Assembly: GCA_963718615.1 (NCBI GenBank)
Contig: OY970368.1
Coordinates: forward strand, 2,006,475-2,070,474
Direction: 5' to 3'
Length of the DNA: 64,000 nucleotides
From: an uncultured cyanobacterium
GTDB lineage: Bacteria > Cyanobacteriota > Cyanobacteriia > PCC-9006 > JAAUQQ01
This document shows positions 1-64,000 of the stretch, one piece after another. The notes beneath the pieces were generated by a model. That model was not told where the DNA came from and searched no databases. It was given only the letters and a program-made list of their open reading frames with translations. The translations under genes were made by a program, and so were the position numbers. How positions within the stretch are numbered: the stretch's first letter is position 1; every line of letters begins with the position of its first letter.

Positions 1-715
1 GATCAAGGCTGGGAATCAAGATCAAAGCCCAGTAGGGAACCTGTTCGGGGTCGACAGTTTCAATGGGGAGGATTTTTTGACTGGGCAACGTTGCGTGTTC
101 AAGATAGTGCGATCGCTCCAGCAATCCCAACTCTCGCAAAATCTGCCGAACCTTGGCAAAATGACGCCCTAACTTGAGAATAACCGCTGCATCTGCTACA
201 GCAAGGCGATCGCGCAAAATATCCGCTTCTAAAGTTGCGGGTAAAACCATCAAAACATCCTGTCGATAGACCAACGGTGTCCCCAACATCGAAGCACTTG
301 CCAAAATTGAAGAAATACCGGGCACAACCTCCGTCGTAAAGCGTTGGGAAAGGCGGTTAAACAAATACATAAACGACCCATATAGCATTGGATCCCCTTC
401 GCAGAGCACCGCGACATCTTGGCCTTGTTCGAGGAAAGGGGCGATCGCCTGCGCGGCCCGGTCATAATCCCCTTGGGCAGAACGAGTCGCATGAATTGAA
501 AGGGGCAACGGCAACTCAATTTGCCCAGGCCGGATAAACTCCGCCACAATCGATCGCGCCACAGCCTTGCCGCTAGGAAGCTGGGGATAGGCCACCACGG
601 GCACCGTCGTCAAGAGCCGATGGGCCTTGAGCGTCAGCAACTCCGGATCCCCTGGCCCAATCCCCAATCCATAGAGTTTACCCGGCATCTGCTGGTTTAG
701 GGTTTTGGGGCTCAT
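1..715 (-). CDS. cobI: precorrin-2 C20-methyltransferase (CobI/CbiL), 5' complete, runs off window start; not in ORF track because no stop in window
   Basis: Hand translation of minus strand from ATG at 715: MSPKTLNQQMPGKLYGLGIGPGDPELLTLKAHRLLTTVPVVAYP...EGDPMLYGSFMYL...; ATGA overlap with stop of upstream cobH. Confidence 0.7.
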   Translation of the reverse strand, partial: MSPKTLNQQMPGKLYGLGIGPGDPELLTLKAHRLLTTVPVVAYPQLPSGKAVARSIVAEFIRPGQIELPLPLSIHATRSAQGDYDRAAQAIAPFLEQGQDVAVLCEGDPMLYGSFMYLFNRLSQRFTTEVVPGISSILASASMLGTPLVYRQDVLMVLPATLEADILRDRLAVADAAVILKLGRHFAKVRQILRELGLLERSHYLEHATLPSQKILPIETVDPEQVPYWALILIPSLD

Positions 716-1341
716 GCTTCTGTCTCCTGGGCAAGGGCATTCACCGCTGCGGCTGCCATGGCGCTGCCGCCTCGTCGTCCTTGCAGCGTGAGGTAGGGAA
801 TTCCTCGGGCATCCGCCACGAGCTCGGCTTTGGATTCTGCTGCACCCACAAATCCCACGGGAAATCCGAGGATTAAAGCGGGCCGAGGTGCGCCTGCATC
901 CAGAAGTTCAAGCAAATGAAACAAAGCCGTTGGGGCATTGCCTATGGCGACCACTGAACCGGCGAGGTGCGATCGCCACAATTCCACCGCCGCTGCCGAT
1001 CGGGTAGTGTGCAGTTGCTCTGCCAGGGCTGGCACCTGCGGTTCGTTGAGCGTACAAATCACAGCATTTTGTGCAGGCAACCGGCTACGAATAATGCCGT
1101 GGGTGACCATTTGCACATCGCACAGGATCGAAGCCCCCTGGGCGATCGCCCCACGACCGGCAGTCACGGCATCCGCAGAGGCTCGCAAATCCTCAACAAT
1201 ATCGACCATTCCACAGGCATGGATCAGGCGGATTGCAATGGGGATGAGGTCAGGGGGCAGAGCGTTGAGATTGGCTTCGGCGCGGATGGTGGCGAAAGAT
1301 TGACGGTAGATATCGGGACCGTGGCGGAGGTAGGGGGGCAT
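712..1341 (-). CDS. cobH: precorrin-8X methylmutase (CobH/CbiC); ORF extends to 1437 but conserved protein likely starts at internal Met (MPPYLRHGPDIY)
   Basis: Family-typical length and motifs (IHACGMVDIVEDL..., GNAPTALFHLLELL). Confidence 0.8.
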   Translation of the reverse strand: MPPYLRHGPDIYRQSFATIRAEANLNALPPDLIPIAIRLIHACGMVDIVEDLRASADAVTAGRGAIAQGASILCDVQMVTHGIIRSRLPAQNAVICTLNEPQVPALAEQLHTTRSAAAVELWRSHLAGSVVAIGNAPTALFHLLELLDAGAPRPALILGFPVGFVGAAESKAELVADARGIPYLTLQGRRGGSAMAAAAVNALAQETEA

Positions 1342-1421
1342 GGGGGTAAAGGCCTGAGGATAGAGAATGAAGGAGAATGGATGGTTGTCAGTAGAGAATG
1401 GATGGTTGTTAGTGCGGTGAG

Positions 1422-2687
1422 TTGGGGATGAAGCCAATGGTGGATCGATGGTTGTCGATTGTAGGACTGGGGGAGGAGGGCTGGGCGGGGTTGAGTCCGG
1501 TAGGACGGTCTCTGGTGGAAGAGGCTGAGATTTTAGTGGGGGGCGACCGTCATTTTGCCATGGTGCCGGACCGGGAGAAAGGGTTGAAGCCTCAAGAACG
1601 CTGGGTTTGGCGATCGCCCATTGCCCAATCTGTGGAAGCCGTGCTGGCGATGCGGGGTCGGGCGGTTTGTGTTCTGGCCAGCGGAGATCCGATGTGTTAC
1701 GGCATTGGGGCGACCTTTCGGCGGTCTGTGAAGCTGGCAGAAATGACGATTTTACCTGCCCCTTCGGCCTTTAGTTGGGCCTGTGCCCGGTTGGGCTGGC
1801 CCCTGGCGGAGGTGGAAACCCTAAGCCTCTGTGGCCGTGATCCGGCTTTGTTGCATGCGGTTCTCTATCCAGGGGCAAGGATTTTGCTGTTGAGTAGCGA
1901 TCGCACCACACCCCTGACGGTGGCGGAAATCCTAACCCAACGGGGGTTTGGCCCTAGTCCGCTCACCGTCCTCGAACATCTCGGTGGCCCCCAAGAACGC
2001 ATCCGCACCCACCCCGCCAGCCATTGGCTCCAGCGCCACCCCAGCGACATCGCCGACCTCAATACCCTCGCCCTTGATTGCCAAGCCGCCCTTTCCCCGT
2101 CCGTCCTCCATCCTTCTCCCGGCTCCCCTGGCCTCCCCGATGCGGCCTATCACCACGATGGCCAACTCACCAAACGGGAAGTTCGTGCCCTGACCCTCTC
2201 GGCCCTTGCACCCTTGCCAGGGCAACTGCTTTGGGATGTGGGGGCGGGCTGCGGGTCGATTGCCATTGAATGGATGCGGAGCGATCGCCGTTGTCGGGCG
2301 ATCGCCATTGAACAAAATCCCCAACGGCAACAGTTCATGACCGAAAATGCCCAAGCCCTCGGGACGCCGGGGCTGCAAATCATTGCCGGAAAAGCGCCTG
2401 ATGCCCTGCAAAATCTGCCGCAGCCCGATGCCATTTTTATCGGGGGTGGTATCACCCAACCGGGTCTCCTGGAAACCTGCTGGATGGCCCTTCGACCCGG
2501 TGGACGACTGGTTGCGAATACCGTTACGATTCCAGGGGAACAGAAATTGTTTGAGGGACAACAGCGATGGGGCGGTGAACTCAGTCGTATTGGGATCCAG
2601 CGGGCTGAGGCGATCGGTCGTTTTCTCGGCTGGAAAGCTCTTGCGCCAGTGACCCAATGGGTTGTGATTAAGGCCGATTCGCCTTGA
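1422..2687 (+). CDS. cobL: precorrin-6Y C5,15-methyltransferase (decarboxylating), CbiE/CbiT fusion
   Basis: N-terminal tetrapyrrole methylase fold (VLASGDPMCYGIG), C-terminal SAM MTase (LWDVGAGCGSIAIEW). Confidence 0.85.
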   Translation: MGMKPMVDRWLSIVGLGEEGWAGLSPVGRSLVEEAEILVGGDRHFAMVPDREKGLKPQERWVWRSPIAQSVEAVLAMRGRAVCVLASGDPMCYGIGATFRRSVKLAEMTILPAPSAFSWACARLGWPLAEVETLSLCGRDPALLHAVLYPGARILLLSSDRTTPLTVAEILTQRGFGPSPLTVLEHLGGPQERIRTHPASHWLQRHPSDIADLNTLALDCQAALSPSVLHPSPGSPGLPDAAYHHDGQLTKREVRALTLSALAPLPGQLLWDVGAGCGSIAIEWMRSDRRCRAIAIEQNPQRQQFMTENAQALGTPGLQIIAGKAPDALQNLPQPDAIFIGGGITQPGLLETCWMALRPGGRLVANTVTIPGEQKLFEGQQRWGGELSRIGIQRAEAIGRFLGWKALAPVTQWVVIKADSP

Positions 2688-2695
2688 GTTTCGTT

Positions 2696-3478
2696 TCAGT
2701 TTTCTTCCAGATGACCCTGCAACCAATCCAATGCCGCTGCCACGGTGTGAACGGTTTTACAGTCGGGGACCCAAGGCCGTTGGACCATGACCACGGGCAA
2801 TCCGAGGGATCGGGCCGCTGCAATTTTGCTGTAGGTTCCACTGCCGCCGCTGTTTTTGCTGACGATCGCATCAATCTTGTACTCCAGCAGGAGCGATCGC
2901 TCGGCGGTTTCATCAAAGGGACCTTGGGCGAACAAGATGTGGCCAGGGGGGGTGGGGGTGTTGGGGGGTGGGGGGGTGATCATGCGCAGGAGGAACCAGC
3001 GATCGCGCAAACCGGCAAAGGTTGAAATTTCTTGACGGCCAATGCTGAGGAAAATTCGTTGGGCGTTGGTTGGTAAAGTTGCAACGGCTGCGTTTAGGCT
3101 GGGAACTTCGAGCCAGCGATCGCCCACGTCCTGGACCCAAGCTGGACGAACCAGCCGGATCATGGGAATTTTGGCCTGGGCGGCAGCGGCAACGGCATGG
3201 GCCGAAATCTGGGCGGCAAAGGGATGAGTGGCATCAATCAAAAAATCAATGGGTTGTCTTTGCAAGTATTCTGCCAGTCCTGCAACCCCGCCAAAATGTC
3301 CCACCCGTTGTTCCCAAGTGATCTGCCCTGTTGTCCTAATCTGAATCCGATTGGTGCGGCCTGCCAAGGAATGGATGACGGTCAAGTTAGGAATTTGAGT
3401 GGCCTGTCCAGCCAACTGCATGGCTTCGGTGATGCCTCCCAAAATCAAGACAAACCGCTGTGCTTTGCCGCTACTCAT
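2696..3478 (-). CDS. cobK: precorrin-6A reductase (CobK/CbiJ) with PPPPNTPTPP insertion
   Basis: CobK-like sequence throughout; convergent with cobL (8-nt gap). Confidence 0.85.
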   Translation of the reverse strand: MSSGKAQRFVLILGGITEAMQLAGQATQIPNLTVIHSLAGRTNRIQIRTTGQITWEQRVGHFGGVAGLAEYLQRQPIDFLIDATHPFAAQISAHAVAAAAQAKIPMIRLVRPAWVQDVGDRWLEVPSLNAAVATLPTNAQRIFLSIGRQEISTFAGLRDRWFLLRMITPPPPNTPTPPGHILFAQGPFDETAERSLLLEYKIDAIVSKNSGGSGTYSKIAAARSLGLPVVMVQRPWVPDCKTVHTVAAALDWLQGHLEEN

Positions 3479-3613
3479 CGCGCTACAACACCAGTCATCT
3501 GGAATAAAGATCGCAGGGATTGGGTCGGAATTGCGGTCATCGGGACATGGTTGAGCGTGAATAGATCGTTGCTTGAGTTTAGCGTTTTGGCTGGGTACTC
3601 TGTCGATATATCA

Positions 3614-4024
3614 GTGAGGATTAGTACTGTGTCTCCTTTCTCCAATGCCTCTGAAGCCGTCTATCAATCTTTCCTGGTACAACAATTCCAGGCTAAGGGG
3701 ATTTTGGCCAAGACTCATATCGCGGTAAAAGGCGGAGAAATTGATATTCTCACACCTGACCAGATCATTGAGTGCAAGGCCCTTTTGGATCGTCAATCTT
3801 TGCTGATGGCGTTGGGGCAACTCCAGCTATATTCTCCTTTTTATCCCAAGTATCGTCTGGCCATAGCAGGACCTCTGCCAGACGCAAAGAAATTTCCAAA
3901 AATTTTGAAAACAGCAGAAGCTGTGATTACGAGGATACAGGCCATCGGGGTTGAGGTAATTGTCTTACCTAAGCTTGCTAAGCCACCTGTAGATACAGTA
4001 TCGGTGGAAATGTCGATAGGGTGA
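3614..4024 (+). CDS. hypothetical small protein, possible PD-(D/E)xK-like motif (EIDIL...IIECK); start uncertain (GTG 3614; upstream part of ORF 3197.. is antisense of cobK)
   Basis: ORF track 3197..4024; only portion downstream of cobK is plausible. Confidence 0.35.
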   Translation: MRISTVSPFSNASEAVYQSFLVQQFQAKGILAKTHIAVKGGEIDILTPDQIIECKALLDRQSLLMALGQLQLYSPFYPKYRLAIAGPLPDAKKFPKILKTAEAVITRIQAIGVEVIVLPKLAKPPVDTVSVEMSIG

Positions 4025-4155
4025 AACGGGAAGGAAATTCTCTAAACCCTCTCAGAGACCGACAATTTTTAAACTGTCTACAAAGCCTCAAGGCTTTTGG
4101 GCTATATTCGCTAGGGTAAGCGTAATCCTAATTTCTGGCGGAGAACAATGCAGCC

Positions 4156-4437
4156 ATGGCTAAGATTAAGCCGGTTCAACAGCACAGTCAGCTTTGGATG
4201 ATTCAGGCTTGGGCTTCGTTTATATTGTCCCTAGGAGGGTTGTCCTTAGGCATTGCTAATTTACCGGTAGATACCTGGGTTAAGGGCTATATGGGGATGG
4301 GAACTCTGTTCACGGTGGGTTCAACCTTGAGCTTGGCAAAGACTTCGCGCGATCGCTTTGAAGAACAACAAATTACCGCTCGCATTGATGAAGCCAAAGT
4401 CGAAAAGCTACTCGCCGAACACCATCCGATGAATTAG
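4156..4437 (+). CDS. YiaA/YiaB-type two-helix small membrane protein
   Basis: 93 aa, two predicted TM helices, YiaAB-like sequence. Confidence 0.5.
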   Translation: MAKIKPVQQHSQLWMIQAWASFILSLGGLSLGIANLPVDTWVKGYMGMGTLFTVGSTLSLAKTSRDRFEEQQITARIDEAKVEKLLAEHHPMN

Positions 4438-4493
4438 AACGTTCCCAAGCAACCCCATGAAACCCCATGAACCCCTGGCACTGTTGACCCAAT

Positions 4494-5762
4494 CTAATCT
4501 TCTCCTACATCCCGCAGTCCGCGCGATCGCCCGCCTGCCAACTGCTGCACCACCTGAGCCACATCCACGCCCGTCGCCTGCTTGAGTTGCTCAATTAACG
4601 CTTTGGTCTGAATCACCCCTTTGCCGCTGGAATTATGACCATCGATTACCGTGACGCTGTCTACGTCCACGTCTGGGAAGCCAGCGGCGATCGCCTTGAG
4701 CAGCACATCCAGTTTCGGGAAGAGGAAAACCTCCTTCGCATTGGGACCCGCTGCCTGCCAGGATTCCGCGAGCTGCCGTAAACCTTCCGCTTGGGCACGT
4801 CCCTCTTCAATAATGGTGGCAGCGCTCCCCTTGGCTCGGGCAATGGACTGTTGACATTGCGACTCTGCCGGAGCAATCACATCCGCTTCGAGTTGCTGAA
4901 CCACCTGTTTGATTCGCTCTTTTTGTACGGCTACATCCGCCTGAGTCCGCGCAATTTCGGTCCCCACTTCTGACTCAGCTTCCGCCACTAGCGCAACGCG
5001 CTTGGTCTGGGCATCCCGCACCCGTTCCTGGGCAGTGGCTTCTGCAACTTTAATATCCCGTTCAATGCGACGGAGAGAGGTGTTGCGTTCATTGGCGGAG
5101 GTGCGGATGGCGGATTCGGCCTTGGCTTTGGCTTCGGCGATGCGGGCATTGCGGATTAGATCAGCCTGCTGCTTACGGCCAATGGAGTCGAGATAACCGG
5201 CTTCATCGGAAATATTTTGAATCTGTAAACTGTCTAGCACAATGCCCAGCAGTTCCAAATCATCCTCGGCCTCTTCCAGCAAACTACGGGCAAAGGCAAC
5301 CTTATCTTCGTTGACCTGCTCAGGGGTCAAACTAGCCAGAACGCCCCGTAAATTACCTTCGAGGGTTTCCCGTGCCAGGGCCTCAATTTCGTTCCGTTTT
5401 TTGCCCAGAAGCCGCTCGATCGCATTGTGAATCGTTGGTTCTTCGCCAGAAATTTTGATGTTCGCAACCCCTTCTACGGTTAAGGGAATTCCGCCTTTGG
5501 AATAGGCATTTTTCACCTTTAGATCGATGATCATATTGGTGAGATTCATCCGATAGGTCTCTTCCATTAGCGGTATTTGGATGCTGCTGCCGCCCTTAAC
5601 TAATCGATAGCCAACGCTTTTATCCATGCCTGCGACGGGATGACGACTGCCTGCAAAGATTAAGACTTCATTAGGTTGGCAAATGTGATAAAGGTTCTTG
5701 ATCGCAAAGCTTGCGGCACCGAGACCGAGGGCTCCGCCAACGAGGAGAACAGGTAAGACCAT
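4494..5762 (-). CDS. flotillin family protein (SPFH/band 7 domain plus long coiled-coil EA-rich region)
   Basis: N-terminal TM, SPFH core (NAYSKGGIPLTVEGVANIKI), flotillin-like coiled coil. Confidence 0.85.
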   Translation of the reverse strand: MVLPVLLVGGALGLGAASFAIKNLYHICQPNEVLIFAGSRHPVAGMDKSVGYRLVKGGSSIQIPLMEETYRMNLTNMIIDLKVKNAYSKGGIPLTVEGVANIKISGEEPTIHNAIERLLGKKRNEIEALARETLEGNLRGVLASLTPEQVNEDKVAFARSLLEEAEDDLELLGIVLDSLQIQNISDEAGYLDSIGRKQQADLIRNARIAEAKAKAESAIRTSANERNTSLRRIERDIKVAEATAQERVRDAQTKRVALVAEAESEVGTEIARTQADVAVQKERIKQVVQQLEADVIAPAESQCQQSIARAKGSAATIIEEGRAQAEGLRQLAESWQAAGPNAKEVFLFPKLDVLLKAIAAGFPDVDVDSVTVIDGHNSSGKGVIQTKALIEQLKQATGVDVAQVVQQLAGGRSRGLRDVGED

Positions 5763-5849
5763 GGCAATGACTTCCTTAATGAAATTTCCGACTGAATGAG
5801 AGGTCCGAGAAGAGGTGCGAGATTTTTGTTAGTTGGATTGATTGGGTTC

Positions 5850-7403
5850 CTAGGAAACTTTGTGGCCGTTAATTGCTGGGGGAGTAGCCGTAGCCGTAGC
5901 CGTAGCCGTGGTGGATGTGGAATCCGCTGGGGTCGGCGCTAAGGCTTGGGATTTGGTTCGGGGTTTGCTTTGGGTTAGGGTTCCCAGGACATCAATGCCG
6001 AGGGTTTTGTTAACGCTTTCGAGGAACTTCGTCAGGATATCGGGATAGAGATTGACCAGATTGGCGAGCGATCGCCCATCGCCGCTATCCACCACATCAA
6101 TTTTCTTGAGGTGAAGCCGTCCCGGAATCTGCACCGCTTCATGGAGAATCATCTCAATTTGCTGAATCACCAACAGTTCTGGCGCTTCACTGCCAATATC
6201 TTTCCACACTTGGCCAAGCAACTCATTAGCCTTGGCTTCGGCCTTAGCATTTTCCGCCAGGGGGGCGGCTGAGCCCCGTGCCAGGAGTTCTTGGGCTTTT
6301 TGCTGGGCTTCGGCGGGCATGATTTCATCGGCCTGAAGCCGCAGTCGCTCTAGCTCAGAGCGCACCGCTTGGAGCTTCTGCTCAAACTTGGCGCGCTGTT
6401 CGCGACCGGCGGCGGTGGTGACTTCCTCTTCGGACTTGGCCTTTTGTTCAAGCTTGGCCTTGAGTTCCCGCAGTTCGTTTTCCTTTTCACGGACAATGGT
6501 GCGATCGCGACTCTTAGCCACTTCCGCCTGTTCTTCGCATTCCGCTTCGGTGCGGTTGGCCTCTTCTAGGGCATCCGATTCGGCAATTTCCGCATCCCGT
6601 ACAATCATGGCAATCCGCTCGCGGCCCAGGGAACTGAGATAATCGACATGGTCCGCCACGCTTTGAATCTTGAACGTGTCAATTTCTAGCCCAAGTTTGT
6701 GCAAGTCCCGGCGCACATCCGCAGAAATGCGTTCAGCAAACTCCAGCCGGTCTTCATTCACCTGTTCCGGTGTCAGTGTTGCCACAACGCCCCGCAAATT
6801 GCCTTCGAGGGTTTCCCGCGCCACGCGCACCAAGTCCTCTCGCTTGCTGCCTAGGAAGCGTTCGATGGCGTTGCCGACAATATTGGGGTCGCTGGAAATT
6901 TTGATGTTGGCGATCGCCTGAATATCCAACGGCGTTCCGCCCTTGGCATAGGCGTTACGAATTTCCACCTGGACCGGCATCGTGGTGACGCTCATGCGCT
7001 CAATGGTTTCCAAAATCGGGATGCGAATGGCGCGCCCACCGGCCAAAACGCGATACCCAACCTCCTGACCATCGGCCATTTTCCACTTCCGTCCTGAAAT
7101 CACCAAGACCTCATTGGGTTTGCAGATACAGAGAAACGACTTCAAAAACCAGTAGCTCAAGGCGGTTCCTGTCCCAATCAATAACAAGGTGGTGGGCAAT
7201 GCCAAATCGCCGAGGACCCCAGCCTGTTGGGTCTGCGCCTGGGGAAGCTGAAGTAGGGGCGTCGGAGCAACCTGTGCCGTGCCTAGAACGGTTGGAGTGG
7301 ATTGAGCGGCGGGTCTAGGAATATCCATCATGATTCTGTAGTCCTGCACAAGAGAATCGGTTAGCGAACTCGATCGGTAAACTTGATCAGTAAACTCGGT
7401 CAT
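5850..7403 (-). CDS. flotillin family protein, paralog of 4494..5762; C-terminus ends in (AT)n encoded by (GTAGCC)n hexamer repeat
   Basis: SPFH core (NAYAKGGTPLDIQAIANIKI), coiled coil; ATGA overlap with upstream nfeD. Confidence 0.85.
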   Translation of the reverse strand: MTEFTDQVYRSSSLTDSLVQDYRIMMDIPRPAAQSTPTVLGTAQVAPTPLLQLPQAQTQQAGVLGDLALPTTLLLIGTGTALSYWFLKSFLCICKPNEVLVISGRKWKMADGQEVGYRVLAGGRAIRIPILETIERMSVTTMPVQVEIRNAYAKGGTPLDIQAIANIKISSDPNIVGNAIERFLGSKREDLVRVARETLEGNLRGVVATLTPEQVNEDRLEFAERISADVRRDLHKLGLEIDTFKIQSVADHVDYLSSLGRERIAMIVRDAEIAESDALEEANRTEAECEEQAEVAKSRDRTIVREKENELRELKAKLEQKAKSEEEVTTAAGREQRAKFEQKLQAVRSELERLRLQADEIMPAEAQQKAQELLARGSAAPLAENAKAEAKANELLGQVWKDIGSEAPELLVIQQIEMILHEAVQIPGRLHLKKIDVVDSGDGRSLANLVNLYPDILTKFLESVNKTLGIDVLGTLTQSKPRTKSQALAPTPADSTSTTATATATATPPAINGHKVS

Positions 7404-7753
7404 TGGTTCATTTGAGACTCAGGCACCACGAGAATGCGGTTGCCCTGGGCGGCGATCACAAAGACGCGATCGCCCGGATTAAGCTCCTGCTCCACATCGG
7501 TAATCGCCAGCAAGTCCACGGCGGATCCCTTGATCGTGACGCGAACCTTGCCCCGGCTCAGATGATTAAACGGCACTTCGACAACGCCCCATTGGCCAAT
7601 GGCATGCTCAGAAGACGCCATGCTGTTAATGACCGTTGCTCGCCGCTGGATTTGAATGAGAATAACGATCGCACTCCCAAGGGCGATGCCGATAGCGATG
7701 GAAATAAACGCAACGTAAAGCATCGATTCCGCTGAGAGGGATGGGGAAGGCAT
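7400..7753 (-). CDS. NfeD-family membrane protein (short form: TM segment plus OB-fold), partner of SPFH proteins
   Basis: 117 aa, N-terminal TM, C-terminal beta-rich OB-like region; immediately upstream and overlapping flotillin start. Confidence 0.7.
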   Translation of the reverse strand: MPSPSLSAESMLYVAFISIAIGIALGSAIVILIQIQRRATVINSMASSEHAIGQWGVVEVPFNHLSRGKVRVTIKGSAVDLLAITDVEQELNPGDRVFVIAAQGNRILVVPESQMNQ

Positions 7754-8013
7754 GCAGGCAAGCAGCGACGGAGGGAGAAAGAAGCAATCCTCGAAGTACG
7801 ACTATCCTAGCCTCTGGAATTTGAGACGGTCAGGAATTGTAAAGTTCCCTTATTTCTTTTCTGATCTCCTTAACCTCTTTAGAGATAATTCCCAATCCTT
7901 GACCGCAACTCAAAACCAAACGAGGATTCCCCACGGGAGGTGGTCCAAGAAAATCATCCTTGACCGGTATTCCCGCTATCTGCTCAATTCGGCCAAGACT
8001 AAAAACTATCCTT

Positions 8014-9195
8014 CTATCCCTTCACACAAATAACCTGCCGCAACGTCGCCACCACTTCCACCAAATCCGCCTGATTTGCCATCACTGTCTCGATCGACTT
8101 ATAGGCCGCTGGAATTTCATCCAAAACCCCCTTATCCTTGCGGCATTCAATCCCCTCCGTCTGGGCAATCAAATCATCTAACGAGTAAACCCGCTTCGCC
8201 TTGGCCCGCGACATCAACCGCCCCGCCCCATGGCTACAGGAGCAAAAGCTCATGGCATTGCCCTTGCCCTTGACAATGTAAGACTTTGCCCCCATCGACC
8301 CTGGAATAATGCCGTAGTCCTCTTCCCGTGCCCGCACAGCGCCTTTGCGAGTGATGTAAACTTCTTCCCCAAAGTGAATTTCCTTCTCCGCATAGTTGTG
8401 ATGACAATTGACCGAGAGCAGCGGTTTTGTCGGTTTTCCCCCGGCTACATGCTTTTCTACAATGCGCTTAAAGCGCGCCATCATCACATCGCGGTTGTAT
8501 AGCGCATAGGCTTGCGCCCATTGCAAATCTCGCCAGTAATTGGCAAATTCTTCTGTTCCCTGGACAAAATAGGCCAGATCTAGATCCGGTAGCTTATCTT
8601 CCGAGAGTTTGGCTAAATGCTTTGCCGTGTCAATATGACACTGGGCTAGCTTATTGCCAATATTGCGCGAGCCCGAATGGAGCATTAGCCAAACCTGGTC
8701 TTCTGTATCCAGACAAACCTCAATAAAATGGTTGCCTCCCCCGAGGGACCCAAGCTGTCGCATCGCTTTCATTTGCAACGTTTGCACGCCGCGATGGAGC
8801 GCCTTAAAGCCTTGCCATCCCTGCCAATTCTGCACGGGTTTTTCAATCTGCTTATTCTCGTCAAATCCCGTCGGAATCGCTGCTTCGATCTCCTTGCGAA
8901 TTTGCTTCAGCTTGCCTTCGAGTTGCGGAGCTTTAAACGGCATTTTGAGGGCGGCCATCCCACAGCCAATATCGACGCCCACCGCCGCCGGGACAATGGC
9001 CTCCTTTGTGGCCAAGACAGATCCCACCAAGGCCCCTTTGCCTAAATGCACATCCGGCATCAGTGACACATGCTTAAACACAAACGGAAGCGAAGCCACA
9101 TTCTTGGCCATTTGGATCTCCTGGGACCCTAGGTCATGATTGGCCCAGGAAAAGACCGGCTTGTCAGTTGAAAAGGGAACCGCTTGGTGGGGCAT
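8014..9195 (-). CDS. rtcB: RNA-splicing ligase RtcB
   Basis: Hallmark motifs GGGNHFIE, SHGAGR, CHHNY. Confidence 0.9.
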   Translation of the reverse strand: MPHQAVPFSTDKPVFSWANHDLGSQEIQMAKNVASLPFVFKHVSLMPDVHLGKGALVGSVLATKEAIVPAAVGVDIGCGMAALKMPFKAPQLEGKLKQIRKEIEAAIPTGFDENKQIEKPVQNWQGWQGFKALHRGVQTLQMKAMRQLGSLGGGNHFIEVCLDTEDQVWLMLHSGSRNIGNKLAQCHIDTAKHLAKLSEDKLPDLDLAYFVQGTEEFANYWRDLQWAQAYALYNRDVMMARFKRIVEKHVAGGKPTKPLLSVNCHHNYAEKEIHFGEEVYITRKGAVRAREEDYGIIPGSMGAKSYIVKGKGNAMSFCSCSHGAGRLMSRAKAKRVYSLDDLIAQTEGIECRKDKGVLDEIPAAYKSIETVMANQADLVEVVATLRQVICVKG

Positions 9196-9275
9196 TGCCG
9201 TCGCTCATGCTCACGTACATCTTGTATTATGATGTACTACATGCGGGTGAATGGCAAGCCCCTGGGGCGGCTAAG

Positions 9276-10070
9276 CTAACGGACTGCTGTGCCTCGATAG
9301 ATGCGATCGCCCTGTTCTGGAGAAAGCCAAGGTGAAGTCACCGACGTCTGGGGTTTAGCATTGCGCTCCGGTACATGCTCCGCCAAAGGCGCACTGGTTT
9401 TCACATACTGACCGGGCTGGATGCCTTGATCGTTATCTTCTGCGACAATTTGCGTAAAGGGAGGCACAAAGGCATGGGTTTCGTCATCGTAGGCCAGGAT
9501 GTTACCCGTCTCGAATTCGTAAATCCAGCCGTAGATTTTGAGTTTGCCTTGGTGTAATCGCGAATGAACCACTGGATAGGTTTTGAGATTATCAATTTGC
9601 GTCAAGATATTCTCGGCAACCGCTGTTTCGATCAGGTCTTCGCCTTCCAAATGTCCGTAGCTATCTTGGATGACCCGCAGGGTGCCCGCCGCATGCTCCA
9701 GCCACTCGCAGACCAACGGCATGGAATCGCGCAGTTCCTTTATCTTGAGTAGCCCCTTCATAGCCCCGCAGTGGGAGTGGCCACAGATGACAATTTGATC
9801 GACGCCCAGAGCATGAACCGCATATTCAATCGTCGCGCCCTCGCCGCCATTGGCCGCGCCGTAGGGGGGCACAATATTACCCGCGTTGCGAATGACAAAC
9901 AGATCGCCTGGATTCGTCTGAGTAATCAAATTCGGGTCAATCCGAGAATCCGAACAGGTAATGAACAAAACCCGAGGTTTTTGCCCGTGGGCCAATTTTT
10001 CAAAGAGCTGACGATATTCGTCAAAGTGATGCTCCTGAAACTCACGCAATCCTCGGATTAATTTTCTCAT
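9276..10070 (-). CDS. beta-class carbonic anhydrase with about 70-aa C-terminal extension (CcaA/IcfA-like)
   Basis: CSDSR and GHSHCGA zinc-ligand motifs. Confidence 0.85.
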   Translation of the reverse strand: MRKLIRGLREFQEHHFDEYRQLFEKLAHGQKPRVLFITCSDSRIDPNLITQTNPGDLFVIRNAGNIVPPYGAANGGEGATIEYAVHALGVDQIVICGHSHCGAMKGLLKIKELRDSMPLVCEWLEHAAGTLRVIQDSYGHLEGEDLIETAVAENILTQIDNLKTYPVVHSRLHQGKLKIYGWIYEFETGNILAYDDETHAFVPPFTQIVAEDNDQGIQPGQYVKTSAPLAEHVPERNAKPQTSVTSPWLSPEQGDRIYRGTAVR

Positions 10071-10510
10071 CGCCCTAGATCCTCAATGGTTGCCGTAAGC
10101 GATGGTCAAAACTTTAATGGTTCTAGCAGTGATGCCAGCGCTTCCCTCAGAGGCTATTTTACGGGCTTTAGGCTCCTCAACTGCAATCGTGCTGATCAAT
10201 TCAAGAGACAAACTACCCAAAAGGCTTAAAAGCAAAAGGCGACTGATTCCATGGCTTTCGCCACCTGAACCGTCGCCCGTCACAGGGAATATCACAGCTA
10301 ACCGATATGAGTATATTCTGGCTTTTCCAATTTCGGAAGACATCCGCCAAATCGCTCATTTCAGGGTTTGATTGCTTTCTTGTCCTAGTACCTTCCGCTG
10401 AGCTGCTGTCACACAACATACTCTTAATGCCCGTAGTACTTGTATCTCTGTCAACTTGGAGTCAACTGGTCCAAAAGCCTCAACGAGGGCAGCCCCCTCT
10501 ATACTGGTGA

Positions 10511-11989
10511 ATGGCGTTGAGAGAAAATCCCTTCAGTTACATGGCATCCATCCGTGAACTGCATCAGCAGCTCATTAACAAAGAGCGTTCGGCGATCGAA
10601 ATTGCGCAGGAATTCCTTCAGCGCATCCAAGATCTGGAGCCGAAACTCCATAGCTTTCTACGAATTACCGAAGAGCAGGCCCTGAATCAAGCTCAACAGG
10701 TGGATGCCCAGATAGCCGCCGGAGAGAACATCGGACTTTTGGCTGGAATCCCCATTGGGATCAAAGACAATCTCTGTACCCAAGGCATTCCGACCACCTG
10801 TGGCTCACGCATTCTTGAAAACTTCGTGCCTCCCTTTGAGTCAACGGTTACCACGCGCTTGGCGGCGGCGGGGGCTGTGATGGTGGGCAAAACGAACCTA
10901 GACGAATTTGCTATGGGCAGTTCTACGGAGAACTCGGCTTATCAGCTAACGGCCAACCCCTGGGATTTAGCGCGGGTACCGGGTGGCTCATCGGGGGGGT
11001 CCGCTGCCGCCGTTGCTGCCAACGAATGTGTAGTTGCCTTGGGGTCGGATACGGGGGGGTCGATTCGCCAACCGGCATCCCTCTGCGGGGTGGTGGGGAT
11101 GAAGCCAACCTATGGCTTGGTGTCTCGCTATGGCTTAGTCGCCTATGCCTCGTCGTTGGATCAGATTGGACCCTTTGGCCAGTCGGTTGAGGATGCGGCG
11201 ATTTTGCTGGGGGCGATCGCCGGTTACGATGCCCAGGACTCGACTAGCCTTAAGGTTGAAGTTCCGGACTATACCCAATCGCTGAAGCCCGACCTCAAGG
11301 GTATGAAGATCGGGGTTATTCAGGAGACCTTTGGGGATGGCCTGGATCCAGAGGTAAAAGCGGTGGTGGAGGGGGCGATCGCCCAACTCAAAGACCTGGG
11401 TGCTGAAATCCAAGAAATTTCCTGTCCTCGGTTCCGCTACGGTCTACCGACCTACTACATCATTGCGCCCTCAGAGGCTTCGGCCAATTTGGCCCGTTAT
11501 GATGGCGTTAAGTATGGGTTCCGCAAACCCGATGCTGAAACCCTGATGGAGATGTACACCAAAACCCGAGCTGAAGGCTTTGGGCCTGAGGTTAAGCGTC
11601 GCATTATGATTGGCACCTATGCGCTTTCCGCCGGGTATTACGATGCCTATTATCTTAAGGCTCAGAAAGTGCGGACATTGATCAAGCAGGACTTTGAAAC
11701 GGCGTTTGAATCCGTTGATGTTTTGGTTTGCCCAACGGCACCGACCACCGCGTTCAAGGCAGGCGAAAAAACCGCCGATCCGCTCAGTATGTATTTGTCT
11801 GACTTGATGACGATTCCGGTCAATCTGGCAGGCTTACCGGGGCTGAGCTTACCCTGTGGCTTCGATCGCCAAGGTCTACCCATTGGGTTACAAATCATCG
11901 GTAATGTTTTGCGAGAAGACCAGGTGCTACAGACAGCCTATGCCTATGAGCAAGCGACAACCTGGCATCAGAAACGGCCTCCGTTATAA
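10511..11989 (+). CDS. gatA: Asp-tRNA(Asn)/Glu-tRNA(Gln) amidotransferase subunit A
   Basis: Amidase signature [12 protein letters not shown]..., [12 protein letters not shown]. Confidence 0.95.
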
Positions 11990-12061
11990 GGTCTCGTCGT
12001 CAACCCCAAGGGGGCTGTTTCAAATCTTGTGAGGCTGGTTTAAGTCTTGTGTTAAACCATT

Positions 12062-12100
12062 GAAAAGCGGGGATGTGCTCAGGCATGTCCCCGCTTTCTT
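12062..12100. terminator. bidirectional rho-independent terminator-like hairpin downstream of gatA
   Basis: aaagcgggga...tccccgcttt stem, U-rich flank on both strands. Confidence 0.5.
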
Positions 12101-12178
12101 AAGAATTGTTGTAGACCAAAGAAAACCTGATCGACACAGAAGAGAAATTTCTAGATAAAAGTCTCTAGATAAAAATCT

Positions 12179-12403
12179 CTATTCCTCGTCTTCGTCCCAC
12201 TGTTCAACCGTGAGCAGTTCGCTAACCGGATCTTTCATTGAAAAATCAAATGACTCTAGCTCTTGCTTCAAATAGGACCATTGGTCGCTATAAAGAAACG
12301 CGATTTTCCAAAGCCCATCGGTTGGCTTTAAAACTCCCGACTCAACCAGGGATCTGACATGGCGTTGGAGCTTCACCATGGGGTGGAGAACTTTTTGACT
12401 CAT
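12179..12403 (-). CDS. hypothetical small acidic protein (start likely internal Met MSQKVLHP; ORF extends to 12454)
   Basis: ORF track; lower GC than neighbours; no recognisable family. Confidence 0.35.
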   Translation of the reverse strand: MSQKVLHPMVKLQRHVRSLVESGVLKPTDGLWKIAFLYSDQWSYLKQELESFDFSMKDPVSELLTVEQWDEDEE

Positions 12404-12635
12404 ATTCAAATTGACATGTTTGATTGTAAAAACTTTGGAGCAGTAACTTTGCATCGTCGTTCTTGCAAATTGCGGCGATCGCTACGCCTCAACGCTTCTG
12501 CATCTTTCAGCATCCAACCCTAACATAGAAAAAATAATTCTGTAAATCCTGAAAAGTTACGGTTATTTACGAAACCCAGTTTTTGGATTGATCAGCATCA
12601 CCGAAGTACAGCGAAAGCGGCTGAAACAAGCGGTT

Positions 12636-12668
12636 AAAAAAAACGGCTGAATTCTTAGAATTCAGCCG
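12636..12668 (-). terminator. rho-independent terminator downstream of acidic-protein gene
   Basis: Perfect hairpin cggctgaattc-tta-gaattcagccg followed (minus strand) by U8. Confidence 0.7.
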
Positions 12669-12761
12669 CGATGCGGGTAAACCATCAAAAATAATCTGAT
12701 CATAATCCGATTTGGGATTCAAGGTTCTCTTGCTGCAAATTGCTGAGCAACCCTGACGCCA

Positions 12762-14738
12762 TCAGGTTTTCTGCTCATCTTCAACCATGAGATCTGCAAA
12801 GGGATCGTTTTCTAGACTATCTAGATCGAAGGGATTATCTTCGATGCTGCCAAAAGCCAAGAGATCATCGCCTTCGTCGAAGTGAGGTTCGCCTCCGAGG
12901 TCCTCCAAATCACCCAGGGACGTATCGCTAAACAGGGCCGAGAGGGGGTCGGAGCCGCCGGCTTCTCCAGAGGCTTGAGCGACCTCTGCGTCGACCTCAT
13001 CGGCGGCAAACAGGCTTTCGAGCGATCGCGATACCCGCTGGGGTTGGGCTTCTGAACCCAAGGCGTCACCGAAGGCATCACCCAAGGCATCGCCATCGGA
13101 GGATGCTTCATCCCAAAGATTGGAGTCAAAATCGTCGATGGCATCTAGGGCGATCGCATCAACCTCCAGATCGGGGGCTAGATCATCGGCGGCATCGGCC
13201 TCTAGCTGAAGTTCCTCCAGGCTAAATTCCCCACCCGCCTCCTGGCTATTGTCCAGGACGAATCCTGTCTCTTCAGCCATCCCGAAGTCGTTGGACAGAT
13301 CGGCATCTAGATCTAGGTCGCCCAGGGGATCGGAGAGGGCATCTGTGCCCCATTCCAAGGACTCAGACGGCTCATCAAACAGTCCCTCTGATGCAGCAGT
13401 CATGGGATCCGCGTCTTCTTCGGTGGCCAAGAATCCGGTGTTTTCTTCTGCGGAAGCGGTAAAAAATTCCGTTGACGGTTCCGTTGATCCTTCCGGAGAG
13501 AGATCAAAGGCGTCTAGATCTCCCCCAAAGTCTGTGTCTAGGCTTTCCCCAAAGTTATCGGAAAAGTCATCGGGCAGGCTCTGCTCGTCCCCGGACTCCC
13601 CAAATAAATCCAGAGCCGCCTCAGGCGTTTCGACTCCGGTATCTGTTCCAGCACCTGTGCCAGAGTCAAGGTTTTCGGATAGGTCCAAGCTGTCGGATAG
13701 GTCCAAGCTGTCGGATAGGTCTAGGCTATCCCCAAAGTCCAGTGTCTCTGGAGCATCTAGCTCCCCACCTGTGTCAAATGCGTTCTCCATTCCCTCCAAT
13801 CCTTCTAGGGGATCTAGGGTGTCCCCGGAGAGATCGAACGCATCGTCTGCTGGCATATCTGTGGACATCTCTCCGGGAATTTCTCCAGGGATTTCTCCGG
13901 GCACGTCTTCGGACATCTCTCCAAAGAGAAGGTCATCTTTGAGCACGTCGTCAGAGAGGTCTCCCTCATCAGCTTCAGAGGTGGCATCCCATGGTAAATC
14001 TGCTGGTAGATCTGCTGCTTCCGCTACTAGTGCAGCCGCTCCCATACCGGCGATCGCCACTCCAGCAACTCCCAAGGCTGGGGGCGGCGGTGGCGGTGAA
14101 GGCAGCTCTGCCTCCTCCTCGCCCGTCACCTCAGACAACCACTCTGCACCGGACCCCTGGGTGATATCGTCATGACCCACTTCAATGGTTTCCGCCTCAA
14201 AGCCCAAATTCTCAGGAGCCGTGCCATCCTCAATCGCCACGAGGGAATCATCGCTGAATGCCTCATCAAAGGAATCGAAGGACAAGTCGCTGGATGGATC
14301 GCTAGATAGATCGCTGGAATCAGTAGCCGTTTGTCTTTTTGCTTTTTCTTCGGATAGCTCTCCAGATTTTGCCTCAGCAGCGATATCTTCTGGAGACATC
14401 TCGATCAGATCCAAGAGGGCCTGCAAGCTGTCAATGTTGTCGCGAATACTGCTGCATCCCGCCACAACCTGCTGCATGTGTCCTTCGGCCAGCGCTGTAT
14501 ACACCCCATCACTGAGGAAACCACTTCCCACGGATGTTTCAATCCGACCTTCCAATAAATTAATGTGGGTGCAAATTTTTTGGCTGTCGGGCAGTGCCTC
14601 CATCGGACTGCTCCCTTCCCCATCGTTCACAATGCGGGTGACGATCTGAAGCTGCATGACATCATCTAGGACCGATTGAATGGCTCCAGCGATGTCGCCG
14701 CTTCTAGCCTGTTCTAGAAATTTCTGACTCGTCACCAT
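12762..14738 (-). CDS. highly acidic, repeat-rich, intrinsically disordered protein with ~120-aa N-terminal globular domain
   Basis: 658 aa; D/E/S/L/F-rich tail with tandem repeats (DSLDLS x3, PGEIPGEIPGE); long minus-strand ORF with terminator downstream. Confidence 0.6.
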   Translation of the reverse strand: MVTSQKFLEQARSGDIAGAIQSVLDDVMQLQIVTRIVNDGEGSSPMEALPDSQKICTHINLLEGRIETSVGSGFLSDGVYTALAEGHMQQVVAGCSSIRDNIDSLQALLDLIEMSPEDIAAEAKSGELSEEKAKRQTATDSSDLSSDPSSDLSFDSFDEAFSDDSLVAIEDGTAPENLGFEAETIEVGHDDITQGSGAEWLSEVTGEEEAELPSPPPPPPALGVAGVAIAGMGAAALVAEAADLPADLPWDATSEADEGDLSDDVLKDDLLFGEMSEDVPGEIPGEIPGEMSTDMPADDAFDLSGDTLDPLEGLEGMENAFDTGGELDAPETLDFGDSLDLSDSLDLSDSLDLSENLDSGTGAGTDTGVETPEAALDLFGESGDEQSLPDDFSDNFGESLDTDFGGDLDAFDLSPEGSTEPSTEFFTASAEENTGFLATEEDADPMTAASEGLFDEPSESLEWGTDALSDPLGDLDLDADLSNDFGMAEETGFVLDNSQEAGGEFSLEELQLEADAADDLAPDLEVDAIALDAIDDFDSNLWDEASSDGDALGDAFGDALGSEAQPQRVSRSLESLFAADEVDAEVAQASGEAGGSDPLSALFSDTSLGDLEDLGGEPHFDEGDDLLAFGSIEDNPFDLDSLENDPFADLMVEDEQKT

Positions 14739-15068
14739 GGGTCACTTTCTCCAAAAGGAACGGGGGAATGAGAGGAAATAAAGGATTTTGAAAACCGGGC
14801 CTGTATCCTGATCTGTATCCTGGGGGATAGCTAGTGTCGCGATCGCCCCTATCTTGACTTAAAACTTCGCGTTATTTCATCAGTCTTTTCATCGATGAAT
14901 TCATAAATTAGCGGCAGCGGATCAGAAGGCTTGCGATATTTTGCCGCTAAGTTTAACCGGATTCTACACAAATGCCAAAAGCAAATCCCTAAAAATGCCA
15001 AAAGAGGGACGCTTCAGCAACGCCCCTCTTTTAACGTGGCAGAGATCCTAAAAAATCCCAATGATGGC

Positions 15069-16076
15069 TTAACCCAGCGCTACCGTCGCAACCTTCATTT
15101 CCTTGGAGGTGAGGCGCTCATAGGCAGCCCGCATTTTCAGCCCTGTCAACACTTGGAATAGACCCGTGCCGTTGGCAGAACCCGGATAGTCCTTGTGCTG
15201 GAGCAGCAGGTGGGACATTTCACCGTAGTATTTCGTATCCGTTTTGCTGAGGTGACCCTCGATGTAGATCATCTCTTCTAGATTATCGAACTGACCGTCG
15301 ACCTCTAGAATCGAGACCTCGTTACCGTAGTAACTGTCCGGACCGTAGTGCAGACGAATGCCGGGGTAGGAACAGGTGAGTTTCCGACCACAGGGAATCC
15401 AGTCAATAGTTGACCCTTCGTCAAACAGATAGACCGGCTCAAAGCCCTCAACCCCTTCCCGCTGAATCATCTGAACGCGGAGAATCTTGCCTTCCTTCTC
15501 ATCTTCGATCAGATTTGTGGGCAGAACCCGCAGAACAACGTCGGCATGGGCTTTCTGGGGATCAATATAGGCATCAAAGTCCGGCTTACGGGCATTGATC
15601 GAAGCCAAGATATCCTCGTAGGTGTGGCCACGCTCTGCCATGTCCCGCTGGATTTTCCAGGCGATTTTCACCTCGTCGCTAATGTCGAGATAAACGCTGA
15701 AGTCCAGCAGCGAACGGACCCGCTCATCAAACAGAGGATGCAAGCCCTCGATCACCACAATATGATTCGGCTCAACTTTTTCAGGGGGATCGAGTTCGCC
15801 GGTCTCGTGGTTATAAATCGGTTTATCAATGGGTTCACCATTTTTCAAGGCTTTGATCTGCTCGTACATCAGATCAAAATTATTTGCTGCCGGGTTGAGG
15901 GCCGTTACCCCTTTTTCCTTGCGACCCTTGCGGTCCAGACTGTGGTAGTCATCCAGGCAGATCACCGTCATCAGCTCCCGGCCAAATAAATCGGCCAGAC
16001 GGCGGAGGAATGTGGACTTTCCACACCCAGAATCTCCAGCGACTCCAATTAAAACCACGCGTTCTGGCTTACTCAT
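15069..16076 (-). CDS. prk: phosphoribulokinase
   Basis: P-loop GVAGDSGCGKST and PRK family similarity over full length. Confidence 0.95.
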   Translation of the reverse strand: MSKPERVVLIGVAGDSGCGKSTFLRRLADLFGRELMTVICLDDYHSLDRKGRKEKGVTALNPAANNFDLMYEQIKALKNGEPIDKPIYNHETGELDPPEKVEPNHIVVIEGLHPLFDERVRSLLDFSVYLDISDEVKIAWKIQRDMAERGHTYEDILASINARKPDFDAYIDPQKAHADVVLRVLPTNLIEDEKEGKILRVQMIQREGVEGFEPVYLFDEGSTIDWIPCGRKLTCSYPGIRLHYGPDSYYGNEVSILEVDGQFDNLEEMIYIEGHLSKTDTKYYGEMSHLLLQHKDYPGSANGTGLFQVLTGLKMRAAYERLTSKEMKVATVALG

Positions 16077-16573
16077 TATGTCCCCTCTGTAAAGCAGTGC
16101 TGTGTGAAGTAGGTTAACAGACCTATTGAAACGGCCCGGAGAGCTTTTCTCTGGATCGTCATCCCCTAGGAGTAGGCATTATTGCTGTCTAGTGCAATCG
16201 ATATTACCAAAATTAGAATTTCGCGAACAAGCGTTAAGCAAATCCGGTACAGATTATTCCTGAGACTGACGCGATCGCCACAGATTCCCCCGAGGACATT
16301 CCGTAAGGTATGGGACAACGCCAGCACTTGGCAGGGAGCCCCAAACATAAATCAGTTAGCTCTCTGCCTGCCCCTCTGCCAACGTCGCTAGAACATGGGT
16401 CCCCCGACAAGCGGTGAATTTGACCCAAGGACAGCGCTAAGAGGGGGCGCTGCTTAATGATACGCTAGTCATTAATACCGACTGCATCTTCGCAAAGATT
16501 CAGTCGGAGTTATTGTGAAGGGGGATGTTTCCGCCAGCACAGTGGTATTTGTGTAGGTTCGGAGAATTCATAA

Positions 16574-17803
<1,230 letters not shown>

Positions 17804-17836
17804 GCCCATAGCTCGTTAGTCTGTTTCTAAAACTTG

Positions 17837-17877
17837 AAAACCCTACCTGCGGATTAGGAGGTAGGGTTTTTGTTTGC
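17837..17877 (+). terminator. rho-independent terminator after petH
   Basis: ccctacct...aggtaggg hairpin followed by tttttgttt. Confidence 0.7.
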
Positions 17878-18073
17878 CTGGATTGCTTCACCTAGACTGG
17901 CTAACCTGGAATGAATTGGGAGCTTGACAGACCATTGCAATTCCTTAAGCGCCACTGACCACACCAAATTTACCTGCCTATCCTGGGGATGAGGATGCTG
18001 GATATCCCTATCAGCTATTGAACCCTTAGCCGCATCCCGAGCCAGTACTGAAACCACAAGCAGGAAGTCACCC

Positions 18074-19171
18074 ATGCCTGGAGAAACCTATCAACCCCCT
18101 GAGCAAGCACTGGCGATCGATCGCGATTGCATGACGCTCTCCCGTCATGTGTTGACGCAACTTCAAAGCTTTTCCGCCGACGCCCAAGATCTCAGCGCCT
18201 TAATGTCCCGCATTGGGTTAGCCGCCAAACTGATTGCCCGTCGGCTGAGTCGCGCGGGCTTGATGGAAAATACCCTTGGGTTTACAGGGGAAACCAACGT
18301 CCAGGGGGAAGCCGTTAAAAAAATGGATCTCTATGCCAACGAGGTCTTCATCTCGGCCTTTAAGCAAAGTGGCTTAGTTTGCCGGTTGGCCTCTGAGGAA
18401 ATGGAGAAACCCTATTACATTCCTGAAAACTGTCCTATTGGTCGCTACACGCTGCTTTACGATCCTATTGATGGTTCATCCAACGTTGATATCAACCTCA
18501 ACGTCGGCTCAATCTTCGCGATTCGTCAGCAGGAGGGCGACGACCTGGCGGGGGAAGGCCGTGATTTGCTCCAATCTGGCCATAAGCAGATTGCGGCAGG
18601 CTATGTCCTCTACGGTCCCAGTACGGTTTTGGTCTATTCCATTGGGACTGGCGTTCATCTTTTTACCTTGGATCCCAGCTTAGGAGAATTTATCCTTTCG
18701 CAAGAAAATATCCGCATACCGGAGCATGGGCCGGTGTATAGCGTTAACGAAGGCAACTTCTGGCAATGGGAAGAGTCTTTCCGAGACTATGTGCGCTATG
18801 TCCATCGCCATGAAGGGTATACCGGTCGTTATAGCGGTGCGCTGGTCGGAGACTTCCATCGGATTTTGCTCCAGGGAGGTGTGTTTATTTATCCAGGAAC
18901 TGTGAAAAATCCAGCCGGTAAACTGCGGCTGTTGTACGAATCGGCTCCGCTGGCTTTTTTGATGGAGCAGGCCGGTGGGCGAGCTAGTACAGGTACGCAG
19001 GAAATTCTGAGCGTTGTCCCGGATGCCGTTCATACTCGAACCCCTCTCATTGTCGGGAGCAAGGAAGATGTGGCGCTGGTAGAGTCCTTTATCCAGGAAT
19101 ACCAACGCATGCAGCGATTGGCTGCACCCAGCTCCGACGGATTGCCCACCGCTGCGATCCCCGGCCTTTGA
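18074..19171 (+). CDS. fbp: fructose-1,6-bisphosphatase class 1
   Basis: FBPase-I motifs ([19 protein letters not shown]). Confidence 0.9.
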
Positions 19172-19313
19172 TGGCCCAACGGTTCAAAAACTTAAGATTT
19201 TCTTCCCGTCTATTCCCTGTTCCCCGTACCCGATATCACTTTCAGGGTCTGAATCGGCTCGGCATAATGAAGACAAATCGCTTGCTCTATTTCTGCCCCA
19301 TTTCTAAGATTCT

Positions 19314-20843
19314 ATGGTTTCTCTTCTCGAAAATCCCCTGCGCGTTGGTCTGCGGCAAGAACGCATGCCGGAGCCCCAAATCCTCATTATTTTTGGTGCC
19401 TCGGGGGACTTAACCCAGCGTAAGCTAGTGCCCGCACTCTACGCGCTCTACGTCGAGCGTCGATTACCCCCTCAAATTACGATCGTGGGAGTGGCTCGGC
19501 GGGACTGGAGCCATGACTTTTTTCGCGAACACCTGCGAGAAGGGGTGGAAGAGTTTGGCGGGGGACTAGGCTCTGAGGAAGTTTGGGACGAGTTTGCCAG
19601 GGGGTTGTTTTACTGCGCGGGTGATATTGACAGCCAAGAGAGCTACCAAAAGCTCAAGGCCTTTCTGGGGGAACTGGATGAACAGCGCGGGACCCGAGGC
19701 AATCGCACGTTTTACTTGTCGGTGGGGCCTCGGTTTTTCGGTGAAGCAGCCACCCAGCTGGGCAATGCAGGCATGTTGGGTGACTCGCGTAAGACCCGTC
19801 TGGTGATTGAGAAACCCTTTGGCCGTAACTTGAGCACAGCTCAGGCGCTGAACCGCACCGTTCGCAGTGTCTGCGCCGAGGAGCAAATCTATCGGATCGA
19901 CCACTATCTTGGGAAAGAGACGGTTCAGAATCTGATGGTATTTCGGTTTGCCAATGCCATTTTTGAGCCGCTTTGGAATCGTCAGTTTGTCGATCACGTA
20001 CAGATTACCGTGGCCGAAACTGTGGGCTTAGAGGGACGGGCGGGCTATTACGAAACCTCTGGGGCGCTGCGGGATATGGTGCAAAATCACCTAATGCAGC
20101 TCTTTGCCCTAACGGCGATGGAGCCCCCTAATTCCCTGGATGCCGATGCCATTCGCAATGAAAAGGTTAAGGTCATTCAGGCGACCCGGTTGGCGGACTT
20201 GGAACATCTCGATTGTGCGGCGGTACGGGGGCAATATACCGCAGGCTGGATGAAGGGTAAGGCGGTTCCTGGCTATCGCGACGAAGAAGGGGCCAGTGCG
20301 GGGTCCACGACGCCGACCTATGCGGCCCTGAAGCTGGCGATCGACAATTGGCGCTGGAAAGGGGTTCCGTTTTATCTGCGGACGGGTAAACGCATGCCTA
20401 AAAAGGTGACAGAAATTGCGATTCAGTTCAAAGAAGTTCCCTTTTTGATGTTCCAATCGGCGGCCAAACAAGCCAACCCCAATGTCCTGGCGTTGCGGAT
20501 TCAGCCTAACGAAGGGATTTCCATGCGGTTTGATGTGAAAATGCCGGGTTCTTCCCTGCGGACGCGATCGGTCGATATGGACTTTAGCTATGACTCCGCC
20601 TTTGGCAAAGGAACGCAGGATGCCTACAGCCGCCTACTGGTGGACTGCATGTTAGGGGATCAAACCCTCTTTACCCGAGGCGATGAGGTTGAAGCGTCTT
20701 GGCGAGTTGTTACGCCGATTTTGGATGCTTGGGACAATGCAGCTGATCCAGAGGCAATTCCCCTATATGAGGCCGGAACTTGGGAGCCTGCCGAGGCGGA
20801 GTTTCTGCTCAATCGCGATGGCCGCAAATGGCGGCGATTGTGA
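19314..20843 (+). CDS. zwf: glucose-6-phosphate 1-dehydrogenase
   Basis: [13 protein letters not shown]-binding IFGASGDLT. Confidence 0.95.
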
Positions 20844-20894
20844 ATCCTATGTGAATTCTAAAAATCCTCATTTCTCAATATTTCTCAATTTTTA

Positions 20895-22226
20895 ATGACT
20901 ATGACCACTCCTCTTGTTGCGCTCCAAAAACCCAAAGCCATTTCCGTTGCCCAGATTGAAGCTGAGCTGAGCGAAATCTGGCTGAGTCAGCAAAATAACT
21001 CTGGTGTCCTTGCGACCCGTGCGGCCACCTTTAGCATGGTCATCTATGAGCCTGAAGAATTTCAGCAGCTCCTGGCGGCGCTGGGCTTTTACGATGGGGC
21101 GATCGATGGTATCCATGGCCCTGCGACTAAAGCCGCTGTCAAGGCAGCTCAGCGAGCCTATGGGATTGAGGAAACGGGACGGGTTGGGCCACAAACCCTG
21201 GCTAAGCTGCGGGAGGAGCGGGATTCTACTGGGGCGAAGGACCAACCCGTTTCCAACTTGAATATGCGGGGATTTAGCGTGAGTGATGCGATCGCCACCC
21301 AAAACCCCTGCCGGATCATCACCCTCTGCCCTATCTTGACCGGTGAATCCTCCCTTTCTGCCCAGGTTTCGGCCTATTGCCCCATCCATAAAGGCAACGA
21401 CAGCACGCTGATGTGTTGCGAATACATTACGCTCAAGGGCACCAAAGAGGAGCTGCAAGGGGTTGGAGAATTGGTTCAGTCGCTGATGATCCCCAATCTG
21501 CCGCGTTTTGTTTGGTGGAAAGCCACGCCCAATCCAGAGCAACCGCTGTTTCAGGATCTGAGCCAAGCCTGTGATTGCATGATCTTTGACTCCTGCTACT
21601 TCAGTGAACCGGAGGCAGAGCTGCTCAAGCTACAACAGTTGCTGGAAGGACAAACCTACGTTGCGGATCTAAACTGGCATCGTCTGGCAGCTTGGCAGGA
21701 ACTGGCAGCGGCGGCCTATGACGCTCCGGAGCGGCGACGGGATCTTTTGGAGGTCGATCGCGTCACCATTGACTATGAAAAAGGCAATGCCGCGCAAGCG
21801 CTGATGTTTTTGGGGTGGTTGGCCAGCCGCCTAGAGTGGCAACCCATCGTTTACGTCGAAGAAGGTGGTGACTACAATATTAGCCGCGCCAAATTCCAAG
21901 GGCCCCAGGGCCGGGAGATTGAAGCCGAGCTGGCGGGGATTCCTGTGGCGGACTGGGGGCAAATTCCAGGGGATTTGGTCGGTTTACGGCTCGCTTCGAC
22001 CAATACAGACGCCAACTGCGCCACAATTCTTTGTTCGGAGACAACGGGCTGTATGCGGATGGAATCGGGCGGCAGTGCTCAAACGGCCACGACCCACCAG
22101 GTGACACCGCCCACCGACGAGAGCGCCGAAGGCCTGATGGCACAACAGCTCCAAAGCTGGGGCCGCAACGTTCTCTATGAAGAAAGCCTTGAGATGACCG
22201 CCGCCATCCTCAAGCAAAAAGCCTAG
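20895..22226 (+). CDS. opcA: G6PDH assembly protein OpcA with an inserted peptidoglycan-binding-like (PG_binding_1-type) segment
   Basis: Cyanobacterial OpcA N-terminus (LQKPKAISVAQIEAELSEIW), immediately downstream of zwf; LGFYDGAIDGIHGPATKAAVKAAQRAYGIEETGRVGPQTLAKL insert. Confidence 0.8.
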   Translation: MTMTTPLVALQKPKAISVAQIEAELSEIWLSQQNNSGVLATRAATFSMVIYEPEEFQQLLAALGFYDGAIDGIHGPATKAAVKAAQRAYGIEETGRVGPQTLAKLREERDSTGAKDQPVSNLNMRGFSVSDAIATQNPCRIITLCPILTGESSLSAQVSAYCPIHKGNDSTLMCCEYITLKGTKEELQGVGELVQSLMIPNLPRFVWWKATPNPEQPLFQDLSQACDCMIFDSCYFSEPEAELLKLQQLLEGQTYVADLNWHRLAAWQELAAAAYDAPERRRDLLEVDRVTIDYEKGNAAQALMFLGWLASRLEWQPIVYVEEGGDYNISRAKFQGPQGREIEAELAGIPVADWGQIPGDLVGLRLASTNTDANCATILCSETTGCMRMESGGSAQTATTHQVTPPTDESAEGLMAQQLQSWGRNVLYEESLEMTAAILKQKA

Positions 22227-22335
22227 GTAAGCGGTGGAGCATAACGCAAAGTTCTGCTGCTCAGATGTGCCAAATATCCCTGGACGTGATATCGTACCTT
22301 CGTACTACTCTTGAGCACAGTCTCATTCAATAGAC

Positions 22336-23133
22336 GTGTCCTTGAACAAACGAGGTCCGACCTACGCGGCTCCGAGCAATCGAGATCACCTCAAGGATGG
22401 GGTGTTCTTGGTGGCGCTACGGGGAGCTCCCGATCGCGATACCCCCCGTCATCGGCAGCAGGTCTTTGACCATCTGATGGAACAATTTGAGCAAGGACTT
22501 CCCCCCTTTGATGGGGAAGACTGCTTTCTCAATGGATTGAGTGAGCAGGATTTGATTTATATTCCACCCTCCTCTGCAACGGCTATGAGCAAATCTTCGA
22601 CCAAGGGCTCCGACACTAAATCCTCCGACGCTAAATCCTCCGAGCCTAAATCTGCCGATACCCAATCTGCCGATACCCAATCCACGAACGCCAAATTCAC
22701 AGACAGCAAGTCTGCCGAGCAGGCGGAAGCTGAGGGCACGGTGACTCGAACAAGCGATCGCCCTCCCTCCAGCGCTGACGCTGCCTCTGAGGCGGAAGCT
22801 GTGATTTTGGCCGCCAACGAAATTTTGGATCTAGCTAAACTGCGGGTGGCCCTCGCCAGTGCCTTTCGAGAGGCCCAGCAGTACAAAGACCTAGTTTTTA
22901 AGATTGTCAACGACAACGCCGGTCATCTCAGCGAAGAAGAATGCGAAATTGTTTCGCAGAAAAACTTTGCCAAAAGCATTCGGGGGTTAGCCGAAGCCCG
23001 CGTCAAGATTACCCAATGGTATGAAAATTCTTCAGGGAACCATGAGCTGATTTTGAATGAGCTGAGTTTTATGAACGAGGAAATTGCTGAGACCTTGGCG
23101 ATCGCCGAACAAAACGGCAAATCGACGAACTAA
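22336..23133 (+). CDS. hypothetical protein with Ser/Lys/Asp-rich low-complexity linker; start uncertain (GTG)
   Basis: ORF track; repeats SDTKSSDAKSSEPKSADTQSADTQS. Confidence 0.4.
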   Translation: MSLNKRGPTYAAPSNRDHLKDGVFLVALRGAPDRDTPRHRQQVFDHLMEQFEQGLPPFDGEDCFLNGLSEQDLIYIPPSSATAMSKSSTKGSDTKSSDAKSSEPKSADTQSADTQSTNAKFTDSKSAEQAEAEGTVTRTSDRPPSSADAASEAEAVILAANEILDLAKLRVALASAFREAQQYKDLVFKIVNDNAGHLSEEECEIVSQKNFAKSIRGLAEARVKITQWYENSSGNHELILNELSFMNEEIAETLAIAEQNGKSTN

Positions 23134-23678
23134 CGCACCCCCAGAAACCGTCCCTGGCGATCGACCACCGCGATATCCCACTGCCCATTGCGACTGAGCT
23201 CAAAGGCTATGCGCTCCCCATTGGCACTGATGCTGGGGTTGCGCACTTCGCTGTTTAATCCAGAGACTAGACTACGGACCTGTGCCCGATCTCGTCGATA
23301 AAGGAACAGGGCCGATCGCCCCCCTTGACTGGCGGTAAAGACTAACCACTGACCATCCTCGGAAACGCTGGGATGGCTGGCGAGATTGCCCAAACGACCA
23401 ATGCCAGGAAGGGGGAGCAAGCGGCGATCGCGCAGGTCAAACAAATACAGCTCCTGGCTGCCGCGCCGGTCTGAGACCAAGGCAATATAACGCCCTGAAA
23501 CCTGGGGCTGAACTTCGTCATAGCGGCTGTTGAGGCTATTATTGCCATCCTGCTGGTAGGGGAAGCGCAAGGGCTGACCGCCGCTGACCGCCGAGCATCC
23601 GCCGAGGAGGAGCAACAGCCAGAAGAGAGTCACAGACTGAATGACAACAGGTCCAAACTTTACAGGTCTAAACTTCAA
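23130..23678 (-). CDS. TolB-like (PD40/WD40-like beta-propeller repeat) lipoprotein
   Basis: Signal peptide with lipobox LLGGC; PD40-like repeats. Confidence 0.6.
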   Translation of the reverse strand: MKFRPVKFGPVVIQSVTLFWLLLLLGGCSAVSGGQPLRFPYQQDGNNSLNSRYDEVQPQVSGRYIALVSDRRGSQELYLFDLRDRRLLPLPGIGRLGNLASHPSVSEDGQWLVFTASQGGRSALFLYRRDRAQVRSLVSGLNSEVRNPSISANGERIAFELSRNGQWDIAVVDRQGRFLGVR

Positions 23679-24262
23679 GGGGCAGTCCCTCCGGCTTCAG
23701 GGTCTGAGAGCGCTGGAAGTCCTGGGGGAATACCCTGGGGGAGATCTAGCACCACGCTCGGCCCTCGATCGATCACTTCGACATCCCACTGGCCGTTTCG
23801 CGCCGTTTCAAATACCACATACCGACCATCGGCACTTACGCTGGGATTACGGACGGGGCTACGGTAGCCCAAGGTCAAAATTTGTCGGCGTTGGGCAATG
23901 CGATCATACAGTTCGATACGGGGTTGACGGCGATCGCTCACCCCATAAACCAAATACCGAGCCGAGCGGCTTAAGCTCGGACTGTCCACGATAGCATCTT
24001 GGCGATATAGCTGAGGTAGCCGCACCGCCTGTTGTTGTGCCAAATCATAGAGCACCAGCTCCTGTTTTCCCGCGCGATTAGAAATAAACGCGAGATAGCG
24101 ACCATCGCCGCTCAGTGCCGGTTGGGATTCGGTATAGCGGCTGTTGACCGTTGCATAGCTGCCCAGGGAGGGGGAAGGCTGGCAACCCACTAGGCCCAGC
24201 GCTGTGGCAAACACCATCCCGAGAAAAATGGGTGCCGCAGCACCCACTCCCTTCTTAGTCAT
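23675..24262 (-). CDS. TolB-like (PD40 repeat) lipoprotein, paralog of preceding; start at MTKKGV (longer ORF to 24337 overlaps ycf66 end)
   Basis: Lipobox LVGC; PD40-like repeats; tandem duplicate. Confidence 0.6.
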   Translation of the reverse strand: MTKKGVGAAAPIFLGMVFATALGLVGCQPSPSLGSYATVNSRYTESQPALSGDGRYLAFISNRAGKQELVLYDLAQQQAVRLPQLYRQDAIVDSPSLSRSARYLVYGVSDRRQPRIELYDRIAQRRQILTLGYRSPVRNPSVSADGRYVVFETARNGQWDVEVIDRGPSVVLDLPQGIPPGLPALSDPEAGGTAP

Positions 24263-25421
24263 CAAAATTCGATGAATTATCAAACTCATCCTCGGGCGGC
24301 GGGGTGAGGGGTTTGAACTCCACATAACCCTCGTCACCGGATCTAGGGCTAGAGGTCGGTGTATTGGGTTTCGGCTCTGGACGGAGGGGAGAGCCGAGAG
24401 GAGGCTGGCCTGTTCTGTCCATGGGAGAACGGTCTATCGGAGAACGTTCCATTGGAGGACGATCGCCCTGGGGACGATCGGCAGAAGAACGACGCCGCCG
24501 GGGGCGATCGCCCAAGTCTTCATCCACGACTGGATTCACCGGAGGCACATCATTGCGAGGACGACGGCGGGGCGGTGGGCTGAGGTCATCCGGATTGCGA
24601 ACTCCCAAATCCCGAGGATTGACGTCCCGAGGATTTACATCCCGAGGATTTACATCCCGAGAATTCACCTCGCGGGCTCCACCTTCCCGCGCACCCCGAT
24701 CCCGCACCGGTTCATCGCCCCAATCATCCGCAGAACGACTCGGCGTCACCGGGGGCACCTCCCGACGAGGGGGCTGACTGCTGCGACTGCGCGGTTGGCG
24801 ATCGTCCCATTCATCCAGCGAAGCACGACCCCGCTCCCGAGGGCGATCGACTACATCCTGGGAAGGACGACTTCGGCGGCTACTATCCTGGGAAGGATAA
24901 CCCTGGGGAGCACGGCGTGCAGGAGCATCCAACTCCTCCTCATAGCCTTCCCGAGGTTCACTGCCCCGAATCCGGCGCGGCTGGCGGCGTGGGTCATCCG
25001 GGCGATCGTAGGTATCAATCTCAGCCTCATAGCGATAGACCGTGCTCACCGGTCTATCCTCCTCATAGAACGATGAACTGCGGCGACCCCGGTCCCGTTC
25101 GGTGCTGACCCGTTTCCGAAAGCTATCGAAGGCTCCTCGGCGTAGACCTGGGTCTCTAGGCTGTCGGGTACTCACGTTTTCCCACATCAGCGCGATCAGC
25201 ATGCCAATCATGAGCAGGAGCTGAAACGAAATTAAAATTGAAACACCAGAGATCGATCCCAGGGTGATCAGCGCACAAATCACACCAATAAAAGCGTAGA
25301 TGTTGTCCGAGTCACGCCGCAGCTCAGGCTTCAACCGCCCAAACAAAAACAAGGCAAGTGCTGCAACCAGAAGAACCAGACCACATAGCAGTGCAGTTGT
25401 ATTAAACGTACCCACAATCAT
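24255..25421 (-). CDS. ycf66: Ycf66-family membrane protein with very long Arg/Asp/Pro-rich disordered C-terminal tail
   Basis: N-terminal about 80 aa two-TM Ycf66 domain (GRLKPELRRDSDNIYAFIGVICALITL); tail with VNPRD x4 repeats. Confidence 0.65.
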   Translation of the reverse strand: MIVGTFNTTALLCGLVLLVAALALFLFGRLKPELRRDSDNIYAFIGVICALITLGSISGVSILISFQLLLMIGMLIALMWENVSTRQPRDPGLRRGAFDSFRKRVSTERDRGRRSSSFYEEDRPVSTVYRYEAEIDTYDRPDDPRRQPRRIRGSEPREGYEEELDAPARRAPQGYPSQDSSRRSRPSQDVVDRPRERGRASLDEWDDRQPRSRSSQPPRREVPPVTPSRSADDWGDEPVRDRGAREGGAREVNSRDVNPRDVNPRDVNPRDLGVRNPDDLSPPPRRRPRNDVPPVNPVVDEDLGDRPRRRRSSADRPQGDRPPMERSPIDRSPMDRTGQPPLGSPLRPEPKPNTPTSSPRSGDEGYVEFKPLTPPPEDEFDNSSNFDD

Positions 25422-25721
25422 TTCCTCTCATCGGCTGCCAACTGCACAGTAGAGACAGATCTGCCCCTTGGAACAGGGCCGCAACAATCTGCATTAAGCC
25501 ACTGCCCAACGTCGCCTGGGCGAAGAGCGGGGGCATCACTGCCCCGGTCGCACAACCTATTGGGGTCATCGATAAAAGGTTCACTCGTTAACTCCGTCCT
25601 GTGGGAAGCATCATCCTGGAAAAGTATGCTTCTAGAAGCAAGTCTAGAAGCAGGTCTGGGCTCTACGGGCCGCCCTTATCCTACCCGATGGGGACCCTTT
25701 CGTCCTCTACCTATCCTAGCC

Positions 25722-25760
25722 AAAAAGCGAACGGACTCTCCGGCGAGAGTCCGTTGCTAA
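25722..25760 (-). terminator. rho-independent terminator downstream of psbX
   Basis: gagagtccgtt/aacggactctc hairpin followed by ctttttg on minus strand. Confidence 0.65.
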
Positions 25761-25829
25761 GGGGGATTGGAATAGGGTAATGCAATAAAAACGGCGTCTC
25801 GCACTCCAAGGCGAAACCCCGAGGAGAGA

Positions 25830-25949
25830 TTAGGAGCGTTTTACCTTATCGGTTTGGCTGACGAACAGGAGCCCAACGGTGAGCGGAACAACGACGATCA
25901 ATCCACCCAACAGAAGGCTCAACATGAAGTTTGCTAAAGACGGTGTCAT
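25830..25949 (-). CDS. psbX: photosystem II reaction-centre protein X (39 aa); absent from ORF track (below size cut-off)
   Basis: Hand translation [39 protein letters not shown] matches PsbX consensus; terminator follows. Confidence 0.8.
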
Positions 25950-26064
25950 ATTTTTCTACCCTTTTATGAGGATACAGGCGCGATAAAGTCTGTTGCTTAA
26001 GATTTTAGCGGTATGCCCCCCTTCTCGTTAAGATCTTGTAAGAGAGTCTTTAAGTTTTGCAACT

Positions 26065-26370
26065 ATGACGGCGCTGACGATTACGAGTTGGATCCTGGGA
26101 CCGCTGCTGGCAGTCATGACGTTTGCGTTCATTTTTCGGATTGTTTTGACTTGGTATCCCCAGGTTGAGCAGGGAAAGTTTCCGTTTAATTGGGTCATTG
26201 CGCCGACGGAACCGTTCTTGGCTCCGACCCGCAAGCTGGTGCCCCCGATTGGCGGGGTGGATATTTCACCCATTATTTGGGTGGGACTGTTTAGTCTGGT
26301 GCGGGAGATTCTCCTCGGCCAGCAAGGGCTGATTACGATGGCAATAACGGCGATGACGGTTGGGGTGTAG
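26065..26370 (+). CDS. yggT: YggT family membrane protein (Ycf19)
   Basis: YggT motifs (IFRIVLTWYP, ISPIIWVGL). Confidence 0.85.
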   Translation: MTALTITSWILGPLLAVMTFAFIFRIVLTWYPQVEQGKFPFNWVIAPTEPFLAPTRKLVPPIGGVDISPIIWVGLFSLVREILLGQQGLITMAITAMTVGV

Positions 26371-27637
26371 CTAGGACCTTATCGACTCGGTTGCCATCCA
26401 TATCCATGACCTCGAAGGTCCAGCCTGCGTACTCGAACCGGTCTGCTGCGCGGGGAATTTTTCCTAGACAGTGGATCACAAAGCCGCCGAGGGTGTGATA
26501 GCTGCCGCGATTTTCCGGTTCTTCGAGTTTGAGAAGGTCTTGTACCGCTTCAATATCCATCATGCCGTCAATCAGCCAAGAACCGTCTTCGCGCTGCTGA
26601 GCTTCTAATTCTTCTGGGGTATCCCAGGAGGGCACATCCCCCACAAGGGCTTCTAAGATGTCCCCGAGGGTGACCAAGCCCTGAATGACGCCATATTCAT
26701 CAATCACTAGGGCGGTGTGGATGCGGGATTGTTTGAAGCGTTCTAGGACCTTGAGCGATCGCATGGTCTCCGGCACGACCAAGGGCTGTTCTAACTCCCT
26801 TGTCAGGTCAAAGGCTTGTTGGGCCAATGCGTTGTTGAGTAGATCATTGACGCTCACCAGCCCCAAAATGTCATCTAAATCTCCCTGACAAACGGGCAAC
26901 CGTCGATGCTTGCAATGGGCAATTTTTTGCTGGTTTTCCTGGCTAGAGTCTTCTAAATCAAGCCAAATGACGTCGGGACGAGGGGTCATGATGCTGCTGA
27001 CTTTGCGATCGCCCAGTCGAAACACCCGCTCCATGATGGCTTGTTCTTCCTCTTCGAACGTCCCTTCCTCGGTGCCTTGGCGAATAAACGCGCGGATTTC
27101 TTCCTCGGTGACGCTGGGTTCATTAGAGGGTTCGATCTGGAGCAGTCCCATGACCGCTTTTGTGGAGAGGCTTAGCAAACCGACAATGGGTGAGGCTAGG
27201 CGGGATAGGGTTTGCATCGGGCCTGCGATGGTTTTGGCGATCGCTTCGGGCATGGTCAGGGCCAGTTGCTTGGGCACCAGTTCGCCAATGATCAGCGACA
27301 GGTAGGTAATTGCAACTACAACTAGACCAAAGGCAAGATTTCCGGCATAGGGACGCAGAAGGGGGATGGTCTTAAAAAAGGTTGCGATGGGTTCCGACAG
27401 GGCTGCGCCGCCAAAGGCACCACTGATAATACTGATGAGGGTGATGCCAACCTGCACGGTGGAAAAAAAGTCGTTGGGTCGATTGGCCAATTGCAGGGCC
27501 GCTTGGGCACGGCGATCGCCCCGAAGGGCGGCCTGCTGAAGCCGAACTTTGCGGGCGGAGACGATTGCCAGTTCAGACATTGCAAAAATGCCGTTGGCCA
27601 GGATTAACGCCAGAACGATCAGGGTGTTGGTCAGCAT
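26333..27637 (-). CDS. hemolysin/CNNM family protein (DUF21 TM domain plus CBS pair plus CorC_HlyC)
   Basis: DUF21 N-term (ILANGIFAMSELAIVSAR), CBS pairs, C-terminal transporter-associated domain; 38-nt convergent overlap with yggT. Confidence 0.85.
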   Translation of the reverse strand: MLTNTLIVLALILANGIFAMSELAIVSARKVRLQQAALRGDRRAQAALQLANRPNDFFSTVQVGITLISIISGAFGGAALSEPIATFFKTIPLLRPYAGNLAFGLVVVAITYLSLIIGELVPKQLALTMPEAIAKTIAGPMQTLSRLASPIVGLLSLSTKAVMGLLQIEPSNEPSVTEEEIRAFIRQGTEEGTFEEEEQAIMERVFRLGDRKVSSIMTPRPDVIWLDLEDSSQENQQKIAHCKHRRLPVCQGDLDDILGLVSVNDLLNNALAQQAFDLTRELEQPLVVPETMRSLKVLERFKQSRIHTALVIDEYGVIQGLVTLGDILEALVGDVPSWDTPEELEAQQREDGSWLIDGMMDIEAVQDLLKLEEPENRGSYHTLGGFVIHCLGKIPRAADRFEYAGWTFEVMDMDGNRVDKVLATPQPSSPLLPS

Positions 27638-27758
27638 GGAGGAGTCAGAGGCAAGCCGTACTAGAGCAATAAAGCGTAGCCTTCACATCCTAAGCGGATC
27701 AGTGAGTTTAGAATAAAACTATAACCTGTCCTGCAAACGGATTTTTGAGGCGATTAGG

Positions 27759-28232
27759 ATGTTGAAGTTCTTATTTCCAGTACTATTTGCGGTCTCTTTA
27801 AGTGCTTGTGGTGTTTCAGGCAATGGTCCAGCTAGCCAACAGGATCTAGTCTTTAAACTTCTTCAGGAGCGGGAATGCCTAGAATGTAATTTGACAAACG
27901 CCAGTCTATCCAAAACTAACCTTAGCCAAGTTCGTCTGAACCGGAGCAACTTACAATCCGCTGATCTAAGTCAAGCGGATCTTTCAGGTGCGTTGTTAGA
28001 CAGTACCAATTTACAAGATGCTAATTTAAGCGAGGCCAACCTCACGGGTGCAACCCTAGCCGATGCTGATTTAACTGGGGCAAATCTATCAAGGGCTAAC
28101 CTAAACAATACCTTTTTGTCAGGTGCGATCTTAACAGGAGCTGACTTGAGTAATGCCGATTTAAGTACAGCGGATTTGAGCGCAGTCGATCTATCCCAAG
28201 CAAAAACTACTGGAGCAAAGTTACCCCAGTAG
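27759..28232 (+). CDS. pentapeptide-repeat lipoprotein
   Basis: Lipobox LSAC; tandem A(D/N)LSxx pentapeptide repeats. Confidence 0.75.
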   Translation: MLKFLFPVLFAVSLSACGVSGNGPASQQDLVFKLLQERECLECNLTNASLSKTNLSQVRLNRSNLQSADLSQADLSGALLDSTNLQDANLSEANLTGATLADADLTGANLSRANLNNTFLSGAILTGADLSNADLSTADLSAVDLSQAKTTGAKLPQ

Positions 28233-28307
28233 AGCAGTTATGGAGAGGAAGTGAAAATCAGTGTAAAACTAGTCTAAAACCAGTCTAAAACTAGGCTGAT
28301 ATGTTTT

Positions 28308-29357
28308 CTATTTCCAGCCAACGCGATTAGCAATTTTGATTGCTTCTGAGCTGTTACGGCCATAGCTCACTATATTGATATTTGCCTCCTTAAAGGAGCC
28401 ATAGCGAGCTAGAATTGAGTCTAGCTGTACCCCTTTAGTAACGGGGTATTCATTGTTTCCTCTTGCAAAGAAGTCTTGAGCTTTAGGGCTACTGAGGTAT
28501 TCCAAAAACTTAATGGCGGCGGCTTTATTCTTAGAGGTAGACACAACACCTCCTCCACTAATATTGACATGGGTTCCCCAGGTTTTCTGATTGGGGAAGA
28601 AGATGCCGACCTTACGGGCGATCGCCTGTTCTTTCGGGTCCTGGGATTTGACCAGTCGAATCACATAGTAGCTATTACAAATTGCTAGATCACCCATCCC
28701 TGCGGCTACAGCTCGAATTTGATCCGTATCGCCACCTTCCGGTTGTCTGGCTAGGTTTTTAACAAGGCCCTGAGCCCATCTTTCAGTGTTGGCTTTTCCT
28801 AATTTTTCAATCAGCGCTGACATTAATGAAACGTTATAGACGTTGCTAGAAGAACGAACCAAAAGTTTGCCTTTCCATTTGGCATTGGCCAAGTCTTCGT
28901 AGGTGGAAAGTTGGGTGGGATTGATGCGATCGCGATTGTAAACAATAATCCGCGCTCGTTTAGACAAGCCATACCATTTGCCCTGGGGATGGCGTAAATT
29001 ACCGGGAATACGCTGGTTTAAAACTGACGAAGAACTGGAAGCCAACAGGCCCATGCTCTCCGCCCGCCAAAGGCGTCCCGCATCTACCGTAATCAAAACA
29101 TCTGCCGGACCATTGCGACCTTCGCTTTTGATCCGCTCCAAAATTTCATCGTCTTTACCCTCCAACAGATTGATCTTGATTCCTGTCTGCTCGGTAAAGC
29201 CGGAATAAAGGGCGTTATCTGTGTTGTAGTGGCGTGATGAATAAACGTTAAGAACTTTAGTTTGGGCTTCACTGGGCTGCGATCGCAACAGTTGTACTCC
29301 CCCAAACGCGGCGCTTGCCATTCCCATCGCTACAAACCTACGCCGAGTCGTTGTCAT
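28308..29357 (-). CDS. Fe(3+) ABC transporter periplasmic substrate-binding protein (FutA/IdiA/AfuA family), Tat-type signal
   Basis: RRRFV twin-arginine signal; FutA-like sequence over full length. Confidence 0.8.
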   Translation of the reverse strand: MTTTRRRFVAMGMASAAFGGVQLLRSQPSEAQTKVLNVYSSRHYNTDNALYSGFTEQTGIKINLLEGKDDEILERIKSEGRNGPADVLITVDAGRLWRAESMGLLASSSSSVLNQRIPGNLRHPQGKWYGLSKRARIIVYNRDRINPTQLSTYEDLANAKWKGKLLVRSSSNVYNVSLMSALIEKLGKANTERWAQGLVKNLARQPEGGDTDQIRAVAAGMGDLAICNSYYVIRLVKSQDPKEQAIARKVGIFFPNQKTWGTHVNISGGGVVSTSKNKAAAIKFLEYLSSPKAQDFFARGNNEYPVTKGVQLDSILARYGSFKEANINIVSYGRNSSEAIKIANRVGWK

Positions 29358-29664
29358 GTCAATTGCCGTCCTACTATTGAGAATAAATTACATTAAAGCT
29401 GATATTAAAATCAATAAACCAAAAAATCAAACAAAAGTCATTATTAATTATGCTTGTATTAATGAGAATGCCTTGATCCAGCTGTGGAGCGATCTATGTG
29501 AGAATTCTAGGATTTATAGGCTTTGAGGCAGTTATTCTTGAGGTATCGGTGGCTTCTGGGATCAACCCCAGCTCAAGCTTTATTGACATTTTTTTGTATT
29601 ATGTTTGTCTTTTGCTACCTAGTCTTCTAGGCTAATTGATAGACAATTTCAATAGAGAAGAGAC

Positions 29665-30405
29665 ATGGCTCAGCGCTTAAGGGTGGTGGAACTGTTTCTG
29701 GCTGTAGGTTTGACCGCATCAATGGCAGCCTGCACAGCCCCCTCTGACTTGAGAGGGAAAAGGACAGCAGAAAGTACGCCAGCTCCGGCGGTGGAATCAA
29801 GCGTAGAAAGACAGGAAGGCGGCGAAGGCGGTGAGGGCGGCGAAGAGGGTGCTGCCACCGCAAACTTGAATTGGGGGAATCGGTTTGACGAGGCTTCAGT
29901 GATTTCTGGCTTTACCAAGGCAACAGAAATCGATCAAGCTACATTAGAAGCAAGTACTTTCTATGTTCAAACCTTAGGAGTACCCGCACGAACACTCATG
30001 CAAGAGGCTATGGTGCGCAAAGGTGAGCGGTTATTTGAGCAGGCGAATTGTACGGCTTGTCATCTGGCGACGGTGAAGACAGGTTCTTCTCCGATTCGGG
30101 CTTTAGATCACCAAACCATTCATCCCTATACTGATTTGCTACTCCATGATCTAGGGCCAGGATTAGCGGATAACCGACCGGATTTTGAGGCAAGTGGCCA
30201 GGAATGGCGGACATCACCGCTATGGGGGCTAGGGTTAACGCAGACGGTTTTGCCGTTTTCAGGATATCTTCATGATGGACGTGCCCGAACCGTGGAGGAA
30301 GCGATTCTTTGGCATGGGGGCGAGGCGGAAAAGGCTCAACAGAGGTTTGTTAAGCTATCGCTGAAGGATCGTCAGGCACTATTAAAGTTTTTGAATACTT
30401 TGTAA
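29665..30405 (+). CDS. c-type cytochrome lipoprotein (single CXXCH), resembling C-terminal module of DUF1111 di-heme peroxidase-like proteins
   Basis: Lipobox SMAAC; Gly/Glu linker; CTACH heme motif; divergent from iron SBP gene. Confidence 0.55.
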   Translation: MAQRLRVVELFLAVGLTASMAACTAPSDLRGKRTAESTPAPAVESSVERQEGGEGGEGGEEGAATANLNWGNRFDEASVISGFTKATEIDQATLEASTFYVQTLGVPARTLMQEAMVRKGERLFEQANCTACHLATVKTGSSPIRALDHQTIHPYTDLLLHDLGPGLADNRPDFEASGQEWRTSPLWGLGLTQTVLPFSGYLHDGRARTVEEAILWHGGEAEKAQQRFVKLSLKDRQALLKFLNTL

Positions 30406-30587
30406 TACCCGAAGCAAGATGTGATCCCTTGACCTTGGTCTATGGCTACCGATCGCCCATAACCTATGCTAGCTTGGAGCCGAATCCGCAGCAGCTTGCA
30501 AGGCAGCGGTTCAGGTTCTGTCTGCCTGACCGGCTCGCTTGGCCTCTGGCCAATGCGTGTGTCACCCAGCATGTTGCCCAGATTCAC

Positions 30588-30658
30588 CGCCGGATTTGCT
30601 CAGTGGTCGAGCCGCTGTCTCACGGATAGTGCAGGTGGGTTCGAATCCCACATCCAGC
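30588..30658 (+). tRNA. tRNA-like gene, anticodon CAC (Val) with G37, wobble-rich anticodon stem and C3:A70 mismatch; possible pseudo-tRNA
   Basis: Manual cloverleaf: GCCGGAT-TT-GCTC-AGTGGTC-GAGC-C-GCTGT-CTCACGG-ATAGT-GCAG-GTGGG-TTCGAAT-CCCAC-ATCCAGC-T; no encoded CCA. Confidence 0.4.
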
Positions 30659-30665
30659 TCCAACC

Positions 30666-30740
30666 CAAAAGTTAGCTCACTGGTAGAGCATCAGACTCAT
30701 ACTCTGACTGTTGCAGGTTCGATTCCTGCACTTTTAACCA
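30666..30740 (+). tRNA. tRNA with CAU anticodon (Met or Ile2-lysidine type), AT-rich acceptor stem, C1:A72 mismatch, encoded CCA
   Basis: Manual cloverleaf: CAAAAGT-TA-GCTC-ACTGGTA-GAGC-A-TCAGA-CTCATAC-TCTGA-CTGTT-GCAGG-TTCGATT-CCTGC-ACTTTTA-A-CCA. Confidence 0.55.
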
Positions 30741-31177
30741 CCCCGCCTTTGGGTTAAGAGGCAACTGATTTGGGATCAGTCCAACGCTGTTTTTAAAGAC
30801 TTCGCTGGGCCAGTGTTCCGCCTCTGTTGGGCTTCGGCTCAGACAGAAGCAGCAGCCCAAGGCTTGCGCGATCGCCCTCTGCTTTGGTTCCCACAGAACG
30901 GTTTGCCCTCGCTTGAGTTTGTCCTTCCTCCCCGACGTTTCCCTAGACTAGAACTTCGGCTCAGGTCCCTTGGAAATGGAGGCGCAACGAACGACAAATC
31001 CGCCCCAGTTCAAATTTTTAGCGCTGTCTTCGGGCATCCTAGGGTTTGGGTTGAGGCTTAATCCAGCGATCGCACCCCCTGCGTGACCCCTGCCATGGCC
31101 CATCGTCCGCCCCACCGCTGTGAACCCGTGCCTTGCGGAGTCTTTGTCTTTTATGTAGCATTTGTATTACATACGCC

Positions 31178-31229
31178 TGTTGTCTGTGAGTGTTGTCTGT
31201 GAGCGTCGTCTGTGAGCGTCGTCTGTGAG
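31178..31229 (+). repeat. 4 x 13-bp direct repeat (TGTTGTCTGTGAG x2, CGTCGTCTGTGAG x2) ending 6 nt before the ATG of the SPFH gene
   Basis: Read directly from sequence. Confidence 0.9.
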
Positions 31230-31235
31230 TGAAAT

Positions 31236-32765
31236 ATGTTCAAGACCTTCTACATCAAACCCAGCGAGCGGGGGATGCTCTATCACCGCAGCCACTTTAA
31301 GCGACTGTTGCGCCCTGGCATTCATCGTTTTGTGGGCTGGCACTGGCGCGTGCAGTGTTTTGATCTAAACCAGCCGGAGGTGGAGCTACAGGATGCGGAA
31401 TTGCTGCTGCAAAACCATGGCGACCTGCTGCGGCAACACCTCATTGTAGTACGCACGGCCTTTAATGAAGCGGCTCTGGTGCGGTTGGGGCAGCGCTGGC
31501 TGAGTGTGGCTCCAAACCAATTGCGTTTGTTTTGGCGGGGCCATGTGGAGGTTGCCGTCGAGCGGTTCAACCTGAACGAGAATCTAGAATTGCCTGCCGA
31601 GTTTGTCCAGCAACTTCGTGGCGAGTCGATTCAGGGACTTCAGCGAGTGGAACTGGCGGAGTTTGAGGTCGGGTTGCTGTTTGTCCAGGATAATTTTGTT
31701 CGCCCTTTGGAACCCGGAGAGCATGCCTTTTGGCAGTTTGGCCGTCAGGTGATGGTGCGATCGCTCAATCGTAATCTCCCCAATCCCGACTTTCCCTTTG
31801 AGAATGTCTTGCTGGACCAACATCCTGAGTTTGTTGACACCTACTGTGAGCGGGTAGAGCTTACACCAGAGCAGGTGGCCATTATTCGCCACCGAGGCCA
31901 ATGCATCGATATTTTGCCGCCTTCTAGCCGTCGCCTGTATTGGCAGGGGGTTGGGGTCGAAATCCTCGAAATCGAGGCAGAACGAAAATTGTCGCCTCAG
32001 TTGGTCGCAGAACTGGTTTCTGGTTCGTCTGAGGTCTTGGATCACAGTTTGCCTCACCTCTATGTCCATCAGGTTCCTCAGCATTCGATTGGGATGTTGG
32101 TCATAGATAGCGTAGTACAGGCACCGCTGGAGCCGGGGATTCACGCCTGGTGGTCGTTTGGACGGGCGATCGCCGCCACCAATATCAGCCTCAAGCTCCA
32201 AACCCTGGAGGTCTCAGGCCAAGAGATTCTCTCCAAGGACAAAGTTCCCTTGCGACTCAATCTTTCCGCTGATTATCGGGTGACCGATCCGATGCAGGCG
32301 CTGGCTCAACTGACGAATATTTCCGAGTTCTTGTATAAGGAACTCCAGTTTGCGCTGCGGGCGGCGGTGGGAACGAAGAACTTAGATGCACTCTTGGAGG
32401 ATAAGGGGGCGATCGATCGCAGTATCGCTGAATCTATGGCGGAAAAAACCGAGGGTTATGGTCTAGAGGTGCGATCGGTGGGCGTTAAGGACATCATTTT
32501 GCCGGGGGACATCAAAGACATTCTCGGCAAGGTAGTGGAAGCAGAAAAGTCGGCCCAGGCCAATGTGATCCGCCGCCGGGAAGAAACCGCCGCCACCCGC
32601 AGTATGCTGAACACGGCGCGGGTCATGGAGGATAACCCGATCGCCCTACGGCTGAAGGAGTTGGAGGTGCTGGAGCGGATTGCCGAGAAGATCGATCGGA
32701 TCAATGTCAACGGCAGTTTAGACAGCATCTTGACCGAGCTGATTCAACTTAACCCATCTGCCTAG
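31236..32765 (+). CDS. SPFH/band-7 (stomatin-like) domain protein with long N-terminal region containing an internal duplication
   Basis: C-terminal SPFH core (VPLRLNLSADYRV..., EVRSVGVKDIILPGDI, coiled coil); N-terminal repeats PLEPGEHAFWQFGR / PLEPGIHAWWSFGR. Confidence 0.8.
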   Translation: MFKTFYIKPSERGMLYHRSHFKRLLRPGIHRFVGWHWRVQCFDLNQPEVELQDAELLLQNHGDLLRQHLIVVRTAFNEAALVRLGQRWLSVAPNQLRLFWRGHVEVAVERFNLNENLELPAEFVQQLRGESIQGLQRVELAEFEVGLLFVQDNFVRPLEPGEHAFWQFGRQVMVRSLNRNLPNPDFPFENVLLDQHPEFVDTYCERVELTPEQVAIIRHRGQCIDILPPSSRRLYWQGVGVEILEIEAERKLSPQLVAELVSGSSEVLDHSLPHLYVHQVPQHSIGMLVIDSVVQAPLEPGIHAWWSFGRAIAATNISLKLQTLEVSGQEILSKDKVPLRLNLSADYRVTDPMQALAQLTNISEFLYKELQFALRAAVGTKNLDALLEDKGAIDRSIAESMAEKTEGYGLEVRSVGVKDIILPGDIKDILGKVVEAEKSAQANVIRRREETAATRSMLNTARVMEDNPIALRLKELEVLERIAEKIDRINVNGSLDSILTELIQLNPSA

Positions 32766-32882
32766 ATCCCCCCGGCATCTACAGTACCTTGCCATCCGTT
32801 AAGGAAAGCGCCAAACCGTGCCGCTGGTCGTTGCAGCCGCTGGCCGTCGCACTTTCTAGAAGCATACCTAAACTATTCAAAA

Positions 32883-32955
32883 AAGCTGGTGACAAGACTT
32901 GAACTTGCGACCGGCTGATTACAAATCAGCTGCTCTACCAACTGAGCTACACCAG
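32883..32955 (-). tRNA. tRNA-Thr (anticodon UGU), no encoded CCA
   Basis: Manual cloverleaf of reverse complement: GCTGGTG-TA-GCTC-AGTTGGTA-GAGC-A-GCTGA-TTTGTAA-TCAGC-CGGTC-GCAAG-TTCAAGT-CTTGT-CACCAGC-T. Confidence 0.85.
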
Positions 32956-33087
32956 CAAAACCAAACGGGGCGTTTATACAGAACCATTATACAGATGCAG
33001 GAGCAAAAATTATTCCTGCATCTGTATCAGGAGACTTAATCGACATAGGTCTTCATCTGTATCGACCAGAAGCAATTCAACTCGGCC

Positions 33088-33735
33088 TTAGGCCATGCTG
33101 TTTTCAATCGCCCAGCGTGCTAGCTCCGTTCGATTATGAAGGCCCGTTTTGCCCAACATGTTGGACACATGGCTTTCAATCGTCCGCTGACTGACGTTGA
33201 GCTGTTCCGCAATCTCACGGTTGGCCATTCCCCGTGCGACAAACTGAACAACCTTTTGCTCCGTTGGCGTTAATTCCACATCGAACGGAACATGAATGGT
33301 CATTTCCGCATCGCCTCGGCCCGGACTTCGACTGGTTAACCGAGAGGCTTGTTTTAGCGAAGACTCCACCTGGGCCACGAGTTCTTCGGGCTCAAAGGGC
33401 TTCACCATGTAAACATCCGCGCCGGTCGAGAGGCCCTTCACCCGATCCTGGCTTTGTCCTTTTGCAGAAAGGAACAGTACCGGAATCCAGCTAGTTTGGG
33501 GATTCTCACGAACATTCTTCACGAAGGAATAACCGTCCATTTCTGGCATCATCACATCGCAAATAATCATGTCTGGAGTGAGATCCTCCAAGGCCTCCAG
33601 CGCAGCCCTGCCATTTTCGGCAGTGACTACGGTATAGCCCCTAAACTCAAGGTAGTCTTTGACCAAGAGAATTAAATTCGGGTCGTCGTCAATGAGCAGA
33701 AGTTTCTTGTTGTCTCCCACGCTCGTATCCTTCAT
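33088..33735 (-). CDS. two-component response regulator, NarL/FixJ (LuxR-type HTH) family
   Basis: Receiver domain (LLIDDDP, phospho-acceptor Asp in ICDVMMP, SAKG) plus C-terminal LuxR HTH (TPTEQKVVQFVARGMANREIA). Confidence 0.9.
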   Translation of the reverse strand: MKDTSVGDNKKLLLIDDDPNLILLVKDYLEFRGYTVVTAENGRAALEALEDLTPDMIICDVMMPEMDGYSFVKNVRENPQTSWIPVLFLSAKGQSQDRVKGLSTGADVYMVKPFEPEELVAQVESSLKQASRLTSRSPGRGDAEMTIHVPFDVELTPTEQKVVQFVARGMANREIAEQLNVSQRTIESHVSNMLGKTGLHNRTELARWAIENSMA

Positions 33736-34286
33736 GATGCAGTGTCCGCGATCGCCCTTCCTGTTCTACTCGCTTGCAGGCAAGCTTGCAAAACACAGGG
33801 GGTAGGCTAGCAATTCTATAGTACCCAAAGCTACCTATATTGACCAACCAGAGTTTATCAGGTTTAGCAGAAGAATCCGCAGTTTTATAGATGACTCAGG
33901 ACGGGGCAAGGCTCTGTAGAGACAGAGTTTATTTGCTTTGGGTACCCGCGCTCCCAAGCTATCCACGCTTTTTACTATAGTCAATATAATTCAGTAAAAT
34001 CAACTAAAAGGCTCCTTTTTTCTTGTTAAAACAGAGACGTTTGACCGAGTTTTCAGTTAATCAAATCCGAGCTTACACGAAGGTCGTTTGACTTTTTTCT
34101 ATCTATAGAATTCTTAGTCGAATGGGCGAAACCGGAGATTTTGAGGGCGATCGCCATCTTTTTCTCAAAATTTTTCAACGTTGAGGATAAATTAGGGATT
34201 GAAATTTTCTATGGAAAACGATAATTTTCGCACAAAAAACAATGATGGCGACGTCTAAACATCCAAACATCTCATGAACATCTCCC

Positions 34287-34652
34287 TCAGCGGAGGGGTG
34301 CCTCGACAATAACATGAGACTCGACAGGCTGATTACCCAGCAAATGCTCTTGAATAATCTGTTCGACGATGGCAGGGGTAACGCTGTGATACCAGATGCC
34401 ATCGGGGTAGACCAGCAAAATTGGCCCTTGCTGACAGATCCGCAAGCAGTCCGCTTTGGTCCGAAAAATACAGGTGGGACGCTCAGCGGTTGGCGCATCC
34501 AGATTGAGATCCTTGAGGCGCTGCTTGAGATAACTCCAGGTTTCTAGGCCCAGGGTCGGATCGCAACATTTGGGCTTCAGGGGCGTGGCGCAGAGAAAAA
34601 GATGGCGCTGAATGTCAGGAATTCCTAGGGCGCGCACGGTAGCTTCGAGCAT
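34287..34652 (-). CDS. thioredoxin-like [2Fe-2S] ferredoxin-domain protein
   Basis: Four Cys in [11 protein letters not shown]...C...C pattern typical of Trx-like ferredoxins. Confidence 0.6.
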
Positions 34653-34685
34653 AGGGCGTTAGAGGAAGAATCAGTTGAATCGTTA

Positions 34686-35723
34686 TTAATCGGTTGAGGC
34701 GAGAGGGACTTGGGCAAGGGCTCCCAGGATAACCTCTGGCCCTGCACCCCGTTTACAGCCCTGTTCCGTCAGATAGCGTTTCCAGGCGCGGCTACCGGGC
34801 TGACCCGCGAACAGTTGCAGCAGATGGCGGGTAATGCTGTGGGGTTTGAGATCTGTTGCGGTCCAGCGATCGAGGTAGGGAACCATGGCTTCCGCAACGG
34901 CGTGGCGGCTGAGCGGTGGCTCGGTGCTGCCGTAAAACCGGGTGTCGGCATGAGCGAGGCCATAGGGCGTGTCGTAGGCGGCGCGGCCAATCATCACGGC
35001 ATCAACCGCCTGAAGCTGGGGTTCCGCTTGGTCGAGGGTGAGAAAGCCCCCATTAATTTCGATAAAAAGCTGGGGAAAATCCTGCTTGAGGCGATGAACT
35101 TCCTCGTAGCGCAGGGGGGGAATGGTGCGGTTTTGCTTGGGGTCAAGGCCATGAAGCCAAGCTTTGCGAGCGTGGACCGTAAAGTAGTGACAGCCTGCAT
35201 CGGCGACGATGCGGACAAATTCGGCCATGTCTTCGTAGCGATCGCGATCATCAATCCCAATGCGATGCTTGACGCTAATGGGCAACCGCGTCGCCCCCGC
35301 CATCGCGGCCACCGCTCGCGCCACCCGCTCGGGTTCCGCCATCAGGCAAGCGCCGAAATTGCCACTTTGGACCCGACTGCTGGGACAACCCACATTCAAA
35401 TTCACCTCGTCGTAGCCCCAATCCTCGGCAATGCGGGCGCATTCCGCCAGACTTTTGGGATCATCTCCGCCAACTTGCAACACCAGTGGCTTTTCCTCGG
35501 GAGAGAAATCTAGGAGCTTAGGGCGATCGCCATGGAGAATCGCCGGAACAGTCACCATCTCCGTATAAAGCAACGTTTGCCGTGTAATGAGCCTGAGAAA
35601 ATAGCGGCAATGGCGGTCCGTGCGGTCCATCATGGGGGCCACACTGAGGGGAAAGGGGCGTTGGCGCTGGCCTTGGGGCGGCGGGGCGGTTGGGTTGGGG
35701 GCGATCGCGGGCAAAAGACTCAC
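34686..35723 (-). CDS. dusA: tRNA dihydrouridine(20/20a) synthase
   Basis: SVAPMMDRTDRHCRYF N-terminal signature, TIM-barrel Dus motifs. Confidence 0.9.
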   Translation of the reverse strand: MSLLPAIAPNPTAPPPQGQRQRPFPLSVAPMMDRTDRHCRYFLRLITRQTLLYTEMVTVPAILHGDRPKLLDFSPEEKPLVLQVGGDDPKSLAECARIAEDWGYDEVNLNVGCPSSRVQSGNFGACLMAEPERVARAVAAMAGATRLPISVKHRIGIDDRDRYEDMAEFVRIVADAGCHYFTVHARKAWLHGLDPKQNRTIPPLRYEEVHRLKQDFPQLFIEINGGFLTLDQAEPQLQAVDAVMIGRAAYDTPYGLAHADTRFYGSTEPPLSRHAVAEAMVPYLDRWTATDLKPHSITRHLLQLFAGQPGSRAWKRYLTEQGCKRGAGPEVILGALAQVPLASTD

Positions 35724-36132
35724 AAACTTACGTCAAAATTTAGGAACGGCGCTTAAACTGCTTTTGAGGCTGAGGCAGGGAGGAACGATTGGGCAGCACC
35801 GTTAAAATTGCTAAGACCAGGCTTAATGCAAGTACGTCCATAGGGTTTATAAAATGCGAGTTTTAGGCAATATGCTTCAGGTCTTGAAGCCCACAAAAAG
35901 GATTATCCGTATTGTTTCTGAGGAATCTATGCTTGCCCTACCTCATTCGGATTAAATTTTTCGAGTTCCGGCCTTTTGTAATGACTTTTCATCTGAGGTT
36001 TTCAGCATCCTAGCGAAGCGGGAGATGAGCTCGCTCCCCTAATTCTACTGAAGGAGTTGCCCTTTGCCATCGTCCCGTCGGCAATTTCAGTGATAGCCGT
36101 CACCATTTGAGTATAAAGATTGTAAAAGATTC

Positions 36133-37494
36133 ATGAATGATCCTCAGGATGAATCCATTGGGTCTGGATCCCATCCAGAGTCAACGCCCGCCGCTCCCGA
36201 AGCCGAGTCTGCCTCTGCGCCTTGGTTTTCCCTCAACCGGGTGGGTAAACTCTCTCGCCAATTCTCCCGGCAATTTTCCGAACGGATTACCCAGCCCCTA
36301 GCGCGTACGCTGCCTTTGGAGCAGGTGACAGAGACCGTCATGGGCTGGTTTAGCGTCAGCGAAGAGCGAGTGGCGGAGATTTTAGTGGCGATTCGGGCAG
36401 AACTCCCCACCACGGAAGCCCTGCTGGTGGGCAAGCCCCAGGCTGGAAAAAGCTCGATCGTGCGGGCGATTACTGGGGTTTCTCCGGAAATTATTGGTCA
36501 AGGCTTTCGGCCCCACACTCAACATACTGAGCGGTATGCCTATCCTTCCGAAGACCTGCCTCTGCTGATCTTTACAGATACCGTCGGTTTGGGAGATGTC
36601 AAGCAGGCGACCCAGACTGTGGTGACGGAGCTTCAGCAGGAGTTGGCCCAGGAGTCGGGCGGAGCTCGGATCTTGATCCTGACGGTTAAGATTAACGATT
36701 TTGCGACGGATACGCTACGCCAAATTGCTGAGGACCTGCGGCGGCAGTTTCCCCAGGTGCCCTGCTTGCTCGCCGTGACCTGTTTACACGAGGCATACCC
36801 CAGTCCGAGCACCGAGCATCCGGACTATCCCCCCCAATTTGAGACGGTGCAGCGGGCCTTTGGGGCGATTCAGCAGGATTTTCAGGGGCTTTGCGATCGC
36901 GCCCTCCTGCTCGATTTCACCCTGGAGGAAGATGGCTATGAGCCGGTGTTTTATGGCCTAGAGGCCCTTCGAGATGCCTTGGCAGACCTGCTGCCGGAGG
37001 CGGAAGCCCAGACGATTCATCGGCTCATCGAAGAACAAAGCGATGCTCGCGAACAGCTCGGCAGTCTCTATCGGGACGTGGGCCGTCGTTATATGTCAAC
37101 GTTTGCGGTGATTGCGGCGACGCTGGCGGCGGTGCCGTTGCCCTTTGCGACGATGCCGGTGTTAACGGCGTTGCAGGTTTCGATGGTGGGACTCCTGGGT
37201 AAACTGTATGGTCAAACCCTGACGCCTTCGCAGGCTGGGGGGGTGGTGAGTGCGATCGCGGGTGGATTTGTTGCCCAGGCGATCGGGCGGGAGTTGGTTA
37301 AGTTTATCCCTGGGTTTGGCAGTGTCATCGCTGCGTCTTGGGCCGCTGCCTATACTTGGGCGTTGGGTGAAGGGGCCTGTGTTTATTTTGGCGATCTAAT
37401 GGGGGGTAAAAACCCGGATCCGGAGCGGATTCAACAGGTGATGGGCGAAGCGTTTACTGCGGCGAAGGAGCGGTTTAAGGAGAACCAGCGATAA
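36133..37494 (+). CDS. GTP-binding protein with C-terminal DUF697-type membrane domain (YcjF-like)
   Basis: P-loop GKPQAGKSS, G3 DTVGLGD; hydrophobic C-terminal domain. Confidence 0.7.
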   Translation: MNDPQDESIGSGSHPESTPAAPEAESASAPWFSLNRVGKLSRQFSRQFSERITQPLARTLPLEQVTETVMGWFSVSEERVAEILVAIRAELPTTEALLVGKPQAGKSSIVRAITGVSPEIIGQGFRPHTQHTERYAYPSEDLPLLIFTDTVGLGDVKQATQTVVTELQQELAQESGGARILILTVKINDFATDTLRQIAEDLRRQFPQVPCLLAVTCLHEAYPSPSTEHPDYPPQFETVQRAFGAIQQDFQGLCDRALLLDFTLEEDGYEPVFYGLEALRDALADLLPEAEAQTIHRLIEEQSDAREQLGSLYRDVGRRYMSTFAVIAATLAAVPLPFATMPVLTALQVSMVGLLGKLYGQTLTPSQAGGVVSAIAGGFVAQAIGRELVKFIPGFGSVIAASWAAAYTWALGEGACVYFGDLMGGKNPDPERIQQVMGEAFTAAKERFKENQR

Positions 37495-37632
37495 CTTTAG
37501 CAATGAGCTGATGCTTCAGGTGTACCAGGAAGGTTTACTGGTGTTGAGTTAGGGGAAGAGGAGAGGGGATGGCGATCGCTATAATAATGCCAGCGGAATC
37601 CAACCCATCAGGACCAATGTGGCTCCAACCCA

Positions 37633-38535
37633 GTGATGACCCACCTTGCAGAACGATACATTAATCCCCTCACGGACTTTGGGTTCAAGCGTTTGTTTGG
37701 CACAGAGCCCAATAAGGATTTCTTAATTGATTTCCTCAATGTTGTTTTGCCAGAGGAACATCGGGTTCAGGATTTGACGTATCGTAATAATGAAAATATT
37801 GGCAATACATTAATCGATCGCAAAGCCATTTTTGACATTTACTGTGAAAGCGAAAGCGGCGAGAAGTTTATCGTTGAGATTCAGAAGGCAAAACAAAACT
37901 ACTTCAAGGATCGGAGCATTTACTATTCGACTTTTCCCATCCAGGAGCAGGCGGAGAAAGGAGATTGGAATTATCGGCTTTCTGCTGTTTATACCGTTGG
38001 AATTCTAGATTTCATCTTTGATGACCATAAAACGGATCCAACGATTAAACATGTTGTTGAGCTGAAAAACCAAAGATGCGAGGTGTTTTATGACAAGCTG
38101 AAATTTATCTATATTGAGCTACCTAAATTCACCAAGACCCTTGACCAGTTGGAGAGTCACTACGAGAAATGGCTGTTCCTACTTCGACATCTTTACGAGT
38201 TTGAAGATAAGCCAGAGATATTGCAAGAGGGTGTTTTCAATCGTTTATTTGAGGTGGCAGAAATTGCCAACTTCTCTCCCCTAGAGCGACAAGCCTATGA
38301 AGACAGCTTAAAGTATTATCGTGATCTTCAGAATGTTGTAGACACCTCACGAGAAGAAGGTTGGGAGGAAGGTTGGGAAGAAGGTCGGGAAGAGGGCCGG
38401 GAAGAGGGTCGGGAAGAAGAGAGACAGGAGATTGCGCTAAACCTTCTGCGTGAGGGGGTTTCAGTGGAAATGGTAAGCCGCACGACAGGTCTTTCTGTTG
38501 AAAGGTTGGAGCGGCTACGGCAGCAGCTTGGGTGA
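37633..38535 (+). CDS. Rpn-family recombination-promoting nuclease / putative transposase (PD-(D/E)xK, YhgA-like) with C-terminal EEGWEEGREEGR repeats
   Basis: N-terminal INPLTDFGFKRLFG and IVEIQK motifs characteristic of family; low GC. Confidence 0.8.
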   Translation: MMTHLAERYINPLTDFGFKRLFGTEPNKDFLIDFLNVVLPEEHRVQDLTYRNNENIGNTLIDRKAIFDIYCESESGEKFIVEIQKAKQNYFKDRSIYYSTFPIQEQAEKGDWNYRLSAVYTVGILDFIFDDHKTDPTIKHVVELKNQRCEVFYDKLKFIYIELPKFTKTLDQLESHYEKWLFLLRHLYEFEDKPEILQEGVFNRLFEVAEIANFSPLERQAYEDSLKYYRDLQNVVDTSREEGWEEGWEEGREEGREEGREEERQEIALNLLREGVSVEMVSRTTGLSVERLERLRQQLG

Positions 38536-38918
38536 TGGGTGGAGTTTAAGGTGGTCTCTAAAACTGAGACGGTTGGTTTTCCGGTTTCGGAAAGGGCTTG
38601 AGGGTGCTTTATCTGGGGTTCATTTGTAAACGAAGTTTTCTTGATCGTAAAAAATATTACTTGTCTATTCTCCTGGTTGGTGGAAAAATGAGTCCCATTG
38701 AGTTTTTATTTTGAGCACTTGAGTCGGGGGTCGGGCGTTAGGCAATTTCGGTTTTATAGAGCGGCATATTAGCTGTGTTGGCTGTGGTTTCTTTCTATGG
38801 CTGGGTTCTCTGGGCAAGGGAATTTGTCTGGAACTGAGGGTGATGTGTTGCTCTATCAAGCTTAATATTGCGCTCTGACTTGAGCATCTTCCTGCGGTGA
38901 TTTGCGGGAGGTTTTCTA

Positions 38919-39110
38919 TGGTTGTCAGTGTGGCGAATACGTCTGCGGTGGCTGGTGCGTCGCGTTTAGAGCTGAATGCTTCGCGGCAGTTTGTGGCTTG
39001 GCTGCTGGAGCAGCGGCTTAGTTTGGCGTTTACGACGTATCAGGCGGGGAAGTAGTTGTTTTTGCTGGGGGTGAACCCGGAGGGCAATTTTTCAATGTTT
39101 GAGTGAATCC
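38919..39110 (+). pseudogene. GC-rich truncated 5' remnant (in-frame TAG) homologous to N-terminus of the downstream gene at 39182
   Basis: MVVSVANTSAVAGASRLELNASRQFVAWLLEQRLSLAFTTYQAGK*LFLLGVNPEG vs MHENH...SWLAQQKVSLAFTTYQSGRLFLLGLKDNG. Confidence 0.5.
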
Positions 39111-39181
39111 TTAAACATTGTCTTTTACGTACAAGAAAGTTCTAACTAATGACACTCGTGTTAACGACATAATTTATTCTT

Positions 39182-39571
39182 ATGCATGAGAATCACTCAT
39201 CTTTGCTAACTACTTCTCGACACTTTCCAAGTTGGCTCGCACAACAAAAAGTTAGCCTTGCGTTTACAACATATCAATCAGGTCGGCTCTTCTTGTTAGG
39301 TCTTAAAGATAATGGTGAACTGTCTGTCGTTGCCCGATCATTTGATCGAGCATCTGGAATGAGCACAACACCGAACAGTATTTACTTAGGAAGTAGAAAT
39401 CAGATTTGGGTTCTAAGGAATGTTTTGAAAGAAAGCGAATTTTATCAGGCTCACGATGCGCTATACGTCCCTTATAAATCCTACGCCGTCGGAGACGTAG
39501 ATATTCACGATATTGTTGTAACGTCAGTTCCGGTTAAGATTGGGCCGATGGAAGGGCGAAATCAAGGTTGA
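39182..39571 (+). pseudogene. 5' portion of conserved hypothetical gene (possibly TIGR03032-like family; unverified) interrupted by IS; native sequence ends at 39520
   Basis: ORF runs into IS left inverted repeat; reading frame resumes at 40496 after IS and TSD. Confidence 0.6.
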
Positions 39572-40487
39572 GAGCCGGTTTCTTGGGCTGATGGCAGTAG
39601 GCAATCAAGCCACATAGCAGGTTGACCGAGAAATTGATGGGACTGCGATGGCGCGAATGCTCAATCTGAGAGATGTTCTTGAGCTGGTCAATGATGGTCT
39701 CAATGATGGAGCGCTTACGGGCGAGCAGCTTATCGGTGAATCGCATGAGCTGGTTCTTCATGTTGCGTTTGGGTTTGGCGTAGAACTCAAGGCCACAAGT
39801 CTGAAGAAGCTCCAATGCGAGCTTCTTGGAGACATAGCCTCGGTCTGCGAATATCTTGCCAAAGAGCCCCTGAAGCAGCTCTTTGACTGGTTTGCGGTCA
39901 TCAGTATTGCCGGGAGTCAGGGTCATATTAAGGAGTTCTCCGCGGTCATTCACGACCAGATGAAGCTTGAATCCGAAGAACCAGTCCACTGACGTTTTGC
40001 CCCGAGCGGCGGAATCTTTGAAGACCTTGTGCTGCCGGATTCGACGGTTATGACAAACCTTGATGCAAGTCGCATCCATGAAACCAACGCCACTGCATTG
40101 ACCAAAGCAGCTTTTGAGGTAGGCACACAAAGGAAGGACCAGAGAGGGCAACCCGCTGATAAAACGCTGATAGCTCACCAACTTGGGAAAGGCTGAGCGC
40201 CAATGAACGGCCACATGTCTGGTGTAAAAGTCTTTGAAGTTTCGATAGCCTTGGAGATGAAAGGCAATGGCGATCGTCATTCTCTCGCTCAGGCTTAGCT
40301 TCCCGATGCGCTTTCGCATCTTCAGACCGCTGCCAAGTAACCGCTGATTCCATTTGGGTTCGAACGCCTGGCAGAAGTCATCGACGTCACAGAACAGCTC
40401 TTCTAAACTAATCATGGGTAGAGGGGGGTTGATTGCTTTGGTTAGTTTCAGCCTAATCTCCTCTGCCTTTCTTATCCAGAACTGACG
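39521..40487 (-). mobile_element. IS982-family insertion sequence (~967 bp) with ~25-bp imperfect terminal IRs and 7-bp target-site duplication TGTTGTA
   Basis: IR-L acgtcagttccggttaagattggg vs reverse complement of IR-R acgtcagttctggataagaaagg; flanks ttgttgta / tgttgta. Confidence 0.75.
39534..40415 (-). CDS. IS982-family DDE transposase (start at [15 protein letters not shown]; ORF track start 40499 lies outside IS)
   Basis: N-terminal LEELFCxVDDFC motif typical of IS982 transposases; about 294 aa. Confidence 0.8.
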
Positions 40488-40558
40488 TTGTTGTATCAAA
40501 AGCAGAAGAAAATGATAAGAAGCTGCAAGTTTTCTTTGTAAGTTCGCAATTTAGTTGT

Positions 40559-41254
40559 GTGTCAACATTAAGCGATCGATATAGCTTTCAGTTGTCTTGG
40601 CTGCCCCCTTTCATCTCTAAGTTGGTTCCAGAGGACCGATGTCATCTTAATGGTTTAGCATCGATCGAAGGAAATCTTCGATATTCAACTGCTTTAAGTG
40701 AGTCAGATATAGCAGACGGATGGCGAGATCATCGGCATGAAGGAGGATGCATCATAGACATTGAAGCAAATGAAACGATTGTGACAGGTCTTTCGATGCC
40801 GCATTCTCCCAGATGGTATCGAGATAAATTGTGGCTTCTTAACTCTGGAACAGGTGAGTTTGGACACATCGAAAATCTTGGAGATTCCTGTACTGGCCCT
40901 TTAGCTTTCAAGCCAATTGTATTTTGTCCAGGTTATTTGAGAGGTCTGGCTTTTCATGAAAATTATGCGGTGGTCGGTCTTTCCTTACCCAGAGAACTTA
41001 CTTTTAGAGGATTAAAGCTTGATGAGCAACTAACTCAACGCAAGGCAAAGCCGCGTTGTGGGTTAATGGTAATTGATTTAGATCAGGGCAATGTGGCCCA
41101 CTGGTTGAGATTAGAAGGAGAAATCAGTGAGCTGTATGATGTTCAAATCCTGCCAAGAATACGATGTCCTAGTGCGATAAGCTTGAACACTGAAATTTTA
41201 ATGGCCGATCACTTTAATGGTGATTTCATATGCTGGAAGGCAAGAAAGTGTTAA
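40559..41254 (+). pseudogene. 3' portion of the IS-disrupted gene (frame open from 40496)
   Basis: In-frame with 39182..39520 after removal of IS plus one TSD copy, giving ~366-aa reconstructed protein. Confidence 0.6.
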
Positions 41255-41306
41255 GAGCTTTACGTTGAGTCATCTATACCTAAGTTATGTAATGTAGAGG
41301 GAAATA

Positions 41307-42995
41307 ATGTCCATAAATTTTAGCGATGAACAAGTTATTTCTGATGTAGCTAGCAGAGTTTACTCAATATTCTCAGCAGATATTGACGATGACGGTGATC
41401 TCGATATAGTAGCCGCTATCAATGGGGAAAACACAGTTGCTTGGTATGAAAATGATGGAAATAGTAACTTTACTCAGCGAACCATTTCGGATACTACTAC
41501 AGGAGCGTTAGCTGTATTAGTGGCAGACATTGATAGTGATGGCAACCTAGACGTTGTAGCTAGCTCACGAAAGAATCAAATTGTTTGGTTTCAGCAAGAT
41601 AATAGCGGAAATTTTACTGAAAGGATTGTAACAAAGACTTTCAACAACACGAATAGTGTTTTTTCTCTTTCTTCTTCAGACATTGACAACGATGGTGATC
41701 TTGACATTATTTCAGCTTCAGCCTATTCGTATGCAGGTAATTTGACTTGGTATGAGAATGATGGCGCTGGAAACTTTACAGAACACACAATTTTTGCTCC
41801 TGAAACAAGGCCTTCTGACTTACAGCCTTGGCAAGTGTCTTCGATTGATATCGACTCCGATAATGATATCGACATACTAGCTGTATTCAAAGGACGGATG
41901 GGAGGAGCAAAGATTTCTTGGTATGAAAATGATGGTAATGCTAACTTCGAGGAACATATTATCGTTGAGAATCTTACTAATAACGGAGGACGATCTGAAT
42001 CAGCGTTTCTTGTTGACTTAGATGCCGATGGTGACATCGATTTCATTTCACAGTCTCTAACAGGTCTCGGTATTTCATGGTATGAGAATGATGGTGAAGA
42101 AAACTTCACCGAGAATTTAGTGGATGACAATCAGCTTTATTATGTCGAGCCAAAATCAATTGATGTTGTGGACTTTGATAGAGATGGAGACCTAGATATC
42201 CTAGTGTCATCTCAAGTGAATCCTGCCAGAACGCTTCTATTTGAAAATGATGGCAATAATAACTTTCAAAAGCATCTCGTAGCCATTAACGAAAAGGCTA
42301 TATTTTCTTCGTCTTTCTCCGATATCGATGGTGATGGCGACATTGATATTGTCTCAGCATCGCGTGATGACAATAAGATTGCTTTGCTGGTTAACCTTGA
42401 ATGCTTCCTCACCGGCACTCTCGTCACCACCACCCAAGGCCCACGCCCCGTCGAAACCCTCCAAATCGGCGACCTCATCCAAACCGCCGACGGCAAAACC
42501 CAACCGATCAAATGGATCGGCACCCAAACCTTCGACGCCGCCAAACACCCCGCCCACCCCTTCCGCACCTACCCCATCCGCATCCAAGCCGGAGCCCTCG
42601 GCCACAACCTCCCCAGCCGCCCCCTCTATGTCTCCCCCGACCACGCCCTCCTGATCGACGGCCTCCTGATCAACGCCGGAGCAATCACCAACGGCACCAC
42701 CATCACCCAGATCCCCATGGAGCAATTCACCTACTACCACATCGAACTCGAACACCACGCCCTCCTCCTCGCCGAAGGCACCCCCGCCGAAAGCTACCTG
42801 CCCCAAAACCAAGCCCGCGACAGCTTCGACAACGGCGCAGAATACGACCAGTTCTACCCCAACCACAACATCCTTTCGCTGTTGCCCATGCACTACCCCC
42901 GCGTTAGCAGCAAACGCCAACTGCCCCGCTTCGTCGCCAAACGGCTCCAGAAAATTTCAGAAATTCTCAGCAGCGACGGTATCCTTACCGCCTAG
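41307..42995 (+). CDS. FG-GAP (7-bladed beta-propeller) repeat protein with C-terminal Hint (Hedgehog/intein-like, Hint_2-type) domain
   Basis: Seven D-x-D-x-DGD-x-D...W[YF]ENDG repeats; Hint block from CFLTGTLVTT to HHALLLAEG; abrupt AT-rich to GC-rich switch at ~42404. Confidence 0.8.
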   Translation: MSINFSDEQVISDVASRVYSIFSADIDDDGDLDIVAAINGENTVAWYENDGNSNFTQRTISDTTTGALAVLVADIDSDGNLDVVASSRKNQIVWFQQDNSGNFTERIVTKTFNNTNSVFSLSSSDIDNDGDLDIISASAYSYAGNLTWYENDGAGNFTEHTIFAPETRPSDLQPWQVSSIDIDSDNDIDILAVFKGRMGGAKISWYENDGNANFEEHIIVENLTNNGGRSESAFLVDLDADGDIDFISQSLTGLGISWYENDGEENFTENLVDDNQLYYVEPKSIDVVDFDRDGDLDILVSSQVNPARTLLFENDGNNNFQKHLVAINEKAIFSSSFSDIDGDGDIDIVSASRDDNKIALLVNLECFLTGTLVTTTQGPRPVETLQIGDLIQTADGKTQPIKWIGTQTFDAAKHPAHPFRTYPIRIQAGALGHNLPSRPLYVSPDHALLIDGLLINAGAITNGTTITQIPMEQFTYYHIELEHHALLLAEGTPAESYLPQNQARDSFDNGAEYDQFYPNHNILSLLPMHYPRVSSKRQLPRFVAKRLQKISEILSSDGILTA

Positions 42996-43018
42996 AGAAG
43001 CACTAGAGAAGCATGAAT

Positions 43019-43588
43019 CTAACGTTGCACTTGTAGGCAAGCAAAAAGCTGCCCCACAGTCAAATCTACACCCATCGCAAAGTCAGGAACGGGTAACCGG
43101 TCATCGGCGGCACTGAAATGAATCGGTTGTTGATCTTTTGGATAAGTGGTCACTGATCGCTCAGCCGGATCGACGAGCCACCCCATCTTGCAGCCGTTGC
43201 GTAGGCAGTGAAGAATATTGTCGATAACCCTGGTGGTGCTTTGATTCGGGGAAAGAATCTCGATGGTCCAATCCGGAGCGATTGAGAACGTATTCGCGAT
43301 CTCCCCCTGGTCATCGGTTGGAATTCGCTCCTGACAAAAGATCGCCACATCCGGGACGATTGAGCGGCCCCCAAAAGTGCAGCGAAGCTCTGGAAACGCT
43401 TCAGCTGTTCCCTCATCTTCTAAAACGCGGTTAATTCGCTCAGTGACTTTGCGCTGAAGGCGGCTATGTTTTCCCTTGGGCATTGGCTTTTGGTCAATCT
43501 GCCCGTTGATATATTCGCAGCTCGGCTCAGTCTCAGGGAGTGCCAGGAATTCTTCGAGGGTGAGGGACTTTATCGGGGTTTGAACCAT
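43019..43588 (-). CDS. Uma2-family (DUF820) putative restriction-endonuclease-like protein
   Basis: Uma2-like sequence; family is highly expanded in cyanobacteria. Confidence 0.75.
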   Translation of the reverse strand: MVQTPIKSLTLEEFLALPETEPSCEYINGQIDQKPMPKGKHSRLQRKVTERINRVLEDEGTAEAFPELRCTFGGRSIVPDVAIFCQERIPTDDQGEIANTFSIAPDWTIEILSPNQSTTRVIDNILHCLRNGCKMGWLVDPAERSVTTYPKDQQPIHFSAADDRLPVPDFAMGVDLTVGQLFACLQVQR

Positions 43589-43669
43589 AGATTAGCGATC
43601 GTCGTCGTAGCTCTAGTGTACCGTAGGAAATGACTTGTCCGTAATGCTCTGTTAGGGGGAGATGAGGTC

Positions 43670-44326
43670 TTGCAACTAGACGGTGAAATGGCCTATGAGG
43701 GCTTGCGCGATCGCATCCTCCCCGGTGATGTCATTGCCTTTTCAGGTACAGGGTTTCCGTCAGAAACGGTGAAGCTGGCAACTCGATCTGTGGTTTCCCA
43801 CGTTGGGATTATTGTGCGGGTGGATCGGGCGGCGGAGGGCACCTTTCCGATCGTGATGGAAGCCAGCCCCATTGAAGGGTTTTCGGGGGTGGGGATACGG
43901 GATTTGGGCGATCGCATCCTCCATCATCCCGGCAATATTTGGTGGCTCCCTCTAGACCTCGAACAACGTCGTCGCCTGGATCAAGCCGCGTTGGTTAAAT
44001 TTTTGTGGGAGCAGGATGGCAAACCCTACGACACCGTCCAAGCCATCAACTCTGCCCTCGATTTTCGCTGCGAGGTTTCGGGGCTTGCCCAGCTCACAGC
44101 CAATGAAGAGAACTTTGATCAATTATTCTGCTCCGAGCTCGTGATCGGAGGGCTTAAAGCTGGGGGGCTGTTGGCAGGGGTAAATGCCTCCGAACTGACG
44201 CCAGCGGATCTCTGTCAGTTGGCGATCTATGCCCCTCAATATTACGGCTTAAAAATCATAGATACCCATTTAGAAATTGCATCCTATAACAGCGTCCCGA
44301 TCTCCCAGGCAGAACAATTTCACTAG
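43670..44326 (+). CDS. permuted papain-like (NlpC/P60 superfamily, YiiX/C92-like) putative amidase
   Basis: Conserved His (SHVGIIV) and Cys (LFCSELV) arrangement. Confidence 0.45.
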   Translation: MQLDGEMAYEGLRDRILPGDVIAFSGTGFPSETVKLATRSVVSHVGIIVRVDRAAEGTFPIVMEASPIEGFSGVGIRDLGDRILHHPGNIWWLPLDLEQRRRLDQAALVKFLWEQDGKPYDTVQAINSALDFRCEVSGLAQLTANEENFDQLFCSELVIGGLKAGGLLAGVNASELTPADLCQLAIYAPQYYGLKIIDTHLEIASYNSVPISQAEQFH

Positions 44327-44405
44327 ATTCTTGATAGCTCGATCTTTTCGCAACAAGAAGGGACATGGCATGCCATGTCCCTCAGACCCCTGAAGCATTC
44401 ACCGA

Positions 44406-45344
44406 TCAGCCTTCTACATTGATTTTGGTGACCAGCTCTAGCTTGACCGTTTCTGCCAGCTCGTTGGCCACTTGGCAAGTGCCCGCATTCGCATGGCCAC
44501 CGCCACCATAGGACAACATCATTTCACCGATATTGAGCTTTGAAGTGCGGTTGAGAATGGATTTGCCAACGGCAAAAACAGTGTTTTGCTGATTGAGTCC
44601 CCAAAGAATATGAGCCGAAATATTGCAGTTAGGGAAGAGGGCGTAGATCATAAAGCGATTGCCCGCATAGATTTTCTCTTCATAGCGCAGATCCAGGACG
44701 ACAAAATTGTCATACACCGTTGCGCAGCGCTCAATTTGTTCCTTAAATAGCTCCTGTTGGACAAAGTACAAATCGGTTCGTTCTTGAACATCAGGCAGTT
44801 CTAGAATCTCTTCGATGGACATGGATTTGCAGCAATCGATCAGCTCCATCATCAGCTGATAGTTGGAAATCCGAAATTCTTTAAAACGACCCAATCCCGT
44901 CCGAGCATCCATCAAGAAATTCAGCAACACCCACCCTTGGGGATTGAGAATTTCATCTAAGCTAAACTGAGCTGAATCCGCCTGATCGACCGCTGCCATC
45001 ATCTCTTGAGAGATATTAGGAAACGCCGCTGCTCCGCCGAAGTATTCATAAACGACTCGGGCTGCCGAGGGAGCATCGGGCTGAATAATATGGTGTTCTA
45101 TCTCCGCAGGATTCCGCAGGATTTCGCTGGCATGATGGTCAAAGGCGAGATAAACGCCAGGTACATAGGGGAGATTTGTCGTGATATCGCGATCGGTAAT
45201 CTCGACCTTGCCATCCTGCATATCCTTGGGATGGACAAATTTAATCTCGTCGATTAGCTCACGCTCTTTCAACAGCACCGCACAAACCAGTCCGTCGAAA
45301 TCGCTCCGGGTCACCAATCGATACTTGTCTCGGGTTAGCAGCAT
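44406..45344 (-). CDS. DHH-family phosphoesterase (NrnA-like)
   Basis: DFDGLVC and AFDHH motifs, C-terminal GGGH. Confidence 0.7.
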   Translation of the reverse strand: MLLTRDKYRLVTRSDFDGLVCAVLLKERELIDEIKFVHPKDMQDGKVEITDRDITTNLPYVPGVYLAFDHHASEILRNPAEIEHHIIQPDAPSAARVVYEYFGGAAAFPNISQEMMAAVDQADSAQFSLDEILNPQGWVLLNFLMDARTGLGRFKEFRISNYQLMMELIDCCKSMSIEEILELPDVQERTDLYFVQQELFKEQIERCATVYDNFVVLDLRYEEKIYAGNRFMIYALFPNCNISAHILWGLNQQNTVFAVGKSILNRTSKLNIGEMMLSYGGGGHANAGTCQVANELAETVKLELVTKINVEG

Positions 45345-45380
45345 CGCGTTCAGAGAGATTAAAAGTCATATATACTGTGC

Positions 45381-47246
45381 CTAGTTTTCCCGTCTGCGAT
45401 CGCGAAACAACAACCCTTCCCCTCCCGCCAACACCACCCGCTGCCATTTGCGTACCGAATTAATCCGATAGAGAGCTTGTGCCCGCTGAAGTTGCTCGGG
45501 AGTGATGCGCGCCTCGACTAGTTTTCCCTGAGCCAACAGCCAATTCCGGAAGGTTCCGGCTAACAAACCCGCTACCACTGGGGGCGTCAGCCAGGTGTCA
45601 TCCAGCTCGACCACCAGATTACCCAAGCAAAATTCAGTGACCTCTCCTTGATCATTCCACAGCAATACATCGTCGTAGGCCGAATGGGCACTGAGGGCTT
45701 GGTCATACCACTGGCGATGGGTCGTTTTGTGATAGAGAAAGGGATCGTTGCGGGGGATGGGATGGGTAGCCAATGTGGCGGTGAGTGGTGGTGAGGTGCC
45801 GGTGTTAGTGCCGATGTTAGTGCCGATATTAGTGCCGGTATTTTCCAGGGGCTTGGCTTCTAGCCGACAGTCGCCACTGCGCCCGAGCAATAGCCGCACG
45901 CGCTGGGGGGCCTTCCAGGCATGAGCTGCTGTCAAAAGTTGCGCTTGGACTCGGTCAAGGTTCTGCTCAAAGTCAAAATAGGCTGCCGATCGCCCCAATC
46001 GCTGGAGGTGTTCTTCCCAGAGAAAATAGCCCGATTCCGGTTCCCAAAGCAGGGTTTCCAAGAGTTCAAAGGGTGGTGGGGCATGGGTTAAAATTGCCGT
46101 TTTTAAGCAGCATTCCTCGTACTCTGCTTGGCTGTCGGAGTCCCACACAATGCCACTACCCACACCATATTCTGCCGTGCCAGTTGAGCGATCAACTAAT
46201 ATTGTCCGAATGGCAACGTTGAACTGAGCCTGATGCTGCGGTCCCCAATAGCCGAGCGCCCCTGTATAGATTTTTCGGGGAGAATCTTCCACGGCTTGAA
46301 TAATCTCCATCGTTCGGGGTTTAGGCGCACCGGTAATTGAAGCACAGGGAAACAGCGCCGCCAAAATTTCGGCCATGGTAGCTGAACTCTCCGCTGTGAC
46401 CGTTGAGGTCATTTGCCACAGCGTCGGATATTGCTCTAGGTCAAATAATTGGGGAACTTGCACCGACCCCAACCGGGCAATCCGCCCCAGATCATTGCGC
46501 AGCATATCGACGATCATCACGTTTTCGGCTCGATTTTTAGCCGATGCCTGGAGCTGCTGAGCCTGGGCGCGATCGCCCGCCCAATCCAATCCTCGCGCCA
46601 TGGTTCCCTTCATCGGTCGTGTCGTCAACAGCGGCCCCGTCTGGGTAAAAAACAGCTCCGGCGACGCCGAACAAATGGCATAGTTGCCCAGATCGAGATA
46701 GGCTCCGTAATAACCCGGTTGAGCTTGCATCAAATCTTGAAACAGCCCCCAGGTGCTGCCTTCAAAGGTTGTCCGTAGCCGGAATGTATAATTGACCTGA
46801 AACGTATCTCCCTGGGCAATGGATTGTTTGATTGCGGCGATCGCCCCCTCAAACCCCGCCCGATCCACCGAAGCCAACCATTTCCCGAGTTGATAATTGG
46901 CCTGATCGGCAGTCTGATCAGCGGTCTGATCAGCGGTCTGATCAACAATACCTTGCTCTCTCGTCAGAGCCTCCTTCGCTAACCGTTGGGGTTCTCGATA
47001 CAATCCAAACCACAACAGCGGAAACCCAGCGGGATCGGTTTGGACCTGCAACGCCGAATCAAAGGCAGGCGCGGCCTCATAGCTCAAAAAACCAGCGGCG
47101 TAAAGTCCTTGGTAGGTGACCTGTTGATCGAGGTGGGCGATCGCATCCAGAATTTCTTCCCGTCGAAAGACCTCAACCACCTCAACTGGGTTTTGAAAGG
47201 AAAGCCATTGCTGACTTTCTGGCTGATGCAGCAAAACGGATGACAT
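45381..47246 (-). CDS. bifunctional aminodeoxychorismate synthase component I / aminodeoxychorismate lyase (PabB-PabC fusion) with two in-frame 12-nt tandem repeat insertions
   Basis: N-terminal chorismate-binding domain (PGYYGAY..., SPELFF), C-terminal class-IV aminotransferase-like domain; ADQTADQTADQT and NTGTNIGTNIGTN repeats. Confidence 0.85.
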   Translation of the reverse strand: MSSVLLHQPESQQWLSFQNPVEVVEVFRREEILDAIAHLDQQVTYQGLYAAGFLSYEAAPAFDSALQVQTDPAGFPLLWFGLYREPQRLAKEALTREQGIVDQTADQTADQTADQANYQLGKWLASVDRAGFEGAIAAIKQSIAQGDTFQVNYTFRLRTTFEGSTWGLFQDLMQAQPGYYGAYLDLGNYAICSASPELFFTQTGPLLTTRPMKGTMARGLDWAGDRAQAQQLQASAKNRAENVMIVDMLRNDLGRIARLGSVQVPQLFDLEQYPTLWQMTSTVTAESSATMAEILAALFPCASITGAPKPRTMEIIQAVEDSPRKIYTGALGYWGPQHQAQFNVAIRTILVDRSTGTAEYGVGSGIVWDSDSQAEYEECCLKTAILTHAPPPFELLETLLWEPESGYFLWEEHLQRLGRSAAYFDFEQNLDRVQAQLLTAAHAWKAPQRVRLLLGRSGDCRLEAKPLENTGTNIGTNIGTNTGTSPPLTATLATHPIPRNDPFLYHKTTHRQWYDQALSAHSAYDDVLLWNDQGEVTEFCLGNLVVELDDTWLTPPVVAGLLAGTFRNWLLAQGKLVEARITPEQLQRAQALYRINSVRKWQRVVLAGGEGLLFRDRRREN

Positions 47247-47353
47247 GGTGCAAGGCTCAGAGAGGGTTTTTCTATGAATAGGGTTTTTCTGTGAAACTTA
47301 GGGTTTGCCTGTAAATCTACTGGGCGGGCTGCCAATGGCTTTAGCGTTATTCA

Positions 47354-47401
47354 AAGCTTGGATAAAAGCTTGGATAAAAGCTTCGATAAAAGCTTGGATA
47401 A
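47354..47401 (+). repeat. 4 x 12-bp direct repeat AAAGCTTGGATA (one copy AAAGCTTCGATA) in divergent intergenic region
   Basis: Read directly; each unit contains a HindIII-like AAGCTT core. Confidence 0.9.
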
Positions 47402-47506
47402 AATTGCGAATTTTAGGGGAACGCATGGGTAGTTTCAGATTAGGTAATCAGAGCTTTCTGGTTTTGGCAATTCCTTCTCTATCTAGGTCAATCAGGGCGA
47501 AGAATC

Positions 47507-47716
47507 ATGAGACAACTTTGGTTGGATTTCCTCAAAACTCTAGGATTTGCCTATTGGGTCACTGTTGCAGATGGCACCAATAAGACCTATTGTTTTGGTC
47601 CCTTTGGCAGCGCAGGTGCTGCGATCGCAGCCCAAGACGACTGCTGCCGTACCCTTCTCCAAAATCAAACAGGGCCGGTCTACATTAAGTCGGTCAGAAT
47701 TTCCACAGAACGCTAA
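47507..47716 (+). CDS. DUF1816-family small protein
   Basis: AYWVTV...TYCFGPFGSAGAAIAAQ matches DUF1816 consensus (WWVE...CTYYFGPF); competing ORF 47305..47583 is repeat-derived. Confidence 0.55.
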   Translation: MRQLWLDFLKTLGFAYWVTVADGTNKTYCFGPFGSAGAAIAAQDDCCRTLLQNQTGPVYIKSVRISTER

Positions 47717-47775
47717 AGCCTGGAAAGGGAAATTGATGCATCTCTTGCTTTGCATCCATGCAGCTCAATCGCCTT

Positions 47776-48135
47776 TTAGGTGGCTAACAGCTTGGCCTTG
47801 AGCTCGGCTTCCGAAGCCCGAAAGCCCACTAAAATCGCTTGGCCATCCCGTTCAAAGAGGGGACGCTTGAGCAACATGGCATCTTGGGCGAAGGCCTCGA
47901 TCCATTGCTGATCGTCCCAATCTTTCTTCTCTTCATCCAGTGCCCGATAGGATTGCCCGGAAGTATTGCGCATCGGCTTAGCCGTTAGGGCCTGCACCCA
48001 GGTTTGTACTTGCTCAAGGCTGGGGGGGTGCTCTTTGGTATTGACAAATTCGTAAGGAATTTCGTGATTATCGAGCCACTGCAAAGCCTTTTTACAAGTG
48101 CCGCAGCTGGGAATGCCATAGATTTTAAGCACCAT
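47776..48135 (-). CDS. ArsC/Spx/YffB-family thioredoxin-fold protein
   Basis: N-terminal CGTC redox motif. Confidence 0.8.
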   Translation of the reverse strand: MVLKIYGIPSCGTCKKALQWLDNHEIPYEFVNTKEHPPSLEQVQTWVQALTAKPMRNTSGQSYRALDEEKKDWDDQQWIEAFAQDAMLLKRPLFERDGQAILVGFRASEAELKAKLLAT

Positions 48136-48139
48136 GATT

Positions 48140-48670
48140 TCACTTCATGTTCTCTGACGCTTGATTGACCTGGGCGATCGCCCCTTGATCAATCTGAATC
48201 TCTAAATTCTGATCATCGCGGGAAAGCAGCGATCGTCTTACCTGTCCCACATACACGGGGATCGTTACCCCCGCTTGATGCAGCAACGCCCGTGCCCGCA
48301 CCGTCAGTTTTGCATCGCCATTGCGACCTAATCGTCCAGGGGAATACAGATCGTTCGCCGCTTGCTGGAGGGTTGCCTCTAGGCTGTCTGCATGGACGGT
48401 GTCCGGCGTTAGGACAATGACCACTTCCGCTCCGCCATTGTCATAGACCACGGTGAACCGCTCTGCCCCTTCAACGGCCACCCGCTGATACAAACTGAGA
48501 TTGAGGGCTAAGACTCCCGCTGTGAGTAGCCCCATAAAGCTGGTTACACCCACCAAGCGAAAACGCAGCCCCCAGCCAAAAATAAAGCCAAGGGTCGTCA
48601 ATGCACCGCTGACCAATGTGATCAGCCCTAGCCCTTTGGCAAGGGTAAGGAAGTCAAGGGTTTCTGGCAT
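48140..48670 (-). CDS. ycf51: Ycf51-family protein (DUF2518)
   Basis: N-terminal two-TM segment FIFGWGLRFRLVGVTSF typical of Ycf51. Confidence 0.65.
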   Translation of the reverse strand: MPETLDFLTLAKGLGLITLVSGALTTLGFIFGWGLRFRLVGVTSFMGLLTAGVLALNLSLYQRVAVEGAERFTVVYDNGGAEVVIVLTPDTVHADSLEATLQQAANDLYSPGRLGRNGDAKLTVRARALLHQAGVTIPVYVGQVRRSLLSRDDQNLEIQIDQGAIAQVNQASENMK

Positions 48671-48743
48671 GGGTACTAGAAAGGGATAGAACTAAGATGT
48701 AACACTTTGTTGAGCGATCGGTTTCCATCCTATCGTTTTATTG

Positions 48744-48800
48744 CTGTTGTTTTTGGGCTGTTGTTTTTGGGCTCTTGTTTTTAGGCTCTTGTTTTCTGAG
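48744..48800 (+). repeat. 4 x ~14-bp direct repeat (GCTGTTGTTTTTGG / GCTCTTGTTTTTAG) upstream of vanZ-family gene
   Basis: Read directly. Confidence 0.85.
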
Positions 48801-48818
48801 ACGTGAGGAGATCAGCCG

Positions 48819-49211
48819 TTGAAATTTTCTGGATTGAAGTTTTCTGGGTCAAGGGCGATCGCGATCGCCTGGACACTACTCATTCTCTTGCTCTGCTCGA
48901 TTCCCCAGCGGGCCTTACCGGATGCCCCCGATTGGCTGGGGCTAGACAAAATTGTCCATTTCACCCTGTTCGCAATTTTGGCACAGCTTTGGCTGCGAGC
49001 CGCTGCCAAGGGGGACAATCCCTTGGTCCTTAACCCAGCCCATCGCTGGCGTCTATGGCTGGCTGGCGTTGGCTATGGGGCCTTTACCGAATTGTATCAA
49101 GCCCTGATTAGCTGGGCCTTTGCGGCTGGGCGCTCTGCCGATGTCGCTGACATGCTCGCGGATGCCTTGGGCTTTACCGTCAGTCTTTTGCTCAAAGGTC
49201 GCTGGCGCTAG
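48819..49211 (+). CDS. VanZ-family membrane protein
   Basis: DKIVHFTLFAIL motif, 4 TM helices. Confidence 0.8.
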   Translation: MKFSGLKFSGSRAIAIAWTLLILLLCSIPQRALPDAPDWLGLDKIVHFTLFAILAQLWLRAAAKGDNPLVLNPAHRWRLWLAGVGYGAFTELYQALISWAFAAGRSADVADMLADALGFTVSLLLKGRWR

Positions 49212-49427
49212 GGGCGGACTCTCTGATTAAATCTTTTGAGATTAAATCTTTTGAGAGCAGGGTTGGGTTGAAGGCTGCTTTTAAAAAGTTGCTTTGTATG
49301 TCCAAACTTTAAGTGTTATTGCAAGAGGCTTAGAGAAGTCTTTAGGACAATGGCATTCCGCCAAAGTTACTTTTACGCTTAGATTACGCTTAGAACAAGA
49401 CGCTCATCACTCACCAGCGGATTTTGT

Positions 49428-49730
49428 ATGAAGAATTATCGCCTCACCTGCACGCTCACCTTTGGAGATATCTACGGTCAGATCATTATTTGGCTGATTG
49501 TCATTTTCCTGAGTTTGGCCACAGCACTGGCGCTGATGGGCGCAGGTAGCCCGATTTATGCCCTCGCAACCGTTGGCTTGATTTTGGTTCTGTCGCTGCC
49601 CTTTTTGCTCTTTGCCTTCGTGACCACGTTGCTCAATAACATTGTGATTGCGCCTTTTGACCCTGAAGCTCAGCCTGCAGGGAATGATGCCGTTGTTGCG
49701 CCCGGTAATCCTGCCGAGGCGATGGGATAG
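49428..49730 (+). CDS. hypothetical small membrane protein
   Basis: Two strongly hydrophobic helices; 11 nt upstream of sdhA. Confidence 0.4.
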   Translation: MKNYRLTCTLTFGDIYGQIIIWLIVIFLSLATALALMGAGSPIYALATVGLILVLSLPFLLFAFVTTLLNNIVIAPFDPEAQPAGNDAVVAPGNPAEAMG

Positions 49731-49741
49731 GAAGAACTATC

Positions 49742-51556
49742 GTGATCATTCAGCATGATGTCCTGATCGTGGGGGGCGGCATTGCAGGCTGCCAAGCGGC
49801 CCTAGAAATTGCCAAAACTGCGCCCCACCTCAGCATCGGCCTTATTGCCAAAACCCATCCCATTCGCTCCCATTCCGTTGCGGCCCAGGGTGGGATCGCG
49901 GCTTCGTTGCAAAATGTCGATCCGGAAGATAGCTGGAAAGCCCATGCCTTTGATACGGTCAAGGGCTCGGATTATTTGGCAGACCAGGATGCGGTGGCAA
50001 TTTTGGCCCAAGAAGCGCCCCAAGCGATCATTGACCTAGAGCATCTGGGGGTGCTGTTTTCACGACTGGCCGACGGTCGTGTGGCCCAGCGAGCCTTTGG
50101 CGGTCATTCCCATAACCGCACCTGTTACGCCGCTGACAAAACGGGCCATGCCATTTTGCATGAGCTGGTGATGAACCTGATGCGCCACGGCGTCACGGTC
50201 TATGACGAGTGGTATGTGATGCGGCTGATTGTGGACGAAGCCGAGGCGGAAAAAACGGCCCGAGGCGTCGTCATGTTTCGGATTCGGGATGGGCAATTAG
50301 CGGTGGTGCAAGCCCGAGCCGTGATGTTGGCGACCGGGGGCTATGGTCGTGTTTTTAATACGACCTCCAATGACTACGCCTGTACGGGCGATGGTTTGGC
50401 GATGGTGGCCCTAGCCGGACTGCCCCTTCAGGATATGGAATTTGTTCAATTTCATCCCACGGGACTCTATCCTGTGGGGGTTTTGGTCTCTGAAGCCGTG
50501 CGGGGTGAAGGAGCCTATTTGATCAATCATCAGGGCGATCGCTTTATGGCCCACTATGCCCCCAGCCGAATGGAGTTGGCCCCTCGGGATATTACGTCAC
50601 GGGCGATCGCTCTAGAAGTCCGGGCTGGTCGGGGCATTCACCCCAATGGCAGTGGCGGGGGTCCCTTTGTCTATTTGGATCTGCGGCATATGGGGCGTGA
50701 GAAAATCATGAGCCGGGTGCCCTTTTGCTGGGAAGAGGCCCATCGGCTCCTGGGCGTAGATGCCGTAGAGTCGCCGATCCCCGTCCGACCCACGGCCCAT
50801 TACTGCATGGGCGGTATCCCCACAACGGTGGATGGAGAAGTGATCTATAACCCTAGCAGCCAAACCGTTGCAGGCCTGTTTTCTGCGGGAGAAACGGCCT
50901 GTGTTTCAGTGCATGGAGCCAATCGCCTGGGCAGCAATTCCCTGCTGGAATGTGTGGTCTATGGGCGGCGAACGGGGGGGGCGATCGCCCGCTTTCTCCA
51001 AAGCCCCAAGGCCCCAGATCCTAACGCCTCAGCCCTCGATCCAACTCCTTACCTCCAAGATGCCCGAGCTCTGCTCCAAGGGTTACTCGACCAACCCGGC
51101 CAATACCGTCTGGGCGAAGTGCGTCAGCAATTCCAAGACTGCATGAGCGAACACTGTGGCGTGTTCCGCACCGCAGAAACCATGCAGGCCGGTCTTGTCC
51201 AGTTGCAAAGGCTCAAGCAAAAAGCTGCCCAGATTTATCTCGACGACAAAAGCAAGCTCTGGAATACAGAACTGACCGAAGCCCTCGAACTGAGAAATCT
51301 TTTAGTCGTGGGTGAAATCATCCTCGCCTCTGCCCTCCAGCGCCAGGAAAGTCGGGGAGCCCACTTTCGAGAAGATTTTCCCCAGCGCGATGACCCCCAA
51401 TATCTTCATCACAGCCTTGCGGCTCGGGGAATTGCTCGTTCAGTAGAAGACTCAAAAGACTTGACGATCGAGGCTTGGGGCCTTGCTACGGCGGTTAAGG
51501 TACAGCCACGCCCGGTGGCCCTGGGTCTGTTTGAGCCCAAGGAACGCAAATACTAA
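49742..51556 (+). CDS. sdhA: succinate dehydrogenase / fumarate reductase flavoprotein subunit
   Basis: FAD-binding VLIVGGGIAGCQAA, HSVAAQGGI with the FAD-attachment His, HPTGL. Confidence 0.9.
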   Translation: MIIQHDVLIVGGGIAGCQAALEIAKTAPHLSIGLIAKTHPIRSHSVAAQGGIAASLQNVDPEDSWKAHAFDTVKGSDYLADQDAVAILAQEAPQAIIDLEHLGVLFSRLADGRVAQRAFGGHSHNRTCYAADKTGHAILHELVMNLMRHGVTVYDEWYVMRLIVDEAEAEKTARGVVMFRIRDGQLAVVQARAVMLATGGYGRVFNTTSNDYACTGDGLAMVALAGLPLQDMEFVQFHPTGLYPVGVLVSEAVRGEGAYLINHQGDRFMAHYAPSRMELAPRDITSRAIALEVRAGRGIHPNGSGGGPFVYLDLRHMGREKIMSRVPFCWEEAHRLLGVDAVESPIPVRPTAHYCMGGIPTTVDGEVIYNPSSQTVAGLFSAGETACVSVHGANRLGSNSLLECVVYGRRTGGAIARFLQSPKAPDPNASALDPTPYLQDARALLQGLLDQPGQYRLGEVRQQFQDCMSEHCGVFRTAETMQAGLVQLQRLKQKAAQIYLDDKSKLWNTELTEALELRNLLVVGEIILASALQRQESRGAHFREDFPQRDDPQYLHHSLAARGIARSVEDSKDLTIEAWGLATAVKVQPRPVALGLFEPKERKY

Positions 51557-51740
51557 CGCCTAGGGTTCAAACCCCAGGCGGTTTAGGCTGGCTGCAAATC
51601 TGAAATAGGATTGATTTGTTTTAAAATTCGCCTGTAAAATTCCCCATAGGTGTTGAATCCCCCTTAGTGCGGTAGGGTACCCAACGCAACTACGTTACGA
51701 TGGAAATTACGCATCTCAGTCCCTGAGGAATGGGTCGCAT

Positions 51741-52376
51741 ATGTTATTGACCGAGCTTGCCACTCAAACTCCGGCTCCCTGTAAATTGCTAATTTCACGT
51801 CGACAGTACCGAACGTGTCATATTCATGTGCCTGATCTGGAGCAGCACTTGAGCGCGATTCAGGTGGGCGAGGATTTCTACAGTTTTTATAAAATTTTTG
51901 ATGATCCCCAAAAGTTAATTCATTTGGTTTGTAAGTTGGGGAACCGAGGCGATCGCATGTCCCTCACCCGTGCCCCCAAGGGCTACACCCTCTGGGTGTG
52001 GGAGCCGGATGCCACCCCTTTACCCGGCCAACAGCATCCCGCGCTGACGGATGACCCGGCCTATACCCAGATTTTGCCTCTCCAGGCCGAATATTTTCCC
52101 TGCATGGTCACGGTTCCCGAGCTTAATCGGCAGGTTTTGGCCCTGGGGCTCAAAGGTCATTTTTACCGCTTTTTTAAGCTAGAGAAGGACTTTGACGGCG
52201 TCATGAATGTGGCGGGGCGTCTCTCGCGCCAAGGATCAGAAACCATGATTGTGACTGCGCGCGGAATTTTAGAGAAAGTGGCCCAACACCTCGACCCGAC
52301 GGTGACTCAAAGCATTGAGGGGGGATATGTCATCTGTGTCCGAGAAGACTCGGCCCATCTCGTGATTCCCGCCTAG
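51741..52376 (+). CDS. hypothetical protein with internal tandem domain duplication
   Basis: Two related ~80-aa halves (DFYSFYKIFDD... / HFYRFFKLEKD...). Confidence 0.45.
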   Translation: MLLTELATQTPAPCKLLISRRQYRTCHIHVPDLEQHLSAIQVGEDFYSFYKIFDDPQKLIHLVCKLGNRGDRMSLTRAPKGYTLWVWEPDATPLPGQQHPALTDDPAYTQILPLQAEYFPCMVTVPELNRQVLALGLKGHFYRFFKLEKDFDGVMNVAGRLSRQGSETMIVTARGILEKVAQHLDPTVTQSIEGGYVICVREDSAHLVIPA

Positions 52377-52430
52377 GTTCTGCTCAAATCAACCTTTAAA
52401 ATTGACTGCTGATGTTTTGGCGGCGCACCT

Positions 52431-53360
52431 GTGGATGGATCCTTAACCTACGGACTGATCAACTTTTATAAGCCTCTAGGCTGGACCTCCCATGATTGCG
52501 TCGCCAAGGTCCGGCGTCTGCTGCGCCAAAAACGGGTGGGTCATGGCGGCACGCTTGATCCGGCGGCAACGGGGGTCCTGCCGATTGCGGTTGGTCAGGC
52601 AACCCGACTGATCCAATTCTTACCCGAAGACAAAGCCTATGTGGGTCGTGTCCGGCTTGGATGGATCACCGATACCGATGACCTAGAGGGGGCAGTGATT
52701 GCCCAAACGGATGCTTCTGCGGTGACCCTAGCCCAGGTCGAGGCTCAACTTCCTCAGTTCCAAGGAACCATCCAGCAGTTTCCCCCTCGCTACAGTGCCA
52801 TCCAAATCGAGGGCAAGCGGCTTTACGATCGTGCCCGACAGGGGGAAGTTTTTGAGGTGCCGCTCCGAACGGTTACGGTTCACCATATCCAGGTGTTGAG
52901 TTGGCAACCGGGCGATAGTGAACGGGCTCCGGAAATTGAGCTGGCGATCGCCTGTGGGCCGGGTACCTACATTCGCTCCATCGCCCGTGACCTTGGTGCA
53001 GCCCTAGGGGTCGGTGGAACCTTGGCAAGTTTGGTGCGGACGAAGAGTTGTGGATTGGCCTTGGGGGAAAGTTTGACCCTAGAGGAATTAGAGGCCCGTC
53101 GAGAGGTGGGGGAATTGGCGCTGCTGGATCCGGCGATCGCCCTTCAGCACCTCGAAGCCATTTGCCTGACCCCCGCGCTCGTTCAGCGTTGGTTCTATGG
53201 ACAGCGGTTGCCGATAGAACGGTCGCCGTCACCCCATCCCGTGCGGGTTGAGGACGAAGCGGGAAGTCTCCTAGGAATTGGGGAGTTGTGTTTAGGACAA
53301 AACGGGTGTCCGATTCTGGCTCCTAAACTGGTCTTGTCGCCGGAGACTGGAATCGGTTGA
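52431..53360 (+). CDS. truB: tRNA pseudouridine(55) synthase
   Basis: HGGTLDP catalytic Asp motif, TruB N-terminus. Confidence 0.9.
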   Translation: MDGSLTYGLINFYKPLGWTSHDCVAKVRRLLRQKRVGHGGTLDPAATGVLPIAVGQATRLIQFLPEDKAYVGRVRLGWITDTDDLEGAVIAQTDASAVTLAQVEAQLPQFQGTIQQFPPRYSAIQIEGKRLYDRARQGEVFEVPLRTVTVHHIQVLSWQPGDSERAPEIELAIACGPGTYIRSIARDLGAALGVGGTLASLVRTKSCGLALGESLTLEELEARREVGELALLDPAIALQHLEAICLTPALVQRWFYGQRLPIERSPSPHPVRVEDEAGSLLGIGELCLGQNGCPILAPKLVLSPETGIG

Positions 53361-53396
53361 ATGGGCCTCTGCAAATCATGAGTTTAGCCTTTAGGT

Positions 53397-54110
53397 CTAT
53401 TGGGTTTCTCCAATTAAGGTAAATCCAGCCCAGGCTTTTGGATCCGCATTTTCTTGCTTGACCCGTAACATCGCTTGCCGCAGCGCTTGAGCACTGTCTA
53501 AATTCTCGCCTTGCCTCAGCCGATAGAATTCCGCCATCAGCTTGGCCGTTGCGTCATCCGGGACCTGCCAGAGCGATACCATGACGCTCGCGGCCCCTGC
53601 GCCCAAAAACGATCGTGATAACCCAATCACGCCATCTCCAGTAATTCGCCCTCGTCCGGTATCGCAGGCGCTGAGGACAACCAGTTCCGCTTGGATGGGA
53701 ATGTCCAAAATTTCGCCCGCTGTCAGTAAGCCGTCATCCGCAGGGGTGGTTGCAGTCGCACTGTCGGGAGCGAGGGCGATCGCCCCCTTCAAAGGCTCAC
53801 TGGAATTGAACACCCCATGGGTTGCCAAATGAATCAGCCGAGACTGGGACAGTTGCTGTTTGACGCTGCCCTCTGTCGCTGCGGCACCGATGCGCGCTTG
53901 AGTCTTGAGAATTTCGCCAATTTCTTCGGCTTCCGTCGCGGTAAACGGCAGCGGCGCAAAGGATGGCGGCATAGGGGTCGGATTGCCTACAATCAGGGAC
54001 TGTTGCAGCGTATTGGGGATTTGCTGGCGGCGACGGTGGGTGGCCTCTAGAACTTGCATCGCTGGAGCAGTTTGGAGGGTATGTTGCTCGAACCAAGTAG
54101 CTGCCGTCAT
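53397..54110 (-). CDS. CHAT (caspase-like) protease domain; 3' piece of a frameshifted TPS-TPR-CHAT gene
   Basis: His/Cys dyad motifs HLATHG and LSACDTG; overlaps upstream ORF in +1 frame. Confidence 0.7.
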   Translation of the reverse strand: MTAATWFEQHTLQTAPAMQVLEATHRRRQQIPNTLQQSLIVGNPTPMPPSFAPLPFTATEAEEIGEILKTQARIGAAATEGSVKQQLSQSRLIHLATHGVFNSSEPLKGAIALAPDSATATTPADDGLLTAGEILDIPIQAELVVLSACDTGRGRITGDGVIGLSRSFLGAGAASVMVSLWQVPDDATAKLMAEFYRLRQGENLDSAQALRQAMLRVKQENADPKAWAGFTLIGETQ

Positions 54111-57100
54111 TGGCCTGAAGCGCTGGGAAGGGTACTAAGAAGAGTTCCTCCTGGGGAATAAAGACGATTCGCTCCTGGGCCTCTGGGGGCAAGAGATCGG
54201 CGATGGGGGTAATCAGGAGTTGGTAGAGTTGATTGAGGGGATTGGCGGCGATCGCAGCGGCTGGCGCAGCCATTGATGCAGCCGTTGATGCAGCAGCTCC
54301 TGAAGGCACAAGACCGGCCCCTTCCTCGCCCCGGCTCAACCGACTGGCGGCTCGGGCGCAGAGGCGATCGTTCATACAGCGTCGGGCAATGGCGACAGCA
54401 TTCACGAGGGACGTTTTGTTTTGCTGTTGCCAAGCAAACAGATTAACTTGCCGAACCTGCACGTTACCCTCGGGCGAAAGCACCCAGATGAGCAGTCGGG
54501 ACGCTTGGGGCTCTCCGGCATATTGGGGCGATGCACCGTGGGGAACTTCGACAAACTGCTCACGGGCAATGGTATAGGCCACCATCGTTGCCTTTTGCTC
54601 ACGGGCAATGCGTTGCAATTCGGCTAAGTTGGGGGGAGGAACAGTGGCTTTTTGGGATTGCTGGGCCGCATTGCCTCGGGCCAAGAGCTCCACAAAGGCT
54701 CGGCCTCGGCCCCGTTCGGCAATTTCGAGGGCTTGGGCGGGTTTGTTTTGGTCGACGAGAACTTCCTGCAAATTTTGGTAGGCCGCTAGCTGGGTTTCAA
54801 AAATTGAAACCTTATAGGTATCGTTATTTCCCAGCCCCGCCCGCAGGGATTCCCAAACGCTCAAACTCTCAAACAGACTCCGTTCTGCGGCGGCCAGTTG
54901 GTCCACTTGAAACTGAGCATCCCCTAGATTGGTTAAGGCAATCCCTTCGCCTAAACGAGTTTTGAGATCGCGCACGATCGCCAGTGCCTGTTGATTGAAT
55001 TCAATGGCCTTACCATAATCTTTTTGATAGGCATAGGTCGCGCCCAAGCCTAAAAGAGTCTGTGCAATTTCTAACTGAGAGCCAATGGCTTGAGCGAGGG
55101 TGAGGCTTTGCTGGTAGTGGGCGATCGCTTGCCCAAATTCCCCATTCAGGGCATAGGTATTGCCTAGATTTCCTAGGGTTTGCATTTCCCCATAGCGGTC
55201 TTGGGTTGCACGGACTAGGGTTAAACTTTGCCGCTGGTATTGAATGGCCTGAGGATAGTTCTTCTTCGATAGGTAGGCGTTCCCCAAATTGCGTAGGGCT
55301 AAGGTGTACCATTGGGGTGCCGTTTCTGGAGTTAGTTGATTAAGGCTGCGGTTGTAATAGTCGATCGCGGTGTCGTAGTCCCCGAGGGCTGCGTAGGCGG
55401 CACCGATGCCCGCTTGGGCGATGCCGATTTGGGTGCGATCGCTCGTTCGCATGGCTTTCTCAAGCTGTGTTTGATGAAATTCTAGCGCTTTAAGATAATC
55501 TCCAATGACAAAGTGAGAAACTCCCAAATTATTGAGCGAATAGAGTTCCCATTCTGAGCTTTTGTTCGCTTCTGCTAAAGATAGATTTTGTTCATAACAC
55601 TGAATTAAGACATTATAAAGGCCCTGGTCTCGCTGACCGGCGGAGGTCTCTTGAAGTTGCTTGACCTGTTGGGGACAATCCTGAAATGGAATACGGGTGG
55701 GTGTTACGCCTGAAATCGTTTCGGGTCCAGGGTTGCTGTTGTTTTGGGAAGGATTAAGCGAGTCGTCTTGGGGAACGTTTGCGATTGGACCTAAATCAGG
55801 ATTGCTCGGTGAAATTGGTGCACCAGCAACACCGGGATTTAGAGAATTAACTCCAGAGGCAGCAGGGTCGATCACTTCTGCATCACCCGTTGGTGAAATT
55901 TGAATACTATAGGTGACGGTATTCATGGGGCCAATACCAAGGGGGAGGCTTGGGAAAAGAGGCTGAACACCAATGACCATCGGAATGACTGTAACCGTAA
56001 AACTGCCCCCCGGACCAAGAAAAGGTAATGTATTGGGTCCATTGGTATTAACGGAAAGACTTGTGGGTATTTTGTTTGAGGTGTCAGGATTATTCCCAAA
56101 AACGTTGCCCTGTAGACTTTGTATGGTTTTGGTAGACCAGTAAGTAGGAGGAATCAGTAATAAGTTTGGTTCTGGAATGACGCTCTTAAAAATGGAGAGA
56201 TCTGCAAACCGGGCAGAAGATTCTAGGGGAATTCCAAAAATGACAGAAACGGATTGATTGACCGTCTCAGGAACTTTGAGGACTGATTCTGGTTGTGTTT
56301 GTAAATCTCGGATAATGCCTGGGGGAATGCGAGGCGGGGATGGCGGATCCGGAGGATTATCAATTTGAGTGGGAACTTCAACGGTTTGCGAAACGGCGAG
56401 GCCATCGCTAACACGGAGGCTAAAAGCATTGAGATTACCGCTAATTCCGGTAGGTGGTTCGTAGGTGAGAGCGTCGGTCAGGGCGATCGCCTCACCATTA
56501 CCCAAAACGACCCCATTTCTTCGTAAAATACCGCTGTTAACCGCAACGAGAGCCAACGTCAAATTATCATTGTCTGCATCTGCGATCGCTAAATTCAAAT
56601 CATTCAACGTAAAGCTAAGCGGCTGATCGACCGTCGTGGTTAACCCTGGACTTCCCGTTAAAATCGGTGCGGCATTGTTAAAGGTAATACTAATTTCATT
56701 GTTGGGACCTTGAGTGGTTGTACCGGTTGCGTTAAACGAGGTATTGGCGATCGCCACCGGAGCCCCAAAAGTCCCCACAGAAAGACCCCCTGCTGTGCCA
56801 TTAATCGCCAAATTCCCCACCGTAAAGCCAACATTGTCGGGACCTCCATTATGCTGAAGGGCGATCGTTCCCGCTGTCTCTCCTCCAAAGGTATCAATCG
56901 TGGTTGGACTTCCTAATTCATTTAGAAGGGTCCCTGTTCCCTGAATCGTTCCCGCTGCATTGATTGAAACATTTCCCCCCTGTCCGGCATCGCGACTTTC
57001 CCCTTGGCTGGCTGTATTAATGGTTTCAAACTGAATGTCTCTACCCCCATTGAGTTGAACAGCGCCTGCGGCCACATTATCTGTGGAGTTTGAACGTGCA

Positions 57101-58059
57101 GAAGTATCGATCGCCCCCGCTGCAATCGTACCTTGGGGCGCGGCTACGGATATGGGACCACCCTGAATAAAGTTAGCAGCTTCTTCCGTCGTATCATTGA
57201 CTGCCGTACTGAGATTGCCCACTTGAATACTAGAATCTGTGCCCGTTAAGAATTGGGGGAGCGACTGAGGGGTGAGTTCTGGCGGGAGGCGATCGCCTCC
57301 CGCCAGCGTGGAAATTTCTAGCGTCAACACTGCCCCCGCTTGACTAATCTGAACCCGATTTTGTCCCGGTACTGCTGCAATCAGAAGGTTACCTCCGGGC
57401 GCTGTCAAATTGCCACCACCGTTGATGTTGCCGCCTAGAAGAATCAGCGTGTTACCCGGTCGTACAGCCAAGGTTGCTTGGTTGACTAAGGCTGCTGGAT
57501 CCTCGAAGGAAAAGGCGAAGGCTGTTGGATCGCCGAGCAACTGGGCGTAGTTATTCGGGCCAAAGGCATTAAACCACTGGTCTCCGAAGGCAATGCGATC
57601 GCCCGTCATCCCCAAAAACGCCGCAGGCAAATTGAGCTGGGCATTGGGACCAAAAATCAGACCCGCTGGATTGATTAAAAATAAATTAGCAGTGGCTCCC
57701 GTAATTTGAAGCGTTCCGTTAATGCTTGAAGGCTGTCCCCCCGTGATTCGACCCAAGATATTTTCAAGGGTGGGATTGGCCACAAAATTGGCCGTTTGCC
57801 CGAGGTTGACATCAAAGGTTTGAAAACTATGAAAGAGGTTATTGCCTGCCGTCGTTCCACCGCTAATATCAACCTGATTCCCAACAGAATTGACCGTGGT
57901 TCCGGTGCCATCCGTTGCCGGGGTAATGGCTTGGGCCAAGATCAATGGAGGCTGTGAGAATGCAGGCCTTGATAACGCAGGCTGTGATAACGCAAGCCAA
58001 GAGACCATTGCCACGCTGGGCAGCGTGAGCCAGGACAACGGAGACAGAGGCGTTAGCAT
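53797..58059 (-). CDS. large secreted-type protein: signal peptide, TPS/haemagglutination-activity N-terminal domain, beta-rich repeats, TPR array, beginning of CHAT domain (5' piece of frameshifted gene)
   Basis: NLFHSFQTFDV TPS motif; 8+ TPR-like repeats (ALxNLGxxY); CHAT N-terminal motif FPALQANDGSYLV before frame loss. Confidence 0.7.
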   Translation of the reverse strand: MLTPLSPLSWLTLPSVAMVSWLALSQPALSRPAFSQPPLILAQAITPATDGTGTTVNSVGNQVDISGGTTAGNNLFHSFQTFDVNLGQTANFVANPTLENILGRITGGQPSSINGTLQITGATANLFLINPAGLIFGPNAQLNLPAAFLGMTGDRIAFGDQWFNAFGPNNYAQLLGDPTAFAFSFEDPAALVNQATLAVRPGNTLILLGGNINGGGNLTAPGGNLLIAAVPGQNRVQISQAGAVLTLEISTLAGGDRLPPELTPQSLPQFLTGTDSSIQVGNLSTAVNDTTEEAANFIQGGPISVAAPQGTIAAGAIDTSARSNSTDNVAAGAVQLNGGRDIQFETINTASQGESRDAGQGGNVSINAAGTIQGTGTLLNELGSPTTIDTFGGETAGTIALQHNGGPDNVGFTVGNLAINGTAGGLSVGTFGAPVAIANTSFNATGTTTQGPNNEISITFNNAAPILTGSPGLTTTVDQPLSFTLNDLNLAIADADNDNLTLALVAVNSGILRRNGVVLGNGEAIALTDALTYEPPTGISGNLNAFSLRVSDGLAVSQTVEVPTQIDNPPDPPSPPRIPPGIIRDLQTQPESVLKVPETVNQSVSVIFGIPLESSARFADLSIFKSVIPEPNLLLIPPTYWSTKTIQSLQGNVFGNNPDTSNKIPTSLSVNTNGPNTLPFLGPGGSFTVTVIPMVIGVQPLFPSLPLGIGPMNTVTYSIQISPTGDAEVIDPAASGVNSLNPGVAGAPISPSNPDLGPIANVPQDDSLNPSQNNSNPGPETISGVTPTRIPFQDCPQQVKQLQETSAGQRDQGLYNVLIQCYEQNLSLAEANKSSEWELYSLNNLGVSHFVIGDYLKALEFHQTQLEKAMRTSDRTQIGIAQAGIGAAYAALGDYDTAIDYYNRSLNQLTPETAPQWYTLALRNLGNAYLSKKNYPQAIQYQRQSLTLVRATQDRYGEMQTLGNLGNTYALNGEFGQAIAHYQQSLTLAQAIGSQLEIAQTLLGLGATYAYQKDYGKAIEFNQQALAIVRDLKTRLGEGIALTNLGDAQFQVDQLAAAERSLFESLSVWESLRAGLGNNDTYKVSIFETQLAAYQNLQEVLVDQNKPAQALEIAERGRGRAFVELLARGNAAQQSQKATVPPPNLAELQRIAREQKATMVAYTIAREQFVEVPHGASPQYAGEPQASRLLIWVLSPEGNVQVRQVNLFAWQQQNKTSLVNAVAIARRCMNDRLCARAASRLSRGEEGAGLVPSGAAASTAASMAAPAAAIAANPLNQLYQLLITPIADLLPPEAQERIVFIPQEELFLVPFPALQANDGSYLVRATYPPNCSSDASSRGHPPSPPANPQYAATVPDCRQSDPYAAILCAAAVYRDGSRRNWRNSQDSSAHRCRSDRGQRQTATVPVSADSFGNPWGVQFQ

Positions 58060-58184
58060 AGCACTTACCCATTCAGGAGATTTGGATCCCTATGACCGCG
58101 CACCGCAATTTATGCAGTGTAGCGATTCAATCATAGAATCGGGTCTTGCCTTTGGTTTTCGAGCTGAAATTCTCTGGCTCCGGA

Positions 58185-59933
58185 TCAATGGCTGGGTTCG
58201 TTACTCTTGTCACAGGCTTCGGGGGTGAGCATAGCGCGATCGCGCCCCGCCTGCTTGGCGGCATAGAGCCCCGCATCGGCCTGATCGACCAAAAGACTCG
58301 GCAGTTGTTCCGAGTTGGGAATCATCGTGGCGACTCCCAAACTCAAGCTCACCACCGGGGCGACCTTAGATCCCTTGTGTTCAATTTGAAGCTCCTTCAC
58401 CCGCTGCCGCACGAGCTCCGCCAGCTCTAGGGCACGGTCCGTCGACGTATTGGGCAACAAAATCACAAATTCTTCCCCCCCATAGCGGGCCGCCAAATCT
58501 GTTGAGCGTTTGACAACGGATTGTAGGGCTTGGGCAACCGACCGCAAACAGCGATCGCCCTGGGGATGGCCATAGGTATCGTTATAAATTTTAAAATAGT
58601 CAACATCGCAAATTATCAACGATAGGGGCCGCTGCGATCGCATCCCTTGCTGCCAGGAGCGCTGCAGGGTTTCATTAAATAAACGCCGATTGGCTAATTG
58701 GGTCAGCTCGTCTTTGCTGGAAAGCTGCTTAAATTGACGGGTTTGATAGGCCGCTAAGCCCAAGGTGGAACCGAGCCAAACCAGTAAACCCGGTACCCAG
58801 GGTAGCCACCAACTGCCCCACCAAAAGACGATATAGCTCCCCCCGACGAGGAGACCGGTGCCCCCTAGAATCCACAGCAGGGGCCTGCGGATTTGCAAGG
58901 GCTGCCAGTACAGGAGAAAACCGAGGCTGGCGATCGCCCCCAATCCCACCCATTCGGCCCATTTCGGTACCGTGCGAATTCCCGGTGCACGGCCCATTTC
59001 TACGGCACTGATGATTTGGCTAGCGAGATTGGCATGGAGTTCCACCCCGTACATTGTGGTACCGGTGTTCTGTGGCCCATTGCTGTAGGACGTAAAGAAT
59101 AGATCACCATCCGCAGCAGCGGTACTGCCCACAATCACGAGGCGATCATGTAAGAGTCCTGGCACTAACTCACCCTTGAGGACCTGGGTGAGGGAAACTC
59201 GCACAAACGGTTCTGTGGAATGACGTAGATTGAGCAAAAGCTGATACCCATTGGCATCCGCATGGATATAGCCGCCATCCTGAGACTCAAAGGCAGGAAA
59301 GGCGATACCTTGGATGGTCAAAACTGGGTCTTCGGGGTCCGGCTGGATGCCTGCGGCTGCGAGATATTCCAAGGCCAAGCGAAACCCCAAGCCCGGTAGG
59401 GCCTGATCATGATCCAAGGCCGGATAGAGCAACCCCCGCCGTATCCGTCCATCTGGATCCGCAAGAATATCGCTAGCGGCTAATCGCCCTTGGGAGCGCA
59501 AAATCTCATTACCAGGCACGGCTCCAATTTTTTCATTGCCAACCACTTTTTCAATGCCAATCAAATTGGGCGTATTGGCAAAGACTTGGGCCAACTGGTC
59601 TTGACCCTTGCCAATGGGCAAATTGCGGTAAAGATCTAGACCTATGACCCGAGGTTGCTGGGCTGCGATCGCCGTCAACAACTCCGCCAGGGTTTGGTCA
59701 GAGATCGCAGCTTGGCCCAGTTGCTGTAAGTCTTCTTCCTGGATGCCGACAATGACAATCCGGTCGTCCCTAGGCTCAGCCACCCGAGAACGAACCATGG
59801 CATCCAAGGTTTGCAATTCGAAGGACTGTAAACCGCCCAAACATCGCAAACCTGAGATCAGGCCAACCGTCCCCAGGCTAATCAACCCTGGAATGAGGGA
59901 GGTCAGACAACGCTGCCAATTTTTCCCAACCAT
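58185..59933 (-). CDS. CHASE2 sensor domain-GGDEF diguanylate cyclase
   Basis: CHASE2 periplasmic domain flanked by TM helices; C-terminal GGEEF (RYGGEEFVILL). Confidence 0.85.
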   Translation of the reverse strand: MVGKNWQRCLTSLIPGLISLGTVGLISGLRCLGGLQSFELQTLDAMVRSRVAEPRDDRIVIVGIQEEDLQQLGQAAISDQTLAELLTAIAAQQPRVIGLDLYRNLPIGKGQDQLAQVFANTPNLIGIEKVVGNEKIGAVPGNEILRSQGRLAASDILADPDGRIRRGLLYPALDHDQALPGLGFRLALEYLAAAGIQPDPEDPVLTIQGIAFPAFESQDGGYIHADANGYQLLLNLRHSTEPFVRVSLTQVLKGELVPGLLHDRLVIVGSTAAADGDLFFTSYSNGPQNTGTTMYGVELHANLASQIISAVEMGRAPGIRTVPKWAEWVGLGAIASLGFLLYWQPLQIRRPLLWILGGTGLLVGGSYIVFWWGSWWLPWVPGLLVWLGSTLGLAAYQTRQFKQLSSKDELTQLANRRLFNETLQRSWQQGMRSQRPLSLIICDVDYFKIYNDTYGHPQGDRCLRSVAQALQSVVKRSTDLAARYGGEEFVILLPNTSTDRALELAELVRQRVKELQIEHKGSKVAPVVSLSLGVATMIPNSEQLPSLLVDQADAGLYAAKQAGRDRAMLTPEACDKSNEPSH

Positions 59934-59973
59934 ATTGTGCAGTCCCTGCTAAAGCGGCGGTCGAAAAGTAACA

Positions 59974-60846
59974 TTACCGCTGTGAAATCTGAAGCGAAGG
60001 CGTTTTCACCTGAGCCTGCTGGAGGAGCGAGGTCAGAGTTGTGCGCAGTTCGACTTGGTCGGGATTTTGTTCGATCGCCCGCACCAATAAGCCGACAGCG
60101 TCATACCAATAGCCCTGGGCCGCTTGGGCTGAAACCTGCTCGAGTACAGACGCAGAAGGAGAAAACTGGGCGATGCTTGCGGGCAGGCGAGTAATAAAGC
60201 TGCGAGCATAGATGCCAGAGCCAAAGAGCTCTGCCGTGGTGGTCACGGGTCGACAGGCGGAAACCACGGTCCAGCGGTAGCGAACATTGGGTTCCAGCGT
60301 AATCGATTCAGGCAGCGTCAGATGGAAAACCCCGCTGTGGTTCGCGGTCAACGCCTGGGAATAGATCGGCTGGGCCTGCTGAGGATGGGACAGCATCATC
60401 ACCATGGAAACCGGCTGCTGGGTTTGCACAGACCAGGCCAGCGTCGGCTGGGCTTGGGTGGTGAGGAGGCCAGCCGGGTCCTGGGGGGCCAGGAGGCTGA
60501 GCTGAGTGGCGGGAGTTTGAGCGGTAGAGATTTGATCGGGAGACGGAATGACGCCAGGGCAAGCGGGGGCACCGGCATCGCGCCGCCCACCGGAGAGTGT
60601 ACTGCCGACCCGGCCTCGGTTCTCTTTGGGACGCCATTGGACTGTGGAGGGGGAAGCACTGGCCGAGGGGGGTGGACTTGGGTGAGTTTGGGCGATCGCA
60701 CTCGCGGTCATCAAGCCCCAAAGGGGAATAAAACCGCCTGTGATGGCGATCGCCAAGCCCCAGGAAGATAGCTGCTGCAACATAAACAATCCGGTGTGAG
60801 GAAAGGAATAGGGCAGATCCACCTTAAGACTCGTAAAATTTGCCAA
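59974..60846 (-). CDS. DUF928-family secreted protein
   Basis: Signal peptide; cyanobacterial DUF928-like sequence; positioned between CHAT and CHASE2 genes. Confidence 0.6.
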   Translation of the reverse strand: MANFTSLKVDLPYSFPHTGLFMLQQLSSWGLAIAITGGFIPLWGLMTASAIAQTHPSPPPSASASPSTVQWRPKENRGRVGSTLSGGRRDAGAPACPGVIPSPDQISTAQTPATQLSLLAPQDPAGLLTTQAQPTLAWSVQTQQPVSMVMMLSHPQQAQPIYSQALTANHSGVFHLTLPESITLEPNVRYRWTVVSACRPVTTTAELFGSGIYARSFITRLPASIAQFSPSASVLEQVSAQAAQGYWYDAVGLLVRAIEQNPDQVELRTTLTSLLQQAQVKTPSLQISQR

Positions 60847-60858
60847 GAGAATTAAAGC

Positions 60859-63800
60859 TTACCAAGGATTGCCCACAAGGTTGAAGGCAGCCCAGTAAAA
60901 GGGATGGGTAAAGCGAATCGGTTCAGCATTGGGCTCAGAATTTACCTCAGAATTCACCTCAGAGGGAGGGTCTGATTCTGCTGCGGGGGGAGCAAGCCAC
61001 TGTAATTCCGGGGGCAACGGAATCGACTGGTGAGCCGTCAGTAATTGACCGTTCTCGATCCGCGTTTCGCCGTTCAGCATGTGAAGCTGGGTGGCTTGCA
61101 GGGCGGCGGCGAGTCCGTTTGCAGAGGAAACCTGACGATAGAAATCCGTCATTAAGGCCAGTGTGCCCACATCTGAGACAGACCATATACTTCCTAATAC
61201 AGACTTCACACCACTGGCTGCCGCTAAGCCGGTAAAGCCCAGTTCTGCGTCTGAACTGCCAAGCGCGGTTGCGCAGGCACTAAATGTCAGTAAATCTACG
61301 TTGGATAAATCCCAGGGAAGCTGGCGGAATTTGCGGAGATTGAGTTGTTCTTCCCACAACTGAATAAAGGAATCCTGAGCGGATCCCGGTTGAAAAACGG
61401 CGTGGGTGGCGAGATGCAAAATCTCTGGCCGCTGCTGTTGTTGCTGGTTGAGCAGATTGTCCAGGGTAAAGCCTTCGTTGAGCCAGGGGCGATCGCTTCC
61501 CAAACTCTGACTAATGGTTTGCAATTCTGTCGCGACCGCAGGCAGAGGCGCTAGGGTTTGAAACTGGTCCGCCCCCATGGATAACAATTGGCGGGGGGGC
61601 TTGGCAGGGAGTCGGGCATCCATCAAACTCATGCTGGGAACGAGCGCTAAGGCATAGCGTTCAATCACAAACGTTTCTTCATCCATCATGGCTGCGACGG
61701 GAAGCGTGCGCAGTCCTTCATCTAGGCTGAAGAGGAGCTGGGTGATCTGATTTTTTTCTAGTTCTGGTTCAAAGGGTTCGACCAACCATTGATAAAACTG
61801 TCGTCCCGTGGGTTGATAGCCATATTCATCGTCCGGGTCAGAGGCGGCCATGCGAAACAGTTGTGCGAGCGGAATGACCTGTTGCCGCTGGACGGGGAGG
61901 GTTTTAGCGATCGCTTTCCCCTCCGGTAAAACCAAAACAATATTCAAATGATCCTGATCGAGTTGGGGCGATCGCCCTTGTTCCGTCAATAAGTCTTGAT
62001 CAAGCTGGTTAGGACTGGTCGCAGAAATGCCTGTTGCTTCAGCTTTCTGACGAGCGGGGGGCCGAAAGAACGCATAGATAACGGCGCTAGCAATTCCTTT
62101 GCTGTCCCGCGCTTGGCGTAACCGGGCCTGAATTTCTCCCAAGCTCAGAGTTTCGCCGGAAGCAATGTCCCAGTAGTTGCGATAGTCTTCACTGCTATTT
62201 CGCTCGGACTGTTGCACAAGCATGCCAGCGGTCGTAGGATCGAGGGAAAGTCCGGTTGAGGGGTTGAGGCTTACCGTCTCATTGGCGTTGGTGAGCAGCG
62301 CCGTTTCTGACTGAAGCGCTAACGTGTTCTCCCACTGAGATATCAATTGCTGAGATGTCAATGGGATCAACGGTAGTTTTGATGCATTAGAGTCAGCGGT
62401 TGTTGCCGGGGACAAAGGGTCTGAAGAAGCCCCAGGATTGCTAACTGGCAACGGCGTTGGAACGGGATTCGGGTGAGCAACAGATGTTGGAATGGGGCTG
62501 GGAATGGGGCTAGGAATAGGGTTGATAACCGGTGGAATAACAGGCTGGGTTGTCGTGAGTTGATAAGGGATAGGTGTGATCAAACCGGGGGTTGTTGCAG
62601 TGGCCGTGTAGGTTGCGGGGAGATCGGTGGCGGCGATCGCCAAACTCGCCTGCCCCCCGCTAATAGCAACCTGGCTGTTGCCCTCAGGGGTGATACCGCT
62701 GGGAACTGTAAAATTGACCCAGCCACCATCCACCGGAGCGCCGTCGTTGCTGGCGATCGCCAAGCCAATCGGACTGGCAAAGGCCGTATTTACCTCGGTG
62801 GTTTGGGGCGTACCGCTAGCGGTAATCACAAAGCCTTGGGATTCAAAGGCACCGATATCGGGATTGCCCCATCTGGCTAGGCCCCGTTGATCCGTGGGGA
62901 TATTAGAACTGCCTTGGTCGATTGCTACACTACCGGGCAATAGGGCTATGGTTTCTGTCAGGCCGCCATAGTTCCCGAGGGGCGCGAGCAGTGGATGGAT
63001 TGGCGCAGTGTGGGTGCCCACAAACGCACTGAGGGTGAAGCCTGTTGATCCAGTTTGAATCCCAATCAGATTGTGGTTTAAATCCGTAAACGAACCAAAG
63101 AGATCGGGACCTATCGCCGCTTGATTCTGCGCCACAATCGTATTCGCAACCGTTAAAGCTCCTCCGGCTGTCCCTTGCATAATGCCGCCGCCACGACCTT
63201 GACCATCCCCATCGGCATCGGCTTGATTATGGGCGATCGTGGCATGGATAAGTTGACCCGTTCCATAGTGATTTAAGCCGCCACCATCCCGCCCTGCTTG
63301 GTTATCCGACAAGGTAATATTTTCACCCTGAAACGTTGAATTTTGCCCCAGGGAAATTCCGCCACCGTCCAGTCCAGCCGTATTACGAGCGATCGTCGAA
63401 TTTACCAAGTTTAGGATTCCCCCGGCAGCAATGGGATTGACCCCAATTCCCCCGCCGTAGTCCCTGGCGTGGTTGTCCGTTACCAGGCTGTTTTTTAGGG
63501 TGATAGTACCCGTGAAGTTTTGAAAATTCGGAGCCGCTAAACCACCGCCGTTAATGTCAGACTGATTGTTACTCAAGGTAACAGTATCAAGTACCAAATT
63601 ACTCGAATTTTCAAGATTAATCCCACCCCCAAATTGACCCGCTTGATTGCCTTGAATGACGGTCCGCTGAATGTTACCTTGTAATTCTAATAAACTCAGC
63701 GCACCGCCATAGAGCTGTGCTTGGTTGTTGATGAAGTTGCTATCGGCGATCGCCAAATTACCCGTATTATGCCGCACTGCGCCACCGCTGGTCGCAGTAT

Positions 63801-64000
63801 TATTTTGAAAGTTACTCCGAAGGATGGAAAGTATTCCATTGTTAACGGCGATCGCTCCCCCATAGCGTGTTGCCACATTATTTTGAAATGTGGTATTATC
63901 CACTGTCAGCGTTTCATAATTGTTAATGGCACCCCCATCTTGGGTCGCTTGATTGGCGTCAAAGAGCGAGTTACGAATTACCATCGTAGCGCCAACGTCG
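60859..64000 (-). CDS. Pmp-type (GGAI / FxxN) parallel beta-helix repeat protein with C-terminal CHAT domain; 5' end beyond window
   Basis: At least 9 GGAI/GGGI plus FxxN repeat units; C-terminal HLATHA...FSACAT CHAT dyad. Confidence 0.75.
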   Translation of the reverse strand, partial: DVGATMVIRNSLFDANQATQDGGAINNYETLTVDNTTFQNNVATRYGGAIAVNNGILSILRSNFQNNTATSGGAVRHNTGNLAIADSNFINNQAQLYGGALSLLELQGNIQRTVIQGNQAGQFGGGINLENSSNLVLDTVTLSNNQSDINGGGLAAPNFQNFTGTITLKNSLVTDNHARDYGGGIGVNPIAAGGILNLVNSTIARNTAGLDGGGISLGQNSTFQGENITLSDNQAGRDGGGLNHYGTGQLIHATIAHNQADADGDGQGRGGGIMQGTAGGALTVANTIVAQNQAAIGPDLFGSFTDLNHNLIGIQTGSTGFTLSAFVGTHTAPIHPLLAPLGNYGGLTETIALLPGSVAIDQGSSNIPTDQRGLARWGNPDIGAFESQGFVITASGTPQTTEVNTAFASPIGLAIASNDGAPVDGGWVNFTVPSGITPEGNSQVAISGGQASLAIAATDLPATYTATATTPGLITPIPYQLTTTQPVIPPVINPIPSPIPSPIPTSVAHPNPVPTPLPVSNPGASSDPLSPATTADSNASKLPLIPLTSQQLISQWENTLALQSETALLTNANETVSLNPSTGLSLDPTTAGMLVQQSERNSSEDYRNYWDIASGETLSLGEIQARLRQARDSKGIASAVIYAFFRPPARQKAEATGISATSPNQLDQDLLTEQGRSPQLDQDHLNIVLVLPEGKAIAKTLPVQRQQVIPLAQLFRMAASDPDDEYGYQPTGRQFYQWLVEPFEPELEKNQITQLLFSLDEGLRTLPVAAMMDEETFVIERYALALVPSMSLMDARLPAKPPRQLLSMGADQFQTLAPLPAVATELQTISQSLGSDRPWLNEGFTLDNLLNQQQQQRPEILHLATHAVFQPGSAQDSFIQLWEEQLNLRKFRQLPWDLSNVDLLTFSACATALGSSDAELGFTGLAAASGVKSVLGSIWSVSDVGTLALMTDFYRQVSSANGLAAALQATQLHMLNGETRIENGQLLTAHQSIPLPPELQWLAPPAAESDPPSEVNSEVNSEPNAEPIRFTHPFYWAAFNLVGNPW

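Follow-up and report, generated by a model that had tools for sequence, protein, structure and literature searches.

Why does one bacterial gene change its nucleotide composition within a few codons, where its product passes from one domain to another? The gene in question (Table 1) lies in a stretch of 64,000 nucleotides from an uncultured cyanobacterium (contig OY970368.1; hereafter the window). According to the original prediction, the switch falls on the first cysteine of a Hint domain and marks a recombination joint. Genes pieced together from modules, with a break in composition where the modules meet, are already known, and open reading frame (ORF) 41307..42995 is a clean further example. 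We propose that it is probably a recombinant gene, in which a portable Hint_2 cassette was joined at its first codon to a foreign FG-GAP propeller and brought its inherited composition along.

The abrupt switch is real and very strong. From the N-terminal half to the Hint half, third-position C rises from 0.19 to 0.73 (locally 0.8-0.9), while T falls from 0.45 to 0.04, G from 0.13 to 0.08 and A from 0.24 to 0.15; at two-fold sites, C/(C+T) goes from 0.33 to 0.95. GC3 calculated in intervals of 60 nt (20 codons) stays at 0.20-0.50 until 42327, is 0.55 at 42357 and 0.70 at 42387, and reaches 0.75-0.95 over 42417-42807. By maximum likelihood, the change point of third-position C (C3) is at nt 42402, in the Cys1 codon, with a likelihood ratio of 162.5 and a 2-lnL interval (42390..42405) five codons wide, i.e. 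a step and not a gradual change. Two coordinates had to be corrected: the TGC codon of Cys1, placed at 42404..42406 at first, sits 2 nt further left at 42402..42404, and the N-terminal half ends at 42401 instead of 42403. It is synonymous choice that shifts and not amino-acid content, for the Hint amino acids written in host codon usage would give a C3 of 0.31 +/- 0.03 against the observed 0.73. Both halves depart from host codon usage, in opposite directions.

Table 1. Features of the chimeric gene and its surroundings (positions within the window)
Feature	Position	Strand	Description
Keto-rich tract	38351..39105	+	G+T 0.62-0.69, strongest in window; gene end, non-coding DNA and DUF4915 remnant
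Remnant of second, host-GC DUF4915 gene	38921..39105	+	5' 61 codons, in-frame TAG; adjoins left edge of island
Low-GC island, ~3.3 kb	39106..42401		DUF4915 gene (IS-split) and FG-GAP module; shared codon usage; right edge at Cys1
DUF4915 (TIGR03032-type), N-terminal part	39182..39571	+	PF16261 positions 2-106, E 1.4e-29; broken by IS
IS element	39520..40489	-	DDE transposase (ORF 39534..40499, DDE_Tnp_1_3 1.2e-67)
DUF4915, C-terminal part	40559..41254	+	PF16261 positions 120-316, E 9.2e-86; codon usage
Chimeric gene	41307..42995	+	562 aa; seven-bladed FG-GAP propeller in frame with C-terminal Hint_2 cassette; ORF list and Pfam
FG-GAP module	41307..42401	+	Foreign low-GC codon usage; GC about 0.39, T3 0.45
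Antisense shadow ORF	42354..42920	-	188 aa, Gly/Val/Glu/Asp/Ala-rich; ORF list; by-product of composition
Junction	42390..42405	+	2-lnL support interval of compositional change point; peptide ...LLVNLE|CFLTGT...
Alternative-frame shadow ORF	42401..42907	+	168 aa, Pro/Arg/His-rich; ORF list; by-product of composition
Hint_2 cassette	42402..42995	+	197 aa; HINT fold in residues 1 to ~130, conserved C-terminal extension, last helix in residues 176-196
Core C/A-rich, G/T-poor tract	42402..42870	+	C3 0.78; ENC 23.5; keto3 down to 0.03
Cassette tail, weaker bias	42871..42995	+	C3 about 0.52

Both modules are recognized by Pfam. Seven stretches of the protein match FG-GAP_3 (PF13517, E 1.4e-49), giving the seven repeats of an FG-GAP propeller, and repeat analysis finds six clear copies at the DNA level. 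Hint_2 (PF13403) follows at residues 366-500 (E 8.6e-45; bit score 153, cutoff 28.4), covering profile positions 2-146 of 147. That the gene is an assembly chimera at 42402, or that its Hint half is constrained by an overlapping gene, antisense or in a different frame, is scarcely credible to us. The junction is in frame and restores the family motif ...E-C-F-L...; the same 562-aa protein, 100% identical, is encoded on a second assembly, a Logan contig of 13.6 kb on which it has the same neighbours; and analogous tracts exist in independent MAGs. The long shadow ORFs noted earlier are indeed present in the ORF list and might speak for an overlapping gene. They are, however, of low complexity, neither has a match among Pfam families, and they follow arithmetically from a T content of 12%: a stop codon read from either strand includes at least one + strand T, so T depletion keeps the antisense frame open.

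The N-terminal half shares one atypical low-GC codon usage with the DUF4915 gene upstream, and the foreign island thus ends at Cys1. GC of the island is 0.36-0.46 against 0.52 in the host. At four-fold sites, the FG-GAP module and DUF4915 have C.12-.13, T.36-.41 and A.34-.35, whereas host values are about C.37, T.18, A.13 and G.30, and four-fold C ranges over.27-.52 in 32 host genes. Judged by composition and codon usage of several genes, this is a horizontally acquired island. It appears to be recent, since its composition has not shifted towards that of the host, and the IS element, bounded by terminal inverted repeats of 20 nt (39520-39539 / 40470-40489), was inserted later on top of it. 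Pfam and repeat analysis revealed no integrase or flanking direct repeats at the island, just the internal IS and a neighbouring PDDEXK_2 gene, and no tRNA lies within 6 kb. The best 119 relatives of the N-terminal half are FG-GAP/VCBS proteins, 29-41% identical; the organism names given for them are all non-cyanobacterial, many carry T9SS sorting domains, and Hint_2 occurs in none (0/119). A DUF4915 homologue, 55% identical, is found upstream of a Hint_2 gene in L019.

Relatives of the Hint part are C-terminal cassettes of cyanobacterial proteins. Homology begins at 'EC', and the modules in front of it are unrelated to one another (LTD, Chlam_PMP/beta-helix, other FG-GAP types, unknown). Amino-acid identity peaks at 77% in an alignment that covers 75% of the query, and at 69% when nearly the full length is aligned (L080, with ordinary codons); the one other Hint_2 protein recorded putatively for the same genome, P0026, is 55% identical. 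L080 harbors two cassettes with 80% nucleotide identity. In L110, an adjacent gene pair has cassettes 84% identical in nucleotides (with a 97-98% patch) behind unrelated N-terminal modules. A donor was sought by blastn/tblastn of the window, and in 5.8 billion proteins, one genome per species, JGI metagenomes, plasmids (protein and DNA) and phages. These collections yielded neither a donor nor a near-identical cassette and no DNA-level match; a Hint copy more than 90% identical in nucleotides with another N-terminal module, which had been expected, was not found in the window or the public collections searched.

Could the Hint half then come from a GC-rich donor, for example an alphaproteobacterium? 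Alphaproteobacteria abound in Hint_2, also on plasmids (216 matching plasmid records), and the tract has a GC content of 0.63. Yet third-position G is 0.08 in the tract and CAA, GAA and AAA outnumber their G-ending partners 23:4 in the Hint half, whereas alphaproteobacterial cassettes have G3 of 0.28-0.38 and A3 of 0.03-0.13. Also, cyanobacterial cassettes are the closest (55-77%), alphaproteobacterial ones reaching 54% at most. The G3/A3 pattern effectively refutes such a donor, and we give it next to no chance. What stands of the predicted recombination joint is a junction of modules with different history, a foreign N-terminal half and a cyanobacterial cassette; the GC-rich donor and the near-identical copy do not. 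We infer the recombination event itself from the pattern. Two orders of arrival are conceivable: an incoming N-terminal module may have met a resident cassette, or the whole chimera may have arrived together.

The Hint half had also been described as very GC-rich with C-ending codons. C-ending it is, but GC-rich is the wrong label: the tract is C/A-rich and G/T-poor on its sense strand, with G depleted (C 47%, A 25%, G 16%, T 12%; GC skew -0.5, AT skew +0.3). Four-fold sites of the Hint half are 81% C, 6% A, 8% G and 5% T, and codon pairs are just as one-sided (TTT/TTC 0/7, GAT/GAC 0/9, AAT/AAC 0/7, CAT/CAC 0/9). The effective number of codons (ENC) is 23.5 for 42402..42866, compared with 48.7-51.6 for the N-terminal half and four host genes; the top C3 per 60 codons among 42 ORFs is 0.87, in the Hint part, and the runner-up has 0.68. 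Over the last ~40 codons the bias fades (C3 0.52 past nt ~42873). It reaches beyond synonymous sites to positions that change amino acids. Against 32 cyanobacterial cassettes, C at codon positions 1 and 2 is the highest (z about +2.7), G1 and T1 are the lowest (z -3.7 and -3.2), and Pro+His+Gln+Thr content is the highest (z +3.6); lineage-specific changes at positions 1-2 amount to a net +12 for C and -9 for G. The data point to pressure on the nucleotide content of one strand rather than to tRNA choice. The recombination joint accounts for the position of the switch and not for the usage of nearly one codon per amino acid.

Several candidate causes of the bias were rejected. Restriction-site avoidance fails as a driver, the deficit of six-bp palindromes (2 against 7.5 +/- 2.5 in host-usage recodings) being no more than composition alone gives. 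An RNA element, a tRNA target or a DGR-like template was dismissed as well: an Rfam search of 37000-44500 returned no RNA element, no tRNA is nearby, and blastn/tblastn of the window and repeat analysis found the tract neither repeated nor copied in complementary form. Nor is C-richness a trait of the whole family, as ordinary codons prevail among cyanobacterial cassettes (~30 of 36).

We suggest that the cassette stems from a minority of cyanobacterial Hint_2 alleles, the sense strand of which would have been driven to C, then to A, and off G and T. Such alleles occur elsewhere. L001 has a C-rich, T-poor tract that starts at Hint codon 46-50 (likelihood ratio 60-81) and again adjoins a low-GC N-terminal module; L016 has a C-rich tract with a change in third-position T at Hint codon 2; L112 has a partial one. 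Position-specific codons common to the window, L001, L016 and L081 exceed the expectation from codon usage with z of 2.7-3.6, values possibly inflated by common positional heterogeneity. By protein identity, the L016 cassette is closer to its ordinary-codon genome-mates than to C-rich alleles, and the C-rich alleles form no single clade; the bias must therefore have been either repeatedly lost or repeatedly gained. The varying breakpoints are as recombination predicts.

The favored sequence of events, a recombinant origin of the gene, could be as follows. The Hint_2 cassette, from Cys1 to the stop codon, would be a portable self-cleaving module that serves behind many unrelated N-terminal passengers. 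The propeller would have come in together with the upstream DUF4915 gene on the ~3.3-kb low-GC foreign segment. When a C-rich allele recombines with an ordinary one, the breakpoint may fall at Cys1, as in ORF 41307..42995 and L016, or inside the cassette, as in L001. The cassette DNA would carry its composition along, so that the edge of the one is also the edge of the other.

The origin of the bias itself is a separate matter. Under translational selection, the cassette would derive from, or still belong to, a very highly expressed gene, tuned to G34 (NNC) and U34 (CAA/GAA/AAA) tRNAs, to which the new N-terminal module is not adapted. The bias is specific to codon phase; the commonest four-fold codons of the host are CCC, ACC, GCC and GGC, with CAA, GAA and AAA at least as frequent as their G-ending partners; and in L081 a whole short gene, N-terminal module included, has C3 of about 0.5 next to a neighbouring gene with 0.22. 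Against this, the Hint half is purged of T-ending four-fold codons (GCT 0, CGT 0, GGT 1, GTT 1), which highly expressed genes of bacteria, cyanobacteria included, usually favour. The one host gene in the window that is plausibly well expressed, petH, does not follow the trend, with C/(C+T) at 0.43 and four-fold T at 0.28. The ENC comes close to 20, its theoretical floor, positions that change amino acids have shifted as well, and an extreme bias of opposite sign marks the DUF4915 remnant at the left edge of the island. C-richness is poorly explained by plain translational selection, which we consider unlikely.

The opposite edge of the island carries a bias that mirrors the Hint tract, an observation from a single locus whose pairing was noticed post hoc. 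In the DUF4915 remnant (a 45-aa ORF, P0241, in the annotation of the source genome), third positions are G 37, T 19, C 3 and A 2. Keto3 (the share of G/T at third positions) is 0.97 there and 0.03 in Hint, with a mean of 0.53 and sd of 0.11; these are the two most extreme of 3156 40-codon intervals from 46 ORFs, opposite in sign, one at each edge of the island. A search for an intact resident locus with the remnant retrieved only short fragments at 52-84% identity and the remnant itself. The mirror bias is not predicted by a simple account in which the composition belongs to an allele lineage.

It would be expected if strand-asymmetric mutation were linked to the junctions. The locus would then be a site of recurrent replacement. 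Its two conserved anchors, the 5' end of DUF4915 on one side and the Hint cassette on the other, would again and again become 3' single-stranded tails, or be synthesised anew, as recombination proceeds. On either side, the strand with its 3' end towards the junction would lose C/A and gain G/T, and purifying selection would limit saturation to synonymous sites. Apart from the opposite signs of the two top asymmetries, several points agree with this: the left tract covers non-coding DNA (G+T 0.67), both tracts are sharp at the edge of the island and fade outward over about 600-800 nt, opposite codon biases in two genes of the same strand are hard to obtain by selection at the tRNA level, the in-frame TAG of the remnant fits a CAG -> TAG change in the expected direction, and the L001 tract begins at its junction and not at Cys1. 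Several points speak against it. Firstly, ~100 directional, synonymous-only changes need long action and not one event, while the island looks recent. Secondly, deamination gives transitions only; with 81% C and 6% A at four-fold sites, and with G->C changes (8) outnumbering G->A (4) in the tract lineage, a transition-only model, be it deamination or reverse-transcriptase wobble, is insufficient. Thirdly, a search of L001 and L016 gave no mirror tract, the similar cassette coordinates of C3 decay in L001 and in the window also fit inheritance, and the pairing of the two extremes was spotted afterwards. We hold mutation of this kind to be improbable, on a par with translational selection.

Slightly less probable still is a more specific proposal, that the DUF4915...Hint interval is a hot spot where incoming DNA repeatedly replaces the passenger and its anchors keep a cumulative, polar footprint of recombination, the 3'-tail strand G/T-rich and the Hint sense strand C/A-rich. 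The driver could be either repeated single-strand damage and repair, with purifying selection as a filter, or an advantage of tails that are G/T-rich and free of structure, which RecA binds preferentially.

Returning to the recombinant gene, the cassette itself is predicted to be a functional Hint domain. Its AlphaFold2 model (pLDDT 90.5, pTM 0.87) has the horseshoe beta arrangement of a HINT fold, and Foldseek matches it with probability 1.00 to inteins, Tetrahymena BIL2, the C. thermocellum BIL (2lwy) and Hedgehog (1at0); no solved structure is related to it by sequence. In 28 sequences, C1, S78 and D80 are at least 90% conserved and H81 is invariant, with S78-P-D80-H81 in block B. With these residues, the cassette has the N-terminal nucleophile and the block-B Thr/Ser-x-x-His of the Hint superfamily. 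The extension after the fold, about 65 aa, is conserved too, for instance at the invariant or almost invariant R167, P175 and L182. The cassette reaches the stop codon, with no conserved terminal Asn or +1 nucleophile in the family alignment. Cys1 and the conserved S-x-D-H block are predicted to perform an N-S acyl shift; resolution of the thioester would release the propeller from the cassette, as in Hedgehog or B-type BIL domains. With no C-terminal Asn and no downstream nucleophile, splicing is not expected. A canonical intein was rejected for the missing terminal His-Asn/C-extein nucleophile, the unrelated host N-terminal modules and the lack of an endonuclease domain. A polymorphic toxin system was rejected as well, the ~65 aa after Hint being conserved and the next gene being a convergent one of the Uma2 nuclease family (Pfam) and not an immunity partner.

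The mosaic gene is a clean example in that its joint is narrowed down to five codons, at the catalytic cysteine in a predicted self-cleaving domain. The unusual part is the composition, nearly one codon per amino acid and a C/A enrichment of one strand, recurring in a few related cyanobacterial cassettes. If a recombination-linked or strand-specific process is responsible, it would offer a marker of cassette-exchange sites readable from sequence alone, and local codon bias would have a further, novel origin. If selection acts on the RNA or on a DNA strand, uncharacterised Hint_2 surface proteins would be under an unrecognised constraint. And if the hot-spot proposal were true, hot spots of recombination in bacteria could be recognised by their extreme codon bias on one strand.

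Among known systems, kataegis-type strand-coordinated mutation clusters arise at resected breaks and are sparse, single-event and unfiltered by selection. As a lead only, they resemble our locus in the mirror-image strand asymmetry around the junction, with C/A depleted where the 3' end of the strand faces it. They differ in that here synonymous sites are saturated, the protein is intact, G->C transversions are prominent and the mirror is seen at one locus.

In composite genes of polymorphic-toxin type (Rhs core/tip, CdiA-CT, MafB), GC content changes abruptly where a conserved peptide motif is encoded. The present gene likewise has a sharp intragenic break at a short conserved motif marking an exchangeable module, and several cassettes may occur per genome, sometimes in tandem (L080, L110). 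The polarity is reversed, however, the conserved part being C-terminal and the variable part an N-terminal passenger; there is no toxin/immunity pair, and one strand is enriched in C/A instead of a simple difference in GC.

In Hedgehog, the first Cys of the C-terminal autoprocessing domain (Hog/HhC, 1at0) attacks the preceding peptide bond and frees the N-terminal signalling or passenger domain. Our cassette is also a C-terminal Hint module and its modelled structure is similar, but sequence identity is about 14% and a sterol-recognition region is not evident.

B-type bacterial intein-like (BIL) domains, or Hint_2 (PF13403), complete the comparison (Amitai et al. 2003; Dassa et al. 2004; both as summarised in PMC5874633). 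Unlike in BIL proteins, the domain and its conserved ~65-residue extension here form the C-terminus, with no C-extein or toxin after them, and the literature searched holds no report of unusual nucleotide composition in BILs. The cassette agrees with them in the HINT fold, the N-terminal Cys, the block-B His and the lack of a homing endonuclease. Like them, it resides in variable regions of probably secreted proteins, where self-cleavage and not splicing would be expected.

The gene under study joins an FG-GAP propeller to a C-terminal Hint_2 cassette (see table), and its composition changes abruptly where the cassette begins. In 60-nt windows along the ORF, GC3 stays at 0.20-0.50 as far as 42327, rises to 0.55 and then 0.70 where a pair of windows straddles the junction and runs at 0.75-0.95 across 42417-42807. 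The profile is a step, without the gradient that would have spoken against the switch claimed in the original prediction. When one change point in C3 is fitted by likelihood, it falls at nt 42402 (likelihood ratio 162.5), with a 2-lnL support interval of five codons (42390..42405). The switch had been placed at the Cys1 codon, and there it stays; only the coordinates need shifting, since this TGC actually occupies 42402..42404, two bases further left. From the N half to the Hint half, position-3 C rises from 0.19 to 0.73, T falls from 0.45 to 0.04, G from 0.13 to 0.08 and A from 0.24 to 0.15. Amino-acid composition does not account for this, as synonymous choice itself shifts: recoding the Hint protein by drawing host-usage codons gives an expected C3 of 0.31 +/- 0.03. 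At two-fold pyrimidine sites, C/(C+T) climbs from 0.33 in the N half to 0.95 in the Hint half. Stretch 42402..42866 has an effective number of codons of 23.5, compared with 48.7-51.6 for four host genes and the N half, and C3 per 60 codons peaks at 0.87 in the Hint tract and at no more than 0.68 elsewhere in the 42 ORFs of the window. The intragenic switch is confirmed, with its coordinates and description corrected, and the one-strand codon bias of the cassette is genuine, extreme and rare.

Features of the focal gene and of the low-GC island
Feature	Position	Strand	Remarks
ORF	41307..42995	+	562 aa
FG-GAP_3, seven stretches	N half of 562-aa product	+	E 1.4e-49
Hint_2	residues 366-500 of 562-aa product	+	E 8.6e-45
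IS element	39520..40489		splits foreign-type DUF4915 gene; DDE_Tnp_1_3 transposase, 20-nt terminal inverted repeats
Second DUF4915 gene, remnant	38921..39105		abuts island's left edge; host-like GC, in-frame TAG

The Hint tract had been described as GC-rich, which is true of C and untrue of G: it contains 47% C, 25% A, 16% G and 12% T (GC skew -0.5, AT skew +0.3). Its Gln, Glu and Lys codons comprise 23 CAA/GAA/AAA versus 4 G-ending partners, and Ser is written AGC seven times and TCC once. Our working rule is that C is used wherever it is synonymous and A otherwise, G and T being shunned; the bias weakens in the final ~40 codons of the cassette (C3 about 0.52). A GC-rich donor of the Hint half can practically be dismissed, being excluded by the depleted G3 and the A-ending purine codons. 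The long antisense and alternative-frame ORFs pointed out earlier are present as a consequence of T-poor composition: all six frames are open because each stop codon, and likewise its reverse complement, needs T on the + strand. These shadow ORFs are of low complexity and match no family; that an artefact or an overlapping gene produces the bias is highly improbable. Composition also explains the weak predicted RNA structure of the tract (-84 vs -135 +/- 8 kcal/mol in host-usage synonymous recodings).

GCCGGC occurs once in the 64-kb window, while shuffles predict 27.5 +/- 5.4 occurrences. Both Ala-Gly dipeptides of the C-rich tract (42593-42601 and 42675-42683) are encoded by GCC GGA and so lack the site, as do five aligned cassettes at the Ala-Gly positions of this tract, which suggests that restriction-site avoidance acts even here. 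The sole terminator-like hairpin within the cassette lies on the - strand (42521..42503). Just 23 nt (42995..43019), devoid of any terminator-like site, separate the Hint gene from the Uma2 gene, which is convergent with it.

The window is cyanobacterial (petH with CpcD domain, ycf66, zwf-opcA; GC 0.52), and both halves of the focal gene are unlike the host in composition. Four-fold sites average about C.37, T.18, A.13 and G.30 in 32 host genes; they are C.13, T.41, A.34 and G.12 in the N half (GC about 0.39) and C.12, T.36, A.35 and G.18 in the DUF4915 gene just upstream (40559..41254). Because the latter two share this unusual codon usage, the low-GC block (39106..42401, about 3.3 kb) terminates exactly at Cys1. 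A Logan assembly contig ends at the IS insertion point. In another two cyanobacterial MAGs a DUF4915 homologue (L019 136..753, L007 6477..6557) sits no more than ~3 kb from a Hint_2 gene, so the linkage may be functional. Five to six tandem 12-nt units (EEGW/EEGR repeats) occupy 38353..38424, near the C-terminus of a PDDEXK_2 nuclease-family protein.

The two halves have different relatives. The 119 best relatives of the N half are merely 29-41% identical; wherever a source names the organism it is a non-cyanobacterium (Bacteroidota, Gemmatimonadota, Planctomycetota, Chloroflexota and others), T9SS sorting domains are present in many and none of the 119 has Hint_2. The top relatives of the Hint half are cyanobacterial (55-77% identity), followed by alphaproteobacterial ones at 54% or less. 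Here the cassette, about 197 aa long, is C-terminal and follows N-modules that are unrelated (LTD, beta-helix/Chlam_PMP repeats, other FG-GAP types, unknown domains), and their alignment starts at "EC" and is conserved through to the C-terminus. The expected sharing of cassettes between different N-modules is found in other genomes. Locus L110 (125..2346) has adjacent Hint_2 genes with unrelated N-modules and cassettes 84% identical in nucleotides, including a 97-98% patch towards the 3' end, as if neighbouring cassettes exchanged by gene conversion; tandem genes with different N-modules at locus L080 (1..2441) have cassettes 80% identical. For the window cassette itself, no copy above 90% nucleotide identity exists within the window or the collections searched, and a second Hint_2 protein, putatively of the source genome, is 55% identical. 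In the window, the FG-GAP-Hint joint (42385..42404; ..IALLVN-LE-CFL) directly follows the strand after which the N-D-G turn would normally come, and L110 and L111, with a different FG-GAP subtype, join their cassette at the same repeat position (..VSVLI-E-CFL).

The focal gene is thus probably a mosaic. No donor or near-identical cassette copy turned up in any collection searched, so we infer the predicted recombination joint from the pattern, which supports it: the N half shares its composition with the neighbouring gene, relatives of the two halves are discordant, the homology boundary falls at "EC", breakpoints vary in related genes, and cassettes are shared elsewhere in the family.

C-richness as a family trait is rejected: among the roughly 36 cyanobacterial cassettes available as DNA, the majority have ordinary codons, L080, with the closest protein relatives (69-77%), included. 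A few others resemble that of the window. The cassette of L001 (a Synechococcales MAG) has C3 0.65-0.85 and T3 0.05, and its change point, with a likelihood ratio of 60-81, falls at Hint codon 46-50; its N-module and first ~45 Hint codons are low-GC versus its own host. The Leptolyngbyaceae MAG L016 has four ordinary cassettes and one with C3 0.55 and T3 0.10, whose T3 changes at Hint codon 2. Loci L081 and L112 are partially or moderately C-rich. DNA identity among C-rich-type cassettes is only 64-70%, and position-specific codons are shared in modest excess (z 2.7-3.6, possibly inflated by shared positional heterogeneity).

Translational selection on Hint codons is an unlikely cause. One mRNA is translated equally in all its parts, four-fold codons ending in T are purged, petH has no such trend, and amino-acid-changing positions are shifted as well. 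Set against 32 cassettes, the one in the window ranks first in C1, in C2 and in Pro+His+Gln+Thr (z +3.6 for these residues) and last in G1 and T1, and its lineage-specific replacements show net C gain and G loss. A transition-only process (deamination, reverse-transcriptase wobble) would leave a C/A mix at four-fold sites; those of the Hint half hold 81% C and 6% A, and G->C changes exceed G->A.

The opposite island edge carries a mirror of the Hint bias. Third positions of the DUF4915 remnant are 37 G, 19 T, 3 C and 2 A (92% G/T), and it sits inside the window's strongest G+T-rich tract (38351..39105, 0.62-0.69, non-coding DNA included), the Hint tract being the strongest C+A-rich one. Across 3156 40-codon windows of 46 ORFs, sense-strand keto3 (the G+T fraction at third positions) averages 0.53 (sd 0.11); the remnant gives the maximum (0.97) and Hint the minimum (0.03), a pairing spotted post hoc, followed at the two extremes by 0.85 and 0.20. 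Each tract is sharply bounded where it meets the island and tapers off outward, and on each side the G/T-rich strand is the one whose 3' end faces the island. This polarity is as expected for resected or re-synthesised recombination intermediates and would favour mutation linked to the junctions, a cause we nevertheless regard as no likelier than translational selection: the Hint protein is intact, therefore the process would have to be cumulative, transversions are prominent, and the mirror was not found in L001 and L016. We conclude that the pressure targets the nucleotide content of one strand, whether mutational or selective.

Other asymmetric patches occur. Two divergent genes, cobH-like (-, C3 0.6-0.7 over its initial ~60 codons) and cobL-like (+), both start within a ~400-nt tract at 1151..1560 whose + strand is rich in G/T (keto 0.64-0.68, GC skew up to +0.6) irrespective of gene orientation. 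Towards the 3' end of the GTPase/DUF697 gene (36133..37494), and a short way upstream of the low-GC PDDEXK_2 (Rpn-type) gene, there is a G/T-rich patch at 37051..37250 (keto3 0.85).

No solved relative of the cassette is detectable by sequence. A structure search with its confident AlphaFold model, built from the family alignment (pLDDT 90.5), hits inteins, BIL domains and the C-terminal domain of Hedgehog. In the alignment Cys1 and the S-x-D-H block are conserved, and a terminal Asn, a downstream nucleophile and an endonuclease are all absent. For the terminal helix (residues 176-196) an export role is our guess. By analogy we infer that N-terminal autocleavage would free the propeller, the models being B-type BILs (PMC5874633) and, as a second analogue, the C-terminal domain of Hedgehog.

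Follow-up and report, generated by a model that had tools for sequence, protein, structure and literature searches.

What does a cluster of four genes do for its host when it brings together caspase-like CHAT proteases, two-partner secretion (TPS) proteins, a DUF928 protein and a CHASE2 sensor? We considered this question for one such locus, at the end of a 64,000-nt stretch of DNA (the window) from an uncultured cyanobacterium. Gene context and topology suggest to us, with about an even chance of being right, that the genes form a functionally linked envelope signalling module built on a DUF928–CHASE2 core.

Layout of the locus

The cluster comprises four minus-strand ORFs running in the same direction (Table 1), the first of them open at the window edge (>64000) and the last spread over two frames (53797..58059 and 53397..54110). 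ORF coordinates bear out the gaps of 12, 40 and 125 nt given in the initial annotation; the first, between G1 and the DUF928 gene, becomes 75 nt if the latter starts at ATG 60783, the start in the public gene call. The domains it had named (CHAT, Chlam_PMP, DUF928, CHASE2, GGDEF, TPS, and TPR) were likewise all matched by Pfam. No ShlB/POTRA_2 (TpsB) gene was found among the large window ORFs scanned, as the annotation had said for the part it saw, nor did the gene calls upstream of G1, past the window end, include one. Promoter and terminator scans at the cluster gave nothing above chance level.

Table 1. Features of the four-gene cluster, in window coordinates
Feature	Position	Strand	Basis
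G1: 3' 1046 codons of TPS–PMP beta-helix–CHAT gene	60859..64000	-	ORF, translation, Pfam, NCBIfam, independent contig
G1 beta-helix region: PMP-type repeats and choice-of-anchor Q domain	62836..63999	-	Converted from residue numbers
G1 CHAT caspase-like domain	60868..61815	-	Pfam residues 729-1044
G1 CHAT His motif HLATH	61402-61416	-	Motif search
G1 CHAT Cys motif FSAC	61273-61284	-	Motif search
G2: DUF928 secreted protein	59974..60846	-	Pfam DUF928 1.5e-23; public call from ATG 60783, 269 aa
G2 N-terminal linear motif, here PKENRGRVGSTLSGGRRD	60577..60630	-	Alignments
G3: CHASE2–GGDEF membrane sensor diguanylate cyclase	58185..59933	-	Pfam, hydropathy, NCBIfam
G3 CHASE2 extracytoplasmic sensor domain	58917..59864	-	Pfam residues 24-339; hydrophobic segments on both sides
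G3 GGDEF domain	58236-58715	-	Pfam
G3 RSTD (RxxD inhibitory-site motif), then GGEEF active-site motif	58467..58508	-	Motif search
G4: TPS–beta-helix–TPR–CHAT gene with 1-nt frameshift	53397..58059	-	ORFs, Pfam, orthologues
G4 TPS domain	57331..57918	-	Pfam TPS 7e-39; TIGR01901 adhes_NPXG 4e-21
G4 TPR array	54850..55602	-	Pfam TPR_12, TPR_1, other TPR families; approximate, from residue numbers
G4 CHAT domain, two frames	53400..54240	-	Pfam, orthologues, motif search
G4 HLATH	53817-53831	-	Downstream frame
G4 LSAC	53664-53675	-	Downstream frame
G4 extra base, +1 frameshift (…tac ttg gtt C gag caa cat…)	54090..54090	-	Orthologue comparison

The four proteins

G1 is cut by the window edge, with no stop codon upstream of ATG 63984; a gene call on an independent contig gives a full-length protein of 1943 aa with TPS, Chlam_PMP, and CHAT domains. 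In the window, Pfam finds CHAT (1.2e-60) and Chlam_PMP (2.2e-12), NCBIfam adds choice-of-anchor Q and the POMP repeat, and a Pro-rich linker follows the beta-helix region. Describing G1 as a Pmp-type beta-helix joined to CHAT was correct for both domains and missed the TPS domain, the 5' end of the gene lying beyond the window. Given that domain, both large genes, G1 and G4, are TpsA-like.

In G4, a signal-peptide-like N-terminus precedes the TPS domain, and Pfam also reports TPR_12 (7.9e-34) and CHAT. The earlier reading as TPS–TPR–CHAT had the domains right and overlooked that the gene is not one intact ORF. As sequenced it encodes 1420 aa (the public call, P0025) ending out of frame, and the reconstructed protein has 1553 aa; CHAT profile positions 3-72 fall in the 1420-aa frame and 53-289 in an overlapping 237-aa frame. 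Against the orthologues P0026, P0027, and P0028 the frame changes between …DGSYLV (codon end 54091) and EQHTL… (codon start 54089), which places one extra base at 54090; an independent Logan contig ends at G4 residue 1322, about position 54094. Because the extra base splits the CHAT domain, the product as sequenced is without the catalytic His and Cys, and G1 would therefore be the working protease in this genome.

The G2 protein has an N-terminus resembling a signal peptide; a disordered linear motif comes next, then a beta-sandwich, and three helices at the C-terminus. The family motif follows the pattern PPxRGxP-x5-xVGGxxRG, with an Arg that is invariant in all 46 aligned sequences, and lies in a region modelled as disordered (pLDDT <50, residues 57-69). 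The structure model is a binding-type beta-sandwich, and it returned no enzyme-like matches. The family counts 6397 cluster representatives.

G3 matches CHASE2 (3.8e-57) and GGDEF (4.4e-53) in Pfam and TIGR00254 (2.6e-49) in NCBIfam. A hydropathy scan flagged one segment at the N-terminus and one or more past CHASE2, and the sequence has further hydrophobic stretches between CHASE2 and the GGDEF domain. To judge from its GGEEF motif and RxxD site, G3 is apparently an active diguanylate cyclase.

Conservation of the gene neighbourhood

Cyanobacteria, proteobacteria, plasmids, and metagenomes supplied the 42 DUF928-anchored loci that we compared. In 35 of them DUF928 has a CHASE2 gene, or the cyclase tail of one, as its direct neighbour or one ORF away; CHASE2 is clearly absent in two, and the other five are cut by contig ends. 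In cyanobacterial genomes, CHASE2-GGDEF directly follows DUF928 at 10 of 10 loci. The output domain carried by CHASE2 is far less constant: it may be GGDEF, a class III cyclase (as in the proteobacterial versions), a histidine kinase, a cytoplasmic N-terminal CHAT, or nothing. The invariant core is thus DUF928 plus the CHASE2 sensor domain, and since the cytoplasmic output is interchangeable while these two stay, the conserved interaction should lie on the periplasmic input side. It follows that c-di-GMP is probably one lineage-specific output, not a signal commanding the proteases; the initial proposal of a c-di-GMP-signalled module of secreted proteases was too narrow and probably had the direction wrong.

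Of the 22 loci that span 10 kb or more, 9 have a CHAT protease close by. Among the 10 closest cyanobacterial loci, 7 lack CHAT and have housekeeping genes around DUF928–CHASE2-GGDEF, so the protease is facultative or encoded elsewhere. The trio TPS-PMP-CHAT, DUF928, and CHASE2-GGDEF is retained in three loci (L001, L005, L007) and occurs, rearranged, in Myxacorys. The closest G4 orthologues adjoin DUF928 in three of three cases and a CHAT–CHASE2 fusion in two of three, and one G1 orthologue likewise retains DUF928 nearby, again with rearranged gene orders and, for the most part, with CHASE2 alongside; within 10 kb of more distant TPS-TPR-CHAT and TPS-x-CHAT genes, neither DUF928 nor CHASE2 was found. 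Proteobacteria carry a cassette of CHAT, ShlB, TPS, CHASE2-cyclase, and DUF928 (L014, L020, L040; partial in L015, L039, L041). The complete CHAT gene of L039 encodes a signal-peptide TPR-CHAT protein, and G4 therefore resembles a Rosetta-stone fusion in which TpsA and TPR-CHAT are joined.

CHAT neighbours that have no TPS domain still have N-terminal signal or hydrophobic segments, and in cyanobacteria the exported CHAT beside CHASE2 is fused behind a TPS secretion domain and beta-helix stalk (G1, G4). CHAT–CHASE2 fusions stand beside DUF928 in Leptothoe, on a metagenome contig, and on Nostoc punctiforme pNPUN01. In these fusions CHAT appears cytoplasmic, so it is not always on the input side. 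The clustering is far beyond chance; these families co-occur in many unrelated genomes in differing gene orders. The annotation had made synteny in other genomes the test of a functional link, and synteny supports one.

A proposed envelope signalling module

We see it as an evenly balanced proposition that this cluster is one case of a widespread, uncharacterised cell-envelope module of cyanobacteria and proteobacteria. The TpsA part of G1 or G4 would be threaded through a TpsB encoded elsewhere in the genome to form a surface filament, with the C-terminal (TPR-)CHAT staying or acting in the periplasm, an arrangement known from HMW1, HxuA, and CdrA for their C-termini. In that compartment it could meet DUF928, a putatively non-enzymatic beta-sandwich with a disordered N-terminal peptide bearing the Gly/Arg motif and its invariant Arg. 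Binding or cleavage by CHAT might alter how DUF928 engages the CHASE2 domain, and this change would switch c-di-GMP synthesis or, elsewhere, cAMP/cGMP, kinase, or intracellular CHAT activity. The whole would be an outside-in relay that starts at the surface filament, passes through proteolysis in the periplasm, and ends in a second messenger.

The specific cleavage relay (CHAT to DUF928 to CHASE2) is a more tentative, somewhat unlikely version. We know of no Arg-directed cleavage specificity for CHAT, which counts against it. If the module works as proposed, it may show how CHASE2 sensors get their signal.

Comparison with known systems

No description of the module appeared in the literature we searched. 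DUF928 was mentioned there in one paper only (PMC5587647), which was also the only one noting such a cluster, a CHASE2/DUF928/WD40 group in N. punctiforme that it called species-specific and discussed only regarding WD40 proteins; the earlier remark that CHAT, CHASE2, and DUF928 co-occurrence had been noted thus finds little backing. We regard that pNPUN01 cluster, with its WD40-TPR-CHAT protein, CHAT–CHASE2 fusion, DUF928, and additional trypco2 protein, as another form of the module; unlike the window cluster, it is without a TPS domain, and its CHASE2 carries CHAT instead of GGDEF.

Csx29 of type III-E CRISPR (Craspase) also joins a TPR array to a CHAT caspase-like domain. The activity of this protease is regulated, and its own locus also encodes the substrate, Csx30, a pairing that may parallel the proposed CHAT–DUF928 relation. 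Csx29, however, resides in the cytoplasm, attached to a Cas effector, and is triggered by RNA, whereas this locus has no cas genes and its proteins are predicted to be exported.

The C-termini of TpsA proteins can be retained in the periplasm, where the adhesin CdrA is cut by the c-di-GMP-controlled cysteine protease LapG (PMC5422565). The type Vb system CdrA/CdrB of Pseudomonas aeruginosa, with LapG–LapD, resembles our locus in having a TPS domain at the N-terminus, a beta-helix passenger and, in our proposal, a cysteine protease at the periplasmic side of TpsA with a c-di-GMP link (PMC5422565); a ShlB/POTRA_2 TpsB is present in the module's proteobacterial relatives. Here, by contrast, the protease is a clan-CD CHAT, either fused to TpsA or a separate TPR-CHAT, LapD is absent, c-di-GMP is the business of a CHASE2-gated synthase and not of a receptor, DUF928 comes in as a further, obligatory partner, and TpsB is missing from the locus.

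For the sensor itself, the Sinorhizobium meliloti cyclases CyaD1, CyaD2, and CyaK offer a precedent. They are CHASE2 receptors that respond to a proteinaceous signal and depend on an envelope partner, the outer-membrane beta-barrel NsrA (PMC7529298, PMC13001267), and removal of CHASE2 (pCyaD1-deltaCHASE2) makes cAMP production constitutive (PMC5498481). Their class III cyclase output is that of the proteobacterial versions of the module, but their partner is NsrA, with a FecR-domain gene nearby; DUF928, CHAT, and TPS are not mentioned in the literature on these cyclases that we examined. Expression of SMc02178, a periplasmic protein of unknown fold, depends on these cyclases.

Alternative explanations

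The CdrA parallel could be taken further: G1 and G4 would be surface adhesins whose periplasmic anchor is cut by their own or the partner's CHAT, c-di-GMP from G3 would set the sticky or free state, and DUF928 would be a protease regulator sequestered by the CHASE2 protein, as LapD does with LapG. Having a cysteine protease and a c-di-GMP enzyme alongside a giant TpsA-type beta-helix protein does match the CdrA–LapG–LapD logic (PMC5422565), G1 has adhesin-type repeats and the Pro-rich linker, and one orthologous locus has a gene for a Big_1/invasin–CHAT protein. We nevertheless think this unlikely. LapG and LapD homologues are absent (with the LapD model, only the GGDEF domain gives a match, of 57.8 bits where the cut-off is 1020), DUF928–CHASE2 pairs exist with no adhesin gene nearby, and most lineages have another output (cyclase, kinase, or CHAT), so that an inside-out mechanism centred on c-di-GMP cannot be the conserved function. 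The CHAT–CHASE2 fusions adjoining DUF928, and the trypco2 and WD40-TPR-CHAT proteins in N. punctiforme, would fit a system that multicellular bacteria use for an apoptosis-like response or for conflict. CHASE2 would then sense envelope danger, CHAT effectors would execute a cell-fate response, and the form with GGDEF would be a derived variant with a regulatory role; caspase–CHASE2 architectures have been listed with the bacterial systems predicted to serve death and immunity (PMC8195603). Such a system seems to us quite improbable, given that PADLOC found no defence-system family, that the Csx29 model (NCBIfam) reaches 19 bits against a cut-off of 300, that the window and proteobacterial versions put out second messengers and not a death effector, and that exported CHAT proteins, as predicted from their N-terminal segments, would act outside the cytoplasm.

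A TpsA protein with a C-terminal effector and a small gene 12-75 nt downstream also resembles cdiA-CT/cdiI (PMC5422565), and contact-dependent antagonism would make CHAT the delivered toxin and the DUF928 protein downstream of G1 its immunity protein. Immunity proteins, however, typically vary, stay in the cytoplasm, and are specific to their toxin, whereas DUF928 is conserved across phyla, has a signal peptide, and goes with CHASE2, not with CHAT. With no pre-toxin or VENN-type domain reported by Pfam in G1 or G4, a CHAT domain that does not vary among orthologues, and no CdiB/TpsB among the local ORFs scanned, we hold such antagonism to be very improbable. Least credible of all is mere adjacency of four functionally unlinked genes. 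Some adjacency is to be expected, because cyanobacterial CHAT and TPS-CHAT genes are numerous (272 and 367 homologues at strict thresholds), and several homologues have unrelated neighbours; but the synteny data have already largely refuted it, since these families turn up together across phyla and in varying orders, and TpsA and TPR-CHAT stand in a fusion/split relationship.

Organization of the cluster

ORF calling on the interval 53397-64000 returned five minus-strand open reading frames that make up four genes, G1 to G4. The initial annotation had described four co-directional genes separated by 12, 40, and 125 nt, and the ORF coordinates bear this out; with the public gene call for G2, which starts at the ATG at 60783 and gives 269 aa, the first gap becomes 75 nt. 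Its domain assignments also held when the Pfam search was run, with CHAT, CHASE2, GGDEF, DUF928, TPS, TPR, and Chlam_PMP all matched. The cluster is real, with two corrections to the earlier description: G1 continues past the window end, and G4 is frameshifted. Scans for promoters and terminators did not rise above shuffled controls (10 vs. 7.0 ± 2.8 and 18 vs. 14.1 ± 4.1, respectively).

Positions and contents of the cluster genes, of other genes in the window, and of selected loci in other genomes and metagenomes
Feature	Sequence	Coordinates	Strand	Domains or content
G1	window	60859..>64000	-	CHAT 1.2e-60 (full profile, 1-289); Chlam_PMP 2.2e-12
G2	window	59974..60846	-	DUF928 1.5e-23
G3	window	58185..59933	-	CHASE2 3.8e-57; GGDEF 4.4e-53
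G4	window	53797..58059 and overlapping 53397..54110	-	TPS 7e-39; strong TPR; CHAT
PD40 pair	window	23130-24337	-	220 and 182 aa
FG-GAP/Hint_2 gene	window	41307-42995	+	562 aa
658-aa ORF	window	12762-14738	-
SPFH/Band 7 gene	window	5850-7403	-	517 aa
SPFH/Band 7 gene	window	31236-32765	+	509 aa
Chorismate-binding/aminotransferase gene	window	45381-47246	-	621 aa
DUF928 locus without CHASE2	L016	9521-12804
DUF928 locus without CHASE2	L017	6676-9992
TPS-CHAT	L026	10001-15145
pNPUN01 module	L028	227917-235350 (of the record)
Tandem DUF928	L039	8940-10531
Third G4 orthologue locus	L049	2545-11166
DUF1822	L022	5340-6278
DUF1822	L022	22247-23356
DUF1822	L023	11971-13257

G1 carries a complete CHAT domain (205.9 bits) with the motifs of the catalytic His and Cys, HLATH and FSAC, and is a predicted peptidase; in NCBIfam, it also matches a choice-of-anchor Q domain and POMP repeats. 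No stop codon lies upstream of its ATG at 63984 up to the window end. On a 17.7-kb Logan contig from run ERR12035938, an independent assembly in which the G2 and G3 proteins are identical to those of the window, G1 is full length at 1943 aa, with TPS, Chlam_PMP, and CHAT domains, the TPS domain being known solely from the precomputed annotation of that gene. Because the 1943-aa form carries a TPS domain too, both large genes, G1 and G4, are TpsA-like, that is, they resemble passengers of two-partner (type Vb) secretion.

G2, with its signal-peptide-like N-terminus, is a small, predicted secreted member of DUF928 (PF06051; 83.9 bits, cut-off 26), and in alignment it keeps the family motifs GGxR, QPTL, YxW, and WYD. 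In G3, hydrophobic segments at residues 9-27 and at least once past residue 350 (hydropathy) bracket CHASE2 (194.2 bits, cut-off 26.3), and the GGDEF domain is C-terminal (Pfam 179.8 bits, TIGR00254 167 bits). This is the predicted layout of a CHASE2 sensor, that is, CHASE2 between transmembrane segments together with a cytoplasmic output domain. The stretch containing the active and inhibitory sites, RSTDLAARYGGEEF (residues 476-489), has RSTD-x5-GGEEF intact, and with its GGEEF and RxxD motifs G3 is a predicted diguanylate cyclase.

A frameshift in G4

G4 has a hydrophobic N-terminal leader and a TPS domain (Pfam 134.7 bits, cut-off 33.5; TIGR01901 adhes_NPXG 4e-21), and the position of that domain behind a Sec-type signal makes it a predicted TpsA. 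Its CHAT domain is divided between two frames, with profile positions 3-72 in a 1420-aa frame and 53-289 in a 237-aa frame; the catalytic motifs HLATH and LSAC are present in the DNA but absent from the sequenced 1420-aa ORF. Three orthologous proteins (P0026-P0028) match one frame as far as ...ALQANDGSYLV and the other from EQHTLQTAPA... onward, which therefore points to one extra base at 54090. As sequenced, one of the two cluster proteases is disrupted. Because the downstream part still matches the Leptothoe orthologue at 55% identity and retains the two catalytic motifs, either the lesion arose very recently or the extra base is an error of sequencing. The 1420-aa ORF is the form of G4 in the public record (P0025), and an exact-protein look-up returned no gene record for the 237-aa downstream CHAT ORF. 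The Logan contig of ERR12035938 ends at G4 residue 1322 (~54094), 1-4 nt before the extra base, and suggests that reads may branch near 54090, through mixed alleles or systematic read error.

Three other readings of these frames and domains were rejected. Programmed +1 frameshifting at 54090 would leave the P-site tRNA no re-pairing on GTT-C-GAG. That the G4 CHAT domain is a copy of that of G1 is not borne out by blastn of 53301-54400 against the window, which gave only chance matches of ≤20 nt, and the two CHAT proteins are 27% identical. The PD40 ORFs at 23130-24337, considered as a second frameshift, proved to be distinct lipoprotein genes that both have a signal peptide of their own; because they are genuine genes, no widespread indel errors are seen in the assembly. 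They are tandem paralogues with a 4-nt overlap, each with a lipobox-like Cys.

DUF928 and CHASE2 across genomes

DUF928 is linked to CHASE2 tightly and across phyla, and the cluster in the window is one member of a conserved module. The initial annotation had remarked that a co-occurrence of CHAT, CHASE2, and DUF928 genes is on record for cyanobacteria. We compared 42 DUF928-anchored loci, of which 21 are from species-representative genomes, three from cyanobacterial plasmids, and 18, mostly short, from metagenomes. The 21 genome loci came from a scan with the DUF928 alignment, using one peptide pattern, and the source genome is not among them; loci were annotated by phmmer, using domain queries from the window and from Pfam-verified loci, with Pfam spot checks. 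The linkage recurs: a CHASE2 gene, or a cyclase tail at a contig edge, is adjacent to DUF928 or one ORF away in 35 of the 42 loci, and a CHASE2-GGDEF gene comes directly after DUF928 in every one of the ten cyanobacterial genome loci. In five loci a contig end truncates the neighborhood, and CHASE2 is clearly absent only in L016 and L017. The loci span several cyanobacterial groups as well as beta-, gamma-, and alphaproteobacteria.

The CHASE2 output is GGDEF in the window, L001-L010, and Myxacorys, a class III adenylate/guanylate cyclase in proteobacteria, and a histidine kinase in Gloeothece; in Leptothoe, one metagenome contig, and Nostoc punctiforme, CHASE2 has an N-terminal, apparently cytoplasmic CHAT domain, and in Nostoc NIES-3756 it has no output domain. 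The earlier interpretation, a c-di-GMP-signalled module of secreted or surface proteases, is partly right: the linked gene set is supported, but the reading is too narrow, c-di-GMP being one lineage-specific output. Since outputs are swapped while DUF928 and CHASE2 persist, the interaction that is conserved should be periplasmic, on the input side.

L016 and L017, from Thiomargarita and Thiotrichales MAGs, are the sole long DUF928 loci without CHASE2. In both, DUF928 is followed directly by a protein of 730-746 aa with no Pfam match at E ≤ 1e-4 (that of L016 has only a weak VWA_3 match, 6.5e-4), which may be an alternative DUF928 partner.

CHAT proteases and two-partner secretion

The DUF928-CHASE2 pair also recurs in linkage with CHAT proteases that are predicted to be exported and with components of two-partner secretion. 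Among the 22 DUF928-anchored loci of ≥10 kb, nine have a CHAT gene inside. Three Pseudanabaenaceae MAGs (L001, L005, and L007) retain the G1-type trio, and Myxacorys almedinensis has it rearranged, as divergent CHASE2-GGDEF, TPS-PMP-CHAT, and DUF928. DUF928 adjoins all three of the closest G4 orthologues, and a CHAT–CHASE2 fusion and DUF1822 adjoin two; at the third (L049), the order is DUF928, TPS-TPR-CHAT, and a Cache-domain histidine kinase in place of CHASE2. More distant TPS-TPR-CHAT and TPS-x-CHAT genes had neither DUF928 nor CHASE2 alongside at the loci examined. The DUF1822 genes in Leptothoe and a metagenome contig (L022 and L023) accompany CHAT–CHASE2, DUF928, and TPS-TPR-CHAT, and DUF1822 may be a further module component.

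The proteobacterial loci L014, L020, and L040 hold a cassette of CHAT, ShlB-type TpsB, TpsA, CHASE2-cyclase, and DUF928, which is partial in L015, L039, and L041; its single complete CHAT gene, in L039, encodes a TPR-CHAT protein with a signal peptide. Because these are separate genes in the cassette, G4 looks like a fusion of TpsA and TPR-CHAT, which by Rosetta-stone reasoning speaks for a functional link. CHAT neighbors without TPS (L028, L029, and L039) start with signal-peptide or hydrophobic segments, so CHAT partners unfused to CHASE2 are predicted to be extracytoplasmic. On N. punctiforme plasmid pNPUN01 (L028), the module comprises a signal-peptide WD40-TPR-CHAT protein, a trypco2 protein, a CHAT–CHASE2 fusion, and DUF928, with a further CHAT gene and a WD40 gene upstream.

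No cognate TpsB had been seen in the visible part of the sequence, and none (ShlB/POTRA_2) was found by Pfam among ten window ORFs, the largest elsewhere in the window included. The region 5' of the window end had been named as the place to look; the genes called upstream of G1 on the Logan contig, which include a 230-aa protein without a Pfam match, an ArsR-type regulator, FeoA, FeoB, and an SBF transporter, hold none. The ten ORFs and these upstream genes were the part searched of a 6.1-Mb genome, and most simply TpsB is encoded elsewhere in it. ShlB-type TpsB genes are present in relatives L020, L039, and L040 and in Nostoc L026, where TpsB adjoins a TPS-CHAT gene, so a cyanobacterial TpsB can be local. 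In L026 (Nostoc sp. ATCC 43529), the two genes are divergent. This and many further Nostocales TPS-CHAT proteins have an N-terminal GT2 glycosyltransferase before the TPS domain, an odd topology for a Sec- and TpsB-exported protein.

The DUF928 family

The DUF928 profile matches 6397 cluster representatives at 50% identity (E ≤ 1e-3), mostly stand-alone proteins of 240-290 aa with some tandem duplicates, as in L039. Two-domain proteins of 440-540 aa number about a dozen among 150 representatives listed. In the AlphaFold model (pLDDT 78, pTM 0.71), the N-terminal region is disordered, the body is a beta-sandwich of seven to eight strands, and three helices form the C-terminus. The best-conserved feature, the linear motif PPxRGxP-x5-xVGGxxRG, lies within the disordered part, and one Arg in it is the same in all 46 sequences aligned. 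Extended peptides are what TPR arrays bind, and cleavage after a basic residue is typical of several clan-CD proteases; as a candidate docking or cleavage site, the conserved peptide would fit.

A proposed relay and its alternatives

Our tentative proposal, which we consider possible but rather unlikely as a whole, is that DUF928 acts as a CHASE2 co-receptor or pro-ligand whose N-terminal Gly/Arg peptide is bound or cleaved by a TpsA-tethered periplasmic (TPR-)CHAT domain, in an outside-in relay. We infer all of its mechanistic steps. The TpsA stalk would be displayed at the cell surface, and the C-terminal (TPR-)CHAT domain would work in the periplasm, where the C-termini of HMW1, HxuA, and CdrA are kept (PMC5422565). 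CHAT would bind or cleave DUF928, which would gate the CHASE2 domain and with it c-di-GMP synthesis by G3. Precedent comes from Sinorhizobium meliloti CHASE2 cyclases, which require an outer-membrane partner and answer a proteinaceous signal (PMC7529298, PMC13001267); a CHASE2-less cyclase construct makes cAMP constitutively (PMC5498481). A further precedent is the TpsA adhesin CdrA, which LapG, a c-di-GMP-controlled cysteine protease, cuts in the periplasm (PMC5422565). If true, this would be a previously unrecognized proteolytic outside-in relay, common to cyanobacteria and proteobacteria, from the surface to a c-di-GMP, cAMP, kinase, or intracellular caspase output.

A rival is a Lap-like adhesin-release module, on the pattern of CdrA and LapG; G1-G4, however, contain neither a LapG-type protease nor a LapD receptor, with no LapG or LapD Pfam domain and an NCBIfam LapD score (57.8 bits) far below the cut-off of 1020. 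The CHAT–CHASE2 fusions, the trypco2 neighbor, and PMC8195603 point toward a system of the apoptosis or conflict type, whereas PADLOC returned nothing specific for defense, only a generic TPR match, and the caspase-like Csx29 of type III-E Craspase is not represented (NCBIfam 19.2 bits, cut-off 300).

Contact-dependent inhibition (CDI), in which G1 or G4 would be a toxin and the next gene its immunity partner, fits poorly. Unlike CdiA/CdiI/CdiB, the locus has no variable toxin, variable immunity gene, or CdiB: Pfam finds no pre-toxin domain in G1 or G4, TpsB is not local, and the downstream gene is the conserved, predicted secreted DUF928, which tracks CHASE2 rather than CHAT. Adjacency of G1-G4 by coincidence also fits poorly, as the same gene set recurs in several arrangements.

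Relation to previous work

None of the four Pfam families is new, and homologues carry the labels "CHAT domain-containing protein" or "filamentous hemagglutinin family protein." As a module, the gene set seems not to have been described so far, and we file it nearest to type Vb secretion with accessory proteolysis and to CHASE2 receptor signaling. In the literature searched, no two of the terms "CHAT domain," "filamentous hemagglutinin," and CHASE2 came together in one paper, and among the papers listed for "CHAT domain" paired with CHASE2 or with terms for two-partner secretion, none contained "CHAT domain." The CHASE2 sensor domain is widespread in bacteria, and we know of no ligand for it beyond the proteinaceous signal of the S. 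meliloti system; the near-obligatory DUF928–CHASE2 pairing, with exported CHAT and two-partner parts, suggests how such receptors are fed and makes this long-open question of CHASE2 input testable. It also suggests a role for the "filamentous haemagglutinin–CHAT" proteins, of which cyanobacteria have a great many. The plasmid cluster of N. punctiforme and the five-gene cassette of Burkholderiales offer tractable hosts for experiments. DUF928 is a large (about 6400 representatives at 50% identity), unstudied family. Only one paper in the literature searched mentions DUF928, and it treats the N. punctiforme instance as species-specific (PMC5587647).

Other genes in the window

One plus-strand gene encodes a protein with six FG-GAP repeats and a Hint_2 (intein/hedgehog-like) domain. 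The 658-aa ORF, a putative gene overlapped by opposite-strand ORFs, has no Pfam (E ≤ 1e-5) or NCBIfam (E ≤ 1e-3) match. The window also encodes two unusually long SPFH/Band 7 proteins, and the fusion of chorismate-binding and aminotransferase class IV domains looks like a PabB–PabC-type protein.
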